A stretch of DNA of 64,000 nt from Calditrichia bacterium. Its GTDB lineage: Bacteria; Calditrichota; Calditrichia; RBG-13-44-9; J075. How positions within the stretch are numbered: the stretch's first letter is position 1; every line of letters starts with the position of its first letter. A program made the translations under genes and the position numbers. Shown piece by piece: positions 1 to 64,000 of this stretch. The stretch is from assembly GCA_050633245.1 (NCBI GenBank), contig JBOEGD010000005.1, positions 1 to 64,000 on the forward strand, in the 5' to 3' direction. The notes under the pieces are model-generated. The model was not told where the DNA came from. It saw only the letters and a list, made by a program, of their open reading frames with translations, and did no database searches.

Positions 1-32
1 GACTGCCGACTGCCGACTGCCGACTGCCGACT
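1..32. repeat. Heptamer tandem repeat (GACTGCC)n, about 4.5 copies, truncated by the window edge
   Basis: gactgcc-gactgcc-gactgcc-gactgcc-gact read directly, immediately after the thpR stop codon. Confidence 0.95.
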
Positions 33-592
33 CACGAATTTAAAGAAAACGATTCAACTACAGAATAGACTGCTCCCTTGGGAGATAACTTGCTTTGCAT
101 GAGATGAATTTCGTCCACAGGTATAAGGAATCTTTGCAGGGACATATTTTGAAAAGTCTGTAGCAGTTGTTGAAGATTTTGCTGACCTTTTATTCTACAT
201 AACGTGAGGTGTGGATTGTAGCGTCGCTTTTCACGGGGAAAGCCAACATCGTAGCAAGTTGTTTCTATGCCGTTCTGTAGCTGTTTGAGTGATGTAAGCC
301 CGGCACCATCAAGGCCGATCCAAAGGACGGCGGGATTTTTGAGGTTGGGAAAGGCGCCACCAGTGCCGGTACTAAGCTCAAAAGGCTGGCTGCGTGAAGC
401 GATTTGTTCGAGTGCTTCATACAGTTGTTTTTGCTGCGCGGCTTCCACATCGCCCAGAAATTTTAACGTAATATGAGTAGATTCCGGTCTTACCCAGCGA
501 GCGGGTGAAGGCACAGCACGAAGCTCGTTTATCAGTTTGCCAAGAGCAGACTCAACTCGCGGTGGAATTTTTATGGCGATAAATAAACGCAT
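32..592 (-). CDS. thpR: RNA 2',3'-cyclic phosphodiesterase (2H phosphoesterase, LigT/ThpR family)
   Basis: MRLFIAI N-terminus, two HxT motifs (HITLKFLG, PHLTL), GAFPN...VLWIG, 186 aa. Confidence 0.92.
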   Translation of the reverse strand: MRLFIAIKIPPRVESALGKLINELRAVPSPARWVRPESTHITLKFLGDVEAAQQKQLYEALEQIASRSQPFELSTGTGGAFPNLKNPAVLWIGLDGAGLTSLKQLQNGIETTCYDVGFPREKRRYNPHLTLCRIKGQQNLQQLLQTFQNMSLQRFLIPVDEIHLMQSKLSPKGAVYSVVESFSLNS

Positions 593-628
593 GGGGACAA
601 TGATGAATTATGAGTGATGAGTTGTGAA

Positions 629-3600
629 TTACGATTTATTGCTGTTATTGGGTTCGCGGCGAACAACGCGGAAGCCGAAGGAGGTATTTGATTTATGTGG
701 TGCGTCATTATTTCGTGCATTACAGCGTAGCAGGTTCGTGTCATCATAAAATGCACCACCGCGTAATGCACGGTTGTCATTCTGTGAACTAAAACGATTA
801 GCAGACCATTCCCAAACGTTACCTGCCATGTCCATTAAGCCTTCCGGTGTTGCGCCTTTGGGATAACGCCCTACCGGTGTGGTGCTTCCAATATAATTGT
901 CAAAGTTGGCCAACTCTTCGGTTGGACCCTCTACCGAATCGGGCCAGGGCCAGGTGCGCTCGCCACCGGATGCAGCCCACTCCCATTCCTGCTCAGAAGG
1001 CAGGCTGTAAATTTCAGCAGCATTATTCAGATTCTGATTTTCTATCATAGACAGCCAAAAACAATAAATTCGCGCGGCAAACCAGCTGACGCCAATAACC
1101 GGATGGTGCTCGTAGTTAAAATCGGTTAGGCGTTCCAGTTGTTCCGGGCGCAGTCGTTCACCGAGCTTATTATAAGCACCATACAGATACTCCGCCAAAC
1201 CGTCTACTCGTTGGGCAAACTCGTTCAGGCGATCTTTAAAAAGTTTCAGCGGTAACACACTTTCAACCTCTTCATCAGAGCCGTTCAGATGAGCCAGGAA
1301 GCGTTTATATTGCGCATTGGTTACGGGATACCGGGCAAACCAGCGATCCTGAGTCCGAACGGTTGATTTGGTTACAGAGTAGGTATAGCTGCCACCGGGA
1401 ATAAGAATGAACTCTGCCCCGGTTATGGGATGCGAGAAGCTATTGGTTTCTGTTTCGTCTGCTTCAACTGTCTGCTGCTGCGGAATGTTCTCGGCGGCTT
1501 CGACTGGCGGTTCGGCATTTGTCTTAGTCGGACCAAACTCAATTTCTAAAATCTCTTGCAGGTCGCGACCAATGTCATCCGGTGATTCGTAATAGCTAAT
1601 TGGATTTTCGCCTCGCAATTGCGCAAGGAAGTTTTGCATTCGGTCAATGTCGGAACCACGAGCCGCTTTTACCTCAGCTTGTGGCGTCGGTAAAAACACA
1701 CGAAGCGGTACGTTCATATTGCGGGCAATTTCGTATTGCTCTTCCAGCATGCTGCGATCTCTGCCCGACAGTTTCGGCAGAGCTTCTCCAATAACCAGTA
1801 CGAATAAGTCAGTATCGGCAAGTGTACGTTTTAGATCTTCAAAATATGTATCGATTGTTGTTGAACCGCGATCCTCAACTTCAATACGTTTGTGTCCGCT
1901 GCCTTCAATTGTTTTGATGACAGATGCATATGCCGGCACCATATCGGTGCTGGTATCCATGGCCAGGAAGATGTTTTTTGTGCCATCCGGCGTTTCGGAA
2001 CCCCCCGGGTTATAACCCGGGGCTACGTCTTGCGCCTCGCTACTTGCTTCTCCCGCTCTCCCGCTCTCCCGCTCTCCCAGTCGATCATTCAATGTTTGTA
2101 CTAACGCCGCAAGATCGTCTTCGAAATACTCGTTGCTCATGCGGATGGCCTGACGTTCCGTTAGCGTGTAAATGCTCTCGGGCAGTTCGTCCCCAGGGGG
2201 CATGTCTGCATTGTTGACCAAAACCGGAATAATCGGAATATCCAATCTCATCGCGATTTCTATCTTCAGACGTAGCTCATCGTCCGGTTTGTCGATAAGA
2301 CGATCTCCATCGCTGTTGGTGAATTCATCAAACCAGTTGTCAATGAGAACCAACACGACAGAGCTGGTTTCCAGCATTGTTTCAACATGACTGGCAAAGG
2401 TTTGTCCAATAGGGGGATCATCCAGATAGATGTTTACTCGTGTTTGCGGCATCTGTTCCGGCAAGGCCTCATGAAGACGTCGCGCCATTTCTCCGGAATT
2501 GCGCTCGCGATAGGCAATTGCAATGCGATTTTGCGGAATAGGTGTCTCTGTTGAGCTACTGCTGCTGAAGTCTTCCTGCATGCTGCCAAGGTAGCCGCCG
2601 ATAAAGGCAATTGCCTTGTCGATATCGCGTTCGGCATTTTCTCCATCTATTTGTAGCGGCTGCAGCTCTGCTAAACGCTGTATCGATTTCCGAAGTTCAC
2701 CAACAGCAGGTATTCTGGCACCACCATATAACACCGGAATGATGTACTTGTTTTGCTTTACTGCTTCTTCCAATTCATACAGAAGCCAATCACCATAGTC
2801 GTCAGTATTGACCGAAGTGGCATTCTGCACCCGCCGCAACCAATACGGGCCAATCATTGCCAGTACGATATCCGATTTTTCGATTGCTGCCTGAAAACCA
2901 GCTTCAACGGATTTAGAAGACGCAGTACTTTCCTTTCCGGAAATGGCCGCTTCACCGAACTGTTCAACCAGGCGCTCATGCAGTGGCAGCCACTCCTCAT
3001 CATAGCGATTGCCGTAATAGCTGAAATAAATTGAATTGGGCCGCGGAATAAAACCAGCGGTTTCAGTTCCCTCTAGCTTCTTGCCTCTTGCGGATTCCGG
3101 GTTGAAATCCGGTAATGAAGACTGTATGGCGCTCATTAACTCATCAAAATTTCCACGTACGACTTCCGCACCGTAGTAGGAATCCGGATTCTCGCCCAGA
3201 TCAGGTTCTACTTCATATGGTGCCCAAATAAGGCGTTTTAGTCCGGCGCTACGACTAATGGAGGCCGCCAGGTTATTATCGAAAATCGTTGATGAAACGG
3301 TATCGATATCCAAGTCGCGACTATTGAGCCCAACAAACTGGATAGCCAGATCCGCAGAGGCCAAGCAGTTCTGCATAATGAAAAAGCGAGCCAGGCTGCT
3401 TTGGCCGTCCAGTCCAAGGGGCTCTTCCGGAAGAACGGTGTAGTTTTGTTGCCGCAATTGAAACACCAACTGATCATAATATTCAGCCAAATCATAAGCA
3501 GCATCAGACAGCCAGATGTTCCTGATGTTGTCTATGTTGAGATAGTTATCTGGTGGCAGAACTTTGTTTTGTAGAGTACGGAACTGACTTTCCAGCATTT

Positions 3601-4960
3601 GCAGCAGATCATTCATCGTTTTGCGATAGCGATCCAATACCTCTCCGGTAGATTCCCGGTGGGCAATACTGGGTGGAGCGGCGGGGTCTTCCAGATGGAG
3701 CGGTAATTGAGCACAGTGACGCAGTTCAGTTGGCAGCTCGGAGAGGTCTATCGGTTCCAGCGGTAGCAGGATAATGCGATTGCGAATTGCGCCTTCGCGG
3801 ATGCCTTTAGCGCGATTGGCTTCCAGAAAGACATTGAGCTCTTGCTGAGCCGGTTCGGAGCCTAGCCAGTTCTGCGAATAAATAATTAACAATATTGCGG
3901 TATCCGGGAGCTCGGTACTTAAGTTAACTTCGAGCTTGTTGGTATTGGAAATTAGTATGTTTGCAGATAGCCGCATTACTGAGCCAATGCAGCTATCGAG
4001 GTCTTCATGGAACATTAATACCGGGCCGTCATCACTGTCGTTAAGAGCAATGGCTTCATCATTTTCATGAAAGCTGATGTAAATGTCGTTTTCGTAGTGG
4101 ACGCTTTGGGAGGCAGTCTCCTGCGCCTCCGCTCCTCCCAGATTAGAGTCAGGGGCAACGTTCGAATCGCCCGGCGCGACAACGTCTTGCTGCTCGCTTC
4201 TCGCCTGCTGTGATGTTTCTCCCGTTCTCCCGCTCTCCCGCTCTTCTTTACGTCTCTGCTCTCTGTTCTCTGTTCTTTGTTCTGGTATAGAAGGTAGTGC
4301 CAACTCAACGCTGCCAACCTTAATGTTGCTATTTCCCAACAGGGCAAACGTTTCGCGGGCTAACGGGTCGTTCCCACTTTCTAAATGATTGACGCCTGCA
4401 ACGTAAAGCAGCAAATCATCTTCACCGAGAAGCGGCTCGGCAAGCTGATCGGTGAGTTTACTGAGGCGCTGAATTTCGGCACTGTTGTGACTATGTTGCG
4501 CTTTCTGCAGCTCGAGGGCAATAGTTTGTGCGGCGCGCTCTGGTTCCAGAAAGGCAATGGCAGCAAGCTGCTGTGCCTGTAAGAAATCTTTTCTTACGTT
4601 GCTGTAGGTTCTCGTGAGCTCGCGCTCGGTATAGGCGTATAAGAACTCGGCAATTTCTCTTACCCGGCGCTGTCCAAAATCCTTATCGAGCTTTAGCTCG
4701 CTTAACAAGCCTTCGCGAACATCGCTTTTCATCTGATACATTTCATCACCGGCTTCGCGACAAAGTTGTGAAAGCAATAGATCGGCTTCAGAAATCCAGG
4801 GGGCATTGTTTACAAAGTTGATGCGAATGAGATGCAGGATTTCAGGTGTTAGTCCAAGTGGGAGCGCGGCGTGCATAGCTAAAACTATATGCGCCTCACC
4901 AAACTGGCGGGCATAGGCTTCCAGAAACTGCTGCGCAGACTGTTTGGAAAGACTGGACAT
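629..4960 (-). CDS. Multidomain effector: vWA-associated helical N-terminal domain, five TIR/DUF4062-like domains, C-terminal FGE-sulfatase (SUMF1) domain
   Basis: N-terminal LAMHAALPLGLTPEILHLIR; TIR-type first strands IYISF, IWLSD, IYFSY, IAIAY, IFLAM; W/L.xE.xxA...IIPVL motifs; C-terminal PV..VSWF.A..YC.WL, LPSEQEWEWAA, GL.DMAGNVWEW, RGG.F, GFRVV. Confidence 0.8.
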   Translation of the reverse strand: MSSLSKQSAQQFLEAYARQFGEAHIVLAMHAALPLGLTPEILHLIRINFVNNAPWISEADLLLSQLCREAGDEMYQMKSDVREGLLSELKLDKDFGQRRVREIAEFLYAYTERELTRTYSNVRKDFLQAQQLAAIAFLEPERAAQTIALELQKAQHSHNSAEIQRLSKLTDQLAEPLLGEDDLLLYVAGVNHLESGNDPLARETFALLGNSNIKVGSVELALPSIPEQRTENREQRRKEERESGRTGETSQQARSEQQDVVAPGDSNVAPDSNLGGAEAQETASQSVHYENDIYISFHENDEAIALNDSDDGPVLMFHEDLDSCIGSVMRLSANILISNTNKLEVNLSTELPDTAILLIIYSQNWLGSEPAQQELNVFLEANRAKGIREGAIRNRIILLPLEPIDLSELPTELRHCAQLPLHLEDPAAPPSIAHRESTGEVLDRYRKTMNDLLQMLESQFRTLQNKVLPPDNYLNIDNIRNIWLSDAAYDLAEYYDQLVFQLRQQNYTVLPEEPLGLDGQSSLARFFIMQNCLASADLAIQFVGLNSRDLDIDTVSSTIFDNNLAASISRSAGLKRLIWAPYEVEPDLGENPDSYYGAEVVRGNFDELMSAIQSSLPDFNPESARGKKLEGTETAGFIPRPNSIYFSYYGNRYDEEWLPLHERLVEQFGEAAISGKESTASSKSVEAGFQAAIEKSDIVLAMIGPYWLRRVQNATSVNTDDYGDWLLYELEEAVKQNKYIIPVLYGGARIPAVGELRKSIQRLAELQPLQIDGENAERDIDKAIAFIGGYLGSMQEDFSSSSSTETPIPQNRIAIAYRERNSGEMARRLHEALPEQMPQTRVNIYLDDPPIGQTFASHVETMLETSSVVLVLIDNWFDEFTNSDGDRLIDKPDDELRLKIEIAMRLDIPIIPVLVNNADMPPGDELPESIYTLTERQAIRMSNEYFEDDLAALVQTLNDRLGERESGRAGEASSEAQDVAPGYNPGGSETPDGTKNIFLAMDTSTDMVPAYASVIKTIEGSGHKRIEVEDRGSTTIDTYFEDLKRTLADTDLFVLVIGEALPKLSGRDRSMLEEQYEIARNMNVPLRVFLPTPQAEVKAARGSDIDRMQNFLAQLRGENPISYYESPDDIGRDLQEILEIEFGPTKTNAEPPVEAAENIPQQQTVEADETETNSFSHPITGAEFILIPGGSYTYSVTKSTVRTQDRWFARYPVTNAQYKRFLAHLNGSDEEVESVLPLKLFKDRLNEFAQRVDGLAEYLYGAYNKLGERLRPEQLERLTDFNYEHHPVIGVSWFAARIYCFWLSMIENQNLNNAAEIYSLPSEQEWEWAASGGERTWPWPDSVEGPTEELANFDNYIGSTTPVGRYPKGATPEGLMDMAGNVWEWSANRFSSQNDNRALRGGAFYDDTNLLRCNARNNDAPHKSNTSFGFRVVRREPNNSNKS
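2003..2026 (-). repeat. GTAG-type REP palindrome inside the CDS (GTAG+CCCCGGGTTATAACCCGGGG)
   Basis: Perfect 20-bp palindrome at 2003-2022 followed by CTAC; encodes VAPGYNPG. Confidence 0.8.
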
Positions 4961-4962
4961 AG

Positions 4963-6120
4963 TTAGAGCGCCTTTCCGCGAATAATATCTACGGCCTCAT
5001 CCAATCCGACGCGCGTGAGTGACAGCATTGGAATAGAGGAGCTGATTGAATCGGCAGAGCTGTTTTTCCAGCGTTCTTCCGGTGTCGGATTGATCCAGGC
5101 GATATGGGGTGAATAGCGACGCAGCGTTTCAAGGAATTCATTGGTGCGCCGGACGCGTGCTTTGCTGTTGGATCGGCGCGCCGCACCTCCATCGCTGATA
5201 ATCATAATGCCAGAGTCATGAAATCCGCTCAATACATCCTGTAGGGGAAGACCCGTACTGCGCTTTGCATCTGTGAATAGAGACTTTCGGGGTACGTCAT
5301 GAAAATAGTAGACCGCATAGCGCGATAGTCCACCTTGACGAACCGAGTTTAGCAATCGCTGAATAATGCGTCGAAATGGAACCATCGAGCCGCCTTCATC
5401 TACCAGTAGCAGCAATTCCGCCTGGTTGGTGCGACGAGATCGCATCACCGGATGCAGAAGAAGTCCATTTTCTGCGACCTGCTGCACGGTTCCGGGAATA
5501 TCGAGAATTGTTGCCGGGCCATCCTGGCGCATTCGCCGATAATAGCGCCAGGCGCGTTTCATGTGTCGCTGACGAATCGGATAGCTTCCGACAAGATCGA
5601 GATTGGCATTAATCTGTAGCGGCCTGATTTTTGGAATGCGGACGGCGGTCCCACCTTCCGGCATTTCCGGTAGAAAGCCTAATGGAATAGCGGTTGGTTT
5701 TGGTGATGTAGAATCGGTGTCTGGAGATAAAGCAGGTTCGTCATTTCTCGGGTTATAACCCGAGGCTACATCCTCTGTATCTTTTGTGTTGTTTGTATCT
5801 AGCTTCTCGCTATTCGTCTCTTGCTTGTTTGATTCCTCAGATTCGTCTGTCGTTTCCCGATCCTGTGTTACCAATTCCCGCTTCTCGGCAAGAATGCCCA
5901 GCAGCATCCGACCGAGTTCTTCCTGCTCTTCGCGGGATTTTCCCCAAAGGACCTGAAGCGTAAATACCATGTCTGATTCGGACTCACAGCCAAAGCCATA
6001 GGAAAATGCCTGCAAAGCCAGCTTGAACTCAGCGATGCCCAGTGAGAAGTTGTGCTGTCGTAAGCTATAGAATAGCGTGAGAAGCACGTTAAATAGTGTA
6101 GGTTGAGTAACCGCCTGCAT
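4963..6120 (-). CDS. vWA (CoxE-like) domain protein of a MoxR system
   Basis: MIDAS-like LLLLVDEGGSM, IISDGGAAR, W.NP.P..RW, LD..GTV motif; abuts the MoxR gene. Confidence 0.85.
   Translation of the reverse strand: MQAVTQPTLFNVLLTLFYSLRQHNFSLGIAEFKLALQAFSYGFGCESESDMVFTLQVLWGKSREEQEELGRMLLGILAEKRELVTQDRETTDESEESNKQETNSEKLDTNNTKDTEDVASGYNPRNDEPALSPDTDSTSPKPTAIPLGFLPEMPEGGTAVRIPKIRPLQINANLDLVGSYPIRQRHMKRAWRYYRRMRQDGPATILDIPGTVQQVAENGLLLHPVMRSRRTNQAELLLLVDEGGSMVPFRRIIQRLLNSVRQGGLSRYAVYYFHDVPRKSLFTDAKRSTGLPLQDVLSGFHDSGIMIISDGGAARRSNSKARVRRTNEFLETLRRYSPHIAWINPTPEERWKNSSADSISSSIPMLSLTRVGLDEAVDIIRGKAL
5747..5769 (-). repeat. Second in-frame GTAG-type REP palindrome (CTCGGGTTATAACCCGAG)
   Basis: Perfect 18-bp palindrome at 5747-5764 plus GCTAC; encodes VASGYNPR. 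Confidence 0.75.
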
Positions 6121-7017
6121 TTACTCGTCCTCTTCCTCGAGGCGTTGCAGCAGGTGTAGATCCTGCTGATATTTGAATAGCGTTTCCAGATAGGGAAGTT
6201 TACTGAGCGCATTTTTCTCCAGCGCAGATACATCGCTGCCCCAGAAGTGTAGCACCTTCACCCAGTCAATTAGCTCACTGGTGGATGGACTCTTGCGATA
6301 GCCTTCGACTTCTCGCATATCAATCAGCCGCCTAACTGCTGCATTAACCAGGGTTGTCTCGATTTTGTGCTTTTCTGCAGCAAGATTCACATTGATGATC
6401 TTCTTAAGGCGTTCTTCACTCGGAAAGGGAATTTGATAGAATAGACAGCGCCGCAAAAAGGCATCAGGTAGTTCTTTTTCATCATTGCTGGTAATAATAA
6501 TGATGGGATGCCCTATCGCCTGATAGGTGCGCATTGGATGACCATCTTCCAGCTCAACGACATCAAACGTTTTTTCTTCCAGCTCTCGCAATAAGTCGTT
6601 TGGAAAGTCTATGTCTGCCTTATCAATTTCATCAATCAGCACCACGGATTCTCCGGGATTCATAAATGCCTGACCGAGTGCCTGTAGCTTCACATAGTTA
6701 GCGAGATCTTTTGCATTCGGATCCTGAACCTGCGCGTCGTGCAGGCGCTTAATCATGTCGAGTAAATAGAGGCCGTCTCGTGCTCGAGTGGTAGACTTTA
6801 CATACCACTTGTATAATGGAACATCAAGTTCATGAGCAATGGCGTAGGCGAGCTGAGTTTTTCCACATCCCGGAGGTCCTTTTATCAGCAGCGGGCGACG
6901 CAGCATAATTGCCATATTTACGACGCGAGCAAGGTCGTCATTGGCAAGATAGGGATACGGTCCATTTTTACTGCCCTTAGGGGGCAGTCCGTCACCGCGA
7001 TAGCGATTGCGATCCAT
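6121..7017 (-). CDS. MoxR-family AAA+ ATPase
   Basis: Walker A GPPGCGKT, Walker B VLIDEIDKAD..FPNDLL, ITSN.EKELPDAFLRRC, PSTSELIDW. Confidence 0.93.
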   Translation of the reverse strand: MDRNRYRGDGLPPKGSKNGPYPYLANDDLARVVNMAIMLRRPLLIKGPPGCGKTQLAYAIAHELDVPLYKWYVKSTTRARDGLYLLDMIKRLHDAQVQDPNAKDLANYVKLQALGQAFMNPGESVVLIDEIDKADIDFPNDLLRELEEKTFDVVELEDGHPMRTYQAIGHPIIIITSNDEKELPDAFLRRCLFYQIPFPSEERLKKIINVNLAAEKHKIETTLVNAAVRRLIDMREVEGYRKSPSTSELIDWVKVLHFWGSDVSALEKNALSKLPYLETLFKYQQDLHLLQRLEEEDE

Positions 7018-7026
7018 TTTGGTCTC

Positions 7027-8349
7027 CTAAAACAGGTCGTTTAGTTTTATGAATAGCGATTGAGGTTTGCCGTTTGTTTCATTAAAGAGAGTCGTTGACT
7101 GAATTTTAGCATCAGCTGGCGAAAGGTTCATTTGCCTGCGCAGCCAGCTGCGGATTTCTTTTTCGGTGAAGGATTGCAGTTCCGGTAAGAGAATAAGGTT
7201 GTTCGTTTGAAAGTCTTCGTCAAAGTTTTCCAATGCGTCATCATCACAAATAAAATCATAATCGGTGCAGGTGATGGGACGTTCGTGTTCAACCAGGGCG
7301 AGCAGTTGATGCGCAAGTCCATCCGGAAGCGCTGCAACCAGCGGGATCCAGAATTGTTGTTGGAATGTTACCAGTCCATCCTGCAGGCGTTGGGCATCCA
7401 GAATGGTCAGAAGCATATCACTGCTTTCGAGAATTTGGCTTATGCGAGCAGACAGCTCATTGATATCTGCCGGTTCCCAGCCGTTTTCTATCTGATTACC
7501 GATAATGCGCAGCATATTGCTTAAACCTTGCTCCTGCCAGAGTACTTCCACATTAAATGTGATGCGCTTAATATCGCTGTTGCTTAGCTCTTCATATTCC
7601 ATGGTGAGGCGCTTGATTGCTTCATCCGTTCCTATTTCAGAGTTTTCGGCATGCACGACAAAGCAGACCGCGCGAGTAAGGTCGGAGGCATCTAACTCAT
7701 CAAGCCAGTCTTTGAATTGGCGGGTTTGCGTTTCGCGCCCGAGCTTTAGAATCGTCTGTCTGGCTTGTGGATTTCGTGATTGCGTCTCGGCTTCCCGGGC
7801 AATGCCACGCAGGCCGTCGTTTTGCCACTTTGTAACAATGCGTTGAATTTGTAATGCCATGTCAAGTACTGAGGGAAACGGCATTATCGTAGCTTCATTT
7901 TTCACCAACCGGTGGAAGGCCTTAACCGCTGCTGTATCTTCCGGTTTTTGAGGGTTTGGTTGGTCGGCCCGCTGCTTGAGATCCAGATCTATCTCACTGC
8001 CTCTTGCGGGCATTAATACCGCCATCGGTTTTTTGTAGTGCCGGGCCCAGTGATATTCCAGTTCAGTAATCGACTTTTGTATGGCATCGGGAACGCAGTC
8101 TTCAGCGGGGATTAGTGCGCCATCTGCACCGGGTATCCAGCCATAGCGATAGCCAAAAATACCAACGTAATGGCTGCTATGCTCTTTTAGCTGAGTATGG
8201 CAAACTTCCGGTGCGGGTTTATATTCCGTTACCCAGTTTTCCATCGTTATCGCTACGCCCTTGCCATATTCCTCAATTGCCTTATAGGCAGCAGGACGAC
8301 ATTCTTCCATATCGTAACTGGTAGCGCTGATGAATACTTTTACCGGCAT
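7027..8349 (-). CDS. DUF4062 (TIR-like) effector fused to an inactive STAND-like domain; likely start ATG 8349
   Basis: KVFISATSYDM...YVGIFGYRYGW...SITELEY..A (DUF4062); C-terminal half has a degenerate NTPase-like pattern, F.QQFW.PL and LPEL..F...EI..WL...GKP. The upstream ORF extension is made of heptamer repeats. Confidence 0.72.
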   Translation of the reverse strand: MPVKVFISATSYDMEECRPAAYKAIEEYGKGVAITMENWVTEYKPAPEVCHTQLKEHSSHYVGIFGYRYGWIPGADGALIPAEDCVPDAIQKSITELEYHWARHYKKPMAVLMPARGSEIDLDLKQRADQPNPQKPEDTAAVKAFHRLVKNEATIMPFPSVLDMALQIQRIVTKWQNDGLRGIAREAETQSRNPQARQTILKLGRETQTRQFKDWLDELDASDLTRAVCFVVHAENSEIGTDEAIKRLTMEYEELSNSDIKRITFNVEVLWQEQGLSNMLRIIGNQIENGWEPADINELSARISQILESSDMLLTILDAQRLQDGLVTFQQQFWIPLVAALPDGLAHQLLALVEHERPITCTDYDFICDDDALENFDEDFQTNNLILLPELQSFTEKEIRSWLRRQMNLSPADAKIQSTTLFNETNGKPQSLFIKLNDLF

Positions 8350-8356
8350 GACAAGC

Positions 8357-8385
8357 TCTGGGTTCTGAGTTCTGGGTTCTGAGGT
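8357..8385. repeat. Degenerate heptamer repeat (TCTGRGT)n upstream of the operon
   Basis: tctgggt-tctgagt-tctgggt-tctgagg. Confidence 0.8.
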
Positions 8386-8494
8386 TCGTATTTGATAATA
8401 GATAAGCACCTGAGGAAAATCAAGCGCTCTGTTGCAAGATGCATTATTATAGAGGAAGGATGGGTGATGCAGGTCTACTTAGAGCACCTGCCGC

Positions 8495-10312
8495 TTAGCG
8501 GACAGGTGCGTTATTGTCGGTATCGATATACAACTTGTAGACTGCCTGATCCAGATAGGTTGCTTCGGCTTCATCTTTGTAGCCCAGAGTGTTGATATTT
8601 GCCCGCATACCCCAGGATTTCCCTTTGCCATAAACAACCAGTTGATCGACGCCTTGAATTTGCAGGAGCGAATCTGCTTTGGCAATTGCATTTGTAAAGT
8701 CAAGATGCACACTGTCGGCAGGAAATCTATCCCAAATATAACTTATGCGTAATTTCTCGGGACTGTGAACTCGTGTTAGCGAATCACCGTCAACAACCTG
8801 AACCTTATTGATGGTATCATTACTCGCGTAAAAGTAGCTCATACTAAGCAGGAGGTCATAATTTGTAATATGTTCCACCTCTCCCGTGACTGGGGGATAA
8901 TAGTAGCGAACTCCACTATCAGTAGACCAACGTCCGACATAGTCGAAGCCAAGTTCTTTTACCAGTCTATTCGTATGGCTATAAGCACTTTTGTCATCTG
9001 CCAACAGCGTATCAAGATCAGTTGCGTAGAGTGGCTTCAATGTATTGTAGCCATAATGCTGAACGAGATACTCAACCTGCCCACTAAGCTTTTTTCTTGC
9101 CTCGAATGGAAGCGGATTAGCTGATTTTTCGATTTTTCCATCAACCAGCATGTCCTGAGCCAGCAGCGTGTTCTCGAAGCGTCCGAGTTGGTTGCTTACA
9201 GCAAGGGAAGATGACCCCCAGAAACCGAAAGTAGAAAGAAGTCCGGTAGCGCAGAGAAGCATTGGGATAATCCGGATGTCCTTTTTCGTACTCAGTAGAA
9301 AATAAATTGCGAAAACTGTAATACAAATACCGACGAGGATACCAAGATAGCGCATTTCGGTAAGACCGTAATTCGAGATGCGTTGAAAGAGTGCAATGAA
9401 AAGCAAAATGATTAGTGGAATCATGGCAATATTAAACCCACGCCATACTTTGCCCATCCAGTTAAACTCCTGCTTCTTGCTGTAGGGATACAGGAATAGC
9501 CAGGTTAGTGCAGCAACGACAGAAAATGCAATAATCAGATATCCGACCCAGCCTTTCAGAAGTTCTGTATTTAAAAGAATTCTTGCGCCATAACCATATA
9601 AGATGACCAGATACGTGCTGGCAAGTGGTAGTAAAATGAACTGTCCGAAAATACGTAGCCCACGCGGGTGCACCTCATCTTGCTCCAGCTCCTCGAAAGA
9701 ATCCGGCACTCCTGCCAGAAAGAAGAGGGTGTTAAAGATACCGGCAATTAGAATGAACAATCGCCCATAGGATTCCGCACTTATATCTACATTGAAGAGG
9801 TTTTGGATTGCGGCGAGTGCCAGTGTAAGTCCCAAATAGAGCACCCATGAAAATAGTGCCGCGGTTACGAAACGCAAAAACAACGTTTTGTTATACTGCC
9901 AGAATCCATTAATTGAGGCGTCTTTGTGCAAAAACGGTGCGAAAGCGACCAGTAAGTGGAACGCAACGCTTAAAACCGAGAACCGTACGATGTGGGTGGT
10001 TGGCCAAGAAGCTCCTGCCTCGGGCAGAGAAAAATAGAAGATACCAAGAATGGCTGTTGCTGCCAGATAGCCAATTCCTTTGGAGCCCGAAGCAAGCTTG
10101 TAGCGATCCCCGGTAATATCAATTGCCAAAAACAGGGTTAACCCCAACGAAGCAGTAATGATAATGTTTGGATATAGTCCAGTATCGGCACCACGGTCAA
10201 TTACCAGAATAGCGGCCACAGTACCAATGATGCTACAAAGAACAACGAGAGGGAAGCGGCGACATGCCGTGATCACCGCATCCGTGATAAGTTTTAAAGA
10301 TATGCTTTTCAA
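8495..10312 (-). CDS. DUF4153-family multi-pass membrane protein
   Basis: RFPL N-terminus, about 10 TM segments, FW.YNK.LF, RI..YGLT..RY motif. Confidence 0.8.
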   Translation of the reverse strand: MKSISLKLITDAVITACRRFPLVVLCSIIGTVAAILVIDRGADTGLYPNIIITASLGLTLFLAIDITGDRYKLASGSKGIGYLAATAILGIFYFSLPEAGASWPTTHIVRFSVLSVAFHLLVAFAPFLHKDASINGFWQYNKTLFLRFVTAALFSWVLYLGLTLALAAIQNLFNVDISAESYGRLFILIAGIFNTLFFLAGVPDSFEELEQDEVHPRGLRIFGQFILLPLASTYLVILYGYGARILLNTELLKGWVGYLIIAFSVVAALTWLFLYPYSKKQEFNWMGKVWRGFNIAMIPLIILLFIALFQRISNYGLTEMRYLGILVGICITVFAIYFLLSTKKDIRIIPMLLCATGLLSTFGFWGSSSLAVSNQLGRFENTLLAQDMLVDGKIEKSANPLPFEARKKLSGQVEYLVQHYGYNTLKPLYATDLDTLLADDKSAYSHTNRLVKELGFDYVGRWSTDSGVRYYYPPVTGEVEHITNYDLLLSMSYFYASNDTINKVQVVDGDSLTRVHSPEKLRISYIWDRFPADSVHLDFTNAIAKADSLLQIQGVDQLVVYGKGKSWGMRANINTLGYKDEAEATYLDQAVYKLYIDTDNNAPVR

Positions 10313-10376
10313 GATTTCACCTGTATGATTTTTTTTAACTTCTATTGCATAGATAATACAGGTTGCTGAAAAATTA

Positions 10377-11387
10377 TCAAATAATTTCGACGTTCTGCTT
10401 TTTTAGTGTGCGCTTCCTTCTCTGCTTCACAAACATGTTATTTCGCTTAACTACACTATTCTCAAGATCTTCCAGTGCATTTTTGAGATTGATATGATCA
10501 AAGGTAAATCCTTCAGCAAGAATACGCTCCGGAATGACGCGACGACTCTTTATTATGAGTTCCGTCTCGGTTCGCATAAGAAATGTACCTATTTCCAGCA
10601 TCCCGCGAGTGGCGGGCAGGCCGAAGGGCGTTTTTAAAACGCTACGCATGTTTTGCATCATCTCTCGATTGGGAATCGGGCAGGGCGAGCATATATTATA
10701 AATGCCGGTGGAGTCTGGTGAGTTGATCAGCCAGTCGAGGGAGCGACAAAAATCATCCGCGTGAATCCATGATACATACTGTTTACCATGGGCCATTTTT
10801 CCGCCCAAGCCGAGTGAGGTTAGCTTGCGTAATGTCTCGTAAACACCGCCGCTTTCGTTGCCGAACACCATCGCTGTTCGCAAAGTTATCTTACGCGTAT
10901 GTGGCGTATCGGCAGCGTTAAACTCGTTTTCCCATGCTTGAGCAACGCGAACTGAGAAGTCGTCTTTGGCGGCTGGTGTTGCCCCGACAATTCCATTGAT
11001 CTCGTCATTTGCTGCATCATACGTGTGCTTGTAGATAGTTGCCGTGCTGGAATTCAACCAGACTTTCGGTGGGCGCAGTGATTGATGAATGGCTTTGCCG
11101 AGAACATGTGTAGAGCGAATTCTGGAGCTCCAGATTGCTCTTCGATTTGACTTTGTATAGCGACAGTTTACAGATCGGCCGGCAAGGTTGATAACAGCTG
11201 TAGCATCATCGAGTTCTCGTCGCCAGTTGTCTTCGAGTGTTTTTCCATCCCACAAAACTACTTTCGCACCGCGAATAGCGCGCTGTTTTCGACTTAAAAC
11301 AACGATCTGATTGCCCAATTTGATATGCCAGTTAATCAATGTTCGTCCAAGGAAACCGGTGCCTCCGGCAATGACGATCTTTTTCAT
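10377..11387 (-). CDS. TIGR01777-family NAD-dependent epimerase/oxidoreductase (YfcH-like)
   Basis: IAGGTGFLG, VINLAGRSV, SR..ST, G.QY.SWIH..D, C-terminal SRRV.P..L...GF.F. Confidence 0.9.
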   Translation of the reverse strand: MKKIVIAGGTGFLGRTLINWHIKLGNQIVVLSRKQRAIRGAKVVLWDGKTLEDNWRRELDDATAVINLAGRSVNCRYTKSNRRAIWSSRIRSTHVLGKAIHQSLRPPKVWLNSSTATIYKHTYDAANDEINGIVGATPAAKDDFSVRVAQAWENEFNAADTPHTRKITLRTAMVFGNESGGVYETLRKLTSLGLGGKMAHGKQYVSWIHADDFCRSLDWLINSPDSTGIYNICSPCPIPNREMMQNMRSVLKTPFGLPATRGMLEIGTFLMRTETELIIKSRRVIPERILAEGFTFDHINLKNALEDLENSVVKRNNMFVKQRRKRTLKKQNVEII

Positions 11388-11428
11388 AATTTGCCCCGAG
11401 ATAGGTCCTGAGTTCTGAGTTTTGAGCT

Positions 11429-12100
11429 TTACGCGTACGGCTTAAACTCATCTACCATATCAATTAATTTTGTAGAAAACTGCTTTACCAGTGGAAGCCT
11501 TGCAGATTTTAGCAGGCGCGTAACGACGGCACAACTCTTGTCTATCAGACGATCTGTCTTTTCCTGGTTTGGCGATTTATCGTATAGCCAATAGAGGATA
11601 ATCCCCATTTTGTGTAGCCAGAGCAGCTCGGGCAGACGCTTTGCAATGGACTTAGGCACGCGCAAATCGGAGCCTTCTATAATTTTTATATATAGTTGAA
11701 TGTTGCGATTGCGCAGCTCTCGCGACTCCTCGCTAAATGGAGATAGCGTATGCTGTGGATCTGCAGCAATGCGAAAAAGTGCCTTCGATACATCGTGATA
11801 GGGTTTGGCAACTTTGATATGAGCATGTAGAGAAGCGGTCAGGCGCTTATTGAAGCTCTTTAATAGTTCGAGTTGCGGCAAGAGGATGTCTAGTTGTTCT
11901 TCGTAAGAGTTCGCATAATACTGAAAGATAATATGCTCTTTGCTTGGGAAGTAATAATAAGCTGCTCCCGGTGTTAAGCCGGATTTTTCGGCGATTCTGC
12001 GCATTGTTGTTTTCTCATAACCGTCTTTAAGAAAAAGCTCGAGTGCTGCATTCAGAATGGTTTCGCGAGTGCGCTGTGCTTTGGTCGATTTGTTCTCCAC
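11429..12100 (-). CDS. TetR-family transcriptional regulator
   Basis: TRETILNAALELF...GY..TTMRRIA...G...GAAYYYFPSKE HTH. Confidence 0.93.
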   Translation of the reverse strand: MENKSTKAQRTRETILNAALELFLKDGYEKTTMRRIAEKSGLTPGAAYYYFPSKEHIIFQYYANSYEEQLDILLPQLELLKSFNKRLTASLHAHIKVAKPYHDVSKALFRIAADPQHTLSPFSEESRELRNRNIQLYIKIIEGSDLRVPKSIAKRLPELLWLHKMGIILYWLYDKSPNQEKTDRLIDKSCAVVTRLLKSARLPLVKQFSTKLIDMVDEFKPYA

Positions 12101-12510
12101 TATGCTGCTCCCTGACGATAATGAACTGTTTGTGAATTCATAGGGGGGGCAGCTTTGCTGCTGTCTTGGGACATATTACTGCGAATGCGATTGAATAGAT
12201 AAAAGTTCAACACGTGCAGAAACCCAATCACCATTAAAACGAGCCCTACCTGAGCGGCGAGAACTTCTATCGCTTCACGAATGCTGCTGATTTCGGCAGT
12301 TATTTTCAGGTTGAGTAAGATGTATCCGAGGTTTAGTAACGTAAACGCTATAACCAAAAGCTGATTTATGGAATGTGCTAAACTGGAATTGCCAGCGAAG
12401 ACAGTTGTCAGGAATTCCTGACCGCTTCGTGAAAGGATTCTGGCCACCCAGATAGTTAGCCCCACGCTGATAAGTAGATAGGCAAGATATGTGACGACAG
12501 TGTAATCCAT
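12100..12510 (-). CDS. Small 3-TM membrane protein, first gene of the TetR operon; likely start ATG 12510
   Basis: GGAGG RBS at 12516-12520; three hydrophobic segments; LA.SIN.LL...F.LLNLGY. Confidence 0.75.
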   Translation of the reverse strand: MDYTVVTYLAYLLISVGLTIWVARILSRSGQEFLTTVFAGNSSLAHSINQLLVIAFTLLNLGYILLNLKITAEISSIREAIEVLAAQVGLVLMVIGFLHVLNFYLFNRIRSNMSQDSSKAAPPMNSQTVHYRQGAA

Positions 12511-12524
12511 GCTTTCCTCCAAAA

Positions 12525-12587
12525 TTGAACGCGTTTAAAAATATCAGCAAAAGACCGCATTGTCAATAGTTTTTTAAACATGTTTAA
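12525..12587 (-). promoter_or_regulatory. Sigma-70 promoter (TTGACA 12566-12561, 17 bp, TATTTT) flanked by two related palindromes, putative TetR operators
   Basis: TTAAACATGTTTAA (12574-12587, perfect) and TTGAACGCGTTTAA (12525-12538). Confidence 0.7.
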
Positions 12588-12595
12588 TTTTAGAA

Positions 12596-12620
12596 AAGAA
12601 AGCCGCGGTTTATCGCGGCT
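12596..12620 (-). terminator. Putative intrinsic terminator
   Basis: AGCCGCG-gtttat-CGCGGCT hairpin with an A-rich left flank (U-rich on the minus strand). Confidence 0.55.
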
Positions 12621-12633
12621 GAGGAAAGAAAAG

Positions 12634-13533
12634 CTATGCTTTAACAGTGAGTGAGGCGCCGAAGGTCCAGTTGATAACGTTTTTTAGATTATTATCGAAC
12701 GGCCTGCTGAAATAGAGACCGGGAATAAATTTTCCACGCTTAAAGTTGGCGCGCGCCGAGAATTGGTGCACCGTCTGGTCTTGAAAAAAATCTGGGTTCC
12801 GCGACATCAGAATACGTCCCTTAAGACCTGCTTCAACGCTAAAATCCTTTTTATCCTGAACGACCTGAAAGCCATATCGCAGATAGAGCTCGGGGTTGAT
12901 TTCCACATCGCGAATGGGCAATAAAATGCTGAGTCCACCTTCGCCATGATAGGAAAATTTTCCTTCCTGCGATTTATGTTTGTGAACCATTACGATTGCA
13001 GATAAATATTCAGGTGCAAAGGCCTCAACTCTTTCAACAAAATCACTAAAAATGCCCAGTGCTGTTGCTTGTCCCTTACCATCTTCAAAAAGCGTAGCGA
13101 ACGGAATACGTAATCCGGTTTCCACATATGTCGCATTTTGTTGCTTTCGGGTATTGATTCCCAGAAAGATATTACCAATTGTTGTTGCACCTCCGGATGA
13201 ATCGGAATATCCAAAGTCCCGACCTACATAAGGTGTCCCTTCATTGTTTTCCATAATGTTGTTGGGGTTTAGGTTGGGCGCATTACTGACGTAGGCAAAT
13301 GGGATTTCTGCAACGATATTAAAGGCCTGAAGTGGTTGCGAAATGCTCAGGAAAAGTGAAGAGGCCAGCGTACCGGCATTACTATTACCGCGCAAACCGG
13401 GTTTAACCCATTCAATACCAATGGCTCTTTCCCTGACTTGCATTGCCGTTAACGCCTGTGCAAAGGTCTGCGTGAATGTGAGTAGTGCGAAAACGATTTG
13501 AAATAATATAATGAGTCGTAGAGTTGGTTTCAT
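12634..13533 (-). CDS. Hypothetical exported protein, probable outer-membrane beta-barrel
   Basis: Signal peptide (..TFAQA); alternating amphipathic strands; ends WTFGASLTVKA. Confidence 0.55.
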   Translation of the reverse strand: MKPTLRLIILFQIVFALLTFTQTFAQALTAMQVRERAIGIEWVKPGLRGNSNAGTLASSLFLSISQPLQAFNIVAEIPFAYVSNAPNLNPNNIMENNEGTPYVGRDFGYSDSSGGATTIGNIFLGINTRKQQNATYVETGLRIPFATLFEDGKGQATALGIFSDFVERVEAFAPEYLSAIVMVHKHKSQEGKFSYHGEGGLSILLPIRDVEINPELYLRYGFQVVQDKKDFSVEAGLKGRILMSRNPDFFQDQTVHQFSARANFKRGKFIPGLYFSRPFDNNLKNVINWTFGASLTVKA

Positions 13534-13713
13534 CTACCATCCTTCCCAGTTGAATCGGTTTTTCCCACGCATAGATGATGTGTTAATTGATAATACTAAA
13601 AGGAGTAGCGAAAGTTCAGTAGTTTATTCGTGAATCGTGAATTGGGTTAGGTCATGTGATTAACTATATTTCCCAAAGACATCAATATGAATTAACCATT
13701 GTCCGGAAAACCA

Positions 13714-14691
13714 ATGAAACGAATCTTTATCCTTGAATTAATGCTGCTTGTCTGCCTTCTCGGATGTGATAGCACACCAGAACAAGATCACATTAAAGAA
13801 AAAGTCAATGACCAATCCGGATTGAAGCCAGAGCGGCCGATAGTTAGTTTTACATTTGATGATGGACTTACCTCAGGCCTTGCCGACTATCCGTTTGAGG
13901 AATGGAACGGAAAAATTTTAGAGTCTCTTGCCAATGCCAATTTAAAAGCGATTTTCTTCGTTACCGGTTCAAATAAAACGGATAAGCGGGGTCATGAATT
14001 ATTGCAAAGCTGGAGTAATTCCGGACACCTGATTGCAAACCACACCTGGTCTCATCCAAACTTTAGTAGTGAGAAACACACTGCGGAAGAATTTGCCAGG
14101 CAATTGAGCAAAACAGATAGTGTTATCTCACAGTATGAGACCTATTCGAAACTCTTTCGGTTTCCTTATTTGAAAGAAGGTAAGACGCGGCAAAAAGTTG
14201 ATGCCATTCGCAATGTGCTGAGTGAAAACGGCTATCGTAATGGCTATGTCACTATCGACGCTTCAGATTGGTACGTCAATAGCCGATTGATTAAGCGAAT
14301 CAAAAAGGCGGGCCGTGAAAAAACAGATTTTAATGCTTTCCGCGACTTTTATCTCAAGCATATTCTGGAGAGGGCATTGTATTATGAGGATCTCTCTTTC
14401 GAACTAACCGGTAGACATATTCCCCACTCTTTGCTACTTCATCATAACTTAACGTCCGCTCTATTTCTTGACGAGTTAATTGCGCATTTCAAAGCAAACG
14501 GCTGGCAGGTTATTGATGCGGATGCGGCCTATGAAGATAACGTTTACTCAAAAGTGCCTACCACTATTCCTTCAGGTGAGAGTTTGATATGGTCTTTGGC
14601 TAAGGAATCTGGATTGTATGACCATAAATTACGATATCCGGCTGAAGATAGTCGTTACGAAAAAGCTACGATGGACAAACTGGGGCTGTAG
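13714..14691 (+). CDS. Polysaccharide deacetylase (CE4) lipoprotein
   Basis: Lipobox LLGC; TFDDG, NHTWSH, FRFPYL, LLLHH motifs. Confidence 0.88.
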   Translation: MKRIFILELMLLVCLLGCDSTPEQDHIKEKVNDQSGLKPERPIVSFTFDDGLTSGLADYPFEEWNGKILESLANANLKAIFFVTGSNKTDKRGHELLQSWSNSGHLIANHTWSHPNFSSEKHTAEEFARQLSKTDSVISQYETYSKLFRFPYLKEGKTRQKVDAIRNVLSENGYRNGYVTIDASDWYVNSRLIKRIKKAGREKTDFNAFRDFYLKHILERALYYEDLSFELTGRHIPHSLLLHHNLTSALFLDELIAHFKANGWQVIDADAAYEDNVYSKVPTTIPSGESLIWSLAKESGLYDHKLRYPAEDSRYEKATMDKLGL

Positions 14692-14794
14692 CAATATTTG
14701 CTGTACATCTATCCTTTTTAGTTGTCAGATTGCTGCTACACTGGTAATATAAAGTCAAAATTACTTACACCCACTCTGTGAAAGTACTGACTCT

Positions 14795-15652
14795 ATGGAA
14801 AGTTCTGTTTTAACCTCTGTTGTCCTGCCTTTGTCTTTAGCTATTATTATGTTGGGAATGGGACTGTCATTAGTCATAGATGATTTTAAGCGCGTTTTTC
14901 AATATCCCACTGCCGCCCTGGTTGGGCTTACAAATCAACTGGTTTTGCTGCCGCTGATTGGATTTGCTCTGGCGGTGGCATTTAATATGGAGCCCATGCT
15001 TGCTGTTGGATTAATGATTCTCGCTTCTTGTCCTGGCGGAACGACCAGTAATTTGATTACGCATGTTGCCAGGGGGGACATTGCACTTTCAATCTCACTC
15101 ACTGCCATTGCCAGCCTGATAACGGTTTTTACTATACCGCTCATTGTTTCTCTCTCGCTGGAATATTTTGTAAACGATGGTACAACTTATATTGAGCTAC
15201 CGATCTTTAAGACGCTGCTACAGATTATGGGTATTACTATTATTCCGGTAAGTATTGGGATGCTGATTCGCCATTATAAACCAAATTTTTCAGATCGCAT
15301 GGAACGTCCAATGCGCATTGCTTCCACAGTGATTTTTGTGCTGGTGGTGCTAGGCATCATTGCTGCCAATCGGGGGATTATTCTAGACGCTTTGAAGACA
15401 CTTGGAATGGTTACGCTTGGTTTGAATGTAATAACCATGACGCTGGGTTTTTATTCTGCGCGCTTTTTTAAGCTCAACCTGAAAGAGTCAATTTCAATTA
15501 CTATCGAGAGTGGCATTCAGAATGGAACACTGGCAATCGTTATTGCTACAACCATTTTACAACACAATGATATGAGTCTGCCTGCTGCTATTTACTCGTT
15601 GGTCATGTTTTTTACGGCTGGCTTTTTAATGTGGTTTTTTGGTAGGCGCTAG
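14795..15652 (+). CDS. Bile acid:sodium symporter family transporter
   Basis: MLGMGLSL, CPGGTTSN, GDIALS, E.GIQN motifs. Confidence 0.92.
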   Translation: MESSVLTSVVLPLSLAIIMLGMGLSLVIDDFKRVFQYPTAALVGLTNQLVLLPLIGFALAVAFNMEPMLAVGLMILASCPGGTTSNLITHVARGDIALSISLTAIASLITVFTIPLIVSLSLEYFVNDGTTYIELPIFKTLLQIMGITIIPVSIGMLIRHYKPNFSDRMERPMRIASTVIFVLVVLGIIAANRGIILDALKTLGMVTLGLNVITMTLGFYSARFFKLNLKESISITIESGIQNGTLAIVIATTILQHNDMSLPAAIYSLVMFFTAGFLMWFFGRR

Positions 15653-15662
15653 GAAATTTGCT

Positions 15663-16508
15663 ATGAAAACTATCTTTCCATTTGTTTTACTGCTAAGCGC
15701 GGTTGTTTTTGCTCAACCGTTCGACTCAACGCAAACCGTTTCTCTCTGGGAGCAGGGGGCACCGGGTTTTGAAGAAAGAAAAGACGAGCCTGAAAAGGCG
15801 AAGGATTACTGGGTTAAAAATGTTCACAATCCATCGATAACAGTTTTCAGGCCAAAACAACCGAATGGCTCTGCGGTATTAATCTTTCCCGGAGGCGGCC
15901 ATGGAATTTTGGTGTATACTGGTGAAGGAGTGCAGGCAGCTGAATATCTAACTTCGCTCGGTGTCACTGCTATTGTTCTGAAATATCGGCTTTTTCGCGA
16001 AGAAGGATCGCCCTACACAATCGATCATCCGAAGGAAGATGCCGTTCGCGCAATGCGTGTGGTTCGCTCGCATGCGGCAGAGTGGAATATCGATGCGGAC
16101 CGAATTGGCGTTATGGGATTTTCCGCAGGTGGTGAGCTGGTAAATATGATATCTTACAACGATTTTCCCGGTAATATTTCTGCGAACGATCCTGTTGAAC
16201 GAGAACATGCTAATCCTAACTTTCAAATTCAGATTTACCCCGGCCCGCTTAGTATTCCCAAAACAGTCGACAAGAATGCTATTCCCGCTTTTTTGCTAGC
16301 CAGTAATAATGACGATTGCTGTTCTGAAACAATTCTGAACTTACTTCTAGCCTATCGAAAAGCCGGTGCGTCGGTAGAGGCGCATTTCTATGCAAAGGGT
16401 GATCATGGTTTTAATATGGGAAATCGGTCGGAATTCAAAACAGTTCGTGGCTGGCCGATACGTTTAGCAGAGTGGCTTGAAGATTACAACTTCTTTAAAG
16501 CGGATTAG
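15663..16508 (+). CDS. Exported alpha/beta hydrolase (acetyl-xylan esterase/BD-FAE-like)
   Basis: Signal peptide from ATG 15663; PGGG oxyanion motif, GFSAGG nucleophile, HGF. Confidence 0.85.
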   Translation: MKTIFPFVLLLSAVVFAQPFDSTQTVSLWEQGAPGFEERKDEPEKAKDYWVKNVHNPSITVFRPKQPNGSAVLIFPGGGHGILVYTGEGVQAAEYLTSLGVTAIVLKYRLFREEGSPYTIDHPKEDAVRAMRVVRSHAAEWNIDADRIGVMGFSAGGELVNMISYNDFPGNISANDPVEREHANPNFQIQIYPGPLSIPKTVDKNAIPAFLLASNNDDCCSETILNLLLAYRKAGASVEAHFYAKGDHGFNMGNRSEFKTVRGWPIRLAEWLEDYNFFKAD

Positions 16509-16707
16509 GATAAATAGAAATAAATAGCAATAGCCGGAAGAGCAAATGACGGACTGCCGGAATTCACAACAGTGCTCTCCAGCTTGTGGGATGGGCGGAA
16601 AGTGGATTTTATGCTGAGTCTGCCGGTTACTTTTTTCTTGCGCATTTGCAGAGACTTCAATACTGCCCACCTTTATTCTTTTGAAGTAACGGACTAACTG
16701 AATAGAC

Positions 16708-16758
16708 TTTCCCGATTTCCCGATTTCCCGATTTCCCGATTTCCCGATTTCCCGATTT
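16708..16758. repeat. Octamer tandem repeat (TTTCCCGA)x6
   Basis: Six perfect copies in the intergenic region upstream of the porin. Confidence 0.97.
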
Positions 16759-16897
16759 TGACAGCTTATACTTTTGCCGAATCTGCGTTACAAAACAATT
16801 GCAAATTTGTTGCAGTTTTGTTAAGCTGGTCTGTCTTTACAAGTGGCACAACTTAACTGGGACGCTTCTTGTAATCCTCTTAAAGTGCGGTGAGAAA

Positions 16898-18151
16898 ATG
16901 TCTATGGAATCAGGTTTGAACTCTTTTTTATATGTAAGTAAGCAAATTAAGAAAAGTTTACTTTCTTTTGTAATTGTGTTTTTGACGCTCGCTACTTCGA
17001 TTGATGCGCAAGACAAGTCCGGGTTTAGTTCATATTGGAAAAACGGATATTATGTAGAGAGTGCCGATGGTGATTTTAAAATGAAGTTTGGTGGAAGGAT
17101 CCAGTATCATTTCTCCATGTTTAGTCAGGACGATGATATTAATAATCTCTTTGGGACCCTCGACAATGGATCGGAATTCAGACGCCTCCGCTTTTACAAC
17201 TCGGGCACAATTTATAATTCGGTGCAATATAAACTTCAGCTTAGCTATGTAAATGGTAGCGCAACGCTGGCCGACGTCTGGATTGGATTGAAGAGTCTGC
17301 CTGTCATTGGCAGCTTGCGAGTTGGTCATCTGAAGGAGGCGTTTAGCCTGGAGATGATGACCAGTAGCAATAATATTACCTTTCTGGAACGATCATTGGC
17401 CTCAGCCTTTAAAAAGCAACGTAACATTGGAATTTCTGTATTCAATAATTTGCTGGAAAATAGGGTTGCCTGGTCGATAGGTCTCTTCCAAAATACTGAT
17501 AAGTTCGGAAACTCGATTGGCGAAGGGCGAAATATAACAGCACGGTTAGTCTATCTACCGTATGTTGACGAGGATAAACGCCAGTTTCTTCATCTCGGAA
17601 TTGCCTACAGCGATCGTCAACCGGCGGATGGAGAATATTCTGTAAAATCACGTCCGGAAGCACATCTTGCACCAGCTTATGTAGGAACCGGAACGATTAA
17701 TAATGCCTCTTCTAGCTACATGGCGGGCGGAGAAATTGCATTGAAGGCAGATCGTTTTGCTTTACAAAGCGAGTATATCGCCTCGGGTGTTGATTCGGAC
17801 TCGGGTGATTTCAGCTTCAGCGGATACTATGCCGAAGCGAGTTTCTTTCTTACAAACGATCATAAAAAATATTCCAGTTCATCGAGTGCCTTCAAAGGAG
17901 TGACTCCCGCAAAAAACTTCAACCCGGAGAGCAATTCTCCGGGATTTGGCGCATGGCAAGTCGCACTTCGCTATAGCAATATCGACCTCGCTGATAAGTC
18001 TATTTCAGGTGGAGTCCTGAACGACTTTACTGCGGGCTTGAACTGGTTCCTGAATCCTGCAACGCGTATCAGCTTGAACTATACGTTGTCGAAATTAGAA
18101 GATGTCGGGTCCAGCAACATCTTTCAAACCAAATTTCAGGTCGCTTTTTAG
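16898..18151 (+). CDS. Phosphate-selective porin OprO/OprP family (start codon uncertain)
   Basis: EFRRLR, G.LKE.FSLE..TSSN..TFLERS, G.Y.E.S.FLT, GAWQVALRYS..DL, GLNW.LN; terminal F. Confidence 0.88.
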   Translation: MSMESGLNSFLYVSKQIKKSLLSFVIVFLTLATSIDAQDKSGFSSYWKNGYYVESADGDFKMKFGGRIQYHFSMFSQDDDINNLFGTLDNGSEFRRLRFYNSGTIYNSVQYKLQLSYVNGSATLADVWIGLKSLPVIGSLRVGHLKEAFSLEMMTSSNNITFLERSLASAFKKQRNIGISVFNNLLENRVAWSIGLFQNTDKFGNSIGEGRNITARLVYLPYVDEDKRQFLHLGIAYSDRQPADGEYSVKSRPEAHLAPAYVGTGTINNASSSYMAGGEIALKADRFALQSEYIASGVDSDSGDFSFSGYYAEASFFLTNDHKKYSSSSSAFKGVTPAKNFNPESNSPGFGAWQVALRYSNIDLADKSISGGVLNDFTAGLNWFLNPATRISLNYTLSKLEDVGSSNIFQTKFQVAF

Positions 18152-18223
18152 CAAAACCATGCGGCATATTGTTGCCTGGAGTCTTACTTTAATTTCAGGA
18201 AATAACATCACCTGAAAACCTCT

Positions 18224-19285
18224 ATGAAGAAAACTCAAACAGATCTTCTTATTATTGGCGCTGGTCTTACCGGTCTGGCGCTGCATTATTATTTGAGGGA
18301 TTCCGATTTAAACATCGTGATCATTGAGGCACGCGAACGTATTGGTGGCCGGATTCATACCGTTTATAGCGATGCGCAATCACCTCTGGAGATGGGGGCA
18401 ACCTGGCTTGGCAAAAAACATGTTTCACTGGTTGCTTTGCTGCAGGAGCTGAAAATAGATGTTTTTGAGCAGGAAATGGGTAAGCATGCGATCTTTCACC
18501 CGGTTTCTACCAGTCCACCCTATGTAAGTTTGCTTCCGGAAAATATGGAGCCGAGTTATCGCATAAAAGGCGGATCGTCAGCGCTTATCAATAAGCTGGT
18601 CTCTTTTGTAGATGAAGACAATCTTTTTACTAATGAAGCTGTTCTGTCTATATCTGCCATAAATAATCGCCTTGCGGTAAAGACGTCGAGCAGGATGTTT
18701 GAAGCTGCCCATGTTGTTTCTACGCTACCTCCATTTTTACTTCACAATAGCGTGGAAATAACGCCCCCTCTTCCGACTGAATTACAGCATATTGCGAAAG
18801 GAACTCACACTTGGATGGGCGAGTCGATAAAGATTGGACTCACCTTTAATGAGCCCTTTTGGCGTGCTGAAAACAGTAGCGGTACAGTTTTTAGTAATGT
18901 TGGGGCAATTCCGGAAATGTATGACCATTCAAATCCGGAAGACACCTTCTACTCGTTAAAGGGATTTATGAACGGTGCGTACTTTTCGCTTTCCAGGGAT
19001 GAACGTTTGCAGATGATATTGAGTCAGCTGTCTCAGTATTATGGCAATAAGGTAAAGGACTATCTAGCCTATCACGAAGTGGTCTGGCAAGATGAGGCGT
19101 TCACCTATGCGCCGTATGGAGATCATATTTTACCACATCAAAATAATGGTCATCCCGTTTTTCAACACTCTGTCTTCGATGGCAGGCTTTTTATTGCGGG
19201 CTCCGAGACATCTCGTGAACATCCCGGCTATATGGATGGTGCCGTGGTGAGTGCAAGACACGTAGCTACACAACTGATAAAGTAA
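18224..19285 (+). CDS. Flavin monoamine oxidase family protein
   Basis: IIGAGLTGL, EAR.RIGGRI.T, EMGATW, AGSET....PGYMDGAV. Confidence 0.88.
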   Translation: MKKTQTDLLIIGAGLTGLALHYYLRDSDLNIVIIEARERIGGRIHTVYSDAQSPLEMGATWLGKKHVSLVALLQELKIDVFEQEMGKHAIFHPVSTSPPYVSLLPENMEPSYRIKGGSSALINKLVSFVDEDNLFTNEAVLSISAINNRLAVKTSSRMFEAAHVVSTLPPFLLHNSVEITPPLPTELQHIAKGTHTWMGESIKIGLTFNEPFWRAENSSGTVFSNVGAIPEMYDHSNPEDTFYSLKGFMNGAYFSLSRDERLQMILSQLSQYYGNKVKDYLAYHEVVWQDEAFTYAPYGDHILPHQNNGHPVFQHSVFDGRLFIAGSETSREHPGYMDGAVVSARHVATQLIK

Positions 19286-19293
19286 GAGCTTAT

Positions 19294-19378
19294 TGTAAAG
19301 ACGCACAGCAGTGCGTCTGGAGTGGATGTCTGGAAGGCTGAATGAGATAATCTGTAAAGACGCACTGCTGTGCGTCTG
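19294..19378. repeat. Two direct copies of a REP-like palindromic element TGTAAAGACGCAC-wGCw-GTGCGTCTG
   Basis: Copies at 19294-19319 and 19353-19378. Confidence 0.8.
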
Positions 19379-19441
19379 CCTTACCTGGATGAAAAAAGGC
19401 ATGAGATGATATGTGCACGAGTAAATTGAGAGGAAATGTAT

Positions 19442-19900
19442 ATGGCAGATAATACAGGAACGACCGAGGGGGCCACATGGCCAATGCCAAAGTTTCACTT
19501 TCAGGTAACGTGGGGAGACAAAAAGATGAGCTTTTCTGAGGTCAGCGGTTTGGATACGGAAACTCAACCCATCGATTATCGCCATGAAGACGCAAAACAG
19601 TTCTCGACAATTAAGATGCCCCGGATCGTCAAGACAGGTAATGTGACTCTGAAACGCGGTCTGTTTGTTAATGACAACAGCTTTTGGGATTGGCATAACC
19701 AAATAAACATGAACATTGTAAAGCGCGAGACTGTAAACATTGACCTGCTGGATGAGACTGGTAGTCCCACGATGAGCTGGACGCTTTCTAACGCCTGGCC
19801 AACCAAAATAAGTGGTGCGGATCTTAAATCAGATGGAAACGAAGTAGCGATAGGTACCCTCGAAGTAGCATTCGAAACGCTGACGGTTTCTAATTCCTGA
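19442..19900 (+). CDS. Phage tail tube protein, T4 gp19/Afp1-Afp5 (TIGR02241)-like, orphan
   Basis: P.PKFHF.V, FSEVSGL..E...IDYR, NVTLKRG, W.L.NAWP.K..G.DL..DGNEVAI.TLE. Confidence 0.9.
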   Translation: MADNTGTTEGATWPMPKFHFQVTWGDKKMSFSEVSGLDTETQPIDYRHEDAKQFSTIKMPRIVKTGNVTLKRGLFVNDNSFWDWHNQINMNIVKRETVNIDLLDETGSPTMSWTLSNAWPTKISGADLKSDGNEVAIGTLEVAFETLTVSNS

Positions 19901-19940
19901 GTCGCAGGTTTCTGAAAAGAGTAACTGGAAAGAGGCTTTA

Positions 19941-20765
19941 TTGAAAGATTTTGTTTCAGTAGTTGAAGAACATTATTATCGCCCTAATCTATACGACGAC
20001 ATTTTAAATCGTTTGAAAGAGCAAGGCATAGACTTAAACAAGGTGACCAGAGCAAATATTGCCGGCGTCGATGAGTTCCATGTAAGAGGAGCCGCTGTTT
20101 CGAAAGAGTTGGCGCGTGCAATCAACTTACAAAGCGCTAACGTATTGGATGTTGGTTGCGGTCTTGGCGGACCCTGCCGCATGCTTGCCGATGAGTTCAA
20201 TTGCCAAACAACCGGTATTGATCTATCGGAGGAATTTATAAAAACGGCAACTGGCTTATCGAAGTTGGTTGGTCTTGCTGAAAGAACCAAATTTGTGAAG
20301 GGTGATGCTACAGATTTGCCTTTTGAGGATCAAATGTTTGATGCGGTTTGGACACAACATGTTCAGATGAATATTGCAGACAAGAGTTCCTTCTACTCCG
20401 AAATAAATCGCGTCTTGGTCGATGGAGGCCACTTTATTTACTATGACATCTTCAAAAGTGGAGATGGAAATGTAGACTATCCAATGCCATGGGCAAGTGA
20501 AGCGAAAATTAGCTTCCTTGCACCAATCTCTGATATGCAAACTATACTGGAAAGCCTTAGCCTCACCAAGAGACAAACAACGGATGAAACGCAAAACGGT
20601 ATTTATTTCTTTGAAAAGCTATTGCAAAAAATTGAAAAGGATGGGCCACCCAAGCTGGGGCTGAACGTTTTGATGGGTGAATCAACAAAGTTAAAATTGG
20701 GTAATTTATTGCGCGGCCTGCAAGACGGACATCTTGTTTTGCAAAGCGGGGTTTATGCGAAGTAG
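19941..20765 (+). CDS. Class I SAM-dependent methyltransferase
   Basis: DEFH.RG, VLDVGCGLGGP.R, GIDLS, GDAT.LPFED..FD, MNI.DK. Confidence 0.88.
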   Translation: MKDFVSVVEEHYYRPNLYDDILNRLKEQGIDLNKVTRANIAGVDEFHVRGAAVSKELARAINLQSANVLDVGCGLGGPCRMLADEFNCQTTGIDLSEEFIKTATGLSKLVGLAERTKFVKGDATDLPFEDQMFDAVWTQHVQMNIADKSSFYSEINRVLVDGGHFIYYDIFKSGDGNVDYPMPWASEAKISFLAPISDMQTILESLSLTKRQTTDETQNGIYFFEKLLQKIEKDGPPKLGLNVLMGESTKLKLGNLLRGLQDGHLVLQSGVYAK

Positions 20766-20799
20766 ATAGTCGCTGGATTGATAGAACACATTTTTAGAT

Positions 20800-20834
20800 C
20801 GCGAGCGGGTTAATTAATCCGCTCGCTCTGTTTT
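20800..20834 (+). terminator. Putative intrinsic terminator
   Basis: GCGAGCGG-gttaattaat-CCGCTCGC followed by tctgtttt. Confidence 0.55.
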
Positions 20835-20966
20835 GGTAGGCAGTGCCGGGATGAACCCCGGCACGATACTTTTTTACCCTGCTGACTTCTGACAGCCTCG
20901 CTTTCGCGAGGCGATCTGACCTCTGACAGCGGAGTGGTTTGTTTTCGACTGCAAAGCGATCCGTTA

Positions 20967-23144
20967 TTACAGATTTTCCAGAAAGAACTCGGTAATCTTC
21001 GTAAACAGATGCAGTGACGTTGTTCCCCCGCTAATGCGGTGATTGCGATTCGGATAGATCATCATGTCGAATGGTCTGTTGGCGTCGATCAGTTTGTTGA
21101 TGAACTGATAGCTGTTGCCTGGATGAACATTGTCATCACCACTACCGTGGACGATCATAAGTTTGCCTTTTAGCTGACCTGCAGTACGATTGGCGTCTGC
21201 CGCATCATATCCGGCCTTATTTTCGCTCAGCAGTCCCATATAGCGTTCGGTCCAGATGGTGTCATAGTTACGGAAATCGCTAACCGAGGCCACTGCTACA
21301 CCGGCCTTGAAAAAGTCTGTTGCGCGAGTCATTATCAACATGCTTAGATAACCACCACCGCTCCATCCCCAAAAGCCAATACGAGACTTGTCGACATACG
21401 GCAGGCTTTGCAGGTAGCGAGCACCGAGAATCTGATCGGCTACTGACCATTTAGAGAGATCGCCATAAGATAGATTCTTGAAGGCTTTACCTTGTCCACC
21501 GGTACCGCGATTATCGATACAGAAAACGATGTAACCCTTTTCTGTCATCATCTGGTGCCATAGAGTTCGCGTCGGATTGCCCCAGCGATCGAGAACCATC
21601 TGAGAACCGGGTCCGCCATAACCAAATACTAAAACCGGATATTTTTTCGATGCATCAAAGTCAGCCGGCTTCATCATGTAAGCGTTCAGCTTTACACCGT
21701 CGTTGGTATTGATGATCATAAAGTCTGGATAAACCATCTTGTATTCGGAGAGTGCAGGAATGATGTTCTCTTCAAGAATGCGGACAATTTTGCCATCAGA
21801 TTTGCGCAATGTAACGTTCGTTGGAATGCGGACATTCGAGGAAAAAGAAACGTAGTGCTGAAAATCCGGCGAAAAGTTTGCGACATGCCAGCTTAAGGTC
21901 TCTGAAATTTGCTGCATGTCGCTGCCGTCTGGCTTTACGCGAAAAATATGCTGATGAATTGACGATGTTTTCTTGCCGTAAAAGTAGACCCAGCTATTCA
22001 CTTCATCAATTCCAATAATGGAACGGACTTCCCAATCGCCACTGGTAATTTGTTTTTCCTTTCCATTATAGTCGGAGAGATAGATATGGCGATAGCCGCT
22101 CTTCTCAGAGGTGAAGAGAAAGGAGTTTGAACCCTTTAGAAAAATGAAATCGTCGGTTACATCTACCCAGGCTTCGTTTTTATCTGTCATCGCAACGCTG
22201 GATTTCCCACTTGGCGTGTAGGCCATCAGCAGCTCAAGCGTATTTTGTTTGCGATTCAGGCGTTGAATAGCCAGAGTTCCCGGCGCGTTCGTCCAATCCA
22301 TGCGCGGGATGTAGATATCGTCATTGTCACCAATGTCCATCTTCTTCAGCGAAGCCGTAGCGACATCTGCAACCAAAACCGATACGATGGCATTTTGCTC
22401 ACCAACTTTCGGATACTTTAACGCCGTTGTAGCGCTGTAGTAGGGAATGTCATCGATCATTGTAAATGTTTTAACGCGTGTCTGATCGGTTCTCCAAAAG
22501 GCAATAGATTTTCCGTTCGGGGACCAGCGATAGGCATCTGCGCGTCCAAACTCTTCTTCATATACCCAGTCGAAAACACCGTTGAGAATGTTATCACTTC
22601 CATCGGAGGTCATGGGACGCGAGTCGCCGGTTTCTACATTAGCAACATACAGATTGTTGTCTCGCACATAGGCAACTGATGCGCCGTCTGGAGAAAGCTC
22701 AACATTCTGCAAATTCGGGTCGCCCTTTGCCAAAGCGATTACAGATTTGTCTTCAATGTCATAAAGAAAGTAGGGGGCAGCATACGAATGCCGCCAAATC
22801 TGTCGTTTGGGCCCGGTGATTAGCAATGTGTTTTGCATGCCGGTAGTTTGGTAGGCACTCATATCCACCTTCACGCCATTATTTGTCAGCTTGGAAGCTT
22901 CCAATATCAGCGTTTCTTCTCCGGATCCTACATTGTGGCGATAGATGTCACTCAAGCCTTCAGCGGATGTTCGGGTAAAGGTAAAAGCAGAGCCATCGGG
23001 TAACCATTGAATATTGGAAACCGTTTTACTGCTGAATTTCTTGGAAGCGAAAATGTCTTCCAGAGTGAGTTTCTTCTTGTCCTGCGCCTGCATAGCAAGC
23101 AGTCCTCCCAGCAACAGTGTACTAATGCATAATCGGAATAACAT
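20967..23144 (-). CDS. Dipeptidyl peptidase IV (S9B), exported
   Basis: Signal peptide; DWVYEEE, YPK.G, YGGP.SQ, catalytic GWSGGG, DDNVH, H.I. Confidence 0.93.
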   Translation of the reverse strand: MLFRLCISTLLLGGLLAMQAQDKKKLTLEDIFASKKFSSKTVSNIQWLPDGSAFTFTRTSAEGLSDIYRHNVGSGEETLILEASKLTNNGVKVDMSAYQTTGMQNTLLITGPKRQIWRHSYAAPYFLYDIEDKSVIALAKGDPNLQNVELSPDGASVAYVRDNNLYVANVETGDSRPMTSDGSDNILNGVFDWVYEEEFGRADAYRWSPNGKSIAFWRTDQTRVKTFTMIDDIPYYSATTALKYPKVGEQNAIVSVLVADVATASLKKMDIGDNDDIYIPRMDWTNAPGTLAIQRLNRKQNTLELLMAYTPSGKSSVAMTDKNEAWVDVTDDFIFLKGSNSFLFTSEKSGYRHIYLSDYNGKEKQITSGDWEVRSIIGIDEVNSWVYFYGKKTSSIHQHIFRVKPDGSDMQQISETLSWHVANFSPDFQHYVSFSSNVRIPTNVTLRKSDGKIVRILEENIIPALSEYKMVYPDFMIINTNDGVKLNAYMMKPADFDASKKYPVLVFGYGGPGSQMVLDRWGNPTRTLWHQMMTEKGYIVFCIDNRGTGGQGKAFKNLSYGDLSKWSVADQILGARYLQSLPYVDKSRIGFWGWSGGGYLSMLIMTRATDFFKAGVAVASVSDFRNYDTIWTERYMGLLSENKAGYDAADANRTAGQLKGKLMIVHGSGDDNVHPGNSYQFINKLIDANRPFDMMIYPNRNHRISGGTTSLHLFTKITEFFLENL

Positions 23145-23250
23145 TGCGATCCCCTATGTTTTGTTGAATTGATTGCATTTTTTTGAAGCGACCCTAATTT
23201 ACTGGAAATTGTGAATCTTGCCAATAGACAATAAAAAGCGATATTTGGAA

Positions 23251-23288
23251 TAAAAAAGGCTCCGTAAAGATTAATCTTCACGGAGCCT
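23251..23288 (-). terminator. Intrinsic terminator downstream of the giant secreted protein gene
   Basis: AGGCTCCGT...ACGGAGCCT stem preceded by AAAAAA on the plus strand. Confidence 0.75.
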
Positions 23289-23334
23289 CGTTCACACGAC
23301 CGGCCTTCAGAATTTCGGCCGCGTTCTGTGTTGT

Positions 23335-26300
23335 CTATCGCGTTAGCAACATCTTGCGAACCTTTATAAATCCTTCGGTTTGCAGTCGGTAAATGTAGAT
23401 GCCGCTTGCGAGATTACGAGCATCAAACTGCAGGGTATAAGACCCGGCTGCTGTTTGCTCATTCACTAATGTTGCTACTTGCTGACCCAACACATTATAA
23501 ACCGCCAGCGTTACGAACTGTGCCTTTGGTAAATCGAAGCTGATGTTGGTTGTCGGGTTGAACGGATTCGGATAGTTCTGACCGAGCGCGAATGTCTCCG
23601 GTAGTGCTTCAAAATCCCAAAGCAGTCCTTCACCATCTTTGTAGAGAATGTTGCTCGCCGGAACAATTCCACTACCAATGATGCGACAGGTGTTGACCTT
23701 CTTGGCAAGTGTTTTTGCCAGTCCGTCGTTCGAGCTGTTACCATCGCTCAACAAGATGGAGCAGTATGTTAATACATCTCCTGCAGTGCGACCGTCTTCC
23801 GTAACAACGGTGTATTGTCCGATTTTCAATGAAGCAAAGTTTAGAACCAGAGCTGCTAACTGCCGCCGTGCCCGCTTGTAAGTACTGGCACGACAACCTA
23901 CCTTCAACAGTCTTCGCCATTTACGGAATGTCGTTTTCTCCGCAAAAACATTGAAGTGCGGGGTATAGCGTTCATGTACTGTGTCGATATAATCGTTCAG
24001 CTCCTGCTCCGTTTCCTGTGGATTACCCCAGCTGCAGATATAAGTGCTGAACTGATACTTCCAATAGGATGCCGGGCGAGCGTGGTTACCGGTTACTTCT
24101 TCAGTTAGATAAAAATCTACGATGCTGGTGTCTTCAGCAGCGACGAGCGTTTCCTGGGGATTGCGATCCACAGCGTATCCAAGTGGCGTTACGATGCTAA
24201 CCTGATAACTGTCTGCCGGAACATTGCTGAATAGGTAGCTTCCATCCGCATCCGTGGTGATTGGCGGATAGTTTATGCTGTCATAAGCAAGTCCGGAGGT
24301 ATCGAGCAGGCTGACGGTTACACCAGGTAGTCCGATGTTATTGATGAATACCGTTCCGGATATTACTCCGGGGCCTGTTGCGATATCGCCTGCACTACCG
24401 AATGCGTAGAGTGTGTCTACTTCACAAGAACCTTCATGCATGAAAGTGATTTTATCACTGTAGTCTCCGGCAGGACCAGGACAGAATACAACCTCAAGAC
24501 ATAGACTATCGCCGGCCGGAATAACCGCACTGTCCGGATTCGCCAGAAAGTAATTGCTGCTTGCAGATATGTTGTTGATGACCAAATCGCTGGTTCCGGG
24601 ATTATAAATCTTAATGGTGTCCGGAACAACGGTCCAAGTGTTGATGGTTCCAAAGTCTATGTTCGATGAGGCGAGTTCGAATACCGGGTAGCTAGCCAAT
24701 TCCGGTTGACTGAAGCTGAATGCTTCACCCAAATCGCCAACGGTAAAACCCTGACCTTGAATAAATTCAAGACCTTCCAGTACTACCGGACTTCCAACCG
24801 GAACGATTTCCCAGGTGTCGCCACAATCTTCGGTTTTCAAAATAACACCATTATCGCCAGAGCAATATGCTACGCGTGGACTAACAATTTTACAGGCGCG
24901 TAGCGTTTCGTCTGTTCCACTAACCAGCGGCTCCCAGGTGATGCCGCCATCACGAGTGCGACAAATGGTGCCGTTTTCTCCAACGGCATAGCCAAACGTT
25001 TCACTAACAAATGCACAGTCGTAGAATGTTAAGTTAACGCCGGAGGTCAACGGCGACCATCCTCCCCCATTATAGCGACAGATGGTGCCGTTTTCTCCGA
25101 CTGCATAAGCAGTAGTGCCTACAGCGTAAATTCCGTAGAAAGTAATTGATGTGTTTGTTGGTTGTACAGACCAGCCAATTCCACTGTAGAAACAGATGGT
25201 GCCATTTGCACCTGCTGCGAAACCATAGCCGGGGTTAAGAAAGGATACGCCGTAGAAGTTCGCTGTGGTGTTTGTTGTAAATGGTAGCCAGGATTGTCCA
25301 CCATTGTCGCTGCGACAGAGTAAGCCATTGTCTCCAGCGATAAATGAGCTGTTTCCTATCAGTTTGATGGCGTTTAGATTCTCGGTGGTTCCGGTGTTGC
25401 AGTCACTCCAGGAATCCCCACCGTCTGTTGTAATGCGCAGCGTGCCGTTTGCTCCTACGATGCAGCCGTTTAATGGATCTATAAACGAAACGCCTTTCAG
25501 GTTTGTGGTAGTTCCTGTTGCCAGGCCGTTATAGCCAAGAGAGATACCACTACCGGCAAGATAAACGGTATCGATCTCACAAGATGCATCATGTGTAAAA
25601 AGCACGGTGCCGTTTGTTGTTCCCAGAGCACTTGGCGTGAAGGTGATTTCCAAATCGGCACTATCACCAGGTGCGACAGCCAGGCTTGCTGAAGCAAGAC
25701 TAAACTCTGCAGCATCAACGCTGATTTCGCTCACATCCAATAGAGCAGTTCCATTATTGATGACCCGAACCAGGCTCACATTGCTGGTCCCGATAGCCGT
25801 TGAAGCAAAGTCCAGGTTATTGCTGTTTAAAGCGAAAAGCTGAATATCGGAAACCGCGCTATTGGTAAAGCTGAATGCTTCGCCAAGATCACCGACAACA
25901 AACCCCGAACCATCGACGATGTCAAGTGCTTCTAATGCGAGAGGATAACCAAGCGCTACTTCCGCCCAGGTATCACCACAGTCTGTTGTTTCCAGAACAA
26001 GTCCGTCATCACCAATGCAGTATGCCACGCGTGGACTAATAATTTTACATCCGCGCAGAGTTTGTGTGGTTCCGCTAACTAGTGGCTCCCAGGTAATACC
26101 ACCATCATTCGTTCGGCAGATGGTACCATTTGCGCCAACAGCATAGCCGAAGCGTGAGTTTAGAAAAGCGACATCGAAAAAATTCACCGTGGTGTTGGTG
26201 ACTTGCGGTGTCCAGCTTCCGCCAATATAGCGACAAATAACACCATTCTCGCCAACTGCCCAGGCAGTATTTCCATAGGCGAATACGCCGTAAAAAGCAG

Positions 26301-29300
26301 TGGAAAGACCGGTAGTTTGGGCGCTCCAACTAGCACCATTGTAATAGCAAATTGTTCCGGCACTTCCAACAGCATAACCTGAAGAAACGTTGGTAAATGA
26401 GCTTGCATAAAAACTTGCATTGGTATTCGTGGTGAATGGTGTCCATGTTGCGCCTCCATCATAGCTCACGCAGATGACGCCATTTAGACCGGTAATAAAT
26501 GCCGCGTTACCGATTAGCTGAACTCCGGTCAGGTTGATGTTCGTTCCGGTATTGGAGAACGTCCAGGTAAGTCCACCATCGCTGGTAACAAGAACAGTAC
26601 CACCGATGCCGGTAATGCAGCCGTTTAATGGATCGGTGAAGGAGCATCCGGTGATATCCTGATAAAACCCGGTTGTCTGACGAACAAATGGAGGGTTGAT
26701 GGCAAGATCACAAACTGTGCTGCTAAACTGATAAGCTGCGCCGCTTGCACCAACGATAAATCCCTGACAGCCGGAGAAATCCAGACCTGCTAAATCGGGT
26801 GCATTGTTTATTGGAATGATTGTCCAGGTAAGGCCACTGTCAAGACTTTGCAGAAGGGTACCGTTGGCGCAGGTTGCCCAGATTACGCCTGGTGAAAAAA
26901 TCTTACATCCGGTAATGTCGAAAGTTACGCCACTGTTTAACGGAGTCCAGGTTGAACCGCCATCGTTTGTTTTGCAAATTGTGCCGTTGGCGCCTACAGC
27001 AAATCCCAAACTGGCATTCCAGAAAGCAACGTCATGGAAGTTTACGTTGGTACCAGATGTTTGAGGTAACCAAAAGCCGTTTACATACTTACAGATAATA
27101 CCATTTGTACCGACTGCCCAGGCGTACTGACCATAGGTGTAGACGCTATTAAAGCTTTCGCTGGTACCGGTAGATTGAGCAACCCAGTTAGTGCCGTTGT
27201 AAATACAGATGACGCCGCCACTACCTACAGCAAATCCATAGTATGGGTTCACAAAGCTGCTTGCGTAGAAATTGGCTGTTGTGTTGGTCACAAAAGGTGT
27301 CCAGGTAAGACCGCCGTCATAGGATGCGCAGATTAACCCGTTTGCGCCGGTAATAAACACCACGTCACCAATGACGCTAACACCGGTCAGATTTTCTACC
27401 GTTCCGGTATTAATGGCTGTCCATGTTCCTCCGCCATCGTAGGTAATGAATAAGACACCGCCAGAACCAACAGCATACCCAAGAGTCGCGTTTACAAAAG
27501 CAACGCCGGTTAGATTCTGAGAGGAGCCGATGCTGATGGGAGTAATTGTCAGTCCACTCTCCGTTGCGCTTCCGCTAACGGTTACGATATCGGGCGAACT
27601 AACGGCATTGTGTGAAAATGTAATGTTGCCGCTTTTGCCGCCCGCGCTTAGTGGTGAAAAGATTATCTGGAAGCTCAGGCTGTCGCCTGCTGCAATACTT
27701 GTAGCTGTTGGATTAAAGCTAAATTCTGCATTATCTGAAGAAACAGAAAGCGTAAGTACGCCATAGCCGTTGTTGTAAACGGTAACGCTGTTGCTGCTGC
27801 TATAGCCAACGGCGATCTCATCAAATGAAATGTTTGTATCTGAAATAGCGAAGATAGGATCTTGCTGAACCGTGTTGCTCTCAAATGTAAATCCGGTTCC
27901 ACCTGCGCCAACGACATAGCCAGTACCATTGATAAATGTAATGCCTGCCAGGCTTCCGGGCGCGCCGGTTGTGATAACTTCCCAAGTGGTTCCCCCGTCT
28001 ATTGTTTGAAGAATCACGCCGCCTTCGCATACTGCCCAGGCATTGTTATCATCCACGATGTGAATATTGTAAATCGTCAGGTTAACGCCGGTGTTTATTG
28101 TTGTCCAGCTTCCGCCTCCATTGATCGTGCGATAGATAATCCCACCACTTCCAACGATGTAGCCGTAATTAACGTTTAGAAAATACGCGCCATAGAGTGA
28201 GCCGGTTGCGCCGATGTTAATTGGTCCCCAGCTAACGCCATTCCAGTAGTAGCAAATGCCGTTTACACCAACAGCGTATGCATATGGGCCGACAGTATAG
28301 ATGCCGTAAAAGGTAGTGTTGATGCCTAAGTTTTGTGGAATCCAGCTGACACCGTTCCAATAGTAGATTCCACCGGCACTTACTGCGTATCCGGAGGTAC
28401 CGCTGGTAAACGACGCTGAGTAGAAAGTTTCAGAGGTGTTCGTTATTGTGGGTAGCCAGGTGAGGCCGCCATCAACAGAATAGCAGATATGTCCATTGGC
28501 TCCGGTTACAAACAGCGTATCATTAATAACCGTAATGCTGGTAAGATCATCGCTTATTCCAATATTTCCGGTTGTCCATGAAGAGCCGCCGTCAATTGTA
28601 ATGAGTAGTAGACCATTCTCTCCAACGATATAGCCGTTTAGGGAATCGGTAAAGACGACGCCGGTTAAACTGTCGGTGGATCCGGTGTTAATTCCAGTAT
28701 AGTTGAAGTTCTCCGGAGCAAAAAATGCCGCGATGCTGTGTGGGGCATTAACATTGTCGAAAAGATAATCACCGACTGGGCCAATCGGCTGACCGTCGAC
28801 ATATACCTCACCGATGTTGTAATCAACATCCGGCGTAATGGTATAGAAGGCGTCGCCACCTACAGCAACCGAAAGTAAGCCGGAAGGAGATATTGAACCG
28901 CCATTTCCTGCAGAGGAGACAAGCGGATAAGATGTTGCAATAAAGCTGGCAGTGATGGTATGGTTTGCAGCGATATTACCAAATGTGTAGCTGCTTAACG
29001 GTCCGAGTGAAACACCATCAACCACAACATCTTCGATATTAAAACCTGTATCCGGAGTAATGTCGAATGTACGATTTTCACCGCCCGGAACAGTTAGATT
29101 GCCGTTTGGTGTGATGACACCATTTGCACCAGCTGAGGCATTGATTGAGAAAGACAGCTGATAAAATTCAACCTGAATAGCATGATCTTCTGTGACGTTG
29201 CTAAATGTGTATTCACTCTGCGTTGCGAGATTATTACCATCGACCTCTACCCAGTCTACTGCGTAGCCCGGATCCGGGATGAATTGAAACGTCTGATCGG

Positions 29301-31812
29301 CACCATCAGTAACTATTACCGTTCCATTCGGCAGAACCTGTCCACCGAAGTTTGAAGAAACGGTTATGCTATGCGTAATTTGCTGGAAGATGGCCTGTAT
29401 CGTGTGAGGTTGATCTACTGAAACAAACTCATAGACACTGACTGCTCCAATAGATGCGCCATCTACAAAAACGTCTTCAATTTCGAAGCCGATACTGGCG
29501 GCGATCTGGAAAACCTGATCCACGCCATGGTCAACGAAAACATTGCCTGCAGGGGAAATGGTGCCGCCGCTACCTGCTTGTGCCGAAATTGGATAGCTGT
29601 TCAGCTCAAAAGTTGCTTCGATGGTATGATTTGCTGTAACGTTCGTGAACTGGTAGCTGCTGACAGCACCAAGCGCCTGACCGTCTACGGTTACGTCTAA
29701 AATATGATAGCCGATATTTGGCGCGATGGTAAAAAGCTGATCACTTCCACCGATTGCGTTTACTGTTCCATTCGGTGAAATCGTACCGCCAGTTCCTGCA
29801 GTTGTGATAATCTGATACGTTTGTGGTTCGAAGGTTGCGGAAATTGTGTGGTTTGCATTAACTGCAGTAAACGTGTAACTGGTAACGGCTCCAACAGAGA
29901 CGTCATCGACTAAAACATCTTCAACCTGATAACCGCTGATCGGTGTTATGGTGTAAGCACGATCAAAGCCGAGATCTACTGTGACAACCCCATCTGGTGA
30001 AATACTGCCGTTTGGACCTGAAGAGGAAGTGATGTCATAGGTCGGCGCGGCGGGAGGATTGCCTGCTAGCAAAACTAAATTTCCGTTGCGATACTTGGGG
30101 TTTAGCCAAACACCGTTTCCGATATCCTGACCCGTAATTGTCTCAAAAGTGTCGGTGGCTGAAGGATAATTCATCACGACAAAGCTATCGCCAAATGCGG
30201 GCTGATATCCGTTTAGAAGATTGATGTTTAGCGTTCCGTCAAGTTTTGGAGAAGCCGTGAAGCTTGAATTGTCGAAATTTGCAAGACTTTCAATTTCTAG
30301 GTCATAAGATGCGGTTTGCTCGTTTTGCACTGAGCCATTAAAATTCAGAGAAGCGATGTCGTTTTCACCTGGATCAATCTTACCGCGATTGTCCAGAAAA
30401 CCACCAATGGTGATTTGTCCATTTCCTCGAAGGAGCCCGGTGGATTCATTAATCAATGAGCTTCCGTTAAGTGTCATATTTCGAGAGGATAAAACCTCCA
30501 GCGTTCCCTGATTAAGTAAGGAGCTGGCCAGTGTAAAGACGCGATTATAGTTTCCGTCGACGCGAATGGTTGCGCCTGCAGCGTTCACGATCTGTCCGTT
30601 GGTAACCGCCAGAGATGCGTTATGGTTATTGGTAGCATAGAGCTCGAGCAGGCCGTTGTTGGTAAAGCCATTTGCAAAGGTCATGGCGCTGGTGGATGTT
30701 CGTCCATCGACTCTGAATACCGACCCGGGCTGTGTGGTGAGGTTTCCATTCCAGTTGTTAAATTGAAATGTTCGAATGACTTCGATGACGCCGTCGTTAT
30801 TGATATCAGCATCGATGATGTTGTTGTAGCTGAATTCAAGCGTATCAGTATTGGTGACGGGTAGTGTTGCTGAAAGCGTGCTCTGCTGAAAGGTAAGCTT
30901 TCGCGTCGGCAGATTAGCTACAGTCGAGTTCAGTGTTGAACTAACAAATGCGAGGCTTCCGTTTCCGGTGACCGGTCCGCCATTGTAATTCATGGTAGCC
31001 GAGGAATAGGTTAGCAAGCGATCATCGGCAATGATGAGATTTCCGGTTTGCTCATGCGTTTTGTTGAATGTTGCAGAACGATTGACTTCAATGGTTCCCT
31101 GATTGTCGACAGATGCGTTGAGTGTAAAGACGCGATTGTAGTTTCCGTCGACGCGAATGGTTGCGCCTGCAGCGTTCACGATCTGTCCATTGGTAACTGC
31201 CAGAGATGCGTTATGGTTATTGGTAGCATAGAGCTCGAGCAGGCCGTTGTTGGTAAAGCCATTTGCAAAGGTCATGGCGCTGGTGGATGTTCGTCCATCG
31301 ACTCTGAATACCGACCCGGGCTGTGTGGTGAGGTTTCCATTCCAGTTGTTAAATTGAAATGTTCGAATGACTTCGATGACGCCGTCGTTATTGATATCAG
31401 CATCGATGATGTTGTTGTAGGAGAATTCCATGCGGCCGGTATTAGTCAACAATCCGCTACCGTTTATTTGACTTGTGGTAAGCAGAATTTGGCCGTTGGT
31501 GTTAACGCTACTGGCTCCATTTAAAGTTATGATTCGGCCGGTTGAGCTGAGCGTTTGCGTATCACTGCTACCGCCGATCTCCAAACTTGCTATGTCAACG
31601 TTAATATCGAGTGAAACGGTATAGGTGCCCACCGTAGTAATGTGAACATTATCTTCGGTAGTCGGCACGACTCCGGTATCCCAGTTATTTGCATTGCTCC
31701 AGTTTCCGCCTGCGGGATTATTCCAGTAGACGTCCTGAGCAAATGCAGATGTTCCCAGTAGAAAAGCACTGAGAATAAAAAATCTTAACATCCTCTGTAG
31801 CTGCATCATCAT
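23335..31812 (-). CDS. 2825-aa secreted surface protein: beta-helix-like N-terminus, about 6 InlB-B-like Ig repeats, four YCF48/BNR beta-propeller modules, ASH/choice-of-anchor D Ig domains, SdrD-B-like domain, C-terminal sorting domain
   Basis: Signal peptide; G.ISP.G...F.I.P..GY.I.DV.VDG...YTF.NV..NHTI.A.F repeats; T.DGG.TW Asp-boxes; LGQNYPNPFNPTT...RKMLL end. Confidence 0.85.
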   Translation of the reverse strand: MMMQLQRMLRFFILSAFLLGTSAFAQDVYWNNPAGGNWSNANNWDTGVVPTTEDNVHITTVGTYTVSLDINVDIASLEIGGSSDTQTLSSTGRIITLNGASSVNTNGQILLTTSQINGSGLLTNTGRMEFSYNNIIDADINNDGVIEVIRTFQFNNWNGNLTTQPGSVFRVDGRTSTSAMTFANGFTNNGLLELYATNNHNASLAVTNGQIVNAAGATIRVDGNYNRVFTLNASVDNQGTIEVNRSATFNKTHEQTGNLIIADDRLLTYSSATMNYNGGPVTGNGSLAFVSSTLNSTVANLPTRKLTFQQSTLSATLPVTNTDTLEFSYNNIIDADINNDGVIEVIRTFQFNNWNGNLTTQPGSVFRVDGRTSTSAMTFANGFTNNGLLELYATNNHNASLAVTNGQIVNAAGATIRVDGNYNRVFTLASSLLNQGTLEVLSSRNMTLNGSSLINESTGLLRGNGQITIGGFLDNRGKIDPGENDIASLNFNGSVQNEQTASYDLEIESLANFDNSSFTASPKLDGTLNINLLNGYQPAFGDSFVVMNYPSATDTFETITGQDIGNGVWLNPKYRNGNLVLLAGNPPAAPTYDITSSSGPNGSISPDGVVTVDLGFDRAYTITPISGYQVEDVLVDDVSVGAVTSYTFTAVNANHTISATFEPQTYQIITTAGTGGTISPNGTVNAIGGSDQLFTIAPNIGYHILDVTVDGQALGAVSSYQFTNVTANHTIEATFELNSYPISAQAGSGGTISPAGNVFVDHGVDQVFQIAASIGFEIEDVFVDGASIGAVSVYEFVSVDQPHTIQAIFQQITHSITVSSNFGGQVLPNGTVIVTDGADQTFQFIPDPGYAVDWVEVDGNNLATQSEYTFSNVTEDHAIQVEFYQLSFSINASAGANGVITPNGNLTVPGGENRTFDITPDTGFNIEDVVVDGVSLGPLSSYTFGNIAANHTITASFIATSYPLVSSAGNGGSISPSGLLSVAVGGDAFYTITPDVDYNIGEVYVDGQPIGPVGDYLFDNVNAPHSIAAFFAPENFNYTGINTGSTDSLTGVVFTDSLNGYIVGENGLLLITIDGGSSWTTGNIGISDDLTSITVINDTLFVTGANGHICYSVDGGLTWLPTITNTSETFYSASFTSGTSGYAVSAGGIYYWNGVSWIPQNLGINTTFYGIYTVGPYAYAVGVNGICYYWNGVSWGPINIGATGSLYGAYFLNVNYGYIVGSGGIIYRTINGGGSWTTINTGVNLTIYNIHIVDDNNAWAVCEGGVILQTIDGGTTWEVITTGAPGSLAGITFINGTGYVVGAGGTGFTFESNTVQQDPIFAISDTNISFDEIAVGYSSSNSVTVYNNGYGVLTLSVSSDNAEFSFNPTATSIAAGDSLSFQIIFSPLSAGGKSGNITFSHNAVSSPDIVTVSGSATESGLTITPISIGSSQNLTGVAFVNATLGYAVGSGGVLFITYDGGGTWTAINTGTVENLTGVSVIGDVVFITGANGLICASYDGGLTWTPFVTNTTANFYASSFVNPYYGFAVGSGGVICIYNGTNWVAQSTGTSESFNSVYTYGQYAWAVGTNGIICKYVNGFWLPQTSGTNVNFHDVAFWNASLGFAVGANGTICKTNDGGSTWTPLNSGVTFDITGCKIFSPGVIWATCANGTLLQSLDSGLTWTIIPINNAPDLAGLDFSGCQGFIVGASGAAYQFSSTVCDLAINPPFVRQTTGFYQDITGCSFTDPLNGCITGIGGTVLVTSDGGLTWTFSNTGTNINLTGVQLIGNAAFITGLNGVICVSYDGGATWTPFTTNTNASFYASSFTNVSSGYAVGSAGTICYYNGASWSAQTTGLSTAFYGVFAYGNTAWAVGENGVICRYIGGSWTPQVTNTTVNFFDVAFLNSRFGYAVGANGTICRTNDGGITWEPLVSGTTQTLRGCKIISPRVAYCIGDDGLVLETTDCGDTWAEVALGYPLALEALDIVDGSGFVVGDLGEAFSFTNSAVSDIQLFALNSNNLDFASTAIGTSNVSLVRVINNGTALLDVSEISVDAAEFSLASASLAVAPGDSADLEITFTPSALGTTNGTVLFTHDASCEIDTVYLAGSGISLGYNGLATGTTTNLKGVSFIDPLNGCIVGANGTLRITTDGGDSWSDCNTGTTENLNAIKLIGNSSFIAGDNGLLCRSDNGGQSWLPFTTNTTANFYGVSFLNPGYGFAAGANGTICFYSGIGWSVQPTNTSITFYGIYAVGTTAYAVGENGTICRYNGGGWSPLTSGVNLTFYDCAFVSETFGYAVGENGTICRTRDGGITWEPLVSGTDETLRACKIVSPRVAYCSGDNGVILKTEDCGDTWEIVPVGSPVVLEGLEFIQGQGFTVGDLGEAFSFSQPELASYPVFELASSNIDFGTINTWTVVPDTIKIYNPGTSDLVINNISASSNYFLANPDSAVIPAGDSLCLEVVFCPGPAGDYSDKITFMHEGSCEVDTLYAFGSAGDIATGPGVISGTVFINNIGLPGVTVSLLDTSGLAYDSINYPPITTDADGSYLFSNVPADSYQVSIVTPLGYAVDRNPQETLVAAEDTSIVDFYLTEEVTGNHARPASYWKYQFSTYICSWGNPQETEQELNDYIDTVHERYTPHFNVFAEKTTFRKWRRLLKVGCRASTYKRARRQLAALVLNFASLKIGQYTVVTEDGRTAGDVLTYCSILLSDGNSSNDGLAKTLAKKVNTCRIIGSGIVPASNILYKDGEGLLWDFEALPETFALGQNYPNPFNPTTNISFDLPKAQFVTLAVYNVLGQQVATLVNEQTAAGSYTLQFDARNLASGIYIYRLQTEGFIKVRKMLLTR
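30530..31420. repeat. Near-identical 300-bp in-frame direct duplication (30530-30829 and 31121-31420)
   Basis: Offset 591 bp; only 3 mismatches seen by eye; identical about 100-aa peptide. Confidence 0.92.
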
Positions 31813-31854
31813 GATTCCCCTTTTATTGGTTGAATTGAAACTACCCTGACTATA

Positions 31855-31869
31855 TCAATTGCCGTGCCG
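31855..31869 (-). promoter_or_regulatory. Putative sigma-54 promoter for the giant secreted protein
   Basis: Minus strand CGGCAC-GGCAA-TTGA (GG-N10-GA versus consensus GG-N10-GC), about 45 nt before the ATG. Confidence 0.55.
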
Positions 31870-31945
31870 GAATCACTTCTTTGCTTCTTAAGTTGATTGA
31901 AATCAAATGTTTGTCTGTGTTTTTGAGGGTGGCTGAGCCGAAGCT

Positions 31946-31965
31946 CTGTCTGTTTTAGCAGACAG
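31946..31965. promoter_or_regulatory. Putative enhancer (UAS) palindrome CTGTCTG-N6-CAGACAG
   Basis: TGT-N12-ACA inverted repeat about 80-100 bp upstream of the sigma-54-like site. Confidence 0.45.
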
Positions 31966-32030
31966 CAAAAAGTATGTTGTCTGCGACAAAGGACAGGCAT
32001 GAAATTTGAAGGGTTGGAGATTTTGATAAT

Positions 32031-32100
32031 AAAAAACGGCAGCGAAGCAAATCTCGAGAGACTTTTAAATCTCTGTCGGAAAGGATTTGGCTGCTGCCGT
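32031..32100 (-). terminator. Long hairpin with U-tract (minus strand)
   Basis: ACGGCAGC...AAATC / GATTT...GCTGCCGT inverted repeat preceded by AAAAAA on plus. Confidence 0.55.
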
Positions 32101-32154
32101 CTGAAGTGTGATGTTTTTTATTTAGATTTCAAAATTAGTCGTGTTATTTCTAAA

Positions 32155-32281
32155 AAGACTGCTCCATTCTGACAATGCTCCAATGTGCTCTTTGAAAAAA
32201 CAATTCAAAATTTGGCTCTTTTTTTCTAAGTAAGTACGTACGTTCTAGCTCCCAAGACTGCTCCATTCTGACAATGCTCCA
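32155..32281. repeat. 28-bp perfect direct repeat AAGACTGCTCCATTCTGACAATGCTCCA x2
   Basis: Copies at 32155-32182 and 32254-32281 (period 99 bp); imperfect similarity extends about 16 bp further. Confidence 0.92.
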
Positions 32282-32352
32282 GTGTGGCCTTCGAAAAGTT
32301 ATTCAAAACCACCCCCGTATATTTCCTTAATATCCATGCTTTCGTAAAAAAT

Positions 32353-32568
32353 CTATTCATCATCAGACTTAACAGAACCAGATTCAGAACCCTGTGGCAT
32401 GTCTCCACCCTCGCAGAGAATGAGCTCGATACTAATTCGCTCACTGATCAGCCTGGCGGTTTGCCAATTTGTTGCAGTCATAATCTGATATCCCTCCCGG
32501 ACAAATAGTTCCCTTAGCTTGCGCAGGCGCTGCGAATCTTTATGCACAATCAGAACACGCTGTTTCAC
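32353..32568 (-). CDS. Truncated/atypical receiver-like peptide (71 aa)
   Basis: RVLIV...L..L..LF.REGY.I.TA......L......ELILC matches the N-half of a REC fold; AAGGAG RBS and GTG start; acidic pocket replaced (VHKD, LCE). Confidence 0.6.
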   Translation of the reverse strand: MKQRVLIVHKDSQRLRKLRELFVREGYQIMTATNWQTARLISERISIELILCEGGDMPQGSESGSVKSDDE

Positions 32569-32595
32569 TGAACAATCTCCTTTTTCTTCTTTATA

Positions 32596-32611
32596 AACAA
32601 TGATTGTGCCA
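32596..32611 (-). promoter_or_regulatory. Putative sigma-54 promoter
   Basis: Minus strand TGGCAC-AATCA-TTGT, about 30 nt before the GTG start. Confidence 0.6.
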
Positions 32612-32824
32612 GTTCAGTCAGGTGGCGTGGGACGCAAGGCAGATCTGTAGATGTAATTGCTCTTTCTCTTTTTAAGTATTTGTTCTTTATTGTTTTGTCT
32701 GGTTTTGGGGCAGGGCGTTCACCCGCCCAAAAAACTGGACGAGTAAATTCGGTACGAAGCTTAATAGGAGATGTTTGTCCGGGAAATCAGACGATTAAGC
32801 TGGGATTGTCTTTTTGGGAAGACA

Positions 32825-34564
32825 CTATTCGTTGTTCAAGTCCAATTCGTCGAGAAGCTTGTAGAGATACGTTCTATTTACGCCCAGAATGCGTGCGACT
32901 TCAGACCTTGATTTTGTCTGTAGCAGAACTCTTTTGATATGGTTTCTTCTAAACGCTTTCTCTGCTTCAGCCAATGTTCCATCTGATGGGAAAGAATCTT
33001 GAAGTGGGGCTCTTTCCAGAAGCTCTGGTGGCAAATCTGTGACGGCAATATTTTCACCTGCGGTTAAAACAACGCAGCGTTGCATCACGTTCTCGAGCTC
33101 GCGAATATTGCCTGGCCACTCGTACGTTTCCAATGCGGCGAGTGCTGCATCTGAAAGTGATAGTTGCTTGCTATCCATTGCGTGTTTTTTTAGAAAAAAC
33201 TCGGCTAATTCCCAAATATCGTCGCGGCGCTTGCGTAGCGGTGGAAGGGTTACTTCAATCACCTTCAAGCGATAATAGAGATCTTCGCGAAAGGTGCCTT
33301 CTGCAACGAGTGCTCCAAGGTTTTTGTTGGTCGCGGCAAGAATACGGATGTCAATCTTACGAGTTTTAATGCTGCCCAATCGCTCGACTTCTCTTTGCTG
33401 AAGCACGCGTAGTAGGCGCGTCTGTAGTGCGCTATCCATTTCACCAATCTCATCCAGAAATAGAGTACCGCCGTCTGCCATTTCTATCTTTCCGGGCTTG
33501 GCTTTCCGGGCACCGGTAAAAGCACCCTGATCGTAGCCGAAAAGCTCGGACTCGAGTAGATCCTTGGGAATAGCTCCGCAATTAATGGCAACAAATCGAC
33601 CGTCGGCCCGAGGGCTGTTTTGATGAATAGCCTGTGCAAAAAGCTCTTTTCCTGTTCCACTTTCCCCAAGGATTAATAAAGATGCCTCGGTTGGAGCAAT
33701 ACGCGAACCAAGACGTAGCAGCTCAAAAAGCACTCTGCTCGATCCAATAATCTCTTCACTCTTAAACTGTCCGCGGAGCTGTTCCAGGGTAAGCGTCGCA
33801 TCGGAGATAAGCTTCTTTTCCAATGCAGAGATTTCTTGCGAGACTTTCAAGCCCCGGCTTATCTGTTGTGCGAAGGATAGTAGGAAAGCTTGATCGGCTT
33901 GCGTAAACGGATTGTTTTTGTTCCGCCTATCTAAATAAACTGCGCCCAAGGTTTTAGAATTCAGCAAGAGTGGTGCGCAGAGAACAGCTTGTATATCCAG
34001 GTGCATAATGCTGTTTTGAGTTGCCAGCGATATATCGTTATGTGTATCATCGACGTGAATTGTTTGCGAATGTTGAGTGGACTGGCGAATGACCGTCATA
34101 CTCATATCGCGAGCGGCCTCGGATTCGGATTCGTCCATGTTTAGGCCAAAGGCATCCTGAAAAGCACCATCCTCGGTTGTTAAAACAATGTAGCCGGCGT
34201 CTGCCTGAAGCTCACGAGTTACGACTTCTATGGCCTTTTGAAGCAACGTGCTACGTTCGGTCTCACTCGAAAATAAGATTCCGGAAGCATAAAGTGTTTC
34301 AAGGCGTTTGTTTTCCGCTTTTAGTGCCTGAAGCTGCTGGCTATCGTTACCTTCAGAAAGTGCCAGCTGTTTTATACTTATATTAATATTGCGGTTTAGG
34401 CTTAAGACATCACTGTATAGCTCCTCAATTTGCTTTGCCGATTTTGCTGCCTGCTCTTCCTTAGCGCTATTTAAAAGGTCGGCAAAGCGAGCCGTCAGCT
34501 CTTTGAAGGATGAATCAACCTGTTGTTCCAACTCGCTACGGATGTCTTGGAAGGATTTTGCCAT
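32825..34564 (-). CDS. Sigma-54-dependent enhancer-binding protein: coiled coil, GAF, AAA+, Fis HTH
   Basis: GESGTGKE, ESELFG, GAFTGA, LFLDEIGE, FREDLYYRL, WPGNIREL, ARILGVNR..LY; GAF LCAPL....LGAVYLD. Confidence 0.95.
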   Translation of the reverse strand: MAKSFQDIRSELEQQVDSSFKELTARFADLLNSAKEEQAAKSAKQIEELYSDVLSLNRNINISIKQLALSEGNDSQQLQALKAENKRLETLYASGILFSSETERSTLLQKAIEVVTRELQADAGYIVLTTEDGAFQDAFGLNMDESESEAARDMSMTVIRQSTQHSQTIHVDDTHNDISLATQNSIMHLDIQAVLCAPLLLNSKTLGAVYLDRRNKNNPFTQADQAFLLSFAQQISRGLKVSQEISALEKKLISDATLTLEQLRGQFKSEEIIGSSRVLFELLRLGSRIAPTEASLLILGESGTGKELFAQAIHQNSPRADGRFVAINCGAIPKDLLESELFGYDQGAFTGARKAKPGKIEMADGGTLFLDEIGEMDSALQTRLLRVLQQREVERLGSIKTRKIDIRILAATNKNLGALVAEGTFREDLYYRLKVIEVTLPPLRKRRDDIWELAEFFLKKHAMDSKQLSLSDAALAALETYEWPGNIRELENVMQRCVVLTAGENIAVTDLPPELLERAPLQDSFPSDGTLAEAEKAFRRNHIKRVLLQTKSRSEVARILGVNRTYLYKLLDELDLNNE

Positions 34565-34620
34565 AAGCTGTATTCCATTACGTTTTTAAAAGATACGGAC
34601 TGAGTTTTTGAAATCCAACG

Positions 34621-34656
34621 CCTTGTAGGACTGCCCAATCGTGCGGCTCTACAAGG
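34621..34656. repeat. GTAG...CTAC REP-like element overlapping the kinase stop codon
   Basis: CCTTGTAG-gactgcccaatcgtgcggct-CTACAAGG inverted ends. Confidence 0.6.
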
Positions 34657-36628
34657 CCTCTTCAACTTCAGCAATTGTCTGATAGCGATCATCAGGATTC
34701 TTCGCTAAACAACGCTCAATTATGGCGTCGAAAGATCCGGCGTCGTCATTGCGCAACAGAGATGCGGATGTTGGAGAATCATTGAAAATAGAATGCATAA
34801 TCGATATTTCATTATCCCCTCGAAAAGGCGACTGATTGGTCAGCAGCTCATAAAGGATGACGCCGAACGAGAAAATATCTGATCGACAGTCAATCTCGCG
34901 ATTGGTTATCTGTTCCGGTGCCGTATAACCAAGCGTGCCGATGATACCGCCGGATGATGTTTGGGTGCGAATTAAGGAAGACTTCGATAAACCAAAGTCC
35001 ATTACGCGAATAGAACCAGAACCATCAAGCATAATGTTTGCCGTTTTCAGATCGCGGTGAATAATATTGCGTCTGTGGATTTCCTTTAGTGCCGAGCAAA
35101 CTTGCAATACTATCTGACGAATTTGCGATAGCGATAGCGGGTGATTCTCCTTTAAGAAGTCGGCAAGTGTTCCACCGGACAAGTATTCCATGGCAATAAA
35201 CTTACGCCCAGCCGATTCTCCAACCTCAAATGCCCGCACAATATTAGGGTGATTGAAAGAGGACAAAATAAACCCCTCACTATTCAGTCGTCGTCTGTTT
35301 TCCTCATCTTCCAACAGTTCATTATGTAGGATTTTGATCGCTACTTCTTTATCAGAGTTTTTATCGGTAGCAAGAAAGACCTTCCCCATACCACCTTCGC
35401 CAAGCAGTTTCTCCAGCCGATAGTGGGAGATAACCTTTGCCTGCCGATCTGCTACATGCCTCCAATAAAGTCTTGATATAGCTGCAAGAATAAAACCGGA
35501 AAGCAAGGTGGTTGTTAACCCGGTTACCGGAACCCAGCTGCTTGTGATGGCAAAGTAGATGTAACAACTAATCCAGATTAGCAGCAATAGCAGCACTGTC
35601 AACAGTAAGCCGCGAGAAGGTCTGAGTAAAAGAGTGCCAAAGACGATCAGCAATGCGATTAGCAGGTAAAGCGCGTAGCTCCATAATTTACTGATATCTT
35701 CCAGATAATTGGTGTGCAGGAACATTAAAAATGAATTGGCATGAACTTCCACCCCCCGCATCAATCTTTCATCGAAAACCGCCGTTGCATAGGGTGTATA
35801 GAAGCGATCTTTTGCCGATTCAACACCTCCACCGATTAAGACCACTCGTTCGCGAAACAGTTCTTTCGGAAGCGGTGTCTTTCCGGTTAACAAGCTGCTG
35901 CGATAGGTTGGAATTGCGCCTTCTTCTGCCTGAATCCAGATGCCGGCAGATGTTCTTTCCCACTTACCCGGAGGACCGACATAGTTCAGCCTTAATTCAT
36001 TATGCATATCTGGCGGTCGAACCGAGCCTTTTCCTTTTCCTGAAAAATGCTGAGCCAGAATCAACCCAATTGCCGGAATGCTATCGCCAGAATCAATAAT
36101 CCATGGCTTGATACCTTTTACCCGACCGAACACACCGCCACCAACTTGTAGCATTGCATGTCCCATGTCATAGAGCTCATCAGCAAACAGTTTTGCGGGC
36201 TTTTGAATAACTGTCGTATCTTCACGGGTCTCTTCAAGACAGATTCCGACAACGTTGTCAGCTCGGCGGAGCGAAGTAGCCAGTAGACTATCACCGGCCG
36301 GATCGGGAACAAAGCGATTTAATAGCGAGATATCCAGCGCGATAACCGCCGCTTTGTATCCATTCAGGCTGTCAATAAGATTTGCGAGATAGCGTCGTGG
36401 AATCGGATCATAATAACCGTACGGGGCAATTGCCGCTTCGTCTACCAGGACAATTGCTGCTTCGTCTACTGATTTCTCCCCAGTGATGGTGCGGAGGGCA
36501 ATGAAGTAGTCCAGTGCTCTGTCGTCATAGCGGCGGGTTGTGTTGTTGGCAAGACTATATAGGCCAAAGAGAATAGCGAGGGCACTTAAAAGCAGGCCTG
36601 TGAGTAAGATTCTAGCCGGACGATTCAT
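34649..36628 (-). CDS. CHASE2 sensor plus transmembrane helices plus Hanks-type Ser/Thr protein kinase
   Basis: CHASE2 IVLVDE...PR..LA.LI..L...A.VI.LD, D.F.TP, M.GVE.HA; kinase GEGGMG.V, VAIK, HRDLK..N, DFG, GT..Y.APE, DIFSFG. Confidence 0.92.
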   Translation of the reverse strand: MNRPARILLTGLLLSALAILFGLYSLANNTTRRYDDRALDYFIALRTITGEKSVDEAAIVLVDEAAIAPYGYYDPIPRRYLANLIDSLNGYKAAVIALDISLLNRFVPDPAGDSLLATSLRRADNVVGICLEETREDTTVIQKPAKLFADELYDMGHAMLQVGGGVFGRVKGIKPWIIDSGDSIPAIGLILAQHFSGKGKGSVRPPDMHNELRLNYVGPPGKWERTSAGIWIQAEEGAIPTYRSSLLTGKTPLPKELFRERVVLIGGGVESAKDRFYTPYATAVFDERLMRGVEVHANSFLMFLHTNYLEDISKLWSYALYLLIALLIVFGTLLLRPSRGLLLTVLLLLLIWISCYIYFAITSSWVPVTGLTTTLLSGFILAAISRLYWRHVADRQAKVISHYRLEKLLGEGGMGKVFLATDKNSDKEVAIKILHNELLEDEENRRRLNSEGFILSSFNHPNIVRAFEVGESAGRKFIAMEYLSGGTLADFLKENHPLSLSQIRQIVLQVCSALKEIHRRNIIHRDLKTANIMLDGSGSIRVMDFGLSKSSLIRTQTSSGGIIGTLGYTAPEQITNREIDCRSDIFSFGVILYELLTNQSPFRGDNEISIMHSIFNDSPTSASLLRNDDAGSFDAIIERCLAKNPDDRYQTIAEVEEAL

Positions 36629-36636
36629 TTAATAAT

Positions 36637-37584
36637 TTAATCTTCTACAGACACTTTGGCAAACTCTCTGGCATTGAGTGCTGCCGCAGATTTATTTCCC
36701 AGTCTTGTGTTTAGCGTTTCGAGTATCGTATAAACGCCGGGCATTTCGGGATGAGAAACGGCTGCTTGTTGAGCATGATCGAGAGCTGAGTGAAACAAGT
36801 TATAGCGATAATACGCTGCGCTGAGCAAAAAATTAGTCGTCACAAGCTCTCCATTAGCAGGTTTTAGCGACTCGACTTCAAGAATATCCTGTTTTAGATT
36901 GGCGTGTTCTTCGTCTCCCATAATTGAAAAATATACCTTCGCCGATTGACGGCCACTGCTATCACTAATGAACCAGAGATATTGATCTTCTGAGTCTAGC
37001 TTAGGTGCGTTTGATGGATAGGCGAACCAGGTGCCATTAGCCTGTGTTGTGTAAAAAAAGTCACTTACTTCACTTTCTATCGTCAGCGTAAAGGAGCGGC
37101 CATGTATGGTATCAATCCAGCGGAATATCGGTCGAGATTCAAGGATCTTACTTCGCCTCGGGTAGACCGTCGATAGCGTTGTGTCCTCATCCGCAGTCTG
37201 CCAGCGAGTGGTTCCGGCCACAGATTTGGATTTCTCCTTTCCCCAAAGCAAATCGGACACGACTTTGCCGAGTCCGCTTGCCTGCGAATTCTTCTTGCTC
37301 TTTGAGCTGCGAATTTTATGGCTGCCGTTATTTCGCAACACGACTTCCTTCCCGGAATAATAAATAATAACGGCTTTGCCGCTACTCCCGGCCTTAATGT
37401 GATCTCCGTTTTTAAGCTTGCTGCTACTACGGGCTTTGCTCATTATGCCGCCAGATCTAATAGTTACATCGCCCTTGATGGATGAAAAAGCTGCGACGGA
37501 CTGCGCAGAAAGCTCGGCTGGTAATCCCAGAGCCAGGAGCATTATGAAGAATGTCTTGAGTTGTATTCTCATCTTGGATCTCAA
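36637..37584 (-). CDS. Exported FecR-like/DUF928-like protein with C-terminal TPR helices
   Basis: Signal peptide; S.KG.V.I...L..GD.I.....A.I.Y N-domain; Lys/Ser linker ending AGTTR; PR.SKI...RP.FRW...YP..AP.L...QY.W; helical C-terminus. Confidence 0.6.
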   Translation of the reverse strand: MRSKMRIQLKTFFIMLLALGLPAELSAQSVAAFSSIKGDVTIRSGGIMSKARSSSKLKNGDHIKAGSSGKAVIIYYSGKEVVLRNNGSHKIRSSKSKKNSQASGLGKVVSDLLWGKEKSKSVAGTTRWQTADEDTTLSTVYPRRSKILESRPIFRWIDTIHGRSFTLTIESEVSDFFYTTQANGTWFAYPSNAPKLDSEDQYLWFISDSSGRQSAKVYFSIMGDEEHANLKQDILEVESLKPANGELVTTNFLLSAAYYRYNLFHSALDHAQQAAVSHPEMPGVYTILETLNTRLGNKSAAALNAREFAKVSVED

Positions 37585-37610
37585 TTATTTCTTTTATTGA
37601 TAGAATGCCT

Positions 37611-40577
37611 TTATTTGCCGATTAGGATGAAAGGAGACCAATAAAATGGTGATGCATACTGTTCATCTTCAATAAGCTTTTGCTTGGCTCGCCGCAGCGA
37701 ATCGGACAATTTCTTCCCTTTGGCAACACGCTCGAAAAAATTAGTCATTAATATTGCTGTAGACTGATCGGAAACCTGCCAGAGTGAGACAGTTAGGTTT
37801 TTTGCCCCCGCATATAAAAATCCGCGGGTTAAGCCAATAATTCCTTCACCACGCACGAGCTTGCCAAGGCCGGTTTCGCACGCACTTAAGACAACCAGTT
37901 CGGCATTTAGATTCAGATTATATACTTCGGAAGAATATAATACAGCATCTTCCTCTGAAGAACTGTCTGCAGCAAGAAGAAGCCCGGAAAGCTGAGGTTG
38001 TTTTTCATTCACAAATCCATGTGTCGCAAAGTGAAGATAACGATATGATGATATATCTGCCGCTTTTATTTTATCCTCATTTGCCTGTTTGTTAAGCAGT
38101 AAGGTACTGCGTTTCTTTTTACGTTTAAAGATATTAGCAACTGCCGATGTTTCTTCTCTTGTCGCAGGTAGTGGTATTACCTTGCCATCACCGCGAAATA
38201 CTGCTGATGAATCCAGTGAGCGAACAGCTGCCAGAAAGTTGTTTTTGGATTGGAGTGTATCCGATTCATCCTCAAAGCCGGGTGCGAAGGCTAAATATCC
38301 AGAGGTCTTTTCTTGTCGACGCTGTTGGGTTTCTATCATCAGTCTCGCAGAGTAGCCATAGCCAATTGTTACCTCATGAATCAGATAGTCCAACGAAGTA
38401 AATTCTGCGTTCCGTTTGGCCGGTTGTGTTAGCAGTGCTTCAAATGGTAAATAGCCAAGAATGCCATCCGGAATAATTTGAAGGTGCTTTTTCTTTTTGA
38501 GGAGCGGCTGAAGAGGTTTGAGCAAGGTGGTGTAAAGCCGATTAGCGTAGCGGGCATATAAATTAATATCGTCGCGCACTAATCCGGAACGCATGAGTTT
38601 AACCTGTTTATCCAGATCTGCCGGCTTTTTAAGCTGAAATGCTTCGACGTTTTTGCGAGTAATTACAAAGGCGTAAATTGTACTGTCGCCAAGCATATAT
38701 TCAATCAGTGCGTCTTTTTTCCCGACCAGGTGTTTTCTTACATCGGAAACTTTCACATCGTTTGTCTGATATTTTAAATTATAGTACTGCGGATATTCTT
38801 TCTCCAGCCTGGCGGTCAATTTATCCAAGTCCAGCTTCAGCTTAAAGAGGCGGTCTTTCCATCCCGGTAATCGCAGCGAATCTACTTTGGCGCCTTTTTC
38901 CTGAGACTGCAAGACCCGTTGATTGAGTGCAGCCAGTTCGAAACGAATGGTTCGTTCTTTTTCAAGTAAAGTGTCTGGAATATTGGCAAAGCGCTTTGCT
39001 TCTACATCACTCAGTGCTTCAAGAAGTGTCCCCGACTTATTCTTTTCTGCGAACAGAAAGGCCTTTTCAGTAAAAGAATCGTCATTCGTAACCTGCGCTA
39101 ATTCAAGGGCCGTTTGTAATGCGCCATCGAAGGTCGTAGCAGATTGTTTTCCCAAAAACAGTTTAGAACCTTCTGCCTTAAAACCACTTCGCAGCGATTC
39201 TACAAAACCTCCTATGCGCTCATAGGTTGCGAGTGAAAGACGAAGATCCGGTAGATTCTGTGTCTCTTTATAACGCTTTCGAAGAAGAGTGGCCTTTTGT
39301 GTCATGTTTTCCAGCACCTTTTGTTCAGAAATAGTTTCTTCTTCGCCGGGGTTTTTTGCCAAATCCATATCGTCAAAGGAATAGGACAACGCACCAAGTG
39401 CTTTTTGATACTCTACCAGGGCTTCATCGAGTTTTCCCTGATGTTCGTACATCTCCCCGTATTTTTCAAACCCTTCAGCAATAAGCTCATGAACCGATCC
39501 ATAAAGCTCATCACGCATGCTTTTTGCCAGTTCAAAGTAGTGTGTCGCACTATCATAATCTGATTGGTGATAGGCAATAGCACCTAAACTAAGTTGAGCA
39601 TAAGAGACATATGGATGGTCTTCTCCGTAGGTGTCACTGTACCGTTTAAGAGCTTCGGTAAAATAAACTTTTGCAGTATCGTATTTAGCCATATCGTAAT
39701 AGACAATGCCAAGATTATAGTGCCCTGATGATCCGCTCGCCGAATTACCATAGACATCCAATGCAATTTTGAAATGGGAAATTGCTTTTTTGAACTCGCC
39801 CATTTCGCGATAGGTATTAGCAAAATTATTGTTGATGTAACCGACGTAGGGGTGTTTGTCGCCAAAATTTATCTTAATAAGCTCAAGCGTCTTTCCGTAA
39901 TAGTCCAGGGCGCGGTTGTAGTCACCACGATTATAGCTGACAATACCCAGGTTGTTATAGCTGGCCATGATATGCGGATGGGTTTCCGGTAGTGCATTTA
40001 TTCTGATCTCTAACGCTTTCTCGAAATAGACCAGCGCATTCGTAAAGTCATCCATATCGCCATAGCTTACCCCGATATTGTTCATTACCGCCGCTACATC
40101 AACGTGATTCTCTCCATAGGCTTTGCGCCGGATTGCCAGAGCTTTGTTTAAATACTCAAAGGATGTGGCGTAATCAGCCCAGTCTTGATAGAGAGAACCG
40201 ATGTTATTATACGCTGTCCCCAGCTGAATATGATCTTCTCCCAGAAGAGGAATAGCTTCTTCTATTGATTCCAGCAATACCTGCTCGGAAGAATCCAGTT
40301 TCTGCACCATTTGCAAATTCCCGCCGACAAAAATTTTGCATTGCATATAGGGCGACCATGCTTCAGTAAGGCCTTTTTCTGCAGCCTGTTTAAAAAGATC
40401 TCGAGCTTCGAAATAGAGCATGTTAGAGCTATCCATTTTTGATGCGCTTGCTAAAGCTTTGGCCTGTTTAAATAACGACCATGCTTTTGCTGTATCAGCG
40501 GCAGCTTCGTCCGCCTGGCAAATTGTCGAAGAGAACAAAACGGCAGATAACAAGAGAAGCAATGTCGATCGAATCAT
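37611..40577 (-). CDS. Exported TPR-repeat CHAT (caspase-like) protease
   Basis: Signal peptide; NN.G..Y...G.Y..AL.Y..KAL.I...G..HP TPRs; IIPDG.L..LPFEAL, catalytic LHFATHG and LSACETG, SLW.V.D, P.YW.PF. Confidence 0.93.
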   Translation of the reverse strand: MIRSTLLLLLSAVLFSSTICQADEAAADTAKAWSLFKQAKALASASKMDSSNMLYFEARDLFKQAAEKGLTEAWSPYMQCKIFVGGNLQMVQKLDSSEQVLLESIEEAIPLLGEDHIQLGTAYNNIGSLYQDWADYATSFEYLNKALAIRRKAYGENHVDVAAVMNNIGVSYGDMDDFTNALVYFEKALEIRINALPETHPHIMASYNNLGIVSYNRGDYNRALDYYGKTLELIKINFGDKHPYVGYINNNFANTYREMGEFKKAISHFKIALDVYGNSASGSSGHYNLGIVYYDMAKYDTAKVYFTEALKRYSDTYGEDHPYVSYAQLSLGAIAYHQSDYDSATHYFELAKSMRDELYGSVHELIAEGFEKYGEMYEHQGKLDEALVEYQKALGALSYSFDDMDLAKNPGEEETISEQKVLENMTQKATLLRKRYKETQNLPDLRLSLATYERIGGFVESLRSGFKAEGSKLFLGKQSATTFDGALQTALELAQVTNDDSFTEKAFLFAEKNKSGTLLEALSDVEAKRFANIPDTLLEKERTIRFELAALNQRVLQSQEKGAKVDSLRLPGWKDRLFKLKLDLDKLTARLEKEYPQYYNLKYQTNDVKVSDVRKHLVGKKDALIEYMLGDSTIYAFVITRKNVEAFQLKKPADLDKQVKLMRSGLVRDDINLYARYANRLYTTLLKPLQPLLKKKKHLQIIPDGILGYLPFEALLTQPAKRNAEFTSLDYLIHEVTIGYGYSARLMIETQQRRQEKTSGYLAFAPGFEDESDTLQSKNNFLAAVRSLDSSAVFRGDGKVIPLPATREETSAVANIFKRKKKRSTLLLNKQANEDKIKAADISSYRYLHFATHGFVNEKQPQLSGLLLAADSSSEEDAVLYSSEVYNLNLNAELVVLSACETGLGKLVRGEGIIGLTRGFLYAGAKNLTVSLWQVSDQSTAILMTNFFERVAKGKKLSDSLRRAKQKLIEDEQYASPFYWSPFILIGK

Positions 40578-40997
40578 GAGAACACTTCCTTTCTGATAAA
40601 ACGCATAACGGCACCTTTCATGCGGTGAAAAACAAGTTGCCTGATATCAAGATCAAACATTGTACCAAAAAAATAAAACAAACGCGTCAAGAAATAATGG
40701 CGAGGTTTTAGTCTTTGCCATTGTAAATAAACGACTTATAGAAGATGTGTTGCCGGGTTCCAGGTTGAACGGCTCTGCAGTCGGGGCGTACTGCTGAGAG
40801 ATTGTCGCAAAAAACGGACAGTTTGTCTTTTCCATAAGACACTAAAGCGAAATACAGGTATCCTCACACAATAAATTATACGATTTCTGAATCACTTATT
40901 CAAGTCGGTAGGCTCTATATGGTTTCGTTTCAAACCGTACGGCGGGTTATGTGATCCGCGCAACTACAACAGAGACGCTCAGCGACTTTATTTTTAA

Positions 40998-41134
40998 CAG
41001 GTCTTAAGAACAAGTCTGTCCGGCACCGACCTCCCGCACGGACAGCACCGGGGACACGGAGCGTCCCTCATTCAATACGCAGCACAAAAGAGCATTGGGA
41101 CATGAAGGGTCCCCGGTAGTTCTTTTTAGACCTG
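40998..41134. ncRNA. Candidate structured non-coding RNA (three-way junction), family unknown
   Basis: Closing stem CAGGTCT.AAGAAC / GTTCTT..AGACCTG enclosing hairpins CTGTCCG/CGGACAG and ACCGGGGAC/GTCCCCGGT (inner GTCCC/GGGAC). Confidence 0.4.
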
Positions 41135-41236
41135 AAAAACCCGTCCTGTTGCTCCGTAATTATTTCAGATTGTAGCCAGTGATTTTTGGTGCTATTTTTA
41201 GCGCCACAAACGAATCACTTATATCATTGGCAGACT

Positions 41237-42475
41237 ATGAACTCACTTTTGCTCGTTCTTCCCTCTTCAACCTATCGTACAAATGCCTTTATGGAAGCGG
41301 CAGCACGTCTTGACGTGACGGTTCTTGTTGCATCAGACCATCGTCAGGCAATGGCAGCGCTGGTTCCTGATACAACACTTGCGCTAAACTTTCGTAAGCC
41401 GGAACAAATTCGCGAGAAGATTGCGTCCTATTTTGAAAAGAATCCTTTTTTAACTGCCATCGGAGTAGATGATCAATCTGCGCATGTTGCCGCGCAAATT
41501 AATGAGACATTGGGCCTGCCGGGTATCCCAGTTGAAGCGACAGCCGCAGCTCGCAACAAATATCTAATGCGCCAAAAGCTGGCGGCAGCGGATGTGAATG
41601 TTCCAAACTTCGATCTCCATTCTTTGGAAAAACCACAACCAGATAAACCGGTGTACCCCTGCGTGTTAAAACCGACTTTTTTGTCAGCCAGTCGTGGCGT
41701 TACGCGCGCTAATAAACCGGGAGAATTTTCACAAGCCTTTTCAGCGCTAAGGGAATTGATTCGCACGCCGGAAATTTCAGCGCGAGCCCATGATGGCGAA
41801 GCTGCGAGTATTCTGGTGGAAGATTATGTGCCGGGAATGGAGGTGGCGCTGGAAGGAATTCTAACAGACGGCGATTTTAAAAGCCTGGCCATTTTTGATA
41901 AGCCTGACCCGCTGGAAGGCCCGCATTTTGTTGAAACAATCTATGTAACACCATCTCGGCTTCCTGCCTACGTGCAGCGTGAATTGATTCATGAGACACA
42001 TAAGGCAGCGCTTGCACTTGGTATCGACAACGGACCGGTGCACGCCGAGTTGCGAGTAAATGAGCAGGGCGCCTGGATTATTGAAATTGCCGCCAGATCG
42101 ATTGGCGGGCTTTGTTCACGCGTTTTGCGCTTCTCGGAAAAGCTGGTGTTAGAAGATCTGATCTTGCGTCAGGCAATTGGTGTGGATATCTCCGAAGTGC
42201 AGCGAGAGCGGCAGGCAGCAGCGGTGATGATGGTGCCGATTCCTTCTGCCGGACGGTTAAAACGAGTGGGTGGCGTTGACGAGGCGAGTGCCGTTGAAGG
42301 TGTGGAAGACGTGATTATCTCGATCCCCAATGGGCAGGAGGTTTTGCCCATGCCTTTTGGCGGGCGCTATTTAGGATTTATCTTTGCACGCGCGGATATG
42401 CCGGAAGAAGCTGAAGATTCAATACGACGAGCGCATGCCTGCTTGAAGATCGAGATTGACGACGGTACTGCATGA
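41237..42475 (+). CDS. ATP-grasp ligase (L-amino-acid ligase-like)
   Basis: NK..MR..L, YP.VLKP....SRGV, LVE.Y.PG.E...EG, H.E.R......IE.A.R..G; likely ATG 41237. Confidence 0.85.
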   Translation: MNSLLLVLPSSTYRTNAFMEAAARLDVTVLVASDHRQAMAALVPDTTLALNFRKPEQIREKIASYFEKNPFLTAIGVDDQSAHVAAQINETLGLPGIPVEATAAARNKYLMRQKLAAADVNVPNFDLHSLEKPQPDKPVYPCVLKPTFLSASRGVTRANKPGEFSQAFSALRELIRTPEISARAHDGEAASILVEDYVPGMEVALEGILTDGDFKSLAIFDKPDPLEGPHFVETIYVTPSRLPAYVQRELIHETHKAALALGIDNGPVHAELRVNEQGAWIIEIAARSIGGLCSRVLRFSEKLVLEDLILRQAIGVDISEVQRERQAAAVMMVPIPSAGRLKRVGGVDEASAVEGVEDVIISIPNGQEVLPMPFGGRYLGFIFARADMPEEAEDSIRRAHACLKIEIDDGTA

Positions 42476-43608
42476 TGACATCCGGCGATCTGCGTTTGCA
42501 GCTTGGCGTATTCGCACTCTCTTTTGCAGCTTTTGTGAATGTGTATCTCCCGCAACCCGTACTTCCTGTTATGCAGGAAGATTTATACTCCAACACTGTT
42601 TATACATCTCTGATTATCTCTGTACTATTCCTCGGTATTGCCTTTGGTAATATTCCTTTTGGGATGGCTATCGATCGCTTACCGATTCGTCCGATTGTTT
42701 TAGCCGGTGGGTCTGTTGTTGCTGTTACCGGGGCAATTTGCTGGCAATCGTCGGATTTACGAGTGATCATCGCAGCGCGTTTTTTACAGGGATTTTTTCT
42801 TCCGGCCATTACCAGTTGCCTGGCCGCATATCTTTCCCGAACGTTACCGCGTGAGCGTCTTAATCAGGTCCTGGGTGGATATGTTGCCGCGACCGTTGCC
42901 GGCGGCCTTGTTGGCCGCATGATTTCCGGACTTTTGCTACCGGCCGAAGAATGGCGAACGGCCTTCCTGATAGGGGTGACCATAACGATTATTGCACTAG
43001 CTATCTCGTATCACTCTTTTGATAACAAGCCTCTGTCTTCGTTGGAAGTAGCAGTTGTGAGCTTTAGCGAGCTATTGCGTCAAAAGGATGTAAGACTAAT
43101 TTTAATTTCGGCGGGTTTTGGAATGGCGGCGTTTGCTTCTGTGTTTAACTTCCTGCCATATCGTTTACAGTCTCCTCCGTTTACTTTGCCGGTGCGAACA
43201 TCGACGCTGTTCTATTTGCCTTATTTGATTGGCACGGTGGCAGCCTCTTTTGCCGGCTGGATGAGTAACCGGTTTAGCAATGGCATAACCATTCTCGCTG
43301 CAACCGGTTTACTCGTCTGTTCTATGATGTTGATTATGATGCCCAGCCTGACACTTACGGTTGTTGCGTTATTGGGAATGTGTGCAGGTTTCTTTGCATT
43401 GCATTCGGCGATGCTTGCAACCCTGAACAGGAAGTTGAACTCTGGCCATGGCAGGGCAAATGCCCTCTATGTATTATTCTATTATGTTGGCGCGTGGCTG
43501 GGAATAACAGTTGCCGGATTAGTCTACGAATCTGAAGGTTGGAATAGCATGGTTGCTATTTTAACTGCACTGCTGATTGTGCCTCTGTCGTTGGGACTGA
43601 AGAGGTAG
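42472..43608 (+). CDS. MFS transporter (YnfM-like)
   Basis: F..VY.PQP.LP, ARFLQG, Y.A....GG..GR, A..LY..FYY.G; 12 TM; overlaps the ATP-grasp stop. Confidence 0.88.
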   Translation: MMTSGDLRLQLGVFALSFAAFVNVYLPQPVLPVMQEDLYSNTVYTSLIISVLFLGIAFGNIPFGMAIDRLPIRPIVLAGGSVVAVTGAICWQSSDLRVIIAARFLQGFFLPAITSCLAAYLSRTLPRERLNQVLGGYVAATVAGGLVGRMISGLLLPAEEWRTAFLIGVTITIIALAISYHSFDNKPLSSLEVAVVSFSELLRQKDVRLILISAGFGMAAFASVFNFLPYRLQSPPFTLPVRTSTLFYLPYLIGTVAASFAGWMSNRFSNGITILAATGLLVCSMMLIMMPSLTLTVVALLGMCAGFFALHSAMLATLNRKLNSGHGRANALYVLFYYVGAWLGITVAGLVYESEGWNSMVAILTALLIVPLSLGLKR

Positions 43609-44217
43609 ATGTGGCATAAACATTTATTTTACAAAGAAACTATGTCTAACTGTTTTAAAGCTTCTGTTGCGAAATTCTTCTCGGGGGCAAAATAACGTTA
43701 ATTCTATTACTACCATAAAGTCGTTATTGATACTCAAAGGCTGGTCCAGCAAATTCAAACTAAGCGCGGTATTTCAAAACCATCTGGAATATAAAGTCGA
43801 GAGACTGAGTGGCCGTAGCGGCTACATTATTACTCAGGAGAAGTTGTATCGGTTGTTGAGTGATATTGAGAGTGATTGGTTAAAATAAACAAAAACAGCA
43901 GGCTATTTATTTCAATATGGGAAACCTATAAATATTGTTTTAGGTAAGCGGCCACACCATAAAGATGTTGCTTGCCCCCAGTGCGATTAAAACCTCCGCT
44001 ATTGAAGCGGACAAAAGACAAATATAGTATTTTAACCTGCTATAAAAATCTGCTCTCTTCATATTGCTATCCTCCTTCTCGGGCTGTTGACCCGTGTTTA
44101 TTACATTTAGTAGGTGATTTTTTACACATGAAAAAACCACAAAGACGACAGCACCAAAGACAAGCATAAGGGATTCTACACCTTTACAGCTAGCCGCAAG
44201 CCTAAAACAGCACTATT

Positions 44218-44466
44218 TCAATTTTCCTTATCTTTCGGTGGATTTGGATCGTTTCCTGGTTTCACAGTATCCTTACTTCGGATTTTACCATCACGACCTT
44301 TCGTAATACGCTCGCCACCACCTTGACTTTGCAACATTTGGGTCGCAGCCTTTTCAGCTTCTTTCTGAGTATCGTGAACAGAAGAAGCCTTTGTAGCGCC
44401 CAGTTTTTTGTTTGCCCATGTTCCGTCAGGACGACGAAAAATGATGCGATCTCTTTCTTTACTCAT
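44218..44466 (-). CDS. DUF2188-family small protein
   Basis: DG.W..KK.G..KAS..H.TQ.EA...A.......GGE....GRDGKIR..D....GNDP.PP. Confidence 0.8.
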   Translation of the reverse strand: MSKERDRIIFRRPDGTWANKKLGATKASSVHDTQKEAEKAATQMLQSQGGGERITKGRDGKIRSKDTVKPGNDPNPPKDKEN

Positions 44467-44610
44467 TTTTAATTCCCCTAAAGTCTGTTAAGTGGTTCGA
44501 AATTGATACAGCAAAAAACATTCCAAAACAGTACACACGTATATACGTCATTCGCCAGCGCGCCATAACTGTCTATAACAGCCCTTTTGTATATTTTTGA
44601 CACACAATCG

Positions 44611-45993
44611 TTAAGCAGCTCTGCTTAGTCCGGCCAATCCCAGCAACGGAACAACATCCCCCCGGCCGACGTATCGCAACAGTGCTTCGCACGGCTCATC
44701 GTACGGGTCCAGAAATTCTTCATTCTGTGCGAGATTGAAACGCTGTTGGGCGTAATTCGAGTTTGGCTCATCTCGGAACGGGTGTAAGCGGGCTAAAATT
44801 TCGTTAAGCAATTTAGATGCAAAATATGCATTAGCGCTGACAACCGCCAGCTGCTCTTCCTTCACGCCTATAATATAACCGGCCCGGCGCTGCTCTTCAT
44901 ATCCTGCTGGGTCAGACTGCTTTAGTGATTCCGCTCGAACCCCTTCCATGGATACGGCTCCCCGGCTAAGCACGCTTGAACCGCCCGGCTGCAAGTAGTG
45001 AATTGCTCCCCAAACACTCTCAACACCGCCTTTACCGTCCGGATCGATACGAACACCGACATCGAAATAAGGGATTGAATAGTAAGTTGCCAGGCGATTG
45101 AGCGTGTGGCGACCACTATGGGAATCGACACAACCGACCACGATATCGCATTCCGACAACGCTTCTATCGTCCCCGCCTCACCCAGTAAATGCGGAAAAG
45201 TTTTTACATCGGTGCCGAAACCGATTCGGTCAACAGCGTCGGCAGCGACATCGACTTTTAAGCGATTGTCCTGTGCATCCTGAAGAGTCGAATTGATAAT
45301 TCGGTTCAGGTTTCTTTCTTCAACCCGATCCGGATCGACCAGAACCAATCCTCCAACACCCTGGCGTGCTAGCAGCTCTACAACGAAGCTACCGGTTCCA
45401 GAACAGCCGACTACTCCTATCGTCAACTCGGATAGAAGATCACGGGTGCCGCGCGCAAACAGTTGTCCTGTTGTGGGTTTGAAATTAGACGAGACCCGCC
45501 AAATATTGATATCGTCTCCGGCAACGGATATTGAAGCCAGTGGCGTAAAATTACCCGAGACATCTACAACCCGGCCGATCAGACGACCATCAGGCAACAG
45601 AATAACGCTGGCATGGGGATCATCCGTATCCAGCCAACTATATACCGAACCGAAAAAGCTCCGATCCGCTTTGTCGTCGAGAATTGAAAAATCTTCCCAG
45701 CCTCCCGGGTGGCTATGCAGCTTCAAAATTCCACCACCACAGGCCTCTGCTTCTTCCAGCAAGGGAATAAGTAAATCGGTCGGCCATATCAGCAAGTCGT
45801 TTTCCCTGGCCCGGCAGGTATCGTACGGAACGAGCACCAGTTTTCGAATCATAATGCAGGTCTTATTCTTACCGGTTAACCGGCCACATAACGCTATTGC
45901 TGCCGCCTCTTTGCCGTCTTCCGGAAGCAGGTGCTTCATTAAAGCCTCATGCTGCTTACCGCTCATTCGCAAATGTAAGTTGTTCGTTCTCAT
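44611..45993 (-). CDS. Fused JAB/MPN+ deubiquitinase-like peptidase and ThiF/E1-like adenylating enzyme (BubCD-like)
   Basis: N-terminal DGKEAAA...LCG and JAB motif HSHPGG...FS..DD..D; C-terminal VGCSGTGS, D.D.VE..NLNR, GCVDS..GR..LN, D.GV; RBS GGAG before ATG 45993. Confidence 0.85.
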   Translation of the reverse strand: MRTNNLHLRMSGKQHEALMKHLLPEDGKEAAAIALCGRLTGKNKTCIMIRKLVLVPYDTCRARENDLLIWPTDLLIPLLEEAEACGGGILKLHSHPGGWEDFSILDDKADRSFFGSVYSWLDTDDPHASVILLPDGRLIGRVVDVSGNFTPLASISVAGDDINIWRVSSNFKPTTGQLFARGTRDLLSELTIGVVGCSGTGSFVVELLARQGVGGLVLVDPDRVEERNLNRIINSTLQDAQDNRLKVDVAADAVDRIGFGTDVKTFPHLLGEAGTIEALSECDIVVGCVDSHSGRHTLNRLATYYSIPYFDVGVRIDPDGKGGVESVWGAIHYLQPGGSSVLSRGAVSMEGVRAESLKQSDPAGYEEQRRAGYIIGVKEEQLAVVSANAYFASKLLNEILARLHPFRDEPNSNYAQQRFNLAQNEEFLDPYDEPCEALLRYVGRGDVVPLLGLAGLSRAA

Positions 45994-46004
45994 TATTAAG
46001 GCTC

Positions 46005-46697
46005 CTATTTGTTCAATTCCCTTTGAAACCAATCGCTAATCGCCAGCAGGTGCGTTGAAATGTTGTCGATTCCCGGACGCCATGGATTTTGGGGAGTGCG
46101 ATGTCTGGACCAGCGCTGCCAGTTTTTGCCATCAAGGTTATGACCGGCAAGCGCATCAATCGGTTTGCCGTCTTTACGAGCAAGTCCGGGATTAAAATAC
46201 GCCATATCGATCTGGACACCGGGATAACCGGCTTCGATTTTCAAAGCAACATCGACATTGTCGACATTATATCCGGAGCAAACTGGGTAATCACGAATGA
46301 TTACCCAGTTACCGTTATCACGGATGGTCTCCCAGTTTACACCGAGGTTGTCCAGATCAACTATATCTTCTTCGCTCAACTCAAATGTCTTGCGAAGCGT
46401 CTCACCGTCTTTGATTTCCAAAGGAAGGGTGATAAACCGCTCGACTCCCGGTTTGGTAAAATCCACCTTCTCATCGTAACCGACTTCGATCTTCTCACCC
46501 CGAACCCGCTGATACAGACGATAACAATCCGCCGGTTTCTTACCGGCGAGTTCCAGGATTTCGCGACCGGTCATACACTCTACCCGTACGACATACTTCT
46601 CGCGATCGACGCGGATGCGATAACGGCACCCGTGAGGCGGTACTTTTTCTGTTTTTGCATAGCTCTCGATATCGATAATGCGATCTTGCATAGCCAT
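46005..46697 (-). CDS. Fused multi-ubiquitin-family Ubl and prokaryotic E2 family E (BubA-BubB-like)
   Basis: Ubl YRIRVD.......MTGREILELAGK......LYQ...VDF..PGVERF.T.P....DG followed by E2 L...D...L..LG..WET...W.II..YP...GY....V.VAL.I..GYP..QIDM.YF.P.L.R.DG..I....WQRWSRH...NPWRPG.D...TH; AAGGAG RBS before ATG 46697. Confidence 0.85.
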   Translation of the reverse strand: MAMQDRIIDIESYAKTEKVPPHGCRYRIRVDREKYVVRVECMTGREILELAGKKPADCYRLYQRVRGEKIEVGYDEKVDFTKPGVERFITLPLEIKDGETLRKTFELSEEDIVDLDNLGVNWETIRDNGNWVIIRDYPVCSGYNVDNVDVALKIEAGYPGVQIDMAYFNPGLARKDGKPIDALAGHNLDGKNWQRWSRHRTPQNPWRPGIDNISTHLLAISDWFQRELNK

Positions 46698-46864
46698 CTC
46701 CTTTCGTTTATTTTGGCTTTCGCTTATCAATACGATAAATCGTGACATCAAGAAGCATATATGGAATCAATCGGTCAAACCTGTCACGCTTGATCGTATT
46801 AGATATTGAGGGGACTATTAAAACGGGTTTTGACCTTACTTAATTCATAGGATGTTATACTAAA

Positions 46865-47551
46865 ATGAACAAACAATTTTCGCAAGAAAGCGATGATGAT
46901 CTACTTATCTATATGTGTTTACAAAAGGATGCCCGTGTGGTTGCCGAAGAAGCGCTTGTAGAGTTTTATCACCGTCACAAGGATTATGTATTTAATATTT
47001 TAAAAAATAAGCTGGGAAGCTTCGTGAAGTCAGGTATCATTGAAGAAATTCATAATGATATTTTTCTGAAAGTTTTTTTAAAAGCGGATACATATAAACC
47101 AAGCTCCAATTCCAATGTTAGATCATGGCTTGGAAGGATAGCACAAAACTCTGCGTTTGATTGGGGGGCGAAGCATAAGCGAGAATCAAACGAGATAGCA
47201 TTGGAGATTGAAGAATGGAATGGTATTGAATTAGGTAAAAAGAATAATGCTGTTCGAGTCGACCACAGAAAAGGTGCTTTAACAAATGCCTTATTGAAAT
47301 TATCCGACCGCGATAGAGAGATTCTTTTAATATCTATGGATCACTACGATCCAGAAAAGCAGAATATTGATATACCACCTGCTATACTGGAAGAATTGTG
47401 TAAACGTCACAAAACTACTCGCGAGAATATCCGGCAAATTCGCAATAGAGCAAAAAAGAAAGTCGAAAAATACTTGAAGGAACATACTCCCCATTTGCAG
47501 ACAGAATCACCTAACTCAGAACCTGGCCCTCGAGTTGTTTCCAAAGACTGA
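46865..47551 (+). CDS. ECF-type sigma-70 factor
   Basis: Region 2 (A..EFY.RH...V...EEI.NDIFLKV....Y....RSWL.RIA.N...D) and region 4 (L.KLSDRDREIL...EL......ENIRQ...RA.KK). Confidence 0.78.
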   Translation: MNKQFSQESDDDLLIYMCLQKDARVVAEEALVEFYHRHKDYVFNILKNKLGSFVKSGIIEEIHNDIFLKVFLKADTYKPSSNSNVRSWLGRIAQNSAFDWGAKHKRESNEIALEIEEWNGIELGKKNNAVRVDHRKGALTNALLKLSDRDREILLISMDHYDPEKQNIDIPPAILEELCKRHKTTRENIRQIRNRAKKKVEKYLKEHTPHLQTESPNSEPGPRVVSKD

Positions 47552-47671
47552 ATATTAGAAAAACAGCTTCAATGAAAAGTCTATCTCGTTAGTATAAAAA
47601 ACTGACGAGAATTAGTTATGCACCGTGTATTTCATAACTTCAATTATGATTACCAGGCAGGAGAAGATTCC

Positions 47672-48034
47672 ATGAGATATTCCAAAAAAGGTCCTATAGT
47701 AAAATCACCCATTTCCGAGAAAAAACTTTATGAGTTGTTTCAAAATGAAAATCTGGTTTTTCCAAAAAACAAAGAAGAAGTCGCCAAGGCAGAGAGGCGA
47801 ATGGAGGAGAAAAAGTACACTTTGCCTACAGATTTACAAGAACCGACTAAACTACTTCGGCTATTAAGGAACAACACTAGGCAAGATAAATGTTTGAAAT
47901 CAGAAACAACTCCGAACCCTGAGGTTGAAGAAAATATGGCAAGAGCTGCGAGAGAAGGCGGAAATATTTCGCCTGAGATAGAAGCTATAATGCAAAGAGA
48001 TAGAGCTAAAGCTGAAAGTAAATCAACAAAATGA
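47672..48034 (+). CDS. Hypothetical small protein between sigma and ImmA (ORF could start at 47618)
   Basis: GGAGA RBS before ATG 47672; FP...EEV...E and MARAAREGG; ATGA overlap with the next gene. Confidence 0.65.
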   Translation: MRYSKKGPIVKSPISEKKLYELFQNENLVFPKNKEEVAKAERRMEEKKYTLPTDLQEPTKLLRLLRNNTRQDKCLKSETTPNPEVEENMARAAREGGNISPEIEAIMQRDRAKAESKSTK

Positions 48035-48879
48035 AACGAACTATTTCTAAGGCGAAAGAACAAGATATCTGTGATTTAGCGGAGGCTGTAGCCGAAGAAT
48101 ATACTACCGAGAGTTCCGATAAGGCAAACCTTGAGTTAATTGCTGAACAAAACGATATAACATATAGTTATGGACATTACGGCGAATCTTTTGATGGAAT
48201 GCTCGAGCATAAAAGCTCCCGCTTTCATATTTATTGTAACCTTGATAGACTCAAAAAATCGAATTCACCGAGATCGCGATTTACTTTTGCACATGAATTA
48301 GGACATTATTATATAGACGATCACAGAAATGCATTGGAAAGTGGAAAGGTTCCGGCCCACCCATCGATTTGTGAGTATCAATCAAAGAATATAGTAGAGC
48401 AAGAAGCAGACTTATTCGCGTCTAATTTACTTATGCCCGCTTCAAGGTTCAGCTCTTTGGTCGATTCGACACCTATTGGAGCAGAAAGTATATTTAAAGC
48501 GGCAAATCAGTTCAAAGTTTCTCTTTCAAGTGCAGCTGTCAGATATTGCAAAAGTGATATCGTTCCCTGTACTATTATTAAGTGGAGTCAAAGAGGCTAT
48601 GACTGGAAATTAATTTCTCTATCTACTTATAAAGCGACCCTAAGGAAAACAATAGAAAAAATTGGGGACATTCCCAGAGACTCTCCAACGTTTCGGATAT
48701 TAAATGAGGAGAGGCCTAAGGAAGGTTTTTTCGAAGCGGGCACGACAGTCGCACACTGGTTTCCGTATATTGATCATTCCTCGCAAAAAAAATCAATATT
48801 AATCGAGCAAGCTATCTCGCTTGGTTCCTATGGCGCTATTACCATTCTCTTCCCGGAATCCGGTCAGTATTCGAGTTAG
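48031..48879 (+). CDS. ImmA/IrrE-family zinc metallopeptidase (CapP-like)
   Basis: FDG.L, R.RFTFAHELGHY, E.EAD.FAS.LLMP, F.VS..SA..R; C-terminal GAF-like extension. Confidence 0.9.
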   Translation: MKRTISKAKEQDICDLAEAVAEEYTTESSDKANLELIAEQNDITYSYGHYGESFDGMLEHKSSRFHIYCNLDRLKKSNSPRSRFTFAHELGHYYIDDHRNALESGKVPAHPSICEYQSKNIVEQEADLFASNLLMPASRFSSLVDSTPIGAESIFKAANQFKVSLSSAAVRYCKSDIVPCTIIKWSQRGYDWKLISLSTYKATLRKTIEKIGDIPRDSPTFRILNEERPKEGFFEAGTTVAHWFPYIDHSSQKKSILIEQAISLGSYGAITILFPESGQYSS

Positions 48880-49122
48880 CCTATACACAAAGCGGTCAAC
48901 TGGATCTGCTGATCGGCGTGTATGTACTGGAGATGGACCGTCAGACTCCACAGCACGATTTGCCATGATGATGTGTATAGGCGGGGGAAATAGAAACATC
49001 AAAAACTTTGCCGCAACAAAAAGTAGATGAGAATAAAGCTAAGAAATAGTATTATATAGGTTTCTTGTATAATTTATTGCTGAAAATGTCATTGTTAGAA
49101 TTGAAACTCTTGAGAGAATTTT

Positions 49123-50121
49123 ATGCCTAAAAAAAAGATGGTTAAAAATATTCAAGAATCTTTTAAGACCAACAAATTCCTAACCCAAGTAGTAACCAGT
49201 ACTATAGCATCTGCGATCGTCTCTGTTGGAACCATGTTTTTTTTCATCCTTCCCAATCAACTTGCAGATATAGAGAAGAAGTTAGACAGCCTAATTTTGG
49301 TACAAAGTGACTCGACAACTGATTTTCAAATAGGTTCAAGAGGCAATCGCAAAGTTGACATAAAAGAGAGCGGTGATCTTAAAGGGGTAAATATCGTACA
49401 GGGTGACAATAACGCGATAGGTTCATCCCCGCAAGAATTAAAAGAGGCTATTGTTAATGATGAATTTAAGGGAATGTTGTATGAAGCAATTCAAGGACAA
49501 CCCATACCGAAAGATTTTAACATCACAAACAAGTACATAACTGTAAAAAAGTTTGAATTTATTCCTGATGCTGACAACGAGACGCCTGAAACTTCGGGAT
49601 ATAATAATTATCTAAAATCAATGCAAGCTCAAGTTAAGACAAAGCAGCAAATAACAGAAGAAGTTCTAGCCGAAGTAGATTCGGGAAACCTTAAGGGATT
49701 TGAATACACACAAAAAGAGATAGATGACAAGATTTCTTATCGCTTAAATCAAAGCAAACAAACATACGACAGACTCAAACTCGCTCAACGAAGTTTGGCG
49801 GGCAATATGATGCGTAATAGTAGTTCAGATATGAATTTGGATGAAGTTCCGGGAAAAATAGATTACGCAATAGAAAACCTTACAAACGAGCCCTATATGA
49901 TCATATACATAACTTATTCATGTTTAAACAAACAAGGGATAAGAATAGGTAAAGGCAGTATATCACTCGAAAACATACCTCCAAAGGCGACTGTCAAAGG
50001 TATTATACCTTTAGAAGATGTAAAACTTTCAAAAGCTGATCTGACAGACAAAGTGCAGATCGATGGAATTTATGACGCGCAGACAATCATGCAATATGCA
50101 AGAAGGTTAAACATTAGATAG
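49123..50121 (+). CDS. Hypothetical membrane-anchored protein with coiled coil and C-terminal FxLYD-like beta-sandwich
   Basis: One N-terminal TM; C-terminal I.N.T......I.ITY..LNK.G..IG......NI.P. Confidence 0.55.
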   Translation: MPKKKMVKNIQESFKTNKFLTQVVTSTIASAIVSVGTMFFFILPNQLADIEKKLDSLILVQSDSTTDFQIGSRGNRKVDIKESGDLKGVNIVQGDNNAIGSSPQELKEAIVNDEFKGMLYEAIQGQPIPKDFNITNKYITVKKFEFIPDADNETPETSGYNNYLKSMQAQVKTKQQITEEVLAEVDSGNLKGFEYTQKEIDDKISYRLNQSKQTYDRLKLAQRSLAGNMMRNSSSDMNLDEVPGKIDYAIENLTNEPYMIIYITYSCLNKQGIRIGKGSISLENIPPKATVKGIIPLEDVKLSKADLTDKVQIDGIYDAQTIMQYARRLNIR

Positions 50122-50370
50122 CCTGAATCTTAAAACTACTCTTCACCGGCACCGTACTCAGCTTCTCTCCAAAACCCAGCACATGCTCGCCGGTGTAGAG
50201 AACAATCCCACGCACGAAGCGATCGCCCAGCGATTCGGAAAGGTTTCGCAGCCCGCGAAAGTCGCCGCTCTTGACGTCGGAGCTTCCCTTTACCTCAATG
50301 CCGACGACGTTGCTAGCAGTGTCTTCCAGCAGAATATCCACTTCCAAACCGTTCCGGGTGCGGAAATTTT
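50114..50370 (-). pseudogene. 3' remnant of an AAA_14/DUF4143 ATPase-nuclease gene
   Basis: FRTRNGLEVDILLE......GIEVK.S......DFRGLR.L.......F.RGIVLY.G; only the C-terminal about 85 codons remain. Confidence 0.75.
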
Positions 50371-50377
50371 ATCAAAT

Positions 50378-51643
50378 CTACTCCGCCAAACGAAATCCTT
50401 TAAACTGCCAGCGCTTACTCGTTTGGAAAAAGTTGCGGTAGGTTATCCTTGCATGATTCTTCGAGGTTGCGCATGATGAGCCGCGCAGTACCATCTGATC
50501 GATCATAAACTTTCCGTTGTACTCGCCAAGTGGACCGCCAGTGCGTTTGTAGCCGGGATAAGGCAGATAGCTGCTGCCGGTCCATTCCCAAACGTCGCCC
50601 ATCATTTGAAACAGACGTCCATCTCCTTGAACAGACGACTTGGTTGCCGGTTGTGGATGATACGCCTCGCTGTCAAAGTAATTGCCTTCTGCTCCTTCAA
50701 CGTTGCAACGTCTTGCTGCAACTTCCCACTCTGCTTCCGTCGGCAATCGCTTGCCGGCCCAAATTGCGTAGGCGTCCGCTTCATAGTAGCTTACGTGGCA
50801 AACCGGCGCCTGCAGGTTTAGTTTGCGCAATCCACCGAGAGTAAACTCATACCACTGATTATCTACCTTTTGCCAATAAAAGGGCGTTTGCAGAGTTCCA
50901 TTCTTAACCTGTTCCCAGGCATCCGACAGCCAAAATCGAAAGTCATTATAGCCACCGTCCTCAACGAATCTTAGATAATCGCCATTTGTTACCAGGCGAT
51001 TTTGCAGCTTGAAATCAGCGAGATACTGTTTGTGGACAGGACGCTCATTATCGTAGTAAAATCCATTACCCTGATAACCGATTTCGACCACACCACCGGC
51101 GAATTCAATAAATTGGGATGTAAGTGCCGGACCGTCATTGTCGGGAAGATTTTCGCGATAAGCCGGCTGAAGCGGATTACTGGCAAAAATGTATTTTATA
51201 TCGGTGATTAACAATTCCTGATGCTGTTGCTCGTGGTTGAGCGCAAGGACGAGCGTATCGCAAAACTCGCCCCATTTTGCATCATCTACATTGTCAATTA
51301 AGTCGCACATATGGTTGGTAATGTGCGCACGATAGGCCATTACCTCGCCAACTGTCGGACGCGAGAGGCTGCCACGCATATCGCGGTTTACGCGGGTGCC
51401 GAAAGATTCATAGTAGGAGTTGAATACGAACGCATACTCGGGATGGTAAGGTGTATATCCGGAAATGTATTTGTCGAGAAAAATAGCTTCATAGAACCAG
51501 CTGGTGTGTCCAAGGTGCCATTTGGGCGGGCTCACATCTAAAATAGGCTGAATAACATAGTCTTCTACACTTAGCGGAGCACAAATGTCTTCGGTTGTTT
51601 GACGCACTGCGAGAAAAAAGCGGGTTAGTTCTGCGCGATTCAT
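50378..51643 (-). CDS. egtB: Ergothioneine biosynthesis sulfoxide synthase EgtB (DinB-like plus FGE domain)
   Basis: SP.KWHL.HT.WF.E, FNSYY, RG..SRP, HEQQHQEL..TD, DNE.P.H, GDVWEWT, EYNGKFM, RWQF.G.RL. Confidence 0.88.
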   Translation of the reverse strand: MNRAELTRFFLAVRQTTEDICAPLSVEDYVIQPILDVSPPKWHLGHTSWFYEAIFLDKYISGYTPYHPEYAFVFNSYYESFGTRVNRDMRGSLSRPTVGEVMAYRAHITNHMCDLIDNVDDAKWGEFCDTLVLALNHEQQHQELLITDIKYIFASNPLQPAYRENLPDNDGPALTSQFIEFAGGVVEIGYQGNGFYYDNERPVHKQYLADFKLQNRLVTNGDYLRFVEDGGYNDFRFWLSDAWEQVKNGTLQTPFYWQKVDNQWYEFTLGGLRKLNLQAPVCHVSYYEADAYAIWAGKRLPTEAEWEVAARRCNVEGAEGNYFDSEAYHPQPATKSSVQGDGRLFQMMGDVWEWTGSSYLPYPGYKRTGGPLGEYNGKFMIDQMVLRGSSCATSKNHARITYRNFFQTSKRWQFKGFRLAE

Positions 51644-51809
51644 TTACTCTCCTTTAAAATTGGACGCGTCTTTTCGGACGTTATTAAAATTGGGTCTTTT
51701 AACTTAGCCCAAGACAACGCCCTTTTCAAATGGATAAAGGAAAAAGTATCTACATTCAAATTAAAGATAGAGCATTGTCTCTATGGATATGAATGGCTAT
51801 TATTGACGC

Positions 51810-52601
51810 ATGAATAACTCGTTTAAAAGCAGGATTGCATCGCCGCTGATACACTACTTTGGCAGAAGAAAGGAGCGGCGAAAGTTTACCAAACCGCCTG
51901 TTATTATTGGCGGGTGTGGGCGTTCCGGTACCACCCTGTTGCTGTCTATACTTTCTGCGCATCCGGCGATCCACGTCTTGCCCTGGGAATCTCGCATCTT
52001 TGCACAGTGGAATAAGGTAGATCAGTCTGAGGAGAGCTGTGGACTGGAGTATCTGCCGAAGCGCCTTGACAGGCTTTACCGAAATTTTTTGGGAAATCGC
52101 ATTCCTCCTTCCGTCGATCGATGGTGTGAAAAAACACCTTCAAACATATTATTTCTTCCGCAGACGCTGGCCTGGTTTAACAATCGCGTCAAATTTATAC
52201 ATATTATCCGGGATGGCAGGGATGTAATGACCTCAATTCATCCTGACGATCCGGCAAAATACTGGGTAGAGCCGGAGCGCTGGGTGCGCGATACGCGAGC
52301 GGGTTTGGTCTATCGTGAACATCCAAGTGTACTGACTATCAAGTATGAAGATCTGATGACAGATCATCAACAGAGCTTGCAAAAAATATGCGAGTTTATT
52401 GAAGCTGACTTTGTTGAGGAAATTCGTTCCTGGCATGAGCATGCGACACTGCGAAAAAACCAGGCCTGGTTTGACCGTCTGAAAAAACCACATACGAATT
52501 CGATTCGCAAATGGGAAAAACCGGAACATGCGGATCGTTTGAAAATACTGCTGGGGAATGATGAGGTTGTTGCGCTATTGGAAGAGCTGAAATACGTTTA
52601 G
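51810..52601 (+). CDS. Sulfotransferase (Sulfotransfer_3 family)
   Basis: PAPS-binding GCGRSGTTLL, W.EKTP, IIRDGRDV..S, .KYEDL. Confidence 0.9.
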   Translation: MNNSFKSRIASPLIHYFGRRKERRKFTKPPVIIGGCGRSGTTLLLSILSAHPAIHVLPWESRIFAQWNKVDQSEESCGLEYLPKRLDRLYRNFLGNRIPPSVDRWCEKTPSNILFLPQTLAWFNNRVKFIHIIRDGRDVMTSIHPDDPAKYWVEPERWVRDTRAGLVYREHPSVLTIKYEDLMTDHQQSLQKICEFIEADFVEEIRSWHEHATLRKNQAWFDRLKKPHTNSIRKWEKPEHADRLKILLGNDEVVALLEELKYV

Positions 52602-52602
52602 G

Positions 52603-52722
52603 CGGTGAACGGTGAACGGTGAATGGTGAACGGTGAACGGGCAGAAAAGGAAGTGAGAAACGAAAGTGAGAAACGAAAGTGAGAAACGAAAGTGAGAAAA
52701 GAAGGTGAGAAACGGTGAGAAG
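52603..52722. repeat. Compound tandem repeat: (CGGTGAA)x5 then (AAAGTGAGAAACG) about x5
   Basis: Read directly between two convergent genes. Confidence 0.92.
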
Positions 52723-52819
52723 CAGTCAGAAAGACCCATAAGCACCGTAGGTGTGCCCCATTGAGTGAAGCGCCCAATCAATGAGCGCTCCTCGAAAATA
52801 ATCACTCATATATCACCAA

Positions 52820-53698
52820 TTACTTCAACAATACCAACTTTCTGGTCTGCACAAAGCCATCCGTCTCAAGCTGGTAGAAATAAATTCCACCGGAAAGATC
52901 CTGCGGCTGCCACTCGGCCTTATAGCTTCCGGGAGTCAGCTCTTCATTTACCAGCGTTTCAACTTCCTGCCCAAGTGGATTAAAAATCGTCAGCTTTACG
53001 TTGCTGGTTTTGGTGGTTGAAAATTCAATGGTCGTCGATGGATTGAACGGATTTGGATAGTTCTGCATCAGCTTGAAGGATTCGGCTACTCCGGCATCTT
53101 CAAGTGGTTCTACTCCTGTGGCGAACGCAAACTCCAGGTCATCAACCTGAATCGTAGCAAATGTTGTTTGTTCTGGAGATGCGGATGCGGTAATCCCCAT
53201 AATTATACTGGCAAAAGCGGCATCTCCGCTTCCAAAGTAAACAATAGGTACATTAAATGGCAAATAGCTTTGAGTGAGTTGGCTGAAACTCCCGCTTCCG
53301 GTTGCGATCGGTGTCCTTCCAGCATCACTGATGATAATACTAACGGCTAACGCAACGCCAAAAGAACCCTCCAGGCTGTCCAATTTGTAAAACCCGTTGA
53401 GTGAGCTGTAGTTTTGGGTGATCGGAAAAAAATTGTCGATTTCGTTCCCGGTCCCAATTATTGGAGGGATGGGATCATCTGGCCCGGAAATGAGTTCTCC
53501 AAGAATAGCGGATGAACCACTATTTGCGTCTCCTGTTTCCGTGACATTTGTAAGGATACCCGGAAGGTTGCTGGTAAACCATCCGTTAGGTTCTCCACCC
53601 GTCCAATTTTCGAATCCGGGGTTGGGGATTTCGTTTTGCGCTGATAATAGTGTTGTGAATGCCACAATACATAGCATACTGTAAAGAAAAATTTTCAT
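52820..53698 (-). CDS. Secreted carbohydrate-binding-like protein with C-terminal sorting domain
   Basis: Signal peptide; IPN.GFENW....P.GW...VDDL; QNYPNPFNPST...RKLVLLK. Confidence 0.75.
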   Translation of the reverse strand: MKIFLYSMLCIVAFTTLLSAQNEIPNPGFENWTGGEPNGWFTSNLPGILTNVTETGDANSGSSAILGELISGPDDPIPPIIGTGNEIDNFFPITQNYSSLNGFYKLDSLEGSFGVALAVSIIISDAGRTPIATGSGSFSQLTQSYLPFNVPIVYFGSGDAAFASIIMGITASASPEQTTFATIQVDDLEFAFATGVEPLEDAGVAESFKLMQNYPNPFNPSTTIEFSTTKTSNVKLTIFNPLGQEVETLVNEELTPGSYKAEWQPQDLSGGIYFYQLETDGFVQTRKLVLLK

Positions 53699-53816
53699 TT
53701 TTCCTCCTGGAAAGGATAGTTAAGGGGAGTTCTTATCCAAAATTAGCAGGATTTTCGGTGCAAAGCTGTGAGTACCGTCAGAATGTTTTGCAAATGAGGA
53801 AGTATGTAGGAGTAAC

Positions 53817-53859
53817 CAGATGAAAACCCGGTTGATCTGGTTGACCGGATTTTCATCTG
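53817..53859. terminator. Intergenic hairpin (terminator-like)
   Basis: CCAGATGAAAA.CCGGT...ACCGG.TTTTCATCTGG inverted repeat. Confidence 0.55.
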
Positions 53860-53870
53860 GAATCAAATAG

Positions 53871-56177
53871 TTACTTCAGTAGCATCATTTTGCGAACGAT
53901 ACTGTTGCTTCCAGCTTCAAGCTGATAATAGTAAACACCACTCGGAAGCTGATCTGCCTGGAACTGTGTTGTGTAGCTTCCAGCAGGTTGCTGCTCGTTA
54001 ACCAAGACCGAAACGGTTTGCCCCAACGTGTTGTAAATCTTCAGAGTCACATCGCTGCTCTCAGGAAGCCGGTAGGATATCGTCGTTGAGGGATTGAACG
54101 GATTCGGATAGTTTTGATCCAGCTCGAAGTACGTGATGCCAGCTGTTGACCCATCACTGATTCCTGTTATTACAGATGTAACTGCACCAACGGCATCAAT
54201 CTTACCATTGCCCCAAACAACATTTGGTGTTCCCACCGGACGTGCACTGCTCGCCAGAATGGAGCGTACATCAGCGACATTCAGTCCGGGATTGCGTTCA
54301 AGCATTAGCCCGATAACGCCGGCAACGTGTGGTGCGGCCATGCTGGTGCCCTGCTGCTTAATAAGCTCTCCACTTACGTGAATATTTTCTGCCTGAACGC
54401 CAACGCCGATAGTTAAATCGAAAGAGGCGGCAGACAATATTGCTTCACCCGGTGCAGTGATGTCTGGTTTAAGACGACCATCGCGGGATGGGCCGATGCT
54501 GGAAAAGCTGGAAATATTTCCAATTGTCGGGTTGCCCGGCTGGTTCTGAGTTGTGCCGTTTAGATCGACCCACTGGTTTTTTGTTACATAAGAACCGACC
54601 GTTATTATATCATTAGCCGTGCCGGGAACACCGATAGTGAGGTTAGAATCACCAGGACGAAAAAAGGTGCCTGAATCCTGTGTAAATGCACCGCCAACAA
54701 CCATCCAGGCGTCAAAGGTGCCACTGCCAAATGTATAGAGAGACCAGAAGACCTGATCAATCGGCCAGGAACCGTTTTGGCTGTCAATAAGAATCTGAAC
54801 GCGGCTGGCGCCATTTTGCGGATCGCTTGTTACAGAAGCATCGATGCTAACGATACCGAGCGTTCCGGTGCCCGGGTCGAAATTAATGTTCTGAGCGTTT
54901 TGTCCCGGAGCAACCGGGTTGGTAAATCCGAGTAGAGTGCCATATAGATCGTATGCTGCTAACCCAACACTGATGCTTCCGCTATCATACCACATATCGA
55001 CCAGAGAAACCTGTGAACCTTGATTAACGGTCCAGACTGTTTCCAGAGCATCATTATAGCTGGTGCCGGCTTGCGTGGCATAGCTCGCATGAATAATGCT
55101 GCTGCCTTCATTTCCACCTGCCGCGACAATAATACGTCCGGAGCCGGTGAGCGCATCCAGCGCTTGTTCGTAAAGAGACGTACCGTCGTGTGGACCATAC
55201 TGTCCACCAAGGCTTAAATTGATTACAGCTGCTTCATTCAATTCAGACGCTTTACTGAAAATATAAGCACAACCATTCACCACATCGGTGTCGGAAAAAC
55301 CACCAGCGCTATTATGGTCGCGAATGCCTTTTACAAAAACAATATCTGACTCAGGGGCGGTTCCGACATAGCCGTTTACCGCAGAGCCATTTCCGGCTGC
55401 GGTTCCGGTTACGTGCGTACCATGTCCGCCTCCGCCATTACCATCAATTTGCGTGGCGCTGCCGTTCTGCATTTCGGCATCTGTCCATTCACTGCCATAA
55501 TTATAGCCAGCCGGTGGATTTCCAGTGCCGGACATGTCCCACAAATATTTTATACGAATAGATCCGTTTGCCCAAAAGTCTGAGTGAGCAAAGTGGAGAC
55601 CGCTATCCAGAACGCCTACGACAACCCCATCACCTGTATAAGCCACCGGTAGACCGGCATTTCCGGTATGAACCAGATTGGCACCAATTTCTATGTGGCT
55701 TTCATTCAACATCGGCTGATTTATGGAGCTTAATGCAATATGTGAAACAGTGTTTTTGGAAGCTACTGCATAGACTTTGTCGAGTGGCAATTCGACAACT
55801 AAAATGTCTTCGATAATTGTAGCGACACTACCGCCAAGGCTTGTTACATCGGCGCTGGTTGCCGAGGTCGTGGAACTCTCTATAAATAGTTGAACGGTAG
55901 CGAGATTGGTATAGTCCAGCTGAATTGCAGCGACGTCTGCGAAGCGGGCCATTTCTACATCTACAGCTTTGTTGGTTCTAATGGCTCCTTCATATGAACG
56001 AACCATAGAGCGCAGTAGCGGATCGATCTTGTTGTCATACTGCTTGGCAGATTCCAGATTGTCAGAGATATTGATGCGCTTATTTGCATCAGCTTTTTGT
56101 TTTTCAAAACGCGATTCAGCAAACAAAAAACCGCTTGCCAAAAAGCTCAGAATAATAAATCGTATAAGAAAATTCAT
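53871..56177 (-). CDS. Secreted subtilisin-like S8 serine peptidase with prodomain and C-terminal sorting domain
   Basis: Catalytic triad VLDSG, GHGTHV, GTSMAAPHV; AAGGNEG; KPDITAPG; QNYPNPFNP C-terminus. Confidence 0.93.
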   Translation of the reverse strand: MNFLIRFIILSFLASGFLFAESRFEKQKADANKRINISDNLESAKQYDNKIDPLLRSMVRSYEGAIRTNKAVDVEMARFADVAAIQLDYTNLATVQLFIESSTTSATSADVTSLGGSVATIIEDILVVELPLDKVYAVASKNTVSHIALSSINQPMLNESHIEIGANLVHTGNAGLPVAYTGDGVVVGVLDSGLHFAHSDFWANGSIRIKYLWDMSGTGNPPAGYNYGSEWTDAEMQNGSATQIDGNGGGGHGTHVTGTAAGNGSAVNGYVGTAPESDIVFVKGIRDHNSAGGFSDTDVVNGCAYIFSKASELNEAAVINLSLGGQYGPHDGTSLYEQALDALTGSGRIIVAAGGNEGSSIIHASYATQAGTSYNDALETVWTVNQGSQVSLVDMWYDSGSISVGLAAYDLYGTLLGFTNPVAPGQNAQNINFDPGTGTLGIVSIDASVTSDPQNGASRVQILIDSQNGSWPIDQVFWSLYTFGSGTFDAWMVVGGAFTQDSGTFFRPGDSNLTIGVPGTANDIITVGSYVTKNQWVDLNGTTQNQPGNPTIGNISSFSSIGPSRDGRLKPDITAPGEAILSAASFDLTIGVGVQAENIHVSGELIKQQGTSMAAPHVAGVIGLMLERNPGLNVADVRSILASSARPVGTPNVVWGNGKIDAVGAVTSVITGISDGSTAGITYFELDQNYPNPFNPSTTISYRLPESSDVTLKIYNTLGQTVSVLVNEQQPAGSYTTQFQADQLPSGVYYYQLEAGSNSIVRKMMLLK

Positions 56178-56240
56178 CTTTTATTCCTTTGTAAACGGTA
56201 TAACATTGGTTCATTTGGTAATAATTTAAAATCGAACGGA

Positions 56241-56579
56241 TTAGCGATTAAGCATGTTCCTTTCTTGCGAAAGCTGAAGAGTTTCTACGATTTCCATCGA
56301 TGCCAACTCCGAAATGGCATTCGCAGAACCGCTGGCTGTCATGATAGAGCCAGCCATGGTTTCCACCGTAACACCCATCCTTTGCATTGCTTCTTTTAGT
56401 TCCGTAGCCGGTGCTTCACTGAGCTTGGCCAGAACCTGAATTTTGGTGTCGCTATTACTTTCAGATAATTCATTGATACGCTTTTGAAGCGCAGAGTCCA
56501 TTTTAGGATAGCCTGCCATATTTTGACTTCCGCAAGATGCGAATGCCAGAAAAGCAGCTATTAGCAGCAGTAGCTTCAT
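56241..56579 (-). CDS. Small lipoprotein resembling a standalone subtilase propeptide (I9-like)
   Basis: Lipobox FASC; aligns by eye with the prodomain of the adjacent S8 peptidase. Confidence 0.65.
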   Translation of the reverse strand: MKLLLLIAAFLAFASCGSQNMAGYPKMDSALQKRINELSESNSDTKIQVLAKLSEAPATELKEAMQRMGVTVETMAGSIMTASGSANAISELASMEIVETLQLSQERNMLNR

Positions 56580-56929
56580 TTTTCCCCCTGATGTTATGTG
56601 AATGTGCTATCATATACGGCATGTTGATGTGTCTTTTCAACAATTTATGCTTTTATTCTATTCTTGTCTTTGTCCGTCAGCACTCTTTGGGCTAAGAACG
56701 ATTCGACTTTTTATTGCTCTCATCAGGGCAAAAACTGGGTTATTTGCTTTAATCTTAAGGCAAAGTAAATTAATACAACTCGGATTTCGGAGAGATGTCT
56801 TGCAAATAACTTACTTGAAATGAATATTTTTTATTCTTAGATTCAGCGGATTCATTAATCTCGATTCAATTCTTTAGAAAATCATCAGGTACTAATTTAT
56901 TATTAGTCTAATATCTTTTCGGAGGTTCT

Positions 56930-57586
56930 ATGAAAACATGGATTTACATGTTTGTGGTTACTGCAATGGCATTAATGCTTACCAATTGTGGTGAAGATGC
57001 AATGTCACCCGAACCCAACCAAAGCCCGACAATTACATCAGTTACTGCCGCTCTTTTAACCCTCTCACCGGGACAAACAACTACCGTTACAGTTGCGGCA
57101 AGTGACCCGGATGGTGATAACCTAAGCTATTCCTACACGGCTACAGGTGGGACGGTAGTTGGAAATACCAATTCTGCTACATTCACTGCCGGACCAAATG
57201 CCGGTAATGCGTCGGTAACCGTTTTGGTTAGTGACGGACAGGGCGGTAGCGTTAATGGTTCTGTTTCCTTAAATATTGCTCAATTGGCTCCAACGGTAAA
57301 TATTTCTGCGCAGTCCGTACCGGCAGGTGGTGGTGGAGAGTGTCTTTTGTTCACGGGTGTTCCTCAGGAAGAACTGGTTTTTAACAGCGTTAAAATTACC
57401 AATCCGATCAGTGAGTTTGTAACTTTTAATATTGGTGGTGTTACTGTTGTTGCCAACCAGCCGGTAGATTTGCAGGCTGCAGGTTCATGTTATACGAAGC
57501 GTAGCGGTGTGTATACCTTTGAGTTTACCGGAACTCGCCCTGGTGGCGGCGCGTTTACAGCGACTTCCAGCTATACTCAGCAGTAG
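56930..57586 (+). CDS. Lipoprotein with Ig-like (PKD/Big) domain
   Basis: Lipobox LTNC; NQ.P.I.......A.DPDGD.LSY.Y....V.VSDG.GG; GGAGG RBS. Confidence 0.8.
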   Translation: MKTWIYMFVVTAMALMLTNCGEDAMSPEPNQSPTITSVTAALLTLSPGQTTTVTVAASDPDGDNLSYSYTATGGTVVGNTNSATFTAGPNAGNASVTVLVSDGQGGSVNGSVSLNIAQLAPTVNISAQSVPAGGGGECLLFTGVPQEELVFNSVKITNPISEFVTFNIGGVTVVANQPVDLQAAGSCYTKRSGVYTFEFTGTRPGGGAFTATSSYTQQ

Positions 57587-57644
57587 GTAGTGCAAGCTGC
57601 GAAGCTGTTTGGAAACGATTGGCTTGTTAAATATCAATTTATCG

Positions 57645-57684
57645 AAGAGTCCTCATTGATAATATCTATGAGGACTCTTTTTTT
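57645..57684 (+). terminator. Intrinsic terminator
   Basis: AAGAGTCCTCAT...ATGAGGACTCTT followed by TTTTT. Confidence 0.8.
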
Positions 57685-57755
57685 ACTTTTTTCTATGTGA
57701 GAATTGACATTTGATAAAGGGATTTGAGTAACTCCTTTGCATTTTATGGTGGGAG

Positions 57756-58364
57756 TTACTTCTCGTTTGAGCCTAATCGTGTATCGGCTTCTGTTAAATT
57801 GCGCAGGTGGGCAACGATTTGTCCAAGCTCTTCCTCATCTAACTCGGTTACAGCTGTTTGATAAACAGCTTGGCCGTCGTCACTAAATAGAATGATATTG
57901 CAGGATTTTTCAACCTGCTGATACGTCTTTGCAAACTCCCCTTTCCAATCCAATAAAATCCAAACTGCCGGATCTTTGGGAAAAAAGCGCTTTACGATTC
58001 CCCGCACAAAGAACGGTACTTTACGCATATCTGCAACGGGCAGAAAACGCACTTTTTCCGTATCATCACCAAGCGAATCCAAAATAGCCATAGACCAACG
58101 CTCATTGTAGTCGCTTCCCTTTTTGTCGCTAAGAACAGCAATCAGCACTTGCCCCTCAAAATCCTGATGTGTATAGGTGCTGTCAAACTGATCGTTTAGT
58201 TTGAACGGGATAAGTTGATCCTGGCCCAATGCCGGTGCGGTTAGCAAAAACGTACCGCTTAAAAGAAAAATTTGCAGAAAAAAGGTAAATTTTACACAGT
58301 TCATTTGGTATTTTCCGTATTTTTTAAGCACAATCAGCATAATGCAATTTTGCTTCCATGACAA
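57756..58364 (-). CDS. Exported thioredoxin-fold protein (YtfJ/ATP10-like); start uncertain (possibly 58304)
   Basis: F.L.DQFD......F.G...I....D..GS....W...VAD...VP.F.R......ILLDW.G. Confidence 0.6.
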   Translation of the reverse strand: MSWKQNCIMLIVLKKYGKYQMNCVKFTFFLQIFLLSGTFLLTAPALGQDQLIPFKLNDQFDSTYTHQDFEGQVLIAVLSDKKGSDYNERWSMAILDSLGDDTEKVRFLPVADMRKVPFFVRGIVKRFFPKDPAVWILLDWKGEFAKTYQQVEKSCNIILFSDDGQAVYQTAVTELDEEELGQIVAHLRNLTEADTRLGSNEK

Positions 58365-58452
58365 TGTATATCGTCATGACTTTGCATATGTTCCGCGAAT
58401 TTACGAAGTTCGTTTATAACAAATCCACTATGTTTTTATTTCTGGAGTTGGT

Positions 58453-59733
58453 GTGACTAAGCGGGAAACCATTTCAGTTTCGGGAAGCGATGTTCGTCAG
58501 CGCAATATTTTTATTGCCGGCGCGCGCGCAAAGAAACCACTTGTTCCTATCGATATGGCAGAGCTTGCAGACGCTGCACGTAAGAAGTTGCCATTACCGG
58601 CGTTCGCTTATATTGCCGGTGGCGCTGGCAATGAAGAGACGATGTTGGCGAATCGGGAAGGTTTTTCTCGTTGGCGAATTGTTCCACGCATGCTCCGCGA
58701 TGTTTCCCAACGTGATACATCTATTGAGCTATTCGGTAAGCGCTTGCCTTCCCCGCTGTTGTTTTCCCCCATTGGCGTCCTTGAACTGGCTCATCAAGAG
58801 GCTGATGTGGCTGTTGCCAAAGCAGCCGCAGAAGAAGGTGTCCCGATGATTTTCTCAAATCAGGCAAGCCGCTCAATGGAAGACTGTGCAGATGCGATGG
58901 GGAATGCCGATCGTTGGTTTCAGCTGTATTGGAGCAAGTCGGATGACCTGGTTCGCAGCCTTGTAAAGCGTGCGGAGAACTGTGGTTGTAAGGCAATTGT
59001 TGTTACGCTCGATACCATGTTGCTCGGCTGGCGAACTCGCGATCTGGATTTGGCCTACCTGCCTTTTTTGCAGGGCAAAGGTATTGCCCAGTATACCAGC
59101 GATCCTGTTTTTTTGAAAATGCTGGATGAACCTATGGAAACATCGGCAGCAGGCCCGATTAATTTGGCTGCCATAAAAACGCTGTTGCAAATGACACGAG
59201 CATTTCCCGGCGGATTTTTGGAAAACTTGCGTTCGGGTAAACCGCGTGCTGCAGTTCAAAAGTTTATTCAAATCTTTGCCCGCCCCTCACTTACCTGGGA
59301 AAACCTGGCCTTTCTCCGAGACATTACCGGGCTACCGATTTTACTTAAGGGCATTCTTCATCAGGGTGATGCGCGGCGAGCTTTAGAATATGGGATTGAC
59401 GGAATTATTGTCTCGAACCATGGTGGTCGGCAGATCGATGGCTCAATCTCGTCCATTGCAGCACTGCCGGGTGTTGTGGATGCGGTGGATGGGAAAATTC
59501 CAGTAATTTTTGATAGCGGTGTTCGTGGCGGAGCAGATATATTCAAAGCTCTTGCTCTCGGTGCTACCGGAGTATGTATTGGAAGACCGTATGTGTATGG
59601 GCTCGCACTTGCAGGCTCAGCCGGAGTTGCAGAAGTTATACAAAATCTTAAAGCAGATTTTGAAATAACCATGGCCTTAAGCGGTTGTCGAAATACGTCT
59701 GAGATTGTGCGGGAGTGTTTGGTTGAGCAGTAA
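58453..59733 (+). CDS. FMN-dependent alpha-hydroxy acid oxidase / lactate 2-monooxygenase
   Basis: Y..GGAG.E.T...N, PR.LRD, WFQLYW, LKGI, SNHGGRQ.DG, DSGVR.G.D..KALALGA, GRP. Confidence 0.92.
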   Translation: MTKRETISVSGSDVRQRNIFIAGARAKKPLVPIDMAELADAARKKLPLPAFAYIAGGAGNEETMLANREGFSRWRIVPRMLRDVSQRDTSIELFGKRLPSPLLFSPIGVLELAHQEADVAVAKAAAEEGVPMIFSNQASRSMEDCADAMGNADRWFQLYWSKSDDLVRSLVKRAENCGCKAIVVTLDTMLLGWRTRDLDLAYLPFLQGKGIAQYTSDPVFLKMLDEPMETSAAGPINLAAIKTLLQMTRAFPGGFLENLRSGKPRAAVQKFIQIFARPSLTWENLAFLRDITGLPILLKGILHQGDARRALEYGIDGIIVSNHGGRQIDGSISSIAALPGVVDAVDGKIPVIFDSGVRGGADIFKALALGATGVCIGRPYVYGLALAGSAGVAEVIQNLKADFEITMALSGCRNTSEIVRECLVEQ

Positions 59734-59853
59734 GGCAGTGAGTGAGCCCATAACTTTAGTCGTGGGTGAACAGGTTAGGTGTCAAGTGCCCGATTAGCGA
59801 AACGCCCAATAAACACCACAGTTGCCCCCATTTATACTATCACTCATCATGCA

Positions 59854-60927
59854 TCAATTCACTGGCGGCATTGTCTCGATTAAAATACGTTGTGTTTGAT
59901 TCGTCGTCAGTGCGCTCATACTGCGGGTATAGTCGCTCGACAGAACCCATCCCCCGTTTAGATCTATTTCTATGTTTGCTCGATCGGAAATGTTGAAGCT
60001 GGGCAGCTCTTCTAAATCCAATGGTTTGCCGGTGCTCATAGTAAGCTGCTTCAAAAATGTAACGACAAAATTTCTGGCTTCCTCCGGATCGACATCTTGC
60101 CCCCAATTGATTTTTGCTCGATTTGCCGTTTGATCATAGTCCACCAAGACAATAAATCCATACCCCTTCATGGGGTCTCCACCGAGAAAGTTGGGTAAAG
60201 TAGTTTCAAAGCGGATGGTGTCTCCAATAGCAAAGACGCCGCCACTGGCAATGTGCATTAAAGTAAGTGGTTCTGATAATTCAGAGCGAATAAATTCTGG
60301 CGATATCATTTTGCTCATTAAAGCACGAAAGGTCTTTTTTTCCTTGGCAGTCTTAAATTCCTTACTCGCATTGGCTGCAAGCCTGTCGACCAAAAGCTCG
60401 ATACTGCTTATAAGTTCATCGGAATTTAGCAAGCGAAGTGGGCTGCCAGTGCTATCGACCTGAAAAAGTATGCTTTCGTGCTGGACCAGATTTCCCAGCT
60501 TACTTACTCGTTTTGAAATGGCTCCCGGTGAGTTGGAGTCTGTGTTGCGATAAACCCATTCCATCACATATCCTTCAGCGTTGCCTTCTTTTATCAGAAC
60601 GTCTATGTTTGAAACGCTATTTTCATCGGTTTTTATCTTTCCGGCATCGGTCTTTTTACGCTCTTCGGTAATTCGAATCGTATACTTCTGTCCCTGCGTA
60701 CGTTTGAACGGGAGAGCGAATACTTCTTTAACCTCATTTGTGCTACTGTCAATTATGGAGTCTACTCTGGGAAAGCTGTCATTCGCTTTTACTGTATGTG
60801 TAAGACTGTCTGCTTGCGCACCAAACAGATCCGAAATGTCGGTTGCGACACGTCTTTCAGAATTTGCGGGATTGCAGCCGCACAGAATCAAATAGCTGAA
60901 AAAGCAAAGAACACGAGAGAAAGTCAT
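59854..60927 (-). CDS. Hypothetical lipoprotein
   Basis: Long ORF; lipobox ILCGC if started at ATG 60927. Confidence 0.6.
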   Translation of the reverse strand: MTFSRVLCFFSYLILCGCNPANSERRVATDISDLFGAQADSLTHTVKANDSFPRVDSIIDSSTNEVKEVFALPFKRTQGQKYTIRITEERKKTDAGKIKTDENSVSNIDVLIKEGNAEGYVMEWVYRNTDSNSPGAISKRVSKLGNLVQHESILFQVDSTGSPLRLLNSDELISSIELLVDRLAANASKEFKTAKEKKTFRALMSKMISPEFIRSELSEPLTLMHIASGGVFAIGDTIRFETTLPNFLGGDPMKGYGFIVLVDYDQTANRAKINWGQDVDPEEARNFVVTFLKQLTMSTGKPLDLEELPSFNISDRANIEIDLNGGWVLSSDYTRSMSALTTNQTQRILIETMPPVN

Positions 60928-61001
60928 TAATAAGGTCCCGAGGTTAAAAAGGAATTGGAATAAACATAGCATCTAAGAAGTAGATTTGCAATTCGGGGCA
61001 T

Positions 61002-61034
61002 AAAAAAAGCTCCCCGCATAATTGCAGGGAGCTT
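61002..61034 (-). terminator. Intrinsic terminator of the OmpA gene
   Basis: AAAAAAAGCTCCC-GCA...TGC-AGGGAGCTT. Confidence 0.75.
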
Positions 61035-61055
61035 AAAAGCCAAAGCAGATAAAGA

Positions 61056-61721
61056 TTAGTTGTTGGTTGCTTTCTCAGCAGCCTTCTTCAGATCTTCATT
61101 TGCAAAAATAGCAACTTCTACGCGACGGTTAGTTGCGCGGCCAGCGTCAGTGCTATTGTCAGCAACTGGCTGAGCTTCGCCAAAACCATTAACGGTAAAG
61201 CGACTTGCGTCTACTTCAAGAGCGGACAGATAGCCATATACAGACTCAGCACGCTTCTTGGAAAGCTCAAGATTGTACTCTTCACGACCTGTGTCGTCAG
61301 TGTGACCTTCAAGAACGATGTTAGTGTCCGGATACTTCTGCAGAATTGTCGCCATATTCGTCAAGTTGTCCTTGCTGGCCTGCTTCAGATTCGAGCTGTT
61401 TACGTCGAACAGTAAACCGGAGTCAAAAGTAATTTTGATACCTTCGCCAACACGTTCGATTTTAGCACCTTCGATATCGCGCTGCATCTCTTCAGACTGC
61501 TTGTCCATGTAGTTACCGATATATGCACCAGCGGAACCACCAACAGCAGCACCAACAATTGCACCAACTGCAGTGTTACCGGCAGCTTTACCAATAAGAC
61601 CACCAATTACAGCTCCGGCAGTACCACCGATACCGGCACCTTTTTTGGTGTTGCTCATATTACAGCCAACGCTTAGCATCAGCAATGAGGTAGCCATTAC
61701 AGCAATAAGAATCTTCTTCAT
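61056..61721 (-). CDS. OmpA-family lipoprotein with glycine zipper (YiaD-like)
   Basis: Lipobox SVGC; GA.IGG..GA.IG zipper; EGHTD.TG...YN..LS.KRA, G.GE..P...N....GR..NRRVE. Confidence 0.93.
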   Translation of the reverse strand: MKKILIAVMATSLLMLSVGCNMSNTKKGAGIGGTAGAVIGGLIGKAAGNTAVGAIVGAAVGGSAGAYIGNYMDKQSEEMQRDIEGAKIERVGEGIKITFDSGLLFDVNSSNLKQASKDNLTNMATILQKYPDTNIVLEGHTDDTGREEYNLELSKKRAESVYGYLSALEVDASRFTVNGFGEAQPVADNSTDAGRATNRRVEVAIFANEDLKKAAEKATNN

Positions 61722-62107
61722 TATACATCCTCCTTAAGAATGAATTAATTATCAAATAATAATTAGTAAATATGCTCTATTGAAATTGACCAGAATTCTG
61801 GCCGATTAAAATGTCTTAACAATGCATACTTTACTGAAAGTTGATGAACCGAACGCATAATATGGTGAAAAATGCTGCGACAATAAACCAAAAAAATAAA
61901 AATCTTGCATTCATATATCTGCGTTTTTTGTTCCGGTTTTTTAGACTGACAGGTTGTTAAAAAGTCACTTATGTTCAAAAACAAAGCGATTGCAAAAACT
62001 GTAAGGGAAAAATATATTGCTTTGGGTTGCGACCAATAGTGTTCGACCCTGTCTGAAAAGACAAATGATAGTATACTACATCTTTTAGCTGCAGGCGGAA
62101 TTTACAT

Positions 62108-64000
62108 ATGAGCGTTTTCGAAAAACTTGGGCAGTTTTATCTCGGTAAAGTCTACGATAGTAAAAAAGAAGAAACGACCGATAACTATTTATTGTACGAT
62201 TCGAAAGATCTTGTCACACATGCGATGTGTGTCGGAATGACCGGAAGTGGCAAGACCGGGCTATGTATCGGTTTACTGGAAGAAGCCGCAATTGATAATA
62301 TTCCTGCTATTATTATTGATCCCAAAGGCGATATGGGAAATCTGTTACTCGGTTTTCCGGGGCTTAGCAAGAAAGAGTTTTTGCCTTGGGTGAACCCGGA
62401 TGAAGCCTCTCAGAAAAATTTATCCACTGAAGAGTTTGCAGATAAACAAGCTGCGCTTTGGAAGAAAGGACTTGCCGGTTGGGGGCAAGACGGTAAACGG
62501 ATAAAGAAGCTGCACGATACAGCAGAATTTACAATCTACACTCCTGGAAGTAGTGCCGGATTACCCGTTTCTATTGTGCGGTCTTTTGCTGCGCCATCCG
62601 CCCAGGATCTGGGCGATATGGATTTGTTGCGCGATCGGGTGCAAACTACCGCGTCTGGATTGCTGCAATTATTGGGAATAAAGGGCGATCCGCTTCAAAG
62701 CCGTGAGCATATCTTATTGGCATCGATTATCGAGACGTCCTGGCTGGCGGGAAAAGATCTCGGACTCGCGGATATTATCCAGATGATTCAAAATCCACCA
62801 ATGAAGCAAATCGGTGTTTTTGACATAGAGTCTTTTTATCCGTCCAAAGAACGTTTTAAACTCGCGATGACGCTCAACAACTTGCTTGCCGCGCCAGGGT
62901 TTAAGCCCTGGATGGAAGGAGAAGCATTAGAAATAGACAGCATGCTGTTTTCTCCTGAAGGTAAACCTAAAATAAGCATCTTTTCGATTGCGCACTTGTC
63001 CGATTCCGAACGCATGTTTTTTGTAACGCTGTTGTTGAATCAATTACTTGGATGGATGCGTCGTCAATCTGGTACTACAAGTTTGCGCGCATTACTTTAT
63101 ATGGATGAGGTGTTTGGCTACTTACCGCCGATTGGCGAGCCACCATCAAAAAAACCGCTACTTACATTGTTGAAGCAGGCTCGAGCATTTGGATTAGGCG
63201 TGGTGCTTTCTACTCAGAATCCGGTTGACCTCGATTACAAAGGCTTGTCCAATATGGGAACCTGGTTTATCGGGCGCCTTCAGTCTGAAAATGATAAAAA
63301 TCGATTAATTGAGGGACTTACCAGTGCCCGCGGAAGCGGTTTGGACAAAAAGACCCTTATGTCGCTGATTTCTAATCTGCAAAAGCGAGTCTTTCTAATG
63401 AACAATGTGCATGAGAAAGAACCGGTGTTGTTTAGCACCCGTTGGGTAATGTCCTATCTGCGTGGGCCGTTAACGCGTGACCATATTAAAGTGTTAATGG
63501 ACGATAAAAAAGCGAGTAAAGTGGAGAAGCCAAAGAAGAGCTCTGGCAAGGTAAAGAATGTTGCTGCCACTGCTTCAACTCCCGGGGGGCGCCCGAATTT
63601 ACCTCCGGACATCAATCAATATTTTTCGCCGATTTATAAGAGAATAACCGGAACTGTCACTTATCATCCCTATTTGTTTGCCGGTGGTGATGTTCACGTC
63701 ATGAATGCCCGCTACAATGTCTCGCAGAAAGGTGAGGTTGCGCATATCCTGGCTATCGGCGACGATGTTGGTCTGCCGGTTTGGGATGAGTCGGAGACGT
63801 TTACTTTCCATACCGACATTCTTCATACCGAACCGGAGCATGGCGCCTCCTATCTTGCGCCGGGCTCTGCGATTTTGAAAACAGCGACTTATAATAAGTT
63901 GGATAAACAATACGAGTCTTATGTATATCGTAACTATTCGCTACGCCTGTTTCAAAGTAAGTTGTTTAAGCTAACGTCTCAGCCTCATGAAACGGAAGGT
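62108..64000 (+). CDS. HerA/FtsK-like (DUF87) ATPase, runs off the window end
   Basis: Translated manually: MSVFEKLGQFYLGK...LVTHAMCVGMTGSGKTGL...IIDPKGD...LLYMDEVFGYLPP...KQARAFG.GVVLSTQNPVDLDYKGLSN. Confidence 0.88.
   Translation, partial: MSVFEKLGQFYLGKVYDSKKEETTDNYLLYDSKDLVTHAMCVGMTGSGKTGLCIGLLEEAAIDNIPAIIIDPKGDMGNLLLGFPGLSKKEFLPWVNPDEASQKNLSTEEFADKQAALWKKGLAGWGQDGKRIKKLHDTAEFTIYTPGSSAGLPVSIVRSFAAPSAQDLGDMDLLRDRVQTTASGLLQLLGIKGDPLQSREHILLASIIETSWLAGKDLGLADIIQMIQNPPMKQIGVFDIESFYPSKERFKLAMTLNNLLAAPGFKPWMEGEALEIDSMLFSPEGKPKISIFSIAHLSDSERMFFVTLLLNQLLGWMRRQSGTTSLRALLYMDEVFGYLPPIGEPPSKKPLLTLLKQARAFGLGVVLSTQNPVDLDYKGLSNMGTWFIGRLQSENDKNRLIEGLTSARGSGLDKKTLMSLISNLQKRVFLMNNVHEKEPVLFSTRWVMSYLRGPLTRDHIKVLMDDKKASKVEKPKKSSGKVKNVAATASTPGGRPNLPPDINQYFSPIYKRITGTVTYHPYLFAGGDVHVMNARYNVSQKGEVAHILAIGDDVGLPVWDESETFTFHTDILHTEPEHGASYLAPGSAILKTATYNKLDKQYESYVYRNYSLRLFQSKLFKLTSQPHETEG

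Follow-up and report, generated by a model that had tools for sequence, protein, structure and literature searches.

A probable iSTAND-type MoxR-vWA system in split form with an array of TIR-type domains from a Calditrichota genome

Background

What kind of system is encoded by four closely packed genes that bring together a MoxR-type ATPase, a vWA protein, an inactive STAND module and a long chain of TIR-type domains, and how might it act? This question is raised by a stretch of 64,000 nucleotides (the window) from a Calditrichia bacterium (GCA_050633245.1, contig JBOEGD010000005.1). A sequence-only reading of the window had placed the genes in the MoxR/vWA/iSTAND ternary conflict class, which it called largely untested. 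The latter remark agrees with the literature, in which no experiment was found for any iSTAND system and functional work was found only for the MoxR-vWA pathway of the beta-propeller type. The iSTAND/MoxR-vWA systems constitute a large and purely predicted branch of bacterial immunity, the iSTAND type being one for which we have found no published test. The current analysis identifies the locus as a probable 'ternary' anti-invader system of the MoxR-vWA class and iSTAND type, in a split form distributed over four genes.

Organisation of the locus and its host

The features of the locus are listed in Table 1. The intergenic gaps of 9, 0 and 2 bp between four minus-strand genes, as reported earlier, are borne out by the coordinates in the list of open reading frames (7027-8409, 6121-7017, 4963-6120 and 629-4960). 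The frame of g1 as listed begins with GTG, and an internal ATG at 8349 yields a protein of 440 residues; this start is supported by the closest homologue, P0122, which is also 440 residues long and aligns from residue 1. A promoter scan gave 9 sites against 11.4 expected from shuffles, which is no excess, and the terminator scan gave nothing usable. None of the flanking genes matches known defence genes. A LigT/ThpR gene was considered as a conserved fifth member and rejected, there being no match to it among the ORFs of nine related loci.

Table 1. Features of the four-gene locus, with positions in the window
Feature	Residues	Position	Strand	Description
g1		7027..8349	-	440 aa; DUF4062(NIR)-iSTAND protein, third component
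g1 DUF4062/NIR TIR-like domain	4-102	8044..8340	-	catalytic-equivalent Glu E98
g1 iSTAND (inactive STAND) domain	201-348	7306..7749	-	Pfam PF19995, 2e-11
g2		6121..7017	-	298 aa; MoxR-type AAA+ ATPase, predicted active
g3		4963..6120	-	385 aa; CoxE-type vWA: N-terminal helical domain, disordered linker, vWA domain
g4		629..4960	-	1443 aa; vWA-L, five TIR-superfamily domains and FGE-fold domain
g4 helical adaptor, read as vWA-L	1-235	4256..4960	-	conserved family
Octamer tandem repeat GGGAGAGC (coding strand)		4206..4252		in linker, vWA-L to T1
T1	about 284-470	3551..4111	-	divergent TIR-like; E374 in canonical Glu column
T2	about 476-640	3041..3535	-	DUF4062/TIR-like; D561 at catalytic Glu column
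T3	655-805	2546..2998	-	TIR_2 paralogue; E729 in canonical Glu column
T4	813-953	2102..2524	-	TIR_2; K899 in canonical Glu column
Octamer tandem repeat GGGAGAGC, second copy		2037..2083		in linker, T4 to T5
T5	990-1140	1541..1993	-	DUF4062-like; Q1075 at catalytic Glu column
FGE-sulfatase (FGS, C-type-lectin-like)	1182-1434	659..1417	-	Pfam 2.2e-40

The source genome, which is of an uncultured type and 97.1% complete, belongs to Calditrichota. Of 86 genomes of this phylum, 6 have iSTAND, which makes it rare there, and vWA-L is encoded in a single one. Given this rarity of iSTAND, the lineage was fairly described as unusual. The main text and text supplements of Kaur 2020 (PMC7159879) are without Calditrichota; its source-data tables may list the phylum or the architecture. 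Two further iSTAND-MoxR loci, each with different effector proteins, are present in the same genome, and several systems with differing effectors have been described by these authors in multi-system genomes.

Core components and class membership

Pfam assigns DUF4062 to residues 4-102 of g1 (7.2e-16, 58.6 bits, above the PF13271 cut-off). Neither a Walker A nor a Walker B motif was found in this protein, the iSTAND domain of which has no P-loop. Orthologues of g1 are present in six related loci (phmmer), with E96 and E98 invariant in all six. A profile of these orthologues matches chain 10wc_A, the E97A form of KpSwz, at 4.2e-6. In the alignment the Ala that replaces E97 lies opposite the second Glu in the g1 motif S-x-T-E-x-E, E98 being the equivalent of KpSwz residue 97. 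The match required the profile, single-sequence phmmer being insufficient; phmmer searches of PDB sequences that started from g1 and from T3 to T5 gave chance-level rows only. DUF4062 has been described as an NADase that needs its Glu, namely E97 in KpSwz, E108 in PsAvs2, E98 in Vulcan and E103 in VstA (bioRxiv 2026 preprints). By its sequence, g1 is a DUF4062/NIR TIR-like domain of the NADase type, with the Glu intact, joined to an NTPase-dead STAND module.

The second gene matches AAA (7.5e-12), AAA_5 and bpMoxR (29.2 bits against a cut-off of 27), all above cut-off, and both its Walker A (GPPGCGKT at 47) and Walker B (VVLIDE at 125) motifs are intact, so it is predicted to be an active MoxR-type AAA+ ATPase. 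The third gene product matches VWA_CoxE (6.9e-12). Its residues D241, G243-S245 and S309-D310 are invariant in 9/9 orthologues, both MIDAS aspartates (D241 and D310) being present, and the position of the first MIDAS Ser is Gly in all nine.

A locus search with a six-row alignment provided the nine related loci, which come from cyanobacteria, Acidobacteriota, Gemmatimonadota, Planctomycetota and Chromatiaceae. The order iSTAND-MoxR-vWA-(vWA-L plus variable domains) recurs among them, with vWA directly upstream in all nine and MoxR and iSTAND each in eight, the ninth locus being cut by a contig end. Their effector sets vary and include TIR+EAD1+GUN4, WD40, SH3, DUF4062+TIR, WD40+TIR+AAA_35 and FGE. 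With this recurring order and the Pfam matches to MoxR, CoxE-type vWA and iSTAND, the class named by the sequence-only reading is upheld, as are its domain families (DUF4062, iSTAND, MoxR, vWA, TIR and FGE-sulfatase). Its remark on enrichment in cyanobacteria and actinomycetes needs amending, the mention of actinomycetes being suited to the VMAP type and not to the iSTAND type. The PADLOC check that it had recommended gave no system-level match, with 0 families for g1, g3 and g4 and generic AAA matches only for g2. Kaur 2020 (PMC7159879) describes TIR or DRHyd at the N-terminus of iSTAND in iSTAND systems, and we infer that DRHyd equals DUF4062. Sensing of the invader has been assigned to iSTAND by the authors of the class (Kaur 2021, PMC8195603).

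The match of the vWA protein to the CoxE family and the assembly roles of MoxR-vWA pairs could also suggest a non-immune, housekeeping chaperone pair, similar to CoxD/CoxE or RavA/ViaA, that matures an enzyme of the FGE family. This explanation is extremely improbable, as the third gene encodes an iSTAND protein with an NADase-type domain, the domains of the fourth-gene family vary widely (TIR, SIR2, caspase-like, trypsin), the occurrence is sporadic (vWA-L in 1/86 genomes of the phylum) and no two Cys of the FGE-fold domain lie close together.

The N-terminal adaptor of g4 and its predicted docking on the vWA protein

Residues 1-235 of g4 have no match in Pfam, even at E<=5. This region was earlier described simply as helical, and helical it is; it is no filler, since it belongs to a conserved adaptor family of 1694 representatives (E<=0.001), which is nearly always N-terminal and is followed by highly variable domains. 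TIR_2 is found in 20 of the 57 family proteins scanned, and others carry SIR2_2, CHAT, Trypsin_2, Ras/Roc, kinase and further domains. The variable domains of the fourth-gene family include TIR, SIR2, caspase-like and trypsin domains.

The adaptor suits the description of the vWA-L linker in Kaur 2021 (PMC8195603), where a minority form with vWA-L on a separate gene is also described; the name is given by position and description only. The traits seen here are the position, the helical nature, the conserved synteny (9/9 loci) and the variable C-termini, all compared with the published description only. As the N-terminus of g4 fits vWA-L, the layout of the locus would correspond to the minority form described for the iSTAND type. 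By hhalign, the profile of vWA-L has no detectable similarity (probability 0.1%) to two proteins of this genome in which vWA and effectors are fused.

A complex of g3 with vWA-L has been predicted with an ipSAE of 0.72 (0.72, 0.72 and 0.74 in separate runs) against 0.00 for the best control. The runs share at least 41% of their contacts, and the pLDDT of the partner is at least 83. The ipSAE is the model's own confidence and no measurement; the prediction mark was reached by 116/157 solved complexes and 2/215 mismatched pairs, counts that apply only roughly because our own alignments were used. The predicted interface takes in vWA residues 244-251, 314-315 and 345-350. According to the models vWA-L would dock on the vWA protein at its MIDAS face, a prediction that is new in the current analysis. 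Also new is the likeness of the modelled vWA-L fold, which resembles the winged-helix arm of STAND/NLR proteins; a Foldseek search of the PDB with the good vWA-L model gave no match at E<=0.001.

The TIR-superfamily array

Scanned as a whole against Pfam, g4 matches TIR_2 in two stretches (4.4e-14) and DUF4062 at 1003-1079 (24.2 bits against a cut-off of 24.7). When the domains are scanned alone, T4 reaches 30.6 bits for TIR_2, T3 reaches 22.6 bits (cut-off 28; 1.6e-4), T5 reaches 20.7 bits for DUF4062 (cut-off 24.7), and T1 and T2 have no match even at E<=5. Hence, of the six TIR/DUF4062 domains first claimed for the locus, four are recognised by Pfam, two of which fall short of the cut-off in the scans of single domains, and T1 and T2 are left unmatched. 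The paralogy of T3 and T4 is clear (hhalign 99.9%). T2 is linked to the TIR superfamily by transitive homology and fold, while T1 can be placed there only tentatively, from the features of a language model, a motif and a weak model. The weak model of T1 and T2 aligns with TIR structures including those of TIR-STING, ThsB and SARM1. An AF2 model of T1+T2 from a two-row alignment had a mean pLDDT of 51.9; its Foldseek matches, mostly loose two-domain Rossmann-like ones (TM <= 0.26) with one compact match to the CMP N-glycosidase 4jen_B, were discounted. The sole full-length homologue of g4 found is P0003 (54-56% identity). The effector load was rightly called unusual, since only one other protein with five tandem TIR-superfamily domains ahead of FGS was found.

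In a MAFFT alignment E374 of T1 and E729 of T3 occupy the classical TIR Glu column, a misalignment of two residues being possible, and the Glu of T1 and T3 stands in the canonical column in both orthologues. The canonical column of T4 holds K899 here and Gln in P0003; E901, two residues further, is kept in 8/9 sequences of the subfamily, so from the sequences the status of the catalytic Glu of T4 is ambiguous. At position 1075 of T5 the alignment has Gln here and Glu in P0003. The catalytic Glu is therefore intact in g1 (E98) and apparently also in T1 and T3, whereas T2 has Asp and T5 has Gln in its place; Glu is missing from the canonical column in 3/5 of the g4 domains of TIR type. The suggestion that the TIR/DUF4062 domains are the executioners can accordingly be kept as plausible for g1, T1 and T3, and does not extend to T2 and T5, T4 being ambiguous.

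The differences from P0003 might be read as marks of a decaying copy that has lost its function, T5 having Gln in place of the Glu of the orthologue and T4 having Glu in place of a Trp. Decay is very unlikely, because none of the four frames is interrupted, each junction is tight or has the genes touching, and the core motifs of g1, g2 and g3 are intact.

The retention of the fold with loss of the Glu in T2 and T5 is also what a two-tier signalling scheme would show. In such a scheme the g1 NADase makes a signal derived from ADP-ribose after sensing by iSTAND, T2, T5 and perhaps T4 receive it, and the competent TIR domains then fire. The N-terminal TIR/DRHyd of the third component has been proposed as a signal generator that sets a second threshold (Kaur 2020, PMC7159879; Kaur 2021, PMC8195603); against this, the literature available to us gave no ligand-binding role for a DUF4062 without Glu. 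We regard the scheme as a possible but doubtful explanation.

The FGE-fold domain

A catalytic FGE requires a closely spaced pair of active-site Cys residues. The FGE-fold domain of g4 has only two Cys, C1300 and C1413, which are 113 residues apart. The solved chains nearest to it are PorK/GldK, ToxD, SUMF2 and EgtB, and true FGE chains are absent among the nine solved chains at E<=1e-5. The domain is probably non-catalytic. Its closest relatives are proteins of 900-1070 aa combining NACHT and FGE-sulfatase, with identities of 39-50% over 17-21% of g4. FGS is placed among effector or ligand-binding domains in Kaur 2020 (PMC7159879), where it is the commonest effector of iSTAND systems (about 22%), other domains always being N-terminal to it. 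The part of sensor, which the sequence-only reading gave to this domain, is a possible one. Diversification of the domain by a DGR was considered and rejected: RVT_1 has 0 matches in the genome (97.1% complete), and no template-repeat copy of the 3' end of g4 occurs anywhere in it, the matches to positions 629-1200 of the window being chance ones of 16-27 nt.

The non-catalytic nature of these nearest solved relatives, together with the lack of the canonical Glu in 3/5 TIR-type domains of g4, would also suit an array that serves mainly as a non-enzymatic scaffold or decoy. The superstructure formed by g4 and the lectin-like binding of the FGE-fold domain would then contain the invader, with NAD+ cleavage, if any, coming from g1 only. 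The abstract of Kaur 2020 (PMC7159879) describes effector modules as 'typically in inactive form' and acting through multimeric superstructures. Against this role stand the Glu of T1 and T3, which both orthologues have at the canonical position, and the conservation of E901; the role appears improbable.

Possible mechanism and significance

For the anti-invader system favoured here, we propose that vWA-L anchors g4 to the vWA protein at its MIDAS face, so that the TIR array would be held inactive. An invader cue might be sensed by the iSTAND module, the FGE-fold domain or both, after which MoxR would spend ATP on remodelling the complex of vWA and vWA-L. Those TIR-type domains in which the Glu is retained (E98 of g1; E374, E729 and perhaps E901 of g4) could then assemble and hydrolyse NAD+, leading to growth arrest or abortive infection, with T2 and T5, which lack the Glu, acting as partners in assembly or ligand binding.

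A more speculative and rather unlikely form of this proposal is that the system represents a dismantled NLR/STAND receptor. Its NOD, which is NTPase-dead, would lie on g1, and vWA-L would be the winged-helix/helical 'arm' known from MalT, Apaf-1, CED-4 and plant NLRs, followed on g4 by the TIR effectors and the FGS sensor. In place of the lost STAND ATPase switch, MoxR would act through the vWA protein's MIDAS face, the predicted docking site of vWA-L. The mixed tandem TIR domains, with and without Glu, would form a pre-strung filament in which composite active sites arise only after release.

As a discovery the locus is a modest one, since its class, its split arrangement and its domain grammar have all been published before; the likeness of the vWA-L fold and the docking prediction, both derived from models, are new. 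The locus, of four genes, is compact, and it has three features of practical use, namely an enzyme family shown to be NADase in 2026, clear point mutants and a testable prediction of vWA-L/MIDAS docking, which would make it a reasonable entry point for a first mechanistic study of the class. The presence of TIR-type domains with and without Glu in one chain is relevant to the regulation of TIR assemblies.

Comparison with known systems

The Esr pathway of Actinomycetales (bioRxiv 2026.09.08.750141), whose role in defence is experimentally supported, also has a MoxR-vWA pair in a sensing pathway. It is of the beta-propeller type with kinase/FHA output and a link to Esx secretion and, unlike the present locus, is without iSTAND, TIR and FGS. 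The DGR-diversified FGS sensors of VMAP systems (Kaur 2020, PMC7159879; Dore et al., PNAS 2024, PMC10907252) likewise carry FGS at the C-terminus of the component on the vWA side, whereas neither reverse transcriptase nor template repeat accompanies it here. NACHT/STAND-FGS proteins have a closely related FGE-fold domain but are single-chain, active STAND NTPases; in the present locus FGS is tied to a TIR array and a MoxR-vWA core.

The TIR_2-type domains that apparently have a Glu in the catalytic column (T1 and T3) are similar to Thoeris ThsB, TIR-STING, the TIR-APAZ of SPARTA and NADases of the SARM1 type. In contrast to Thoeris, TIR-STING and SPARTA, there is no ThsA, STING or Argonaute here, and control would rest with an AAA+ chaperone pair. 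The DUF4062 of g1 with its catalytic Glu resembles Swarozyc (KpSwz), Evangelion, NIR-Avs2, Vulcan and Vesta (bioRxiv 2026 preprints), and as in NIR-Avs it is N-terminal to a STAND-like module. Unlike these NADase proteins, the STAND module here is NTPase-dead and stands beside MoxR-vWA, and T2 and T5 are without the Glu; in the available text of the preprints no mention of MoxR or iSTAND partners was found.

The closest resemblance is to the iSTAND ternary systems of Kaur 2020 (PMC7159879), which combine MoxR, a CoxE-type vWA and an inactive-STAND protein with an N-terminal TIR/DRHyd-type domain, place variable effectors behind a helical linker with FGS last, and occur several to a genome. Most of these differ in layout, since the putative vWA-L and the effectors are here on a gene of their own, the minority form of the authors (PMC8195603). 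The described systems also differ from the present one in its five tandem TIR-superfamily domains ahead of FGS and in its host, a member of Calditrichota.

Operon organisation and core genes

Judged from domain content, motif status and synteny, the locus is a genuine and intact member of a described class of predicted systems. It comprises g1 (DUF4062-iSTAND), g2 (MoxR AAA+), g3 (CoxE-type vWA) and g4, in which a helical N-terminal adaptor (read as vWA-L, residues 1-235) is followed by five TIR-superfamily domains (T1-T5) and an FGE-fold domain. With the internal ATG of g1 taken as its start, the gaps between the four genes are 9, 0 and 2 bp, exactly as given by the sequence-only reading. This start is supported by the nearest g1 homologue (P0122), which is equally 440 aa long and aligns from residue 1 with 68% identity.

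Pfam scans of the whole proteins agree with the earlier DUF4062-iSTAND, MoxR, vWA and FGE assignments: DUF4062 (7.2e-16) and iSTAND (2e-11) are matched in g1, AAA, AAA_5 and bpMoxR in g2, VWA_CoxE (6.9e-12) in g3, and TIR_2 (4.4e-14, two stretches) and FGE-sulfatase (2.2e-40) in g4, where DUF4062 reaches 24.2 bits against a cut-off of 24.7. Walker A (GPPGCGKT at 47) and Walker B (VVLIDE at 125) motifs are present in g2. Neither motif is present in g1, in keeping with an inactive STAND. In its DUF4062 domain, directly ahead of the catalytic motif, g1 shares with P0122 an insertion of 14 residues (75-88, about 8086-8127) that the other 4 orthologues lack. PADLOC models gave no specific match to the operon proteins.

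Coordinates of the operon genes, their neighbours in the window and related loci elsewhere in the genome
Feature	Position	Strand	Remarks
g1	7027-8409	-	GTG start; 440 aa from the internal ATG at 8349
g2	6121-7017	-	298 aa
g3	4963-6120	-	385 aa
g4	629-4960	-	1443 aa
LigT/ThpR-type 2H phosphoesterase	32-592	-	both H-x-T motifs; 36 bp downstream of g4
Secreted protein	23335-31812	-	2825 aa; BNR/Sortilin-like repeats, ASH/HYDIN Ig-like domains, T9SS sorting tail
TPR-CHAT, no-family protein, CHASE2-Ser/Thr kinase, sigma-54 activator	32825-40577	-	TPR-CHAT caspase-like, 988 aa; no-family protein 315 aa
Multiubiquitin + Prok-E2_E protein, then ThiF-type E1; Peptidase_M78 (IrrE-like) nearby	44611-46751 and 48031-48879	- and +	
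Second iSTAND-MoxR locus	contig C18, L014 8619-14596		then 1160-aa protein with FGE-sulfatase
Third iSTAND-MoxR locus	contig C36, L015 2-6214		then 1423-aa protein with two Lcl_C domains

The vWA-L adaptor and its predicted docking on g3

No Pfam model matches the helical N-terminus of g4. An exhaustive HMMER search reveals a family in which 1694 cluster representatives reach E<=0.001 and 262 reach <=1e-30; in nearly all of the best 150, with protein sizes of 133-1773 aa, the match is N-terminal. Among the 57 of the best 150 that were scanned with Pfam, TIR_2 occurs in 20 and DUF4062 in 2. Further partners are WD40, SIR2_2, CHAT, Trypsin_2, Ras/Roc, AAA_35 and sigma-54 AAA, as well as SH3, GUN4, kinase, receiver, S1 or TPR domains; 17 of the 57 have no family at E<=1e-6.

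A single profile search of genome contigs recovered 9 loci, in all of which the vWA-L gene immediately follows a g3-like vWA gene. A g2-like MoxR gene precedes the vWA gene in 8, the ninth being cut by a contig end. An iSTAND gene is found in 8 of the 9: phmmer searches with g1 detected 6, of which one is in two pieces and another is cut short, and Pfam added 2. At least 4 have DUF4062 at the iSTAND N-terminus. In a Scytonema locus (L002 6229-6935) the g1 orthologue consists of short frames of 107 and 147 aa, with its middle part missing; it looks disrupted, and the MoxR, vWA and vWA-L genes are intact.

Passages of Kaur 2021 (PMC8195603) describe a minority of iSTAND systems in which vWA-L and the effectors are encoded on a separate adjacent gene, and the N-terminus of g4 fits this. 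The identification is by position and description, since the vWA-L profile did not pick up the fused vWA proteins that this genome also encodes.

The AF2 model of vWA-L is confident (pLDDT 94.4, pTM 0.88; 89-row alignment). Foldseek returned nothing for it at E<=0.001; in an exhaustive VIA-align search arm regions of STAND proteins rank at the top, and Dark, plant NLRs and Avs3 follow further down. Residues 139-230 are akin to TPR-like hairpins.

For g3 (9-row alignment) paired with vWA-L (20-row alignment), three runs of complex prediction yielded ipSAE values of 0.72, 0.72 and 0.74, and all three controls 0.00. Of solved complexes, 116 of 157 reach the mark set by the method, as do 2 of 215 mismatched pairs; with custom alignments these counts apply only approximately. 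At least 41% of contacts agree between runs, and partner pLDDT does not fall below 83. In the confident contacts, the most conserved block of vWA-L (39-63) meets vWA residues 244-251, 314-315 and 345-350, which adjoin the invariant metal-site residues D241/S245 and D310; the N-terminal helices of g3 are also in the predicted interface. The modelled complex supports a predicted binding of vWA-L to g3.

TIR-type domains of g4

The six TIR/DUF4062-like domains counted earlier across the first and last genes are probably right, on graded evidence. Scanned alone with Pfam, T4 (813-953) passes the TIR_2 cut-off, T3 (655-805) falls under it and T5 (990-1140) is a sub-threshold DUF4062 match; T1 (about 284-470) and T2 (about 476-640) have no match. 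T3 is clearly paralogous to T4 (hhalign 99.9%, phmmer 1.8e-7). T2 matches a TIR_2-bearing stretch of the protein P0129 (phmmer 9.2e-7, database of 270 proteins), and also T5 (hhalign, 87%). T1 is the more weakly assigned of the two, by ESM-Atlas features pointing to TIR_2 clusters (score 0.96, 24 of 30 hits) and a canonical TIR motif in alignment. Of 7999 candidates scored from a collection of 5.8 billion clusters, a single homologue, P0003 (1444 aa), shares the whole architecture of g4.

According to portions of bioRxiv 2026 preprints, NAD+ hydrolysis by DUF4062 enzymes depends on a Glu. A profile of 4 g1 orthologues matches the solved chain of the Swarozyc DUF4062 NADase KpSwz (4.2e-6), an E97A mutant whose Ala pairs with the second Glu of S-x-T-E-x-E; this is E98 in g1, unchanged in 6 of 6 orthologues. 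In the MAFFT alignment the same DUF4062 column holds Gln in T5 of the window (Q1075) and Glu in T5 of P0003, Asp in T2 of both, and Gln in P0129. In a separate TIR alignment the classical TIR Glu column is occupied by E374 of T1 and E729 of T3. In T4 this position is Lys (Gln in P0003); E901, two residues further on, is Glu in 8 of 9 subfamily sequences and may be the T4 equivalent. The TIR load of g4 is exceptional and, as read from these alignments, in part degenerate.

FGE-fold domain

Catalytic FGE has a closely spaced pair of active-site Cys residues. The g4 domain has two Cys only, widely separated, and its nearest solved chains are PorK/GldK, ToxD, SUMF2, EgtB and OvsA; it is therefore read as a predicted binding module and not an enzyme. 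The nearest full-length relatives are NACHT-FGE proteins. A diversity-generating retroelement acting on this domain is ruled out by the absence of RVT_1 from the genome (97.1% complete) and of any template-like copy of the g4 3' end within it.

Repeats and neighbouring genes

Two g4 linkers bracketing the T1-T4 block each contain, at 2037-2083 and 4206-4252, a tandem repeat of 8 nt (GGGAGAGC x3, coding strand), which encodes the peptide ERESGR in both. The peptide motif also occurs at both linkers of P0003. Another short repeat, whose product is DVAxGYNP, is common to g4 and the linker of g3 (2006-2029 and 5749-5772). With up to 2 mismatches allowed, the 21-nt pattern is matched 14 times across the genome and its reversed control 0 times; the two other sites inspected are intergenic. 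The linker repeats may be joints at which recombination shuffles domains.

The LigT/ThpR-type gene is missing from all 9 related loci and is therefore probably a mere neighbour rather than a system component. The presence of an enzyme for cyclic-phosphate nucleotides beside a TIR array is noteworthy. The Multiubiquitin/Prok-E2_E and ThiF genes form a prokaryotic ubiquitin-like conjugation pair of a kind known from conflict systems, and close to them is a Peptidase_M78 (IrrE-like) gene.

Host and distribution

In a GyrB comparison, every named match to the source genome's protein is labelled Calditrichota, Calditrichia or Caldithrix, at 76-98% identity, and three window proteins bear T9SS sorting tails. 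The lineage is indeed unusual, as had been suggested: the phylum is rarely reported for such systems, with iSTAND in 6 of 86 Calditrichota genomes (4 above cut-off) and vWA-L in the source genome only (1 of 86). The source genome has three iSTAND loci including that of the window, the other two combining MoxR with long proteins bearing FGE-sulfatase or Lcl_C. On contig C36 the iSTAND gene is the first feature and seems to be broken into two frames.

P0122 probably belongs to the same close relative as a GyrB protein (P0273) that is 97% identical to that of the source genome. If the two share one genome, the system, at 68% identity in g1, is diverging far faster than housekeeping genes.

Proposed mechanism and relation to known systems

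MoxR-vWA pairs remodel partner proteins via the MIDAS site (Kaur 2020, PMC7159879). In the present system vWA-L would tether g4 to g3, a cue on iSTAND and/or the FGE-sulfatase-fold domain would license remodelling by MoxR, and the Glu-bearing TIR-type domains might then deplete NAD+. The fold of vWA-L and its predicted docking are the parts most worth pursuing. No experimental test of any iSTAND system was found in the literature searched; for a beta-propeller-type MoxR-vWA pathway, experimental support is reported in part of bioRxiv 2026.09.08.750141. The system class, the split layout of Kaur 2021 and the way the domains are combined are already described.

What the first reader, a model, noticed from the sequence alone, without database searches (positions are those of the whole stretch)
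32825..40577. Candidate protease-triggered transmembrane relay: exported CHAT protease, DUF928-like protein, CHASE2 Ser/Thr kinase and sigma-54 activator
Seen: four co-oriented, closely packed genes (gaps 26, 8 and 84 bp). They encode a signal-peptide TPR-CHAT protease with intact His/Cys dyad, an exported two-domain protein with an exposed Lys/Ser-rich linker ending AGTTR, a CHASE2-TM-kinase, and an activator with coiled coil plus GAF but no REC or FHA domain. Established: CHAT, DUF928 and CHASE2 genes co-occur in many bacteria, usually with cyclase or His-kinase outputs. Inference: ligand binding to the TPRs activates CHAT, CHAT cleaves the DUF928-like protein, the product is sensed by CHASE2, and the kinase phosphorylates the activator. 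This would be a Toll/Spaetzle-like logic ending in sigma-54 transcription. I know of no description of this complete wiring.
Basis: partly seen in the sequence, partly recalled or inferred. Interest (0 to 1): 0.85.

Follow-up and report, generated by a model that had tools for sequence, protein, structure and literature searches.

The report
Exported protease–sensor–kinase circuit driving sigma-54 genes
A conserved gene cluster in a probable Calditrichota bacterium links an exported caspase-like protease, a periplasmic MtxA-type protein and a membrane sensor kinase to a sigma-54 activator that seems to switch on its own operon, a tiny half-receiver protein and a giant surface protein; the protease-trigger step remains unproven.

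Summary
The four genes exist as described: gaps of 26, 8 and 84 bp, and CHAT, CHASE2+kinase and GAF+sigma-54 domains. The 315-aa protein has no Pfam hit itself. It belongs to the MtxA family: a FecR-like domain, a disordered linker with a near-invariant Arg, an Ig-like (DUF928-like) domain and TPRs.

Two metagenome loci keep the whole order, plus a 71-aa half-receiver ORF and a giant T9SS protein. Three sigma-54-like promoters, each preceded by TGTCT-N8-AGACA palindromes, lie before the operon, the small ORF and the giant gene. They are conserved in an ortholog locus.

Kinase-to-activator coupling is well supported. In this genome 6 of 19 Ser/Thr kinases lie beside an activator, and these six are the only activators with this GAF subtype. 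Across the phylum, 21 of 29 sampled loci show the same pairing.

MtxA-like genes lie beside CHASE2 (15 of 20 loci in a second phylum), beside CHAT or C14 caspases (7 of 20), or both.

Cleavage of the MtxA-like protein by CHAT is plausible but untested, and 9 of 13 protease-free loci keep the Arg motif.

Verdict: a real, partly new signalling circuit built from known families.

The parts
40824..40841 (.). Palindrome TGTCT-N8-AGACA, the putative enhancer (UAS) upstream of the operon promoter. A second, imperfect copy lies just downstream of it.
   Evidence: 4 matches with at most 1 mismatch in 64 kb, all in this locus (1.43 expected). The equivalent pair in L050 is at 6750-6788.
40653..40667 (-). 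Sigma-54-like -24/-12 promoter P1 (TGGTAC-N5-TTGA), 76 nt before the CHAT start codon
   Evidence: L050 has TGGTACGATGTTTGA at the same place.
37611..40577 (-). Exported TPR-CHAT cysteine peptidase (988 aa)
   Evidence: H853 and C900 are invariant. N-terminal hydrophobic stretch at residues 2-22.
36637..37584 (-). Exported MtxA-family protein. It has a FecR-like beta domain (29-90), a helix (102-114), a disordered linker with AGTTR (R127), an Ig-like/DUF928-like domain (137-221) and TPRs (224-314). The likely true start is 37572.
34649..36628 (-). CHASE2 - 3 TM - Hanks-type Ser/Thr kinase receptor (659 aa)
32825..34564 (-). GAF - sigma-54 AAA+ - HTH enhancer-binding protein (579 aa) with an extra N-terminal region of about 85 aa
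32807..32824 (.). Palindrome TGTCT-N8-AGACA upstream of promoter P2
   Evidence: The L050 equivalent is at 14727-14744.
32597..32611 (-). Sigma-54-like promoter P2 (TGGCAC-N5-TTGT), about 30 nt before the small ORF
   Evidence: L049 and L050 have TGGCATAATCCTTGA.
32353..32568 (-). 71-aa ORF: a truncated receiver-like protein (beta1-alpha1-beta2-alpha2-beta3 only) without a conserved acidic pocket
   Evidence: Codon-position differences of 3/0/25 between L049 and L050..
32022..32108 (-). Conserved two-tier hairpin followed by a T run, a probable terminator of the small-ORF transcript
   Evidence: 22 pairs, 3 of them with compensatory changes, from only 3 sequences.
31947..31995 (.). Two palindromes (31947-31964 and 31978-31995) upstream of promoter P3
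   Evidence: The L050 equivalent is at 15614-15631.
31855..31869 (-). Sigma-54-like promoter P3 (CGGCACGGCAATTGA), 43 nt before the giant gene
   Evidence: The identical core is in L050.
23335..31812 (-). 2825-aa exported protein with BNR/Sortilin-type propeller repeats, ASH/HYDIN Ig-like domains and a T9SS C-terminal sorting domain. It is the probable main output.
   Evidence: It is syntenic in L049 and L050.
41186..43608 (+). Divergent ATP-grasp (L-amino-acid-ligase-like) and MFS transporter genes. Their synteny is conserved, but their membership of the system is uncertain.
   Evidence: They are 79% and 60% identical, and in the same divergent position, in L050.

Best explanation
This is a self-activating envelope-signalling circuit. 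Three exported or membrane parts form the periplasmic input: the TPR-CHAT peptidase, the MtxA-family protein and the CHASE2 domain of the receptor kinase. I read the MtxA-family protein as the bridge, because it partners CHASE2 in some genomes and caspase-fold proteases in others.

The input sets the activity of the cytoplasmic Ser/Thr kinase domain. The kinase controls its cognate GAF-type sigma-54 activator, probably by phosphorylation. The activator binds TGTCT-N8-AGACA palindromes and fires three sigma-54-type promoters. These drive its own four-gene operon (positive feedback), a 71-aa half-receiver protein and a 2825-aa T9SS surface protein.

Shown by sequence and comparison: the gene set, the domains, the synteny, the promoter and palindrome conservation, and the recurrent kinase-activator pairing.

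Inferred: all physical interactions, the direction of control, and phosphorylation. The least certain step, at about 0.3, is that CHAT cuts the MtxA-like linker after Arg127 to start or tune signalling.
For: Synteny:
- The order CHAT, MtxA-like, CHASE2-kinase, activator, small ORF, giant gene is kept in L049 and L050 at 56-79% identity.

Output:
- All 4 palindrome matches in the 64-kb window lie in the three relevant intergenic regions (1.43 expected).
- In L050, all 4 palindromes and all 3 GGYAY-N5-TTGA motifs do the same (0.42 and 0.59 expected).
- The genome has one rpoN and 33 activators.
- TTGA and TTGT are the commonest -12 forms among the 69 intergenic candidates.
- GAFTGA and the Walker motifs are readable in the activator.

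Kinase and activator:
- 6 of 19 kinases lie next to an activator, against about 0.26 expected. This is my arithmetic from 4879 crude ORFs.
- These 6 are the only 6 of 33 activators with a strong match to this GAF subtype.
- 85 of 86 phylum genomes carry the subtype.
- 21 of 29 sampled loci in other genomes have a kinase directly downstream.
- A paralog in the same genome fuses CHASE2 directly to a sigma-54 AAA+ domain.

MtxA-like protein as partner:
- The family profile matches MtxA (4Z29) over its full length (E 8.4e-17) and by fold.
- mtxA is followed by a CHASE2 cyclase (PMC4439547, passages read).
- In the second phylum, 15 of 20 loci have CHASE2 adjacent, 3 have CHAT and 4 have a C14 caspase.
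- In this phylum, L045 has CHAT with the MtxA-like gene. L046 and L047 have CHAT, a CHASE2-cyclase and the MtxA-like gene.

Cleavage idea:
- R127 is kept in 57 of 60 family members, inside a linker modelled as disordered.
- The Arg is present in 15 of 15 protease-linked members.
- MtxA's linker is cut by trypsin in vitro.
Against: - No interaction, cleavage or phosphorylation was tested.
- The -12 elements lack the canonical GC, and the relaxed promoter pattern is only mildly enriched in intergenic DNA (98 of 642 matches). Sigma-54 dependence is therefore inferred.
- The Arg motif persists in 9 of 13 MtxA-like/CHASE2 loci where no protease was seen. It may serve binding rather than cleavage.
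- 66 of 80 TPR-CHAT loci elsewhere lack MtxA-like, CHASE2 and kinase neighbours.
- The GAF domain could take a small-molecule input instead of, or besides, the kinase.
- The mtxA deletion in Magnetospirillum had no phenotype under standard conditions.
- The kinase form of this CHASE2 clade was seen in only 5 sequences including the window's, so generality is low.
Confidence: 0.55

Rival explanations
1. The circuit and output are the same, but the MtxA-like protein is an uncleaved periplasmic co-receptor of CHASE2, as FecR-domain partners are in other CHASE2 systems. CHAT would then act differently: as a TPR scaffold or ligand receptor, as an attenuator that destroys the co-receptor, or as a protease of another substrate such as the giant surface protein or CHASE2 itself.
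For: - 13 of 20 MtxA-like loci in the second phylum are bare CHASE2 plus MtxA-like pairs. No protease family appears among the 25 commonest neighbour families.
- 9 of those 13 still keep the Arg motif.
- FecR-domain proteins accompany CHASE2 kinases and cyclases without proteases in Burkholderia (PMC5192318), in Campylobacterota (PMC9239204) and in 11 of 20 sampled loci of this phylum.
- CHAT plus MtxA-like pairs in L156-L158 sit beside giant exported proteins.
Against: - Two different caspase-fold families (CHAT and C14) have been recruited next to MtxA-like genes, in 7 of 20 loci plus 6 of 6 in this phylum.
- The Arg is in all 15 protease-linked members but is missing in 4 of 13 protease-free ones (one-sided exact p about 0.035 by my arithmetic, and kin are not independent).
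- The catalytic dyad is conserved.
Confidence: 0.28
2. Two independent units merely sit side by side. The CHAT plus MtxA-like pair would work on surface or secreted proteins. The CHASE2 kinase plus activator would be a separate sensor, for example of a small molecule.
For: - CHAT plus MtxA-like pairs occur without CHASE2 (L045, L121, L156-L158).
- CHASE2 plus MtxA-like pairs occur without CHAT.
- Kinase-activator pairs occur with other sensor domains: PEGA four times and BNR/FG-GAP once.
Against: - The gaps are 8-84 bp and one promoter-like site precedes all four genes.
- The four genes are kept together in every close relative seen.
- The MtxA-like gene lies between CHAT and CHASE2, and its family is linked to both. 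The same trio, with a cyclase output, is in L046 and L047.
Confidence: 0.12
3. It is a conflict or anti-phage system, or a programmed-cell-death system, of the kind in which CHAT or caspase proteases and kinases act as effectors.
For: - The kinase domain matches PADLOC single-gene kinase models (PD-T4-6, E 6e-82) and the activator matches RtcR/PspF-type models.
- CHAT proteases act in type III-E CRISPR systems. I saw this only in titles and abstracts listed.
Against: - The PADLOC matches are to generic kinase and AAA+ domains. CHAT matches only a TPR model, and the MtxA-like protein matches nothing.
- CHAT and the MtxA-like protein carry export signals, so they act outside the cytoplasm.
- No nuclease, toxin or NTPase partner is present. 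The output is a surface protein.
Confidence: 0.03

Closest known systems
MtxA and the adjacent CHASE2 adenylate cyclase of Magnetospirillum (structure 4Z29)
   Same: Both are exported proteins of about 310 aa. Both have an N-terminal domain, a protease-sensitive flexible linker, an Ig-like domain and a two-repeat TPR, and both lie next to a CHASE2 receptor gene.
   Different: There the output is a cyclase, and the passages I read mention no protease. Here a TPR-CHAT gene precedes it and the output is a Ser/Thr kinase plus a sigma-54 activator. MtxA's function is unknown, since its deletion gave no phenotype.
FecR-domain protein plus CHASE2 receptor clusters (Burkholderia 'BiofilmReg' LysM-FecR/CHASE2 histidine kinase; Campylobacterota CHASE2 cyclase/FecR/TPR cluster)
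   Same: A periplasmic FecR-type partner, and TPRs, are encoded beside a CHASE2 receptor.
   Different: Those systems use a histidine kinase with a response regulator, or cAMP. They have no caspase-fold protease and no sigma-54 output.
Sinorhizobium meliloti CHASE2 cyclases CyaD1/CyaD2/CyaK with the outer-membrane protein NsrA
   Same: CHASE2 receptors there respond to a signal of protein nature through an envelope partner.
   Different: The output is cAMP acting through Clr. The partner is a beta-barrel protein. No protease or kinase is involved.
Toll/Spaetzle and protease-activated receptors (analogy recalled, not tested)
   Same: The proposed logic is the same: an extracellular protease converts a pro-ligand that a membrane receptor then senses.
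   Different: There is no homology, and the cleavage step here is hypothetical.
Myxococcus sigma-54 activators with FHA domains, thought to take Ser/Thr kinase input (Jelsbak et al. 2005; seen only as a reference title, paper not held)
   Same: Ser/Thr kinase signalling feeds sigma-54 enhancer-binding proteins.
   Different: Here the activators carry a GAF domain, not FHA. Each is encoded next to its own receptor kinase, like a two-component pair.
TPR-CHAT (Csx29) of type III-E CRISPR 'Craspase' (titles and abstracts listed)
   Same: It has a TPR plus CHAT architecture and a regulated, site-specific cut of a partner protein.
   Different: Craspase is cytoplasmic and RNA-guided. This CHAT is exported and has no CRISPR context.

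Membership tests
CHAT peptidase (PF12770) | Match to the family profile above its cut-off | tested here: met
   E 7.2e-71, 239 bits against a cut-off of 24, residues 676-988.
CHAT peptidase (PF12770) | Catalytic His and Cys of the caspase fold | tested here: met
   H853 (HFATHG) and C900 (LSACET) are invariant in 5 of 5 aligned proteins. That these are the catalytic residues is recalled from the family, not measured.
MtxA family | Full-length sequence relationship to MtxA | tested here: met
   the profile of 60 relatives matches 4z29_A over positions 22-307 against 19-297, E 8.4e-17, in one stretch. The single relative tried on its own (P0012) gave no hit.
MtxA family | Ig-like plus TPR C-terminal fold behind a flexible linker | tested here: met
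   model with pLDDT 87.5, residues 118-132 disordered; the top Foldseek hit is 4Z29 (E 3.4e-7, TM 0.63 on the target).
MtxA family | Gene next to a CHASE2 receptor | tested here: met
   CHASE2 is adjacent in 15 of 20 loci in the second phylum.
DUF928 (PF06051) | Match to the family profile | tested here: not met
   P0002 itself has no hit even at E up to 1. 15 of 60 aligned relatives do hit (best 8.8e-10), so the relationship is distant and transitive only.
FecR domain (PF04773) | Match to the family profile in the N-terminal beta domain | tested here: inconclusive
   P0002 has no hit. 5 of 60 relatives hit FecR and 16 of 60 hit DUF7354. Shorter proteins of this phylum that match only this part hit FecR at 3e-12 and 3e-16.
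CHASE2 receptor (PF05226) | Profile match and a TM-CHASE2-3TM topology | tested here: met
   (99.9 bits against 26.3). (TM at 7-25, 317-335, 341-359 and 366-384).
Hanks-type Ser/Thr kinase | Pkinase profile and intact catalytic motifs | tested here: met
   (E 5e-58). The G-loop, VAIK, HRD, DFG and APE motifs can be read. The motif names are recalled.
Bacterial enhancer-binding protein | Sigma54_activat AAA+ domain with GAFTGA loop, plus a DNA-binding HTH | tested here: met
   (E 4.5e-70). GAFTGA, Walker A and Walker B can be read. HTH_8 is below its cut-off (17 against 22 bits), so that part is weak.
Sigma-54 promoter | GG at -24 and GC at -12, spaced as TGGCAC-N5-TTGC | tested here: inconclusive
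   GG and TTG are present with the right spacing at three sites, conserved in L050. The -12 C is A or T in all three. The same holds for 48 of 69 candidate sites in this genome.
Response-regulator receiver (the 71-aa ORF) | Complete (beta-alpha)5 fold with acidic pocket and phospho-acceptor Asp | tested here: not met
   Only beta1-alpha1-beta2-alpha2-beta3 is present. The top structural hits are receiver domains, but none has E at or below 0.001. DD is replaced by HK and there is no conserved Asp after beta3. Pfam gives no hit.
Anti-phage defence system (PADLOC) | System-specific protein models for the set of genes | tested here: not met
   only generic kinase, AAA+ and TPR models match, and the MtxA-like protein and small ORF match nothing.

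The most novel reading that the evidence does not exclude
Two linked claims. (1) The exported TPR-CHAT peptidase converts the MtxA-family protein, by a cut after the near-invariant linker Arg, into the form that the CHASE2 domain senses. That would be a bacterial protease-gated pro-ligand pathway, and it would give both MtxA/DUF928-type proteins and CHASE2 their first mechanism. (2) Receptor Ser/Thr kinases paired one-to-one with GAF-type sigma-54 activators form a phylum-wide signalling family that works like two-component systems but with Ser/Thr phosphorylation.
Probability: 0.25. Interest if true: 0.85.

Novelty: new variant of a known kind. Interest (0 to 1): 0.62.

Why it matters
CHASE2 is a widespread sensor domain, and what it senses is still poorly understood. 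A 2016 paper I read calls the recognised factors unknown, and a protein signal is reported in Sinorhizobium. MtxA has a solved structure but no function.

This locus puts both into a complete, testable circuit with a readable output: three conserved promoters and a giant surface protein. It also gives a specific candidate cleavage site.

The kinase-activator pairing was found six times in one genome and in most sampled relatives. It points to a class of dedicated Ser/Thr-kinase-to-sigma-54 pathways that my literature searches did not turn up (these cover only the held library).

If the protease step holds, it would be a bacterial counterpart of protease-activated receptor logic.

Tried and rejected
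- **Complex prediction.** I submitted the CHASE2 periplasmic part (residues 25-320, alignment A4) with the mature MtxA-like protein (29-315, alignment A1). The result was no verdict (score 0.08 against a mark of 0.32). It is not evidence either way.
- **The look-up of sequencing runs** for 31700-41000: none was listed, and no RNA holder was listed.
- **Rfam** at gathering thresholds on 20000-47000: no family.
- **The repeat pair between the small ORF and the giant gene.** I first took it for a possible enhancer or small RNA. It is a genome-wide dispersed repeat: 36 copies, 32 of them intergenic, with no fixed orientation. I rejected it as a specific part of the system.
- **FoxR/FecR-type self-cleavage at Gly-Thr.** I considered this for 'AGTTR' from memory. 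I dropped it because relatives have LGGLR, VLMVR or GAVHR with no Gly-Thr.
- **Canonical TGGCAC-N5-TTGC.** It gives only 3 one-mismatch hits in the window, no more than chance, and shows no genome-wide excess. The promoter call rests on position and conservation, not on motif counts.
- **The CHAT-side survey** showed no general CHAT-CHASE2 link: 1 of 80 loci.
- **Single-sequence PDB search** with relative P0012 found nothing useful.
- **Conserved Ser/Thr in the GAF domains** gave no convincing phospho-site.
- **Selections I made.**
  - A1 holds 60 of the 150 listed hits. I chose by hand those of about 300-345 aa among the best 95 or so. Fragments and longer fusions were left out.
  - In one search I fetched 20 of the roughly 150 N-terminal-only matches. 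I took them from the top of the list, one per genome, and several are cut by contig ends.
  - In one search I fetched 20 of the 22 matching genomes. I left out G086 (already seen as L121) and G419.
  - The neighbour census lists only the 25 commonest of 138 families, so rarer proteases could be hidden.
- **HMMs built in scripts.** The CHASE2, CHAT, kinase, AAA+, GAF and C14 models were built from few sequences and may miss distant members.
- **Supplements** of the papers were not seen. Supplementary gene-cluster tables of PMC9239204 and PMC5587647 may bear on how common FecR/DUF928/CHASE2 clusters are.
Full report
**Observation.** The window carries four co-oriented '-' strand ORFs at 37611-40577, 36637-37584, 34649-36628 and 32825-34564, with gaps of 26, 8 and 84 bp (translations).
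- Pfam confirms TPR repeats plus CHAT in the first.
- It confirms CHASE2 plus a protein kinase domain in the third.
- It confirms GAF, the sigma-54 interaction domain, an AAA lid and a weak HTH_8 in the fourth. There is no receiver or FHA domain.
- The CHAT His853/Cys900 pair is invariant in five aligned relatives.
- The kinase has one N-terminal TM and three TMs at 317-384, so CHASE2 faces the periplasm and the kinase the cytoplasm.
- Kinase motifs and the activator's GAFTGA and Walker motifs can be read.

**The 315-aa protein.**
- It has no Pfam or NCBIfam family of its own.
- A full HMMER scan of 1.84 billion representatives found 333 relatives at E up to 1e-3. Most are 300-345 aa long.
- I aligned 60 of the 150 listed (A1). 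Of these, 15 hit DUF928, 16 hit DUF7354, 5 hit FecR and 31 hit a TPR family.
- AlphaFold with A1 gives a confident model (pLDDT 87.5). It shows a beta domain at 29-90, a helix at 102-114, a disordered stretch at 118-132 that holds AGTTR, an Ig-like sandwich at 137-221 and a TPR at 224-314.
- The best structural match is the C-terminal domain of the magnetobacterial protein MtxA, 4Z29. The A1 profile also matches the full MtxA construct in one stretch (E 8.4e-17).
- In the MtxA paper I read passages only. It reports a signal peptide, two parts joined by a flexible linker that trypsin cuts, a CHASE2 adenylate cyclase as the next gene, and no phenotype for the deletion.
- So the protein is an MtxA-family member. 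'DUF928-like' is a fair but distant label for its Ig-like domain.

**Conservation of the set.**
- Word-based search found only four close relatives of the 315-aa protein, at 56-80% identity.
- The kinase's CHASE2 part likewise has four kinase-bearing relatives at 61-84% identity. One of them is named a Calditrichota MAG by NCBI. The next-best hits are CHASE2 cyclases at 29-37%.
- A metagenome scan recovered two loci, L049 and L050. Both keep the order CHAT, MtxA-like, CHASE2-kinase, activator, a small ORF, and the start of a giant gene.
- L050 also keeps the divergent ATP-grasp and MFS genes.
- In the 86 genomes held for this phylum, full-length MtxA-like genes occur in only four genomes. There they sit with CHAT (L045), or with CHAT plus a CHASE2 cyclase plus a CsgG-like protein (L046, L047). 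They have no kinase or activator.
- The kinase-plus-activator version is therefore a narrow lineage variant of a broader CHAT/MtxA-like/CHASE2 module.

**Output.** The 1-kb spacer after the activator gene holds two sigma-54-like sites.
- TGGCAC-N5-TTGT lies about 30 nt before a 71-aa ORF.
- CGGCAC-N5-TTGA lies 43 nt before the 2825-aa gene.
- A third site, TGGTAC-N5-TTGA, lies 76 nt before the CHAT start.

Each site is preceded, 80-200 bp upstream, by the palindrome TGTCT-N8-AGACA.
- All four matches in the 64-kb window (at most one mismatch) are at these three places, against 1.43 expected.
- In L050, all four palindromes and all three promoter motifs fall in the three equivalent spacers.

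Supporting facts on the sigma-54 system:
- The genome has one rpoN and 33 activators.
- The -12 element lacks the usual C. However, among 69 candidate sites upstream of ORFs in this genome, the base after TTG is A in 25, T in 23, C in 18 and G in 3.
- The relaxed pattern is only mildly enriched in intergenic DNA (98 of 642), and the strict consensus shows no excess. The promoter call therefore rests on position and conservation.

The downstream genes:
- The small ORF is a real gene. L049 and L050 differ at 3, 0 and 25 sites by codon position.
- It is the first half of a receiver fold without the acidic pocket.
- A conserved hairpin with a T run follows it.
- The giant protein has BNR/Sortilin-type repeats, ASH/HYDIN Ig-like domains and a T9SS sorting domain.

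I read this as positive autoregulation plus induction of a surface protein.

**Kinase to activator.**
- In this genome, 6 of 19 Ser/Thr kinases lie beside one of the 33 activators. I expect about 0.26 by chance, from 4879 crude ORFs.
- All six activators are GAF-AAA+-HTH proteins.
- They are the only six with a strong match to a profile of this GAF subtype. Two others match only weakly.
- The partner kinases carry PEGA (four), BNR/FG-GAP (one) or CHASE2 (this one).
- The subtype is in 85 of 86 phylum genomes.
- In 21 of 29 sampled loci from other genomes, a kinase gene starts right after the activator gene.
- Separately, a paralog in this genome fuses CHASE2 and TM segments directly to a sigma-54 AAA+ domain, and a sigma-54-like site follows it.
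- These patterns make a dedicated kinase-activator partnership likely. Direct phosphorylation is inferred.
- My searches found no paper describing such pairs (held library only). Myxococcus FHA-type activators are the nearest precedent, which I saw only as a reference title.

**Periplasmic input.** I surveyed from the MtxA side in a second phylum, that of a Bacteroidales MAG.
- 22 of 401 sampled genomes have a full-length member.
- Of 20 loci fetched, 15 have an adjacent CHASE2 gene, 3 have an adjacent TPR-CHAT, and 2 have neither by my models.
- A follow-up found C14 caspase-domain genes in four loci: two of the CHASE2 loci and both 'neither' loci.
- In the other 13, CHASE2 is the only recurrent neighbour family among the 25 listed. 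There the CHASE2 proteins are 415-450 aa. In the three scanned with Pfam (one from a caspase-bearing locus), no output domain was seen.

From the CHAT side the link is weak.
- Of 80 TPR-CHAT loci from many phyla, 66 have none of the partners.
- 9 have a hit to the MtxA profile. In 6 of these the hit includes the Ig-like part, and in 3 it covers the TPR only.
- 1 locus has CHASE2.

In this phylum, shorter FecR-like proteins that match only the N-terminal third of the profile lie about 2.5 kb from a CHASE2 protein in 11 of 20 sampled loci. None of the 20 has CHAT. In six of these loci, a separate protein of about 385 aa carries the Ig-like part.

The MtxA family is thus the common partner of CHASE2 and of two caspase-fold protease families. 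This is why I place it as the bridge.

**The cleavage hypothesis.**
- Arg127 is kept in 57 of 60 family members, inside an otherwise variable, disordered linker flanked by small residues.
- In an alignment of 28 context-known members, all 11 CHAT-linked and all 4 C14-linked proteins keep the Arg.
- Among the 13 with no protease seen, 9 keep it (shifted by one residue, G[AS]VxR) and 4 have lost it.
- This is suggestive: one-sided exact p is about 0.035 by my arithmetic, and kin are not independent. It also shows that the motif is not tied to an adjacent protease, so it could be a docking motif.
- I recall, but did not test, that some caspase-fold proteases cut after basic residues.
- I give the cut at Arg127 about 0.3.

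**Comparison and novelty.** All parts belong to known families.
- CHASE2 tethered to Ser/Thr kinases has been noted in cyanobacteria (PMC2877116).
- FecR/TPR/CHASE2 clusters are described (PMC5192318; PMC9239204).
- MtxA next to a CHASE2 cyclase is described.
- CHASE2 cyclases of Sinorhizobium respond to a protein signal through an envelope partner (PMC13001267).

What I did not find described:
- the recurrent link of MtxA-type proteins with caspase-fold proteases;
- the one-to-one kinase/GAF-activator pairs;
- the complete circuit with its three promoters and giant T9SS output.

A defence-system reading has no specific support. I rate this a new variant of a known kind, of moderate to high interest.

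**Limits.**
- No experiment was done and no expression data were found.
- The complex prediction gave no verdict.
- Several surveys are samples chosen as stated under Tried and rejected, and they use small home-made profiles.

Noticed in passing
L014:8153-10678 (own genome G000:C4:153152-155677, '-'): An 841-aa protein fuses CHASE2 and TM segments directly to a sigma-54 AAA+ activator domain, giving a membrane-anchored enhancer-binding protein. A sigma-54-like site (TGGCATCGCGCTTGT, C4:153010-153024) follows it, ahead of outer-membrane beta-barrel genes and a FecR-like gene.
   Followed up: partly
window 32159-32290 '-' and 34 other places in G000: This is a dispersed intergenic repeat of about 30 bp (core GGAGCATTGTYAGAATGGAGCAG) flanked by short inverted ends, often in pairs about 100 bp apart. 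There are 36 copies, 32 of them intergenic, with no fixed orientation to genes. It is also present twice at the same place in L050 but absent in L049. It looks REP- or MITE-like and its function is unknown.
   Followed up: partly
window 41186-43608 '+': ATP-grasp L-amino-acid-ligase-like and MFS transporter genes are transcribed divergently from the CHAT operon. They are conserved in that position in L050 (79% and 60% identity). They might make and export a small peptide. Any link to the sensor is speculation.
   Followed up: partly
L014, L072, L073, L074, L075 (own genome contigs C4, C7, C8, C30, C36): There are five further receptor Ser/Thr kinase plus GAF-sigma-54 activator pairs. Four kinases carry PEGA domains and one carries BNR/FG-GAP. 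Kelch-repeat T9SS proteins lie beside two of them.
   Followed up: partly
L164:4965-13160 (Bacteroidota-type genome G303): The locus runs: a CsgG-like/Glucodextran_B/caspase (C14) fusion, a stand-alone CHASE2 of 415 aa, an MtxA-like protein, a papain-like peptidase, then a Kelch T9SS protein. In 13 other loci the MtxA-like gene is paired with a stand-alone CHASE2 of 415-450 aa amid housekeeping genes; no output domain was seen in the two scanned with Pfam.
   Followed up: partly
L015 (G000:C29) and 11 of 20 sampled loci L052-L071: A conserved triad recurs in this phylum: a FecR-domain protein (about 230 aa), an unknown protein of about 800 aa with no Pfam hit, and a CHASE2 adenylate/guanylate cyclase.
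   Followed up: partly
L156, L157, L158, L121: MtxA-like plus TPR-CHAT pairs without CHASE2 are followed by a conserved protein of about 190 aa with no family. In L156-L158 they are also followed by giant exported FG-GAP/beta-helix proteins, which are homologous to each other but not to the window's giant protein.
   Followed up: partly
window 44611-46032 '-': This is a 473-aa protein joining a prokaryotic JAB domain (weak hit) to a ThiF/E1-like domain. I did not pursue it.
   Followed up: no

Follow-up and report, generated by a model that had tools for sequence, protein, structure and literature searches.

We found a two-gene Bub module, consisting of bubAB (46005..46691) and bubCD (44611..45993), on the minus strand of the window (the whole stretch of 64,000 nucleotides that was analysed), and these two genes very probably supply the core conjugation machinery of a Bub (bacterial ubiquitination-like) pathway of Type I, formerly 6E.1, that lacks bubE. 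By sequence comparison, their products are orthologous to BubB and BubCD of Citrobacter (PDB 9eav and 9ea4), an identity far beyond chance since bubCD matched PDB 9ea4_A over its full length (E 8.1e-84 across residues 21–469 of the ORF). Orthology and the conservation of every catalytic residue are established for the locus by sequence and fold; the cleavage and conjugation chemistry at the present locus we infer from the Citrobacter homologue. The region 43001..51000 was free of N letters, and both genes lay where an initial annotation, made from the letters alone, had placed them.

The Type I Bub operon was defined as BubAB, BubCD and BubE in the preprint of Ye, Gong, Chambers and Corbett (bioRxiv 10.1101/2024.11.21.623953, hereafter Ye et al.; journal version Nat Struct Mol Biol 2026;33:71), where the operon studied came from Citrobacter sp. 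RHBSTW-00271 (PDB 9ea4, 9ea8, 9eae and 9eav). According to the preprint, Citrobacter BubCD cuts BubAB right after Gly229, as located by Edman, and either E28A or D104A abolishes the cut; conjugation proceeds through the E1 Tyr and the E2 Ser/His and is lost with Y370F or S333A/H335A (Ye et al.). BubA, BubB and BubCD conjugate robustly without BubE, and BubE strips the conjugates, while Table S1 of the preprint includes both fused and split forms of bubA/bubB (Ye et al.). The Ubl-E2 fusion, the JAB cleavage and the oxyester chemistry of Type I Bub are already published, and as the fusion itself defines Type I Bub (formerly 6E.1), the suggestion of the initial annotation that the locus represents a new polyprotein version fails; the core finding is an independent rediscovery of published operons and brings nothing new to the field.

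The bubAB gene (46005..46691, minus strand), identified from Pfam, PDB matches and an AF2 model, encodes a Ubl-E2 fusion pre-protein of 228 aa plus stop within the ORF 46005..46751. The likely start is ATG 46691, 6 nt after AAGGAG; ATG 46697 is also possible, whereas extension to TTG 46751 is unlikely given the promoter-like motif inside the extension. Pfam searches located Multi_ubiq at residues 44–109 of this ORF (E 3.2e-14; 53.3 bits against a cut-off of 24.5) and Prok-E2_E at residues 126–244 (E 1.9e-34), with the Ubl joined in frame to a family-E E2 carrying WQRWSRH in a single ORF, as had been read initially. The BubA part (residues 1–96; 46404..46691, minus strand) is a single beta-grasp Ubl by Multi_ubiq, PDB alignment and Foldseek, the modelled fold aligning with the beta-grasp of 9ea8_B at TM 0.77 and so agreeing with the fold anticipated for the N-terminal domain. 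LPLEIKDG terminates at Gly96 of the 228-aa BubAB (codon 46404-46406), exactly as the initial annotation had it, and this residue aligned with the C-terminal Gly of solved BubA (9ea8_B and 9d59_A) in the PDB sequence match; Gly96 is the predicted mature Ubl C-terminus and JAB cleavage site. Among 90 related loci, bubA and bubB were both visible in 72, fused in 30 and split in 42, and the BubA frame of 31 of the 42 split relatives had a Gly as its last codon before the stop; six split BubA frames placed in a second alignment (A2) carried their terminal Gly in the column of the window Gly96. The cut after Gly proposed initially for the JAB agrees both with these Gly-stop frames and with the Citrobacter cut after Gly229.

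The BubB part (residues 97–228; 46005..46403, minus strand) is a family-E E2 by Prok-E2_E, by its match to 9eav_D (Citrobacter BubB, E 8.6e-21) and by Foldseek against 9eae_C (TM 0.91, rmsd 1.5 A, 40% identity); for the whole BubAB fusion, the AF2 model had a mean pLDDT of 89.3, dipping to 62 at the junction. Ser195 (46107-46109) and His197 (46101-46103), both within WQRWSRH, together with Asp162 (46206-46208), correspond to Citrobacter S333/H335/D299, and the QRWSRH and QIDM motifs were conserved in the E2 rows of alignment A2. The active site holds no candidate catalytic Cys, its place being taken by the catalytic Ser, His and Asp, which bears out the initial expectation of an E2 serine instead of a thioester cysteine.

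The second ORF spans 44611..46032, and bubCD within it (44611..45993, minus strand; 460 aa plus stop), with a likely start at ATG 45993, 8 nt after AGGAG, was identified as a JAB/JAMM peptidase fused to an E1, on the basis of the 9ea4_A match, an alignment of 10 BubCD sequences (A1) and the ribosome-binding site. The JAB/JAMM domain (about residues 1–165; 45499..45993, minus strand) was delimited from Pfam, 9ea4_A and A1. Prok-JAB scored under its 25-bit gathering cut-off (E 1.6e-4, 21.9 bits), but the JAB domain in the Citrobacter BubCD structure aligned with the entire N-terminal domain; among the Pfam families that the initial annotation proposed to search, Multi_ubiq, Prok-E2_E and ThiF were recovered and Prok-JAB fell short of its cut-off, the JAB part of the proposed JAB-ThiF fusion being upheld by the 9ea4_A alignment and the HxH/S/D residues. 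The metal site of this E1-fused domain is intact, with Glu29 (45907-45909), His93 (45715-45717), His95 (45709-45711), Ser103 (45685-45687) and Asp106 (45676-45678) on the minus strand, and its Citrobacter counterparts are E28/H91/H93/D104. The E1 adenylation domain (about residues 175–460; 44611..45471, minus strand), delimited from ThiF (E 2.1e-27) and the invariant columns of A1, carries GCSGTG at residue 196, Arg231 (45301-45303) and the crossover-loop Tyr373 (44875-44877). Within A1, H93, D106, R231 and Y373 were invariant and E29, H95 and S103 were each at least 90% conserved. PGGSSVLS replaces the usual PGxxCxxC at BubCD residue 336, as first noticed from the sequence, and the crossover stretch 336–385 is Cys-free. 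The initial annotation made no mention of the conserved crossover-loop tyrosine.

On the Citrobacter model, BubAB would be translated as a pre-protein and cut after Gly96 by the JAB of BubCD, releasing the E2 as a protein of its own and a Ubl of one domain that ends in glycine. Adenylation of this glycine by the E1 domain of BubCD would follow, and the Ubl would pass as an oxyester to the crossover-loop Tyr373, on to E2 Ser195 (aided by His197 and Asp162) and finally from Ser195 onto lysines of target proteins. Such an arrangement might fix a 1:1 stoichiometry and provide a proteolytic on-switch.

The window locus shares with Citrobacter Type I Bub the Ubl-E2 fusion with a junction Gly, the JAB-E1 fusion, the E/HxH/S/D JAMM site, the crossover loop that has an invariant Tyr and no Cys, the E2 Ser/His/Asp and a CapP-type regulator nearby. 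However, Citrobacter BubA comprises three beta-grasp domains whereas the window Ubl has one, BubE is present there but found neither at the window locus nor in its genome, and the CapH and CapP regulator is represented in the window by a sigma factor, a 138-aa protein and CapP. Type II Bub (6E.2; BubA, a BubBD E2-E1 fusion and BubE), in the account of the preprint, takes its Ubl, E2 and E1 from the same families and likewise forms an oxyester via E1 Tyr and E2 Ser, but its E2 is fused to the E1, usually with no JAB, and Lys and His lie beside the E2 Ser, whereas the window has the Type I arrangement with His and Asp. The Bil system (bacterial ISG15-like, BilABCD), which is tied to phage defence, has a comparable set of Ubl, E2, JAB and E1, although the preprint describes these as separate proteins with an E1 catalytic-cysteine domain and thioester chemistry (Ye et al.); no candidate catalytic Cys was present in the E1 crossover loop or the E2 active site of the window proteins.

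A real difference from known Type I Bub is that neither the locus nor the genome, which is 97% complete, has bubE (DUF6527 Ser/His protease). A PF20137 search over the whole genome gave a best E of 0.17, the same level as in control genomes, and searching the genome by tblastn with 10 BubE proteins, and with an HMM derived from these, reached no lower than E 0.06; as the assembly comprises 59 contigs and is 97% complete, a bubE on an unassembled piece is, strictly, still conceivable. A 75-aa ORF at 43940..44167, considered as a degenerate BubE, was rejected, having neither a family match nor a BubE HMM match. The published catalogue, as the preprint describes it, was built from DUF6527-containing operons, so that the presence of bubE in all Bub operons is true by construction, whereas the selection of our related loci was unbiased in this respect, resting on BubCD instead of DUF6527. 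In this sample bubE was nonetheless tightly associated, being present in 82 of the 82 related loci that extended past bubCD, the count being limited to relatives with enough DNA after bubCD, which makes the window locus a rare natural exception. Since the canonical operon has bubE as its third gene, the two-gene layout results from loss of bubE, and the compact two-gene module described initially holds for the number of genes but not as a design of the family. Conjugation here would run without a dedicated deconjugase, so that conjugates would not be removed by a dedicated enzyme. The relatives were obtained with an alignment-based scan, single-protein BubCD scans having proved insufficient (0 relatives from 75 stretches of metagenome contigs and 0 from 4 stretches of viral contigs).

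Loss of bubE raises the prospect of a decaying remnant, in which bubE was deleted, the system is no longer selected and the two genes are heading to pseudogenes, a course that we consider improbable though it deserves some weight. The window is the sole locus without bubE among 83 comparable ones (82 relatives and the window), the terminal branch leading to its BubCD is long (0.99, the median being 0.22, in a quick tree only) and the best BubCD relative has only 52% identity, which together with the bubE loss could mean relaxed selection. Of 86 genomes from the phylum, the window's own was the one with a BubCD homologue at E <= 1e-20, pointing to a recent and dispensable acquisition, and decay of such operons does occur, as in one relative (L006) whose bubA has in-frame stops and whose bubCD is broken. 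In the window, however, both frames are intact and have good ribosome-binding sites, the JAB, the E1 and the E2 retain every catalytic residue and the Ubl its glycine, and the adjoining regulator trio and both promoter-like motifs (see below) are also intact; moreover, conjugation by the three reconstituted proteins did not need BubE (Ye et al.).

The place occupied by bubE in relatives is taken in the window by a DUF2188 gene (44218..44466, minus strand; 82 aa; PF09954 E 1.5e-18), which shares the strand of bubCD and lies 144 nt downstream of it. Its protein matches the PADLOC defence-candidate model PDC-S16 (E 3e-20), and DUF2188 genes recur beside Type I Bub operons in 4 of the 90 related loci, all Pfam-confirmed; the proposal that the protein replaced BubE as a deconjugase or regulator nevertheless has very little chance of being right. 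In those four loci the DUF2188 homologues lie directly upstream of bubA and coexist with bubE, and DUF2188 is therefore not an alternative to it. The 82-aa protein, furthermore, lacks the four cysteines and the Ser/His pair of BubE and has no solved relative (none at E <= 0.3 in a comparison with solved structures), and its gene carries a ribosome-binding site of its own and is lower in G+C than the Bub genes. It is probably an accessory gene or a neighbour and not a BubE substitute. A sulfur-carrier or cofactor pathway of ThiS/ThiF or MoaD/MoeB type, in place of protein conjugation, can practically be dismissed, for although the E1 domain matches ThiF/MoeB models, the equivalog models all scored far under their cut-offs (e.g. 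TIGR02356, 64.5 against 275 bits), the E2, JAB, Ubl-E2 fusion and full-length BubCD orthology favour conjugation, and no sulfurtransferase, thiamine or molybdopterin gene was present among the ORFs listed or scanned in 41000..50500.

Divergent from bubAB, the plus strand carries a regulatory trio. The first gene (46865..47551) encodes an ECF-type sigma-70 family factor of 228 aa, identified with Pfam (Sigma70_r2 E 1.9e-7) and NCBIfam (TIGR02937 E 1.8e-14, above its cut-off). The second (47618..48034) encodes a protein of 138 aa, whose true start may be Met19; neither the protein, for which Pfam, NCBIfam and PADLOC gave no match, nor its homologues, which occur in related loci L068, L092 and L016, could be placed in a family. 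In a predicted complex with the sigma factor, the 138-aa protein reached an ipSAE of 0.83, with the best control at 0.13, and on this structural prediction it is a candidate soluble anti-sigma factor that would clamp the sigma factor, and also a candidate CapP substrate. The third gene (48031..48879), whose reading frame overlaps the 138-aa gene by 4 nt, encodes a CapP-like M78 (IrrE-type) metallopeptidase with a HELGH motif, supported by PADLOC capP (E 2.9e-47 over 10–273 of 282 residues) and Pfam Peptidase_M78 (E 8.4e-12). A CapP peptidase thus lies beside the operon, whereas no HTH repressor of the CapH kind was detected next to capP, the 138-aa protein being found there instead.

A 17-nt motif, TGTCACG-N6-CGTA, is directed at bubAB (46731..46747, minus strand; about 40 nt before ATG 46691), and a second copy is directed at the sigma gene (46782..46798, plus strand). 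The window contained 2 matches against 0.03 expected, and the motif, a candidate sigma-dependent promoter element, is sigma-linked; the trio, with the oriented motif conserved, recurs beside some Type I Bub operons. The degenerate form TGTCACS-N6-CRTW gave 13 matches genome-wide against 16 for a reversed control and, not being enriched, provides no evidence of a wider regulon. Consensus scans of 43600..50400 gave 12 sigma-70 promoter hits against 14.7 in shuffles and 9 terminator hits against 6.8, not above shuffles, while no tRNA was found in 30000..60000 and no flanking direct repeats around 43400..50600.

The divergent module of sigma, 138-aa protein and CapP probably turns on Bub expression after DNA damage or infection, and the likeliest role of the locus lies in a stress response or in defence against phage. 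Only the context points to an anti-phage role; in the preprint, no Bub operon was found to protect E. coli against phage (Ye et al.). We tentatively raise the possibility, which we hold to be somewhat doubtful as a whole, that the locus is a naturally deconjugase-free Bub in which CapP destroys the 138-aa anti-sigma and the freed ECF sigma reads the 17-nt motif at its own operon and at bubAB. Gating would then be solely by transcription and JAB processing, the trio and motif would go with some of the Type I Bub operons across several phyla, and the cutting of an anti-sigma by CapP, instead of an HTH repressor, would be an undescribed use of CapP.

CapH and CapP accompany 168 of the 544 catalogued Bub operons in the preprint (Ye et al.). 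As in the CapH and CapP DNA-damage switch (Lau et al., bioRxiv 10.1101/2022.04.27.489752), a CapP-type M78 gene adjoins, and is divergent from, an immune-type operon, but in the window the protein at the place of CapH gave no HTH or family match and is instead a predicted sigma binder. Lau et al. also noted a sigma-70-family factor together with capH and capP in 24 CBASS systems; our literature search found no paper explaining the role of the sigma factor, and the earlier literature only records its occasional presence. The recurrent trio and its oriented motif provide a testable switch-on model for a subset of Bub operons. CalpL/CalpT/CalpS of type III CRISPR is a protease-released ECF sigma system of defence islands. 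DdvS/DdvA of Myxococcus (PMC11506125) is placed in the same class. The window module would resemble both in that an anti-sigma keeps an ECF sigma restrained until a signal tied to defence releases it; it differs in that its candidate protease is a CapP-type M78 enzyme and its candidate anti-sigma is small, soluble and of no known family.

The locus described here is a variant of the published Type I Bub pathway that lacks bubE and is probably controlled by a sigma-type form of the CapP switch. Its first gene, bubAB (ORF 46005..46751, minus strand), encodes a ubiquitin-like protein (Ubl) fused to an E2, and this ORF adjoins that of bubCD (44611..46032, minus strand), encoding a JAB domain fused to an E1. 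The likely start of bubAB is the ATG at 46691, 6 nt downstream of the ribosome-binding site AAGGAG, with the ATG at 46697 chosen in the initial annotation as the alternative; bubCD probably starts at the ATG at 45993, where AGGAG lies 8 nt upstream and overlaps the TAG stop of bubAB. Pfam searches returned three of the four families proposed in the initial annotation (Multi_ubiq, E 3.2e-14, followed by Prok-E2_E, E 1.9e-34, in bubAB; ThiF, E 2.1e-27, in bubCD), while the fourth, Prok-JAB, matched bubCD below its cut-off (E 1.6e-4). The two-gene arrangement itself was confirmed, and every motif quoted for it was found in place: the Ubl end at Gly96 (codon 46404-46406), WQRWSRH of the E2 with Ser195 and His197, HSH...S..D of the JAB domain, and PGGSSVLS of the E1 at a spot where cysteines are frequent in ThiF-type enzymes.

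Orthology, fold, residue conservation and gene order identify the two genes as members of the Type I Bub pathway. PDB sequence searches matched BubCD to Citrobacter BubCD over its full length (9ea4_A, E 8.1e-84), the E2 half of BubAB to Citrobacter BubB (9eav_D, E 8.6e-21), and the Ubl half to multi-ubiquitin proteins and to residues 155-229 of Citrobacter BubA, with the query Gly pairing with the last Gly of the BubA chain. The AlphaFold2 model of BubAB, built from an alignment of 16 rows, had a mean pLDDT of 89.3, falling to 62 in the ten-residue block containing the junction. In Foldseek searches its C-terminal half superposed on BubB (9eae_C; TM 0.91, rmsd 1.5 Å, 40% identity), and its N-terminal half matched the BubA β-grasp domain (9ea8_B, TM 0.77) as well as other β-grasp domains, e.g. 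Raf RBDs, so that the model agrees with the β-grasp fold on which the initial annotation depended. In an alignment of the window BubCD with nine relatives, His93, Asp106, the adenylation Arg231 and the crossover-loop Tyr373 were invariant and Glu29, His95 and Ser103 were at least 90% conserved (the numbering offset against the solved chain was verified on the D104A mutant chain); the E2 rows of the BubA/BubB alignment retained QIDM (Asp162) and QRWSRH.

Ye, Gong, Chambers and Corbett (bioRxiv 10.1101/2024.11.21.623953; journal version Nat Struct Mol Biol 2026;33:71) define Type I Bub, formerly 6E.1, as BubAB (Ubl-E2 fusion), BubCD (JAB-E1 fusion) and BubE (DUF6527). According to the preprint, Citrobacter BubAB is cut by BubCD directly past the conserved Gly, as determined by Edman sequencing, and cleavage is abolished by BubCD E28A or D104A; both E1 and E2 are without a catalytic cysteine, and conjugation is abolished by Y370F in the E1 crossover loop or by S333A/H335A in the E2. 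It further describes robust conjugation in E. coli carrying BubA, BubB and BubCD without BubE, which is a weak Ser/His protease that takes conjugates off, and phage protection as so far demonstrated for no Bub operon. The earlier proposal that the JAB domain must cut after the Ubl glycine was therefore right and is not new, since the same mechanism is published for the Bub family. For the homologue, others have established cleavage after Gly, an oxyester relay through Tyr and Ser, and the action of BubE as eraser; the window proteins would share the homologue's chemistry of cleavage and relay. What the locus contributes beyond a rediscovered pathway is the bubE statistics and a regulator model.

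The statistics come from 90 related loci, comprising ten from species-level genomes and 80 metagenomic relatives, the best of 541 that a BubCD alignment retrieved, with 43–55% identity to the window proteins; all were scanned as six-frame translations with the window proteins and with an HMM of BubE made from the ten genome loci. Ubl and E2 were both visible in 72 of them, fused in 30 and split in 42, and the two forms were interspersed among close relatives. Type I operons occur in split as well as fused form in Table S1 of the preprint by Ye et al., too. The BubA frame ended in Gly-stop in 31 of the 42 split loci and ran 1–4 residues past the Gly in several others, and in the BubA/BubB alignment six split frames ended at the column of the window Gly96. 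These natural ends independently support Gly96 as the predicted mature C-terminus of the window Ubl.

In the same sample 82 of the 90 loci had bubE 3' of bubCD, with DUF6527 confirmed by Pfam in all ten genome loci. The DNA of the eight relatives in which none was seen (L020, L023, L048, L060, L066, L071, L077 and L087) stops within 121 nt past bubCD, and bubE is thus present in 82 of 82 informative loci. Table S1 and the Methods of the companion preprint give the published catalogue as the DUF6527-containing operons of Millman et al. 2022, so that in the literature the universality of bubE is true by construction; our sample, picked by BubCD, is an independent test of it. One Ignavibacteriales MAG locus (L006:5983-8039) is a decaying Bub operon, with in-frame stops in bubA, a fragmented bubCD and an intact bubE.

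No bubE was found at the window locus, where the bubCD stop is followed by 144 frame-free nt and then by a DUF2188 gene. A search with PF20137 across the 6.35-Mb, 97%-complete genome gave nothing credible (best E 0.17; control genomes yielded hits of this level too), and neither tblastn with ten BubE proteins nor our own HMM run against all six-frame ORFs found BubE in this genome. The DUF2188 gene (44218..44466, minus strand; 82 aa, PADLOC candidate PDC-S16) has its own ribosome-binding site, and a search for a solved relative of its product returned none. Pfam-confirmed homologues lie directly upstream of bubA, and co-oriented with it, in four of the 90 loci (L006:5637-5918, L008:5501-5848, L011:98-340 and L069:2497-2724), all of which carry bubE too; the DUF2188 protein is a recurrent Bub neighbour and not a BubE substitute.

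At E ≤ 1e-20, BubCD homologues are missing from all 85 other genomes of the phylum, and the Bub island was therefore acquired horizontally. A quick maximum-likelihood tree was computed from 87 BubCD rows (four rows with envelopes below 400 aa were left out); in it the window protein has a long terminal branch of 0.99 against a median of 0.22 and nests inside the radiation of bubE-bearing operons, so that, on this quick search, bubE was lost specifically in the window lineage. The main rival reading of that loss is incipient decay of the operon; bubAB and bubCD, however, are both intact, and as conjugation in the absence of BubE is published, the locus is most simply read as a working conjugation core that lacks its eraser. 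Bub conjugates made by such a core would have no dedicated deconjugation.

Divergent from bubAB lies a three-gene module (46865..48879, plus strand) encoding an ECF-type sigma factor (TIGR02937, E 1.8e-14), a 138-aa protein for which no family was found, and a CapP-like M78 peptidase (PADLOC capP, E 2.9e-47). CapH and CapP are listed at 168 of 544 catalogued Bub operons (bioRxiv 10.1101/2024.11.21.623953), and Lau et al. (bioRxiv 10.1101/2022.04.27.489752) report 24 CBASS systems combining capH, capP and a sigma-70-family factor, left unexplained. Among the 90 loci (ten plus the best 80 of 541), a sigma HMM detected the factor in 12; homologues of the 138-aa protein occur in L068, L092, L016 and L061, and close homologues of the window CapP in L068 and L092. 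In L016 (1113-1778, minus strand) the N-terminal motif of the 138-aa protein begins a longer protein with an HTH-like middle by eye, and in L061 (2-1375, minus strand) it begins one fused to an M78 peptidase motif and a P-loop resembling that of UvrD-type helicases.

A complex of the sigma factor (alignment of 11 rows) with the 138-aa protein (4 rows) was predicted with an ipSAE of 0.83 in all three runs, the best of three controls reaching 0.13, with contact agreement of at least 62% and partner pLDDT of at least 62. In the tool's calibration, 116 of 157 solved complexes and 2 of 215 mismatched pairs attain this mark; these counts are only rough with user-made alignments as input, as here, and since solved sigma/anti-sigma complexes are numerous, the pass may in part reflect likeness. 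Residues 30-86 of the 138-aa protein are predicted to contact sigma residues 28-97 and 137-204, the stretches assigned by Pfam to regions 2 and 4, and it is at regions 2 and 4 that anti-sigma factors clamp their partner. The 138-aa protein is a candidate anti-sigma factor that CapP may cut, and bubAB transcription would then be induced from CapP through the 138-aa protein to sigma.

Two divergent copies of TGTCACG-N6-CGTA in the intergenic DNA, one facing bubA (46731..46747, minus strand) and one facing the sigma operon (46782..46798, plus strand), are the only two that the window contains, where chance would give 0.03; the motif was not enriched elsewhere in the genome, and its TGTCAC-CGTA spacing is too short for TGTCAC to be an ordinary -35 element. 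Of the 12 sigma-bearing loci, 11 (L002, L003, L004, L007, L015, L016, L061, L068, L075, L083 and L092) have a looser 17-nt form, TGTCAC[GC]-N5-nC[AG]T[AT], between sigma and bubA, each copy aimed at a gene; the two operons of L007 run in the same direction, and there sigma and bubA are each preceded by one copy. The N5 form was absent from all 78 sigma-less loci, five of which held N4 or N6 look-alikes, none directly upstream of bubA. Nine of the sigma-bearing loci had served to define the motif, and L002, L003, L007 and the sigma-less loci form the independent part of the test. Motif and sigma factor are associated, and we read the motif as a promoter element of this sigma.

Beyond the island, a 332-aa protein (49123..50121, plus strand) gave only a weak FxLYD-domain match under the cut-off and had no homologue in the 90 related loci, and an adjoining 77-aa ORF (50114..50347, minus strand) matched no family; the two separate the Bub island from a 421-aa ORF at 50378..51643.
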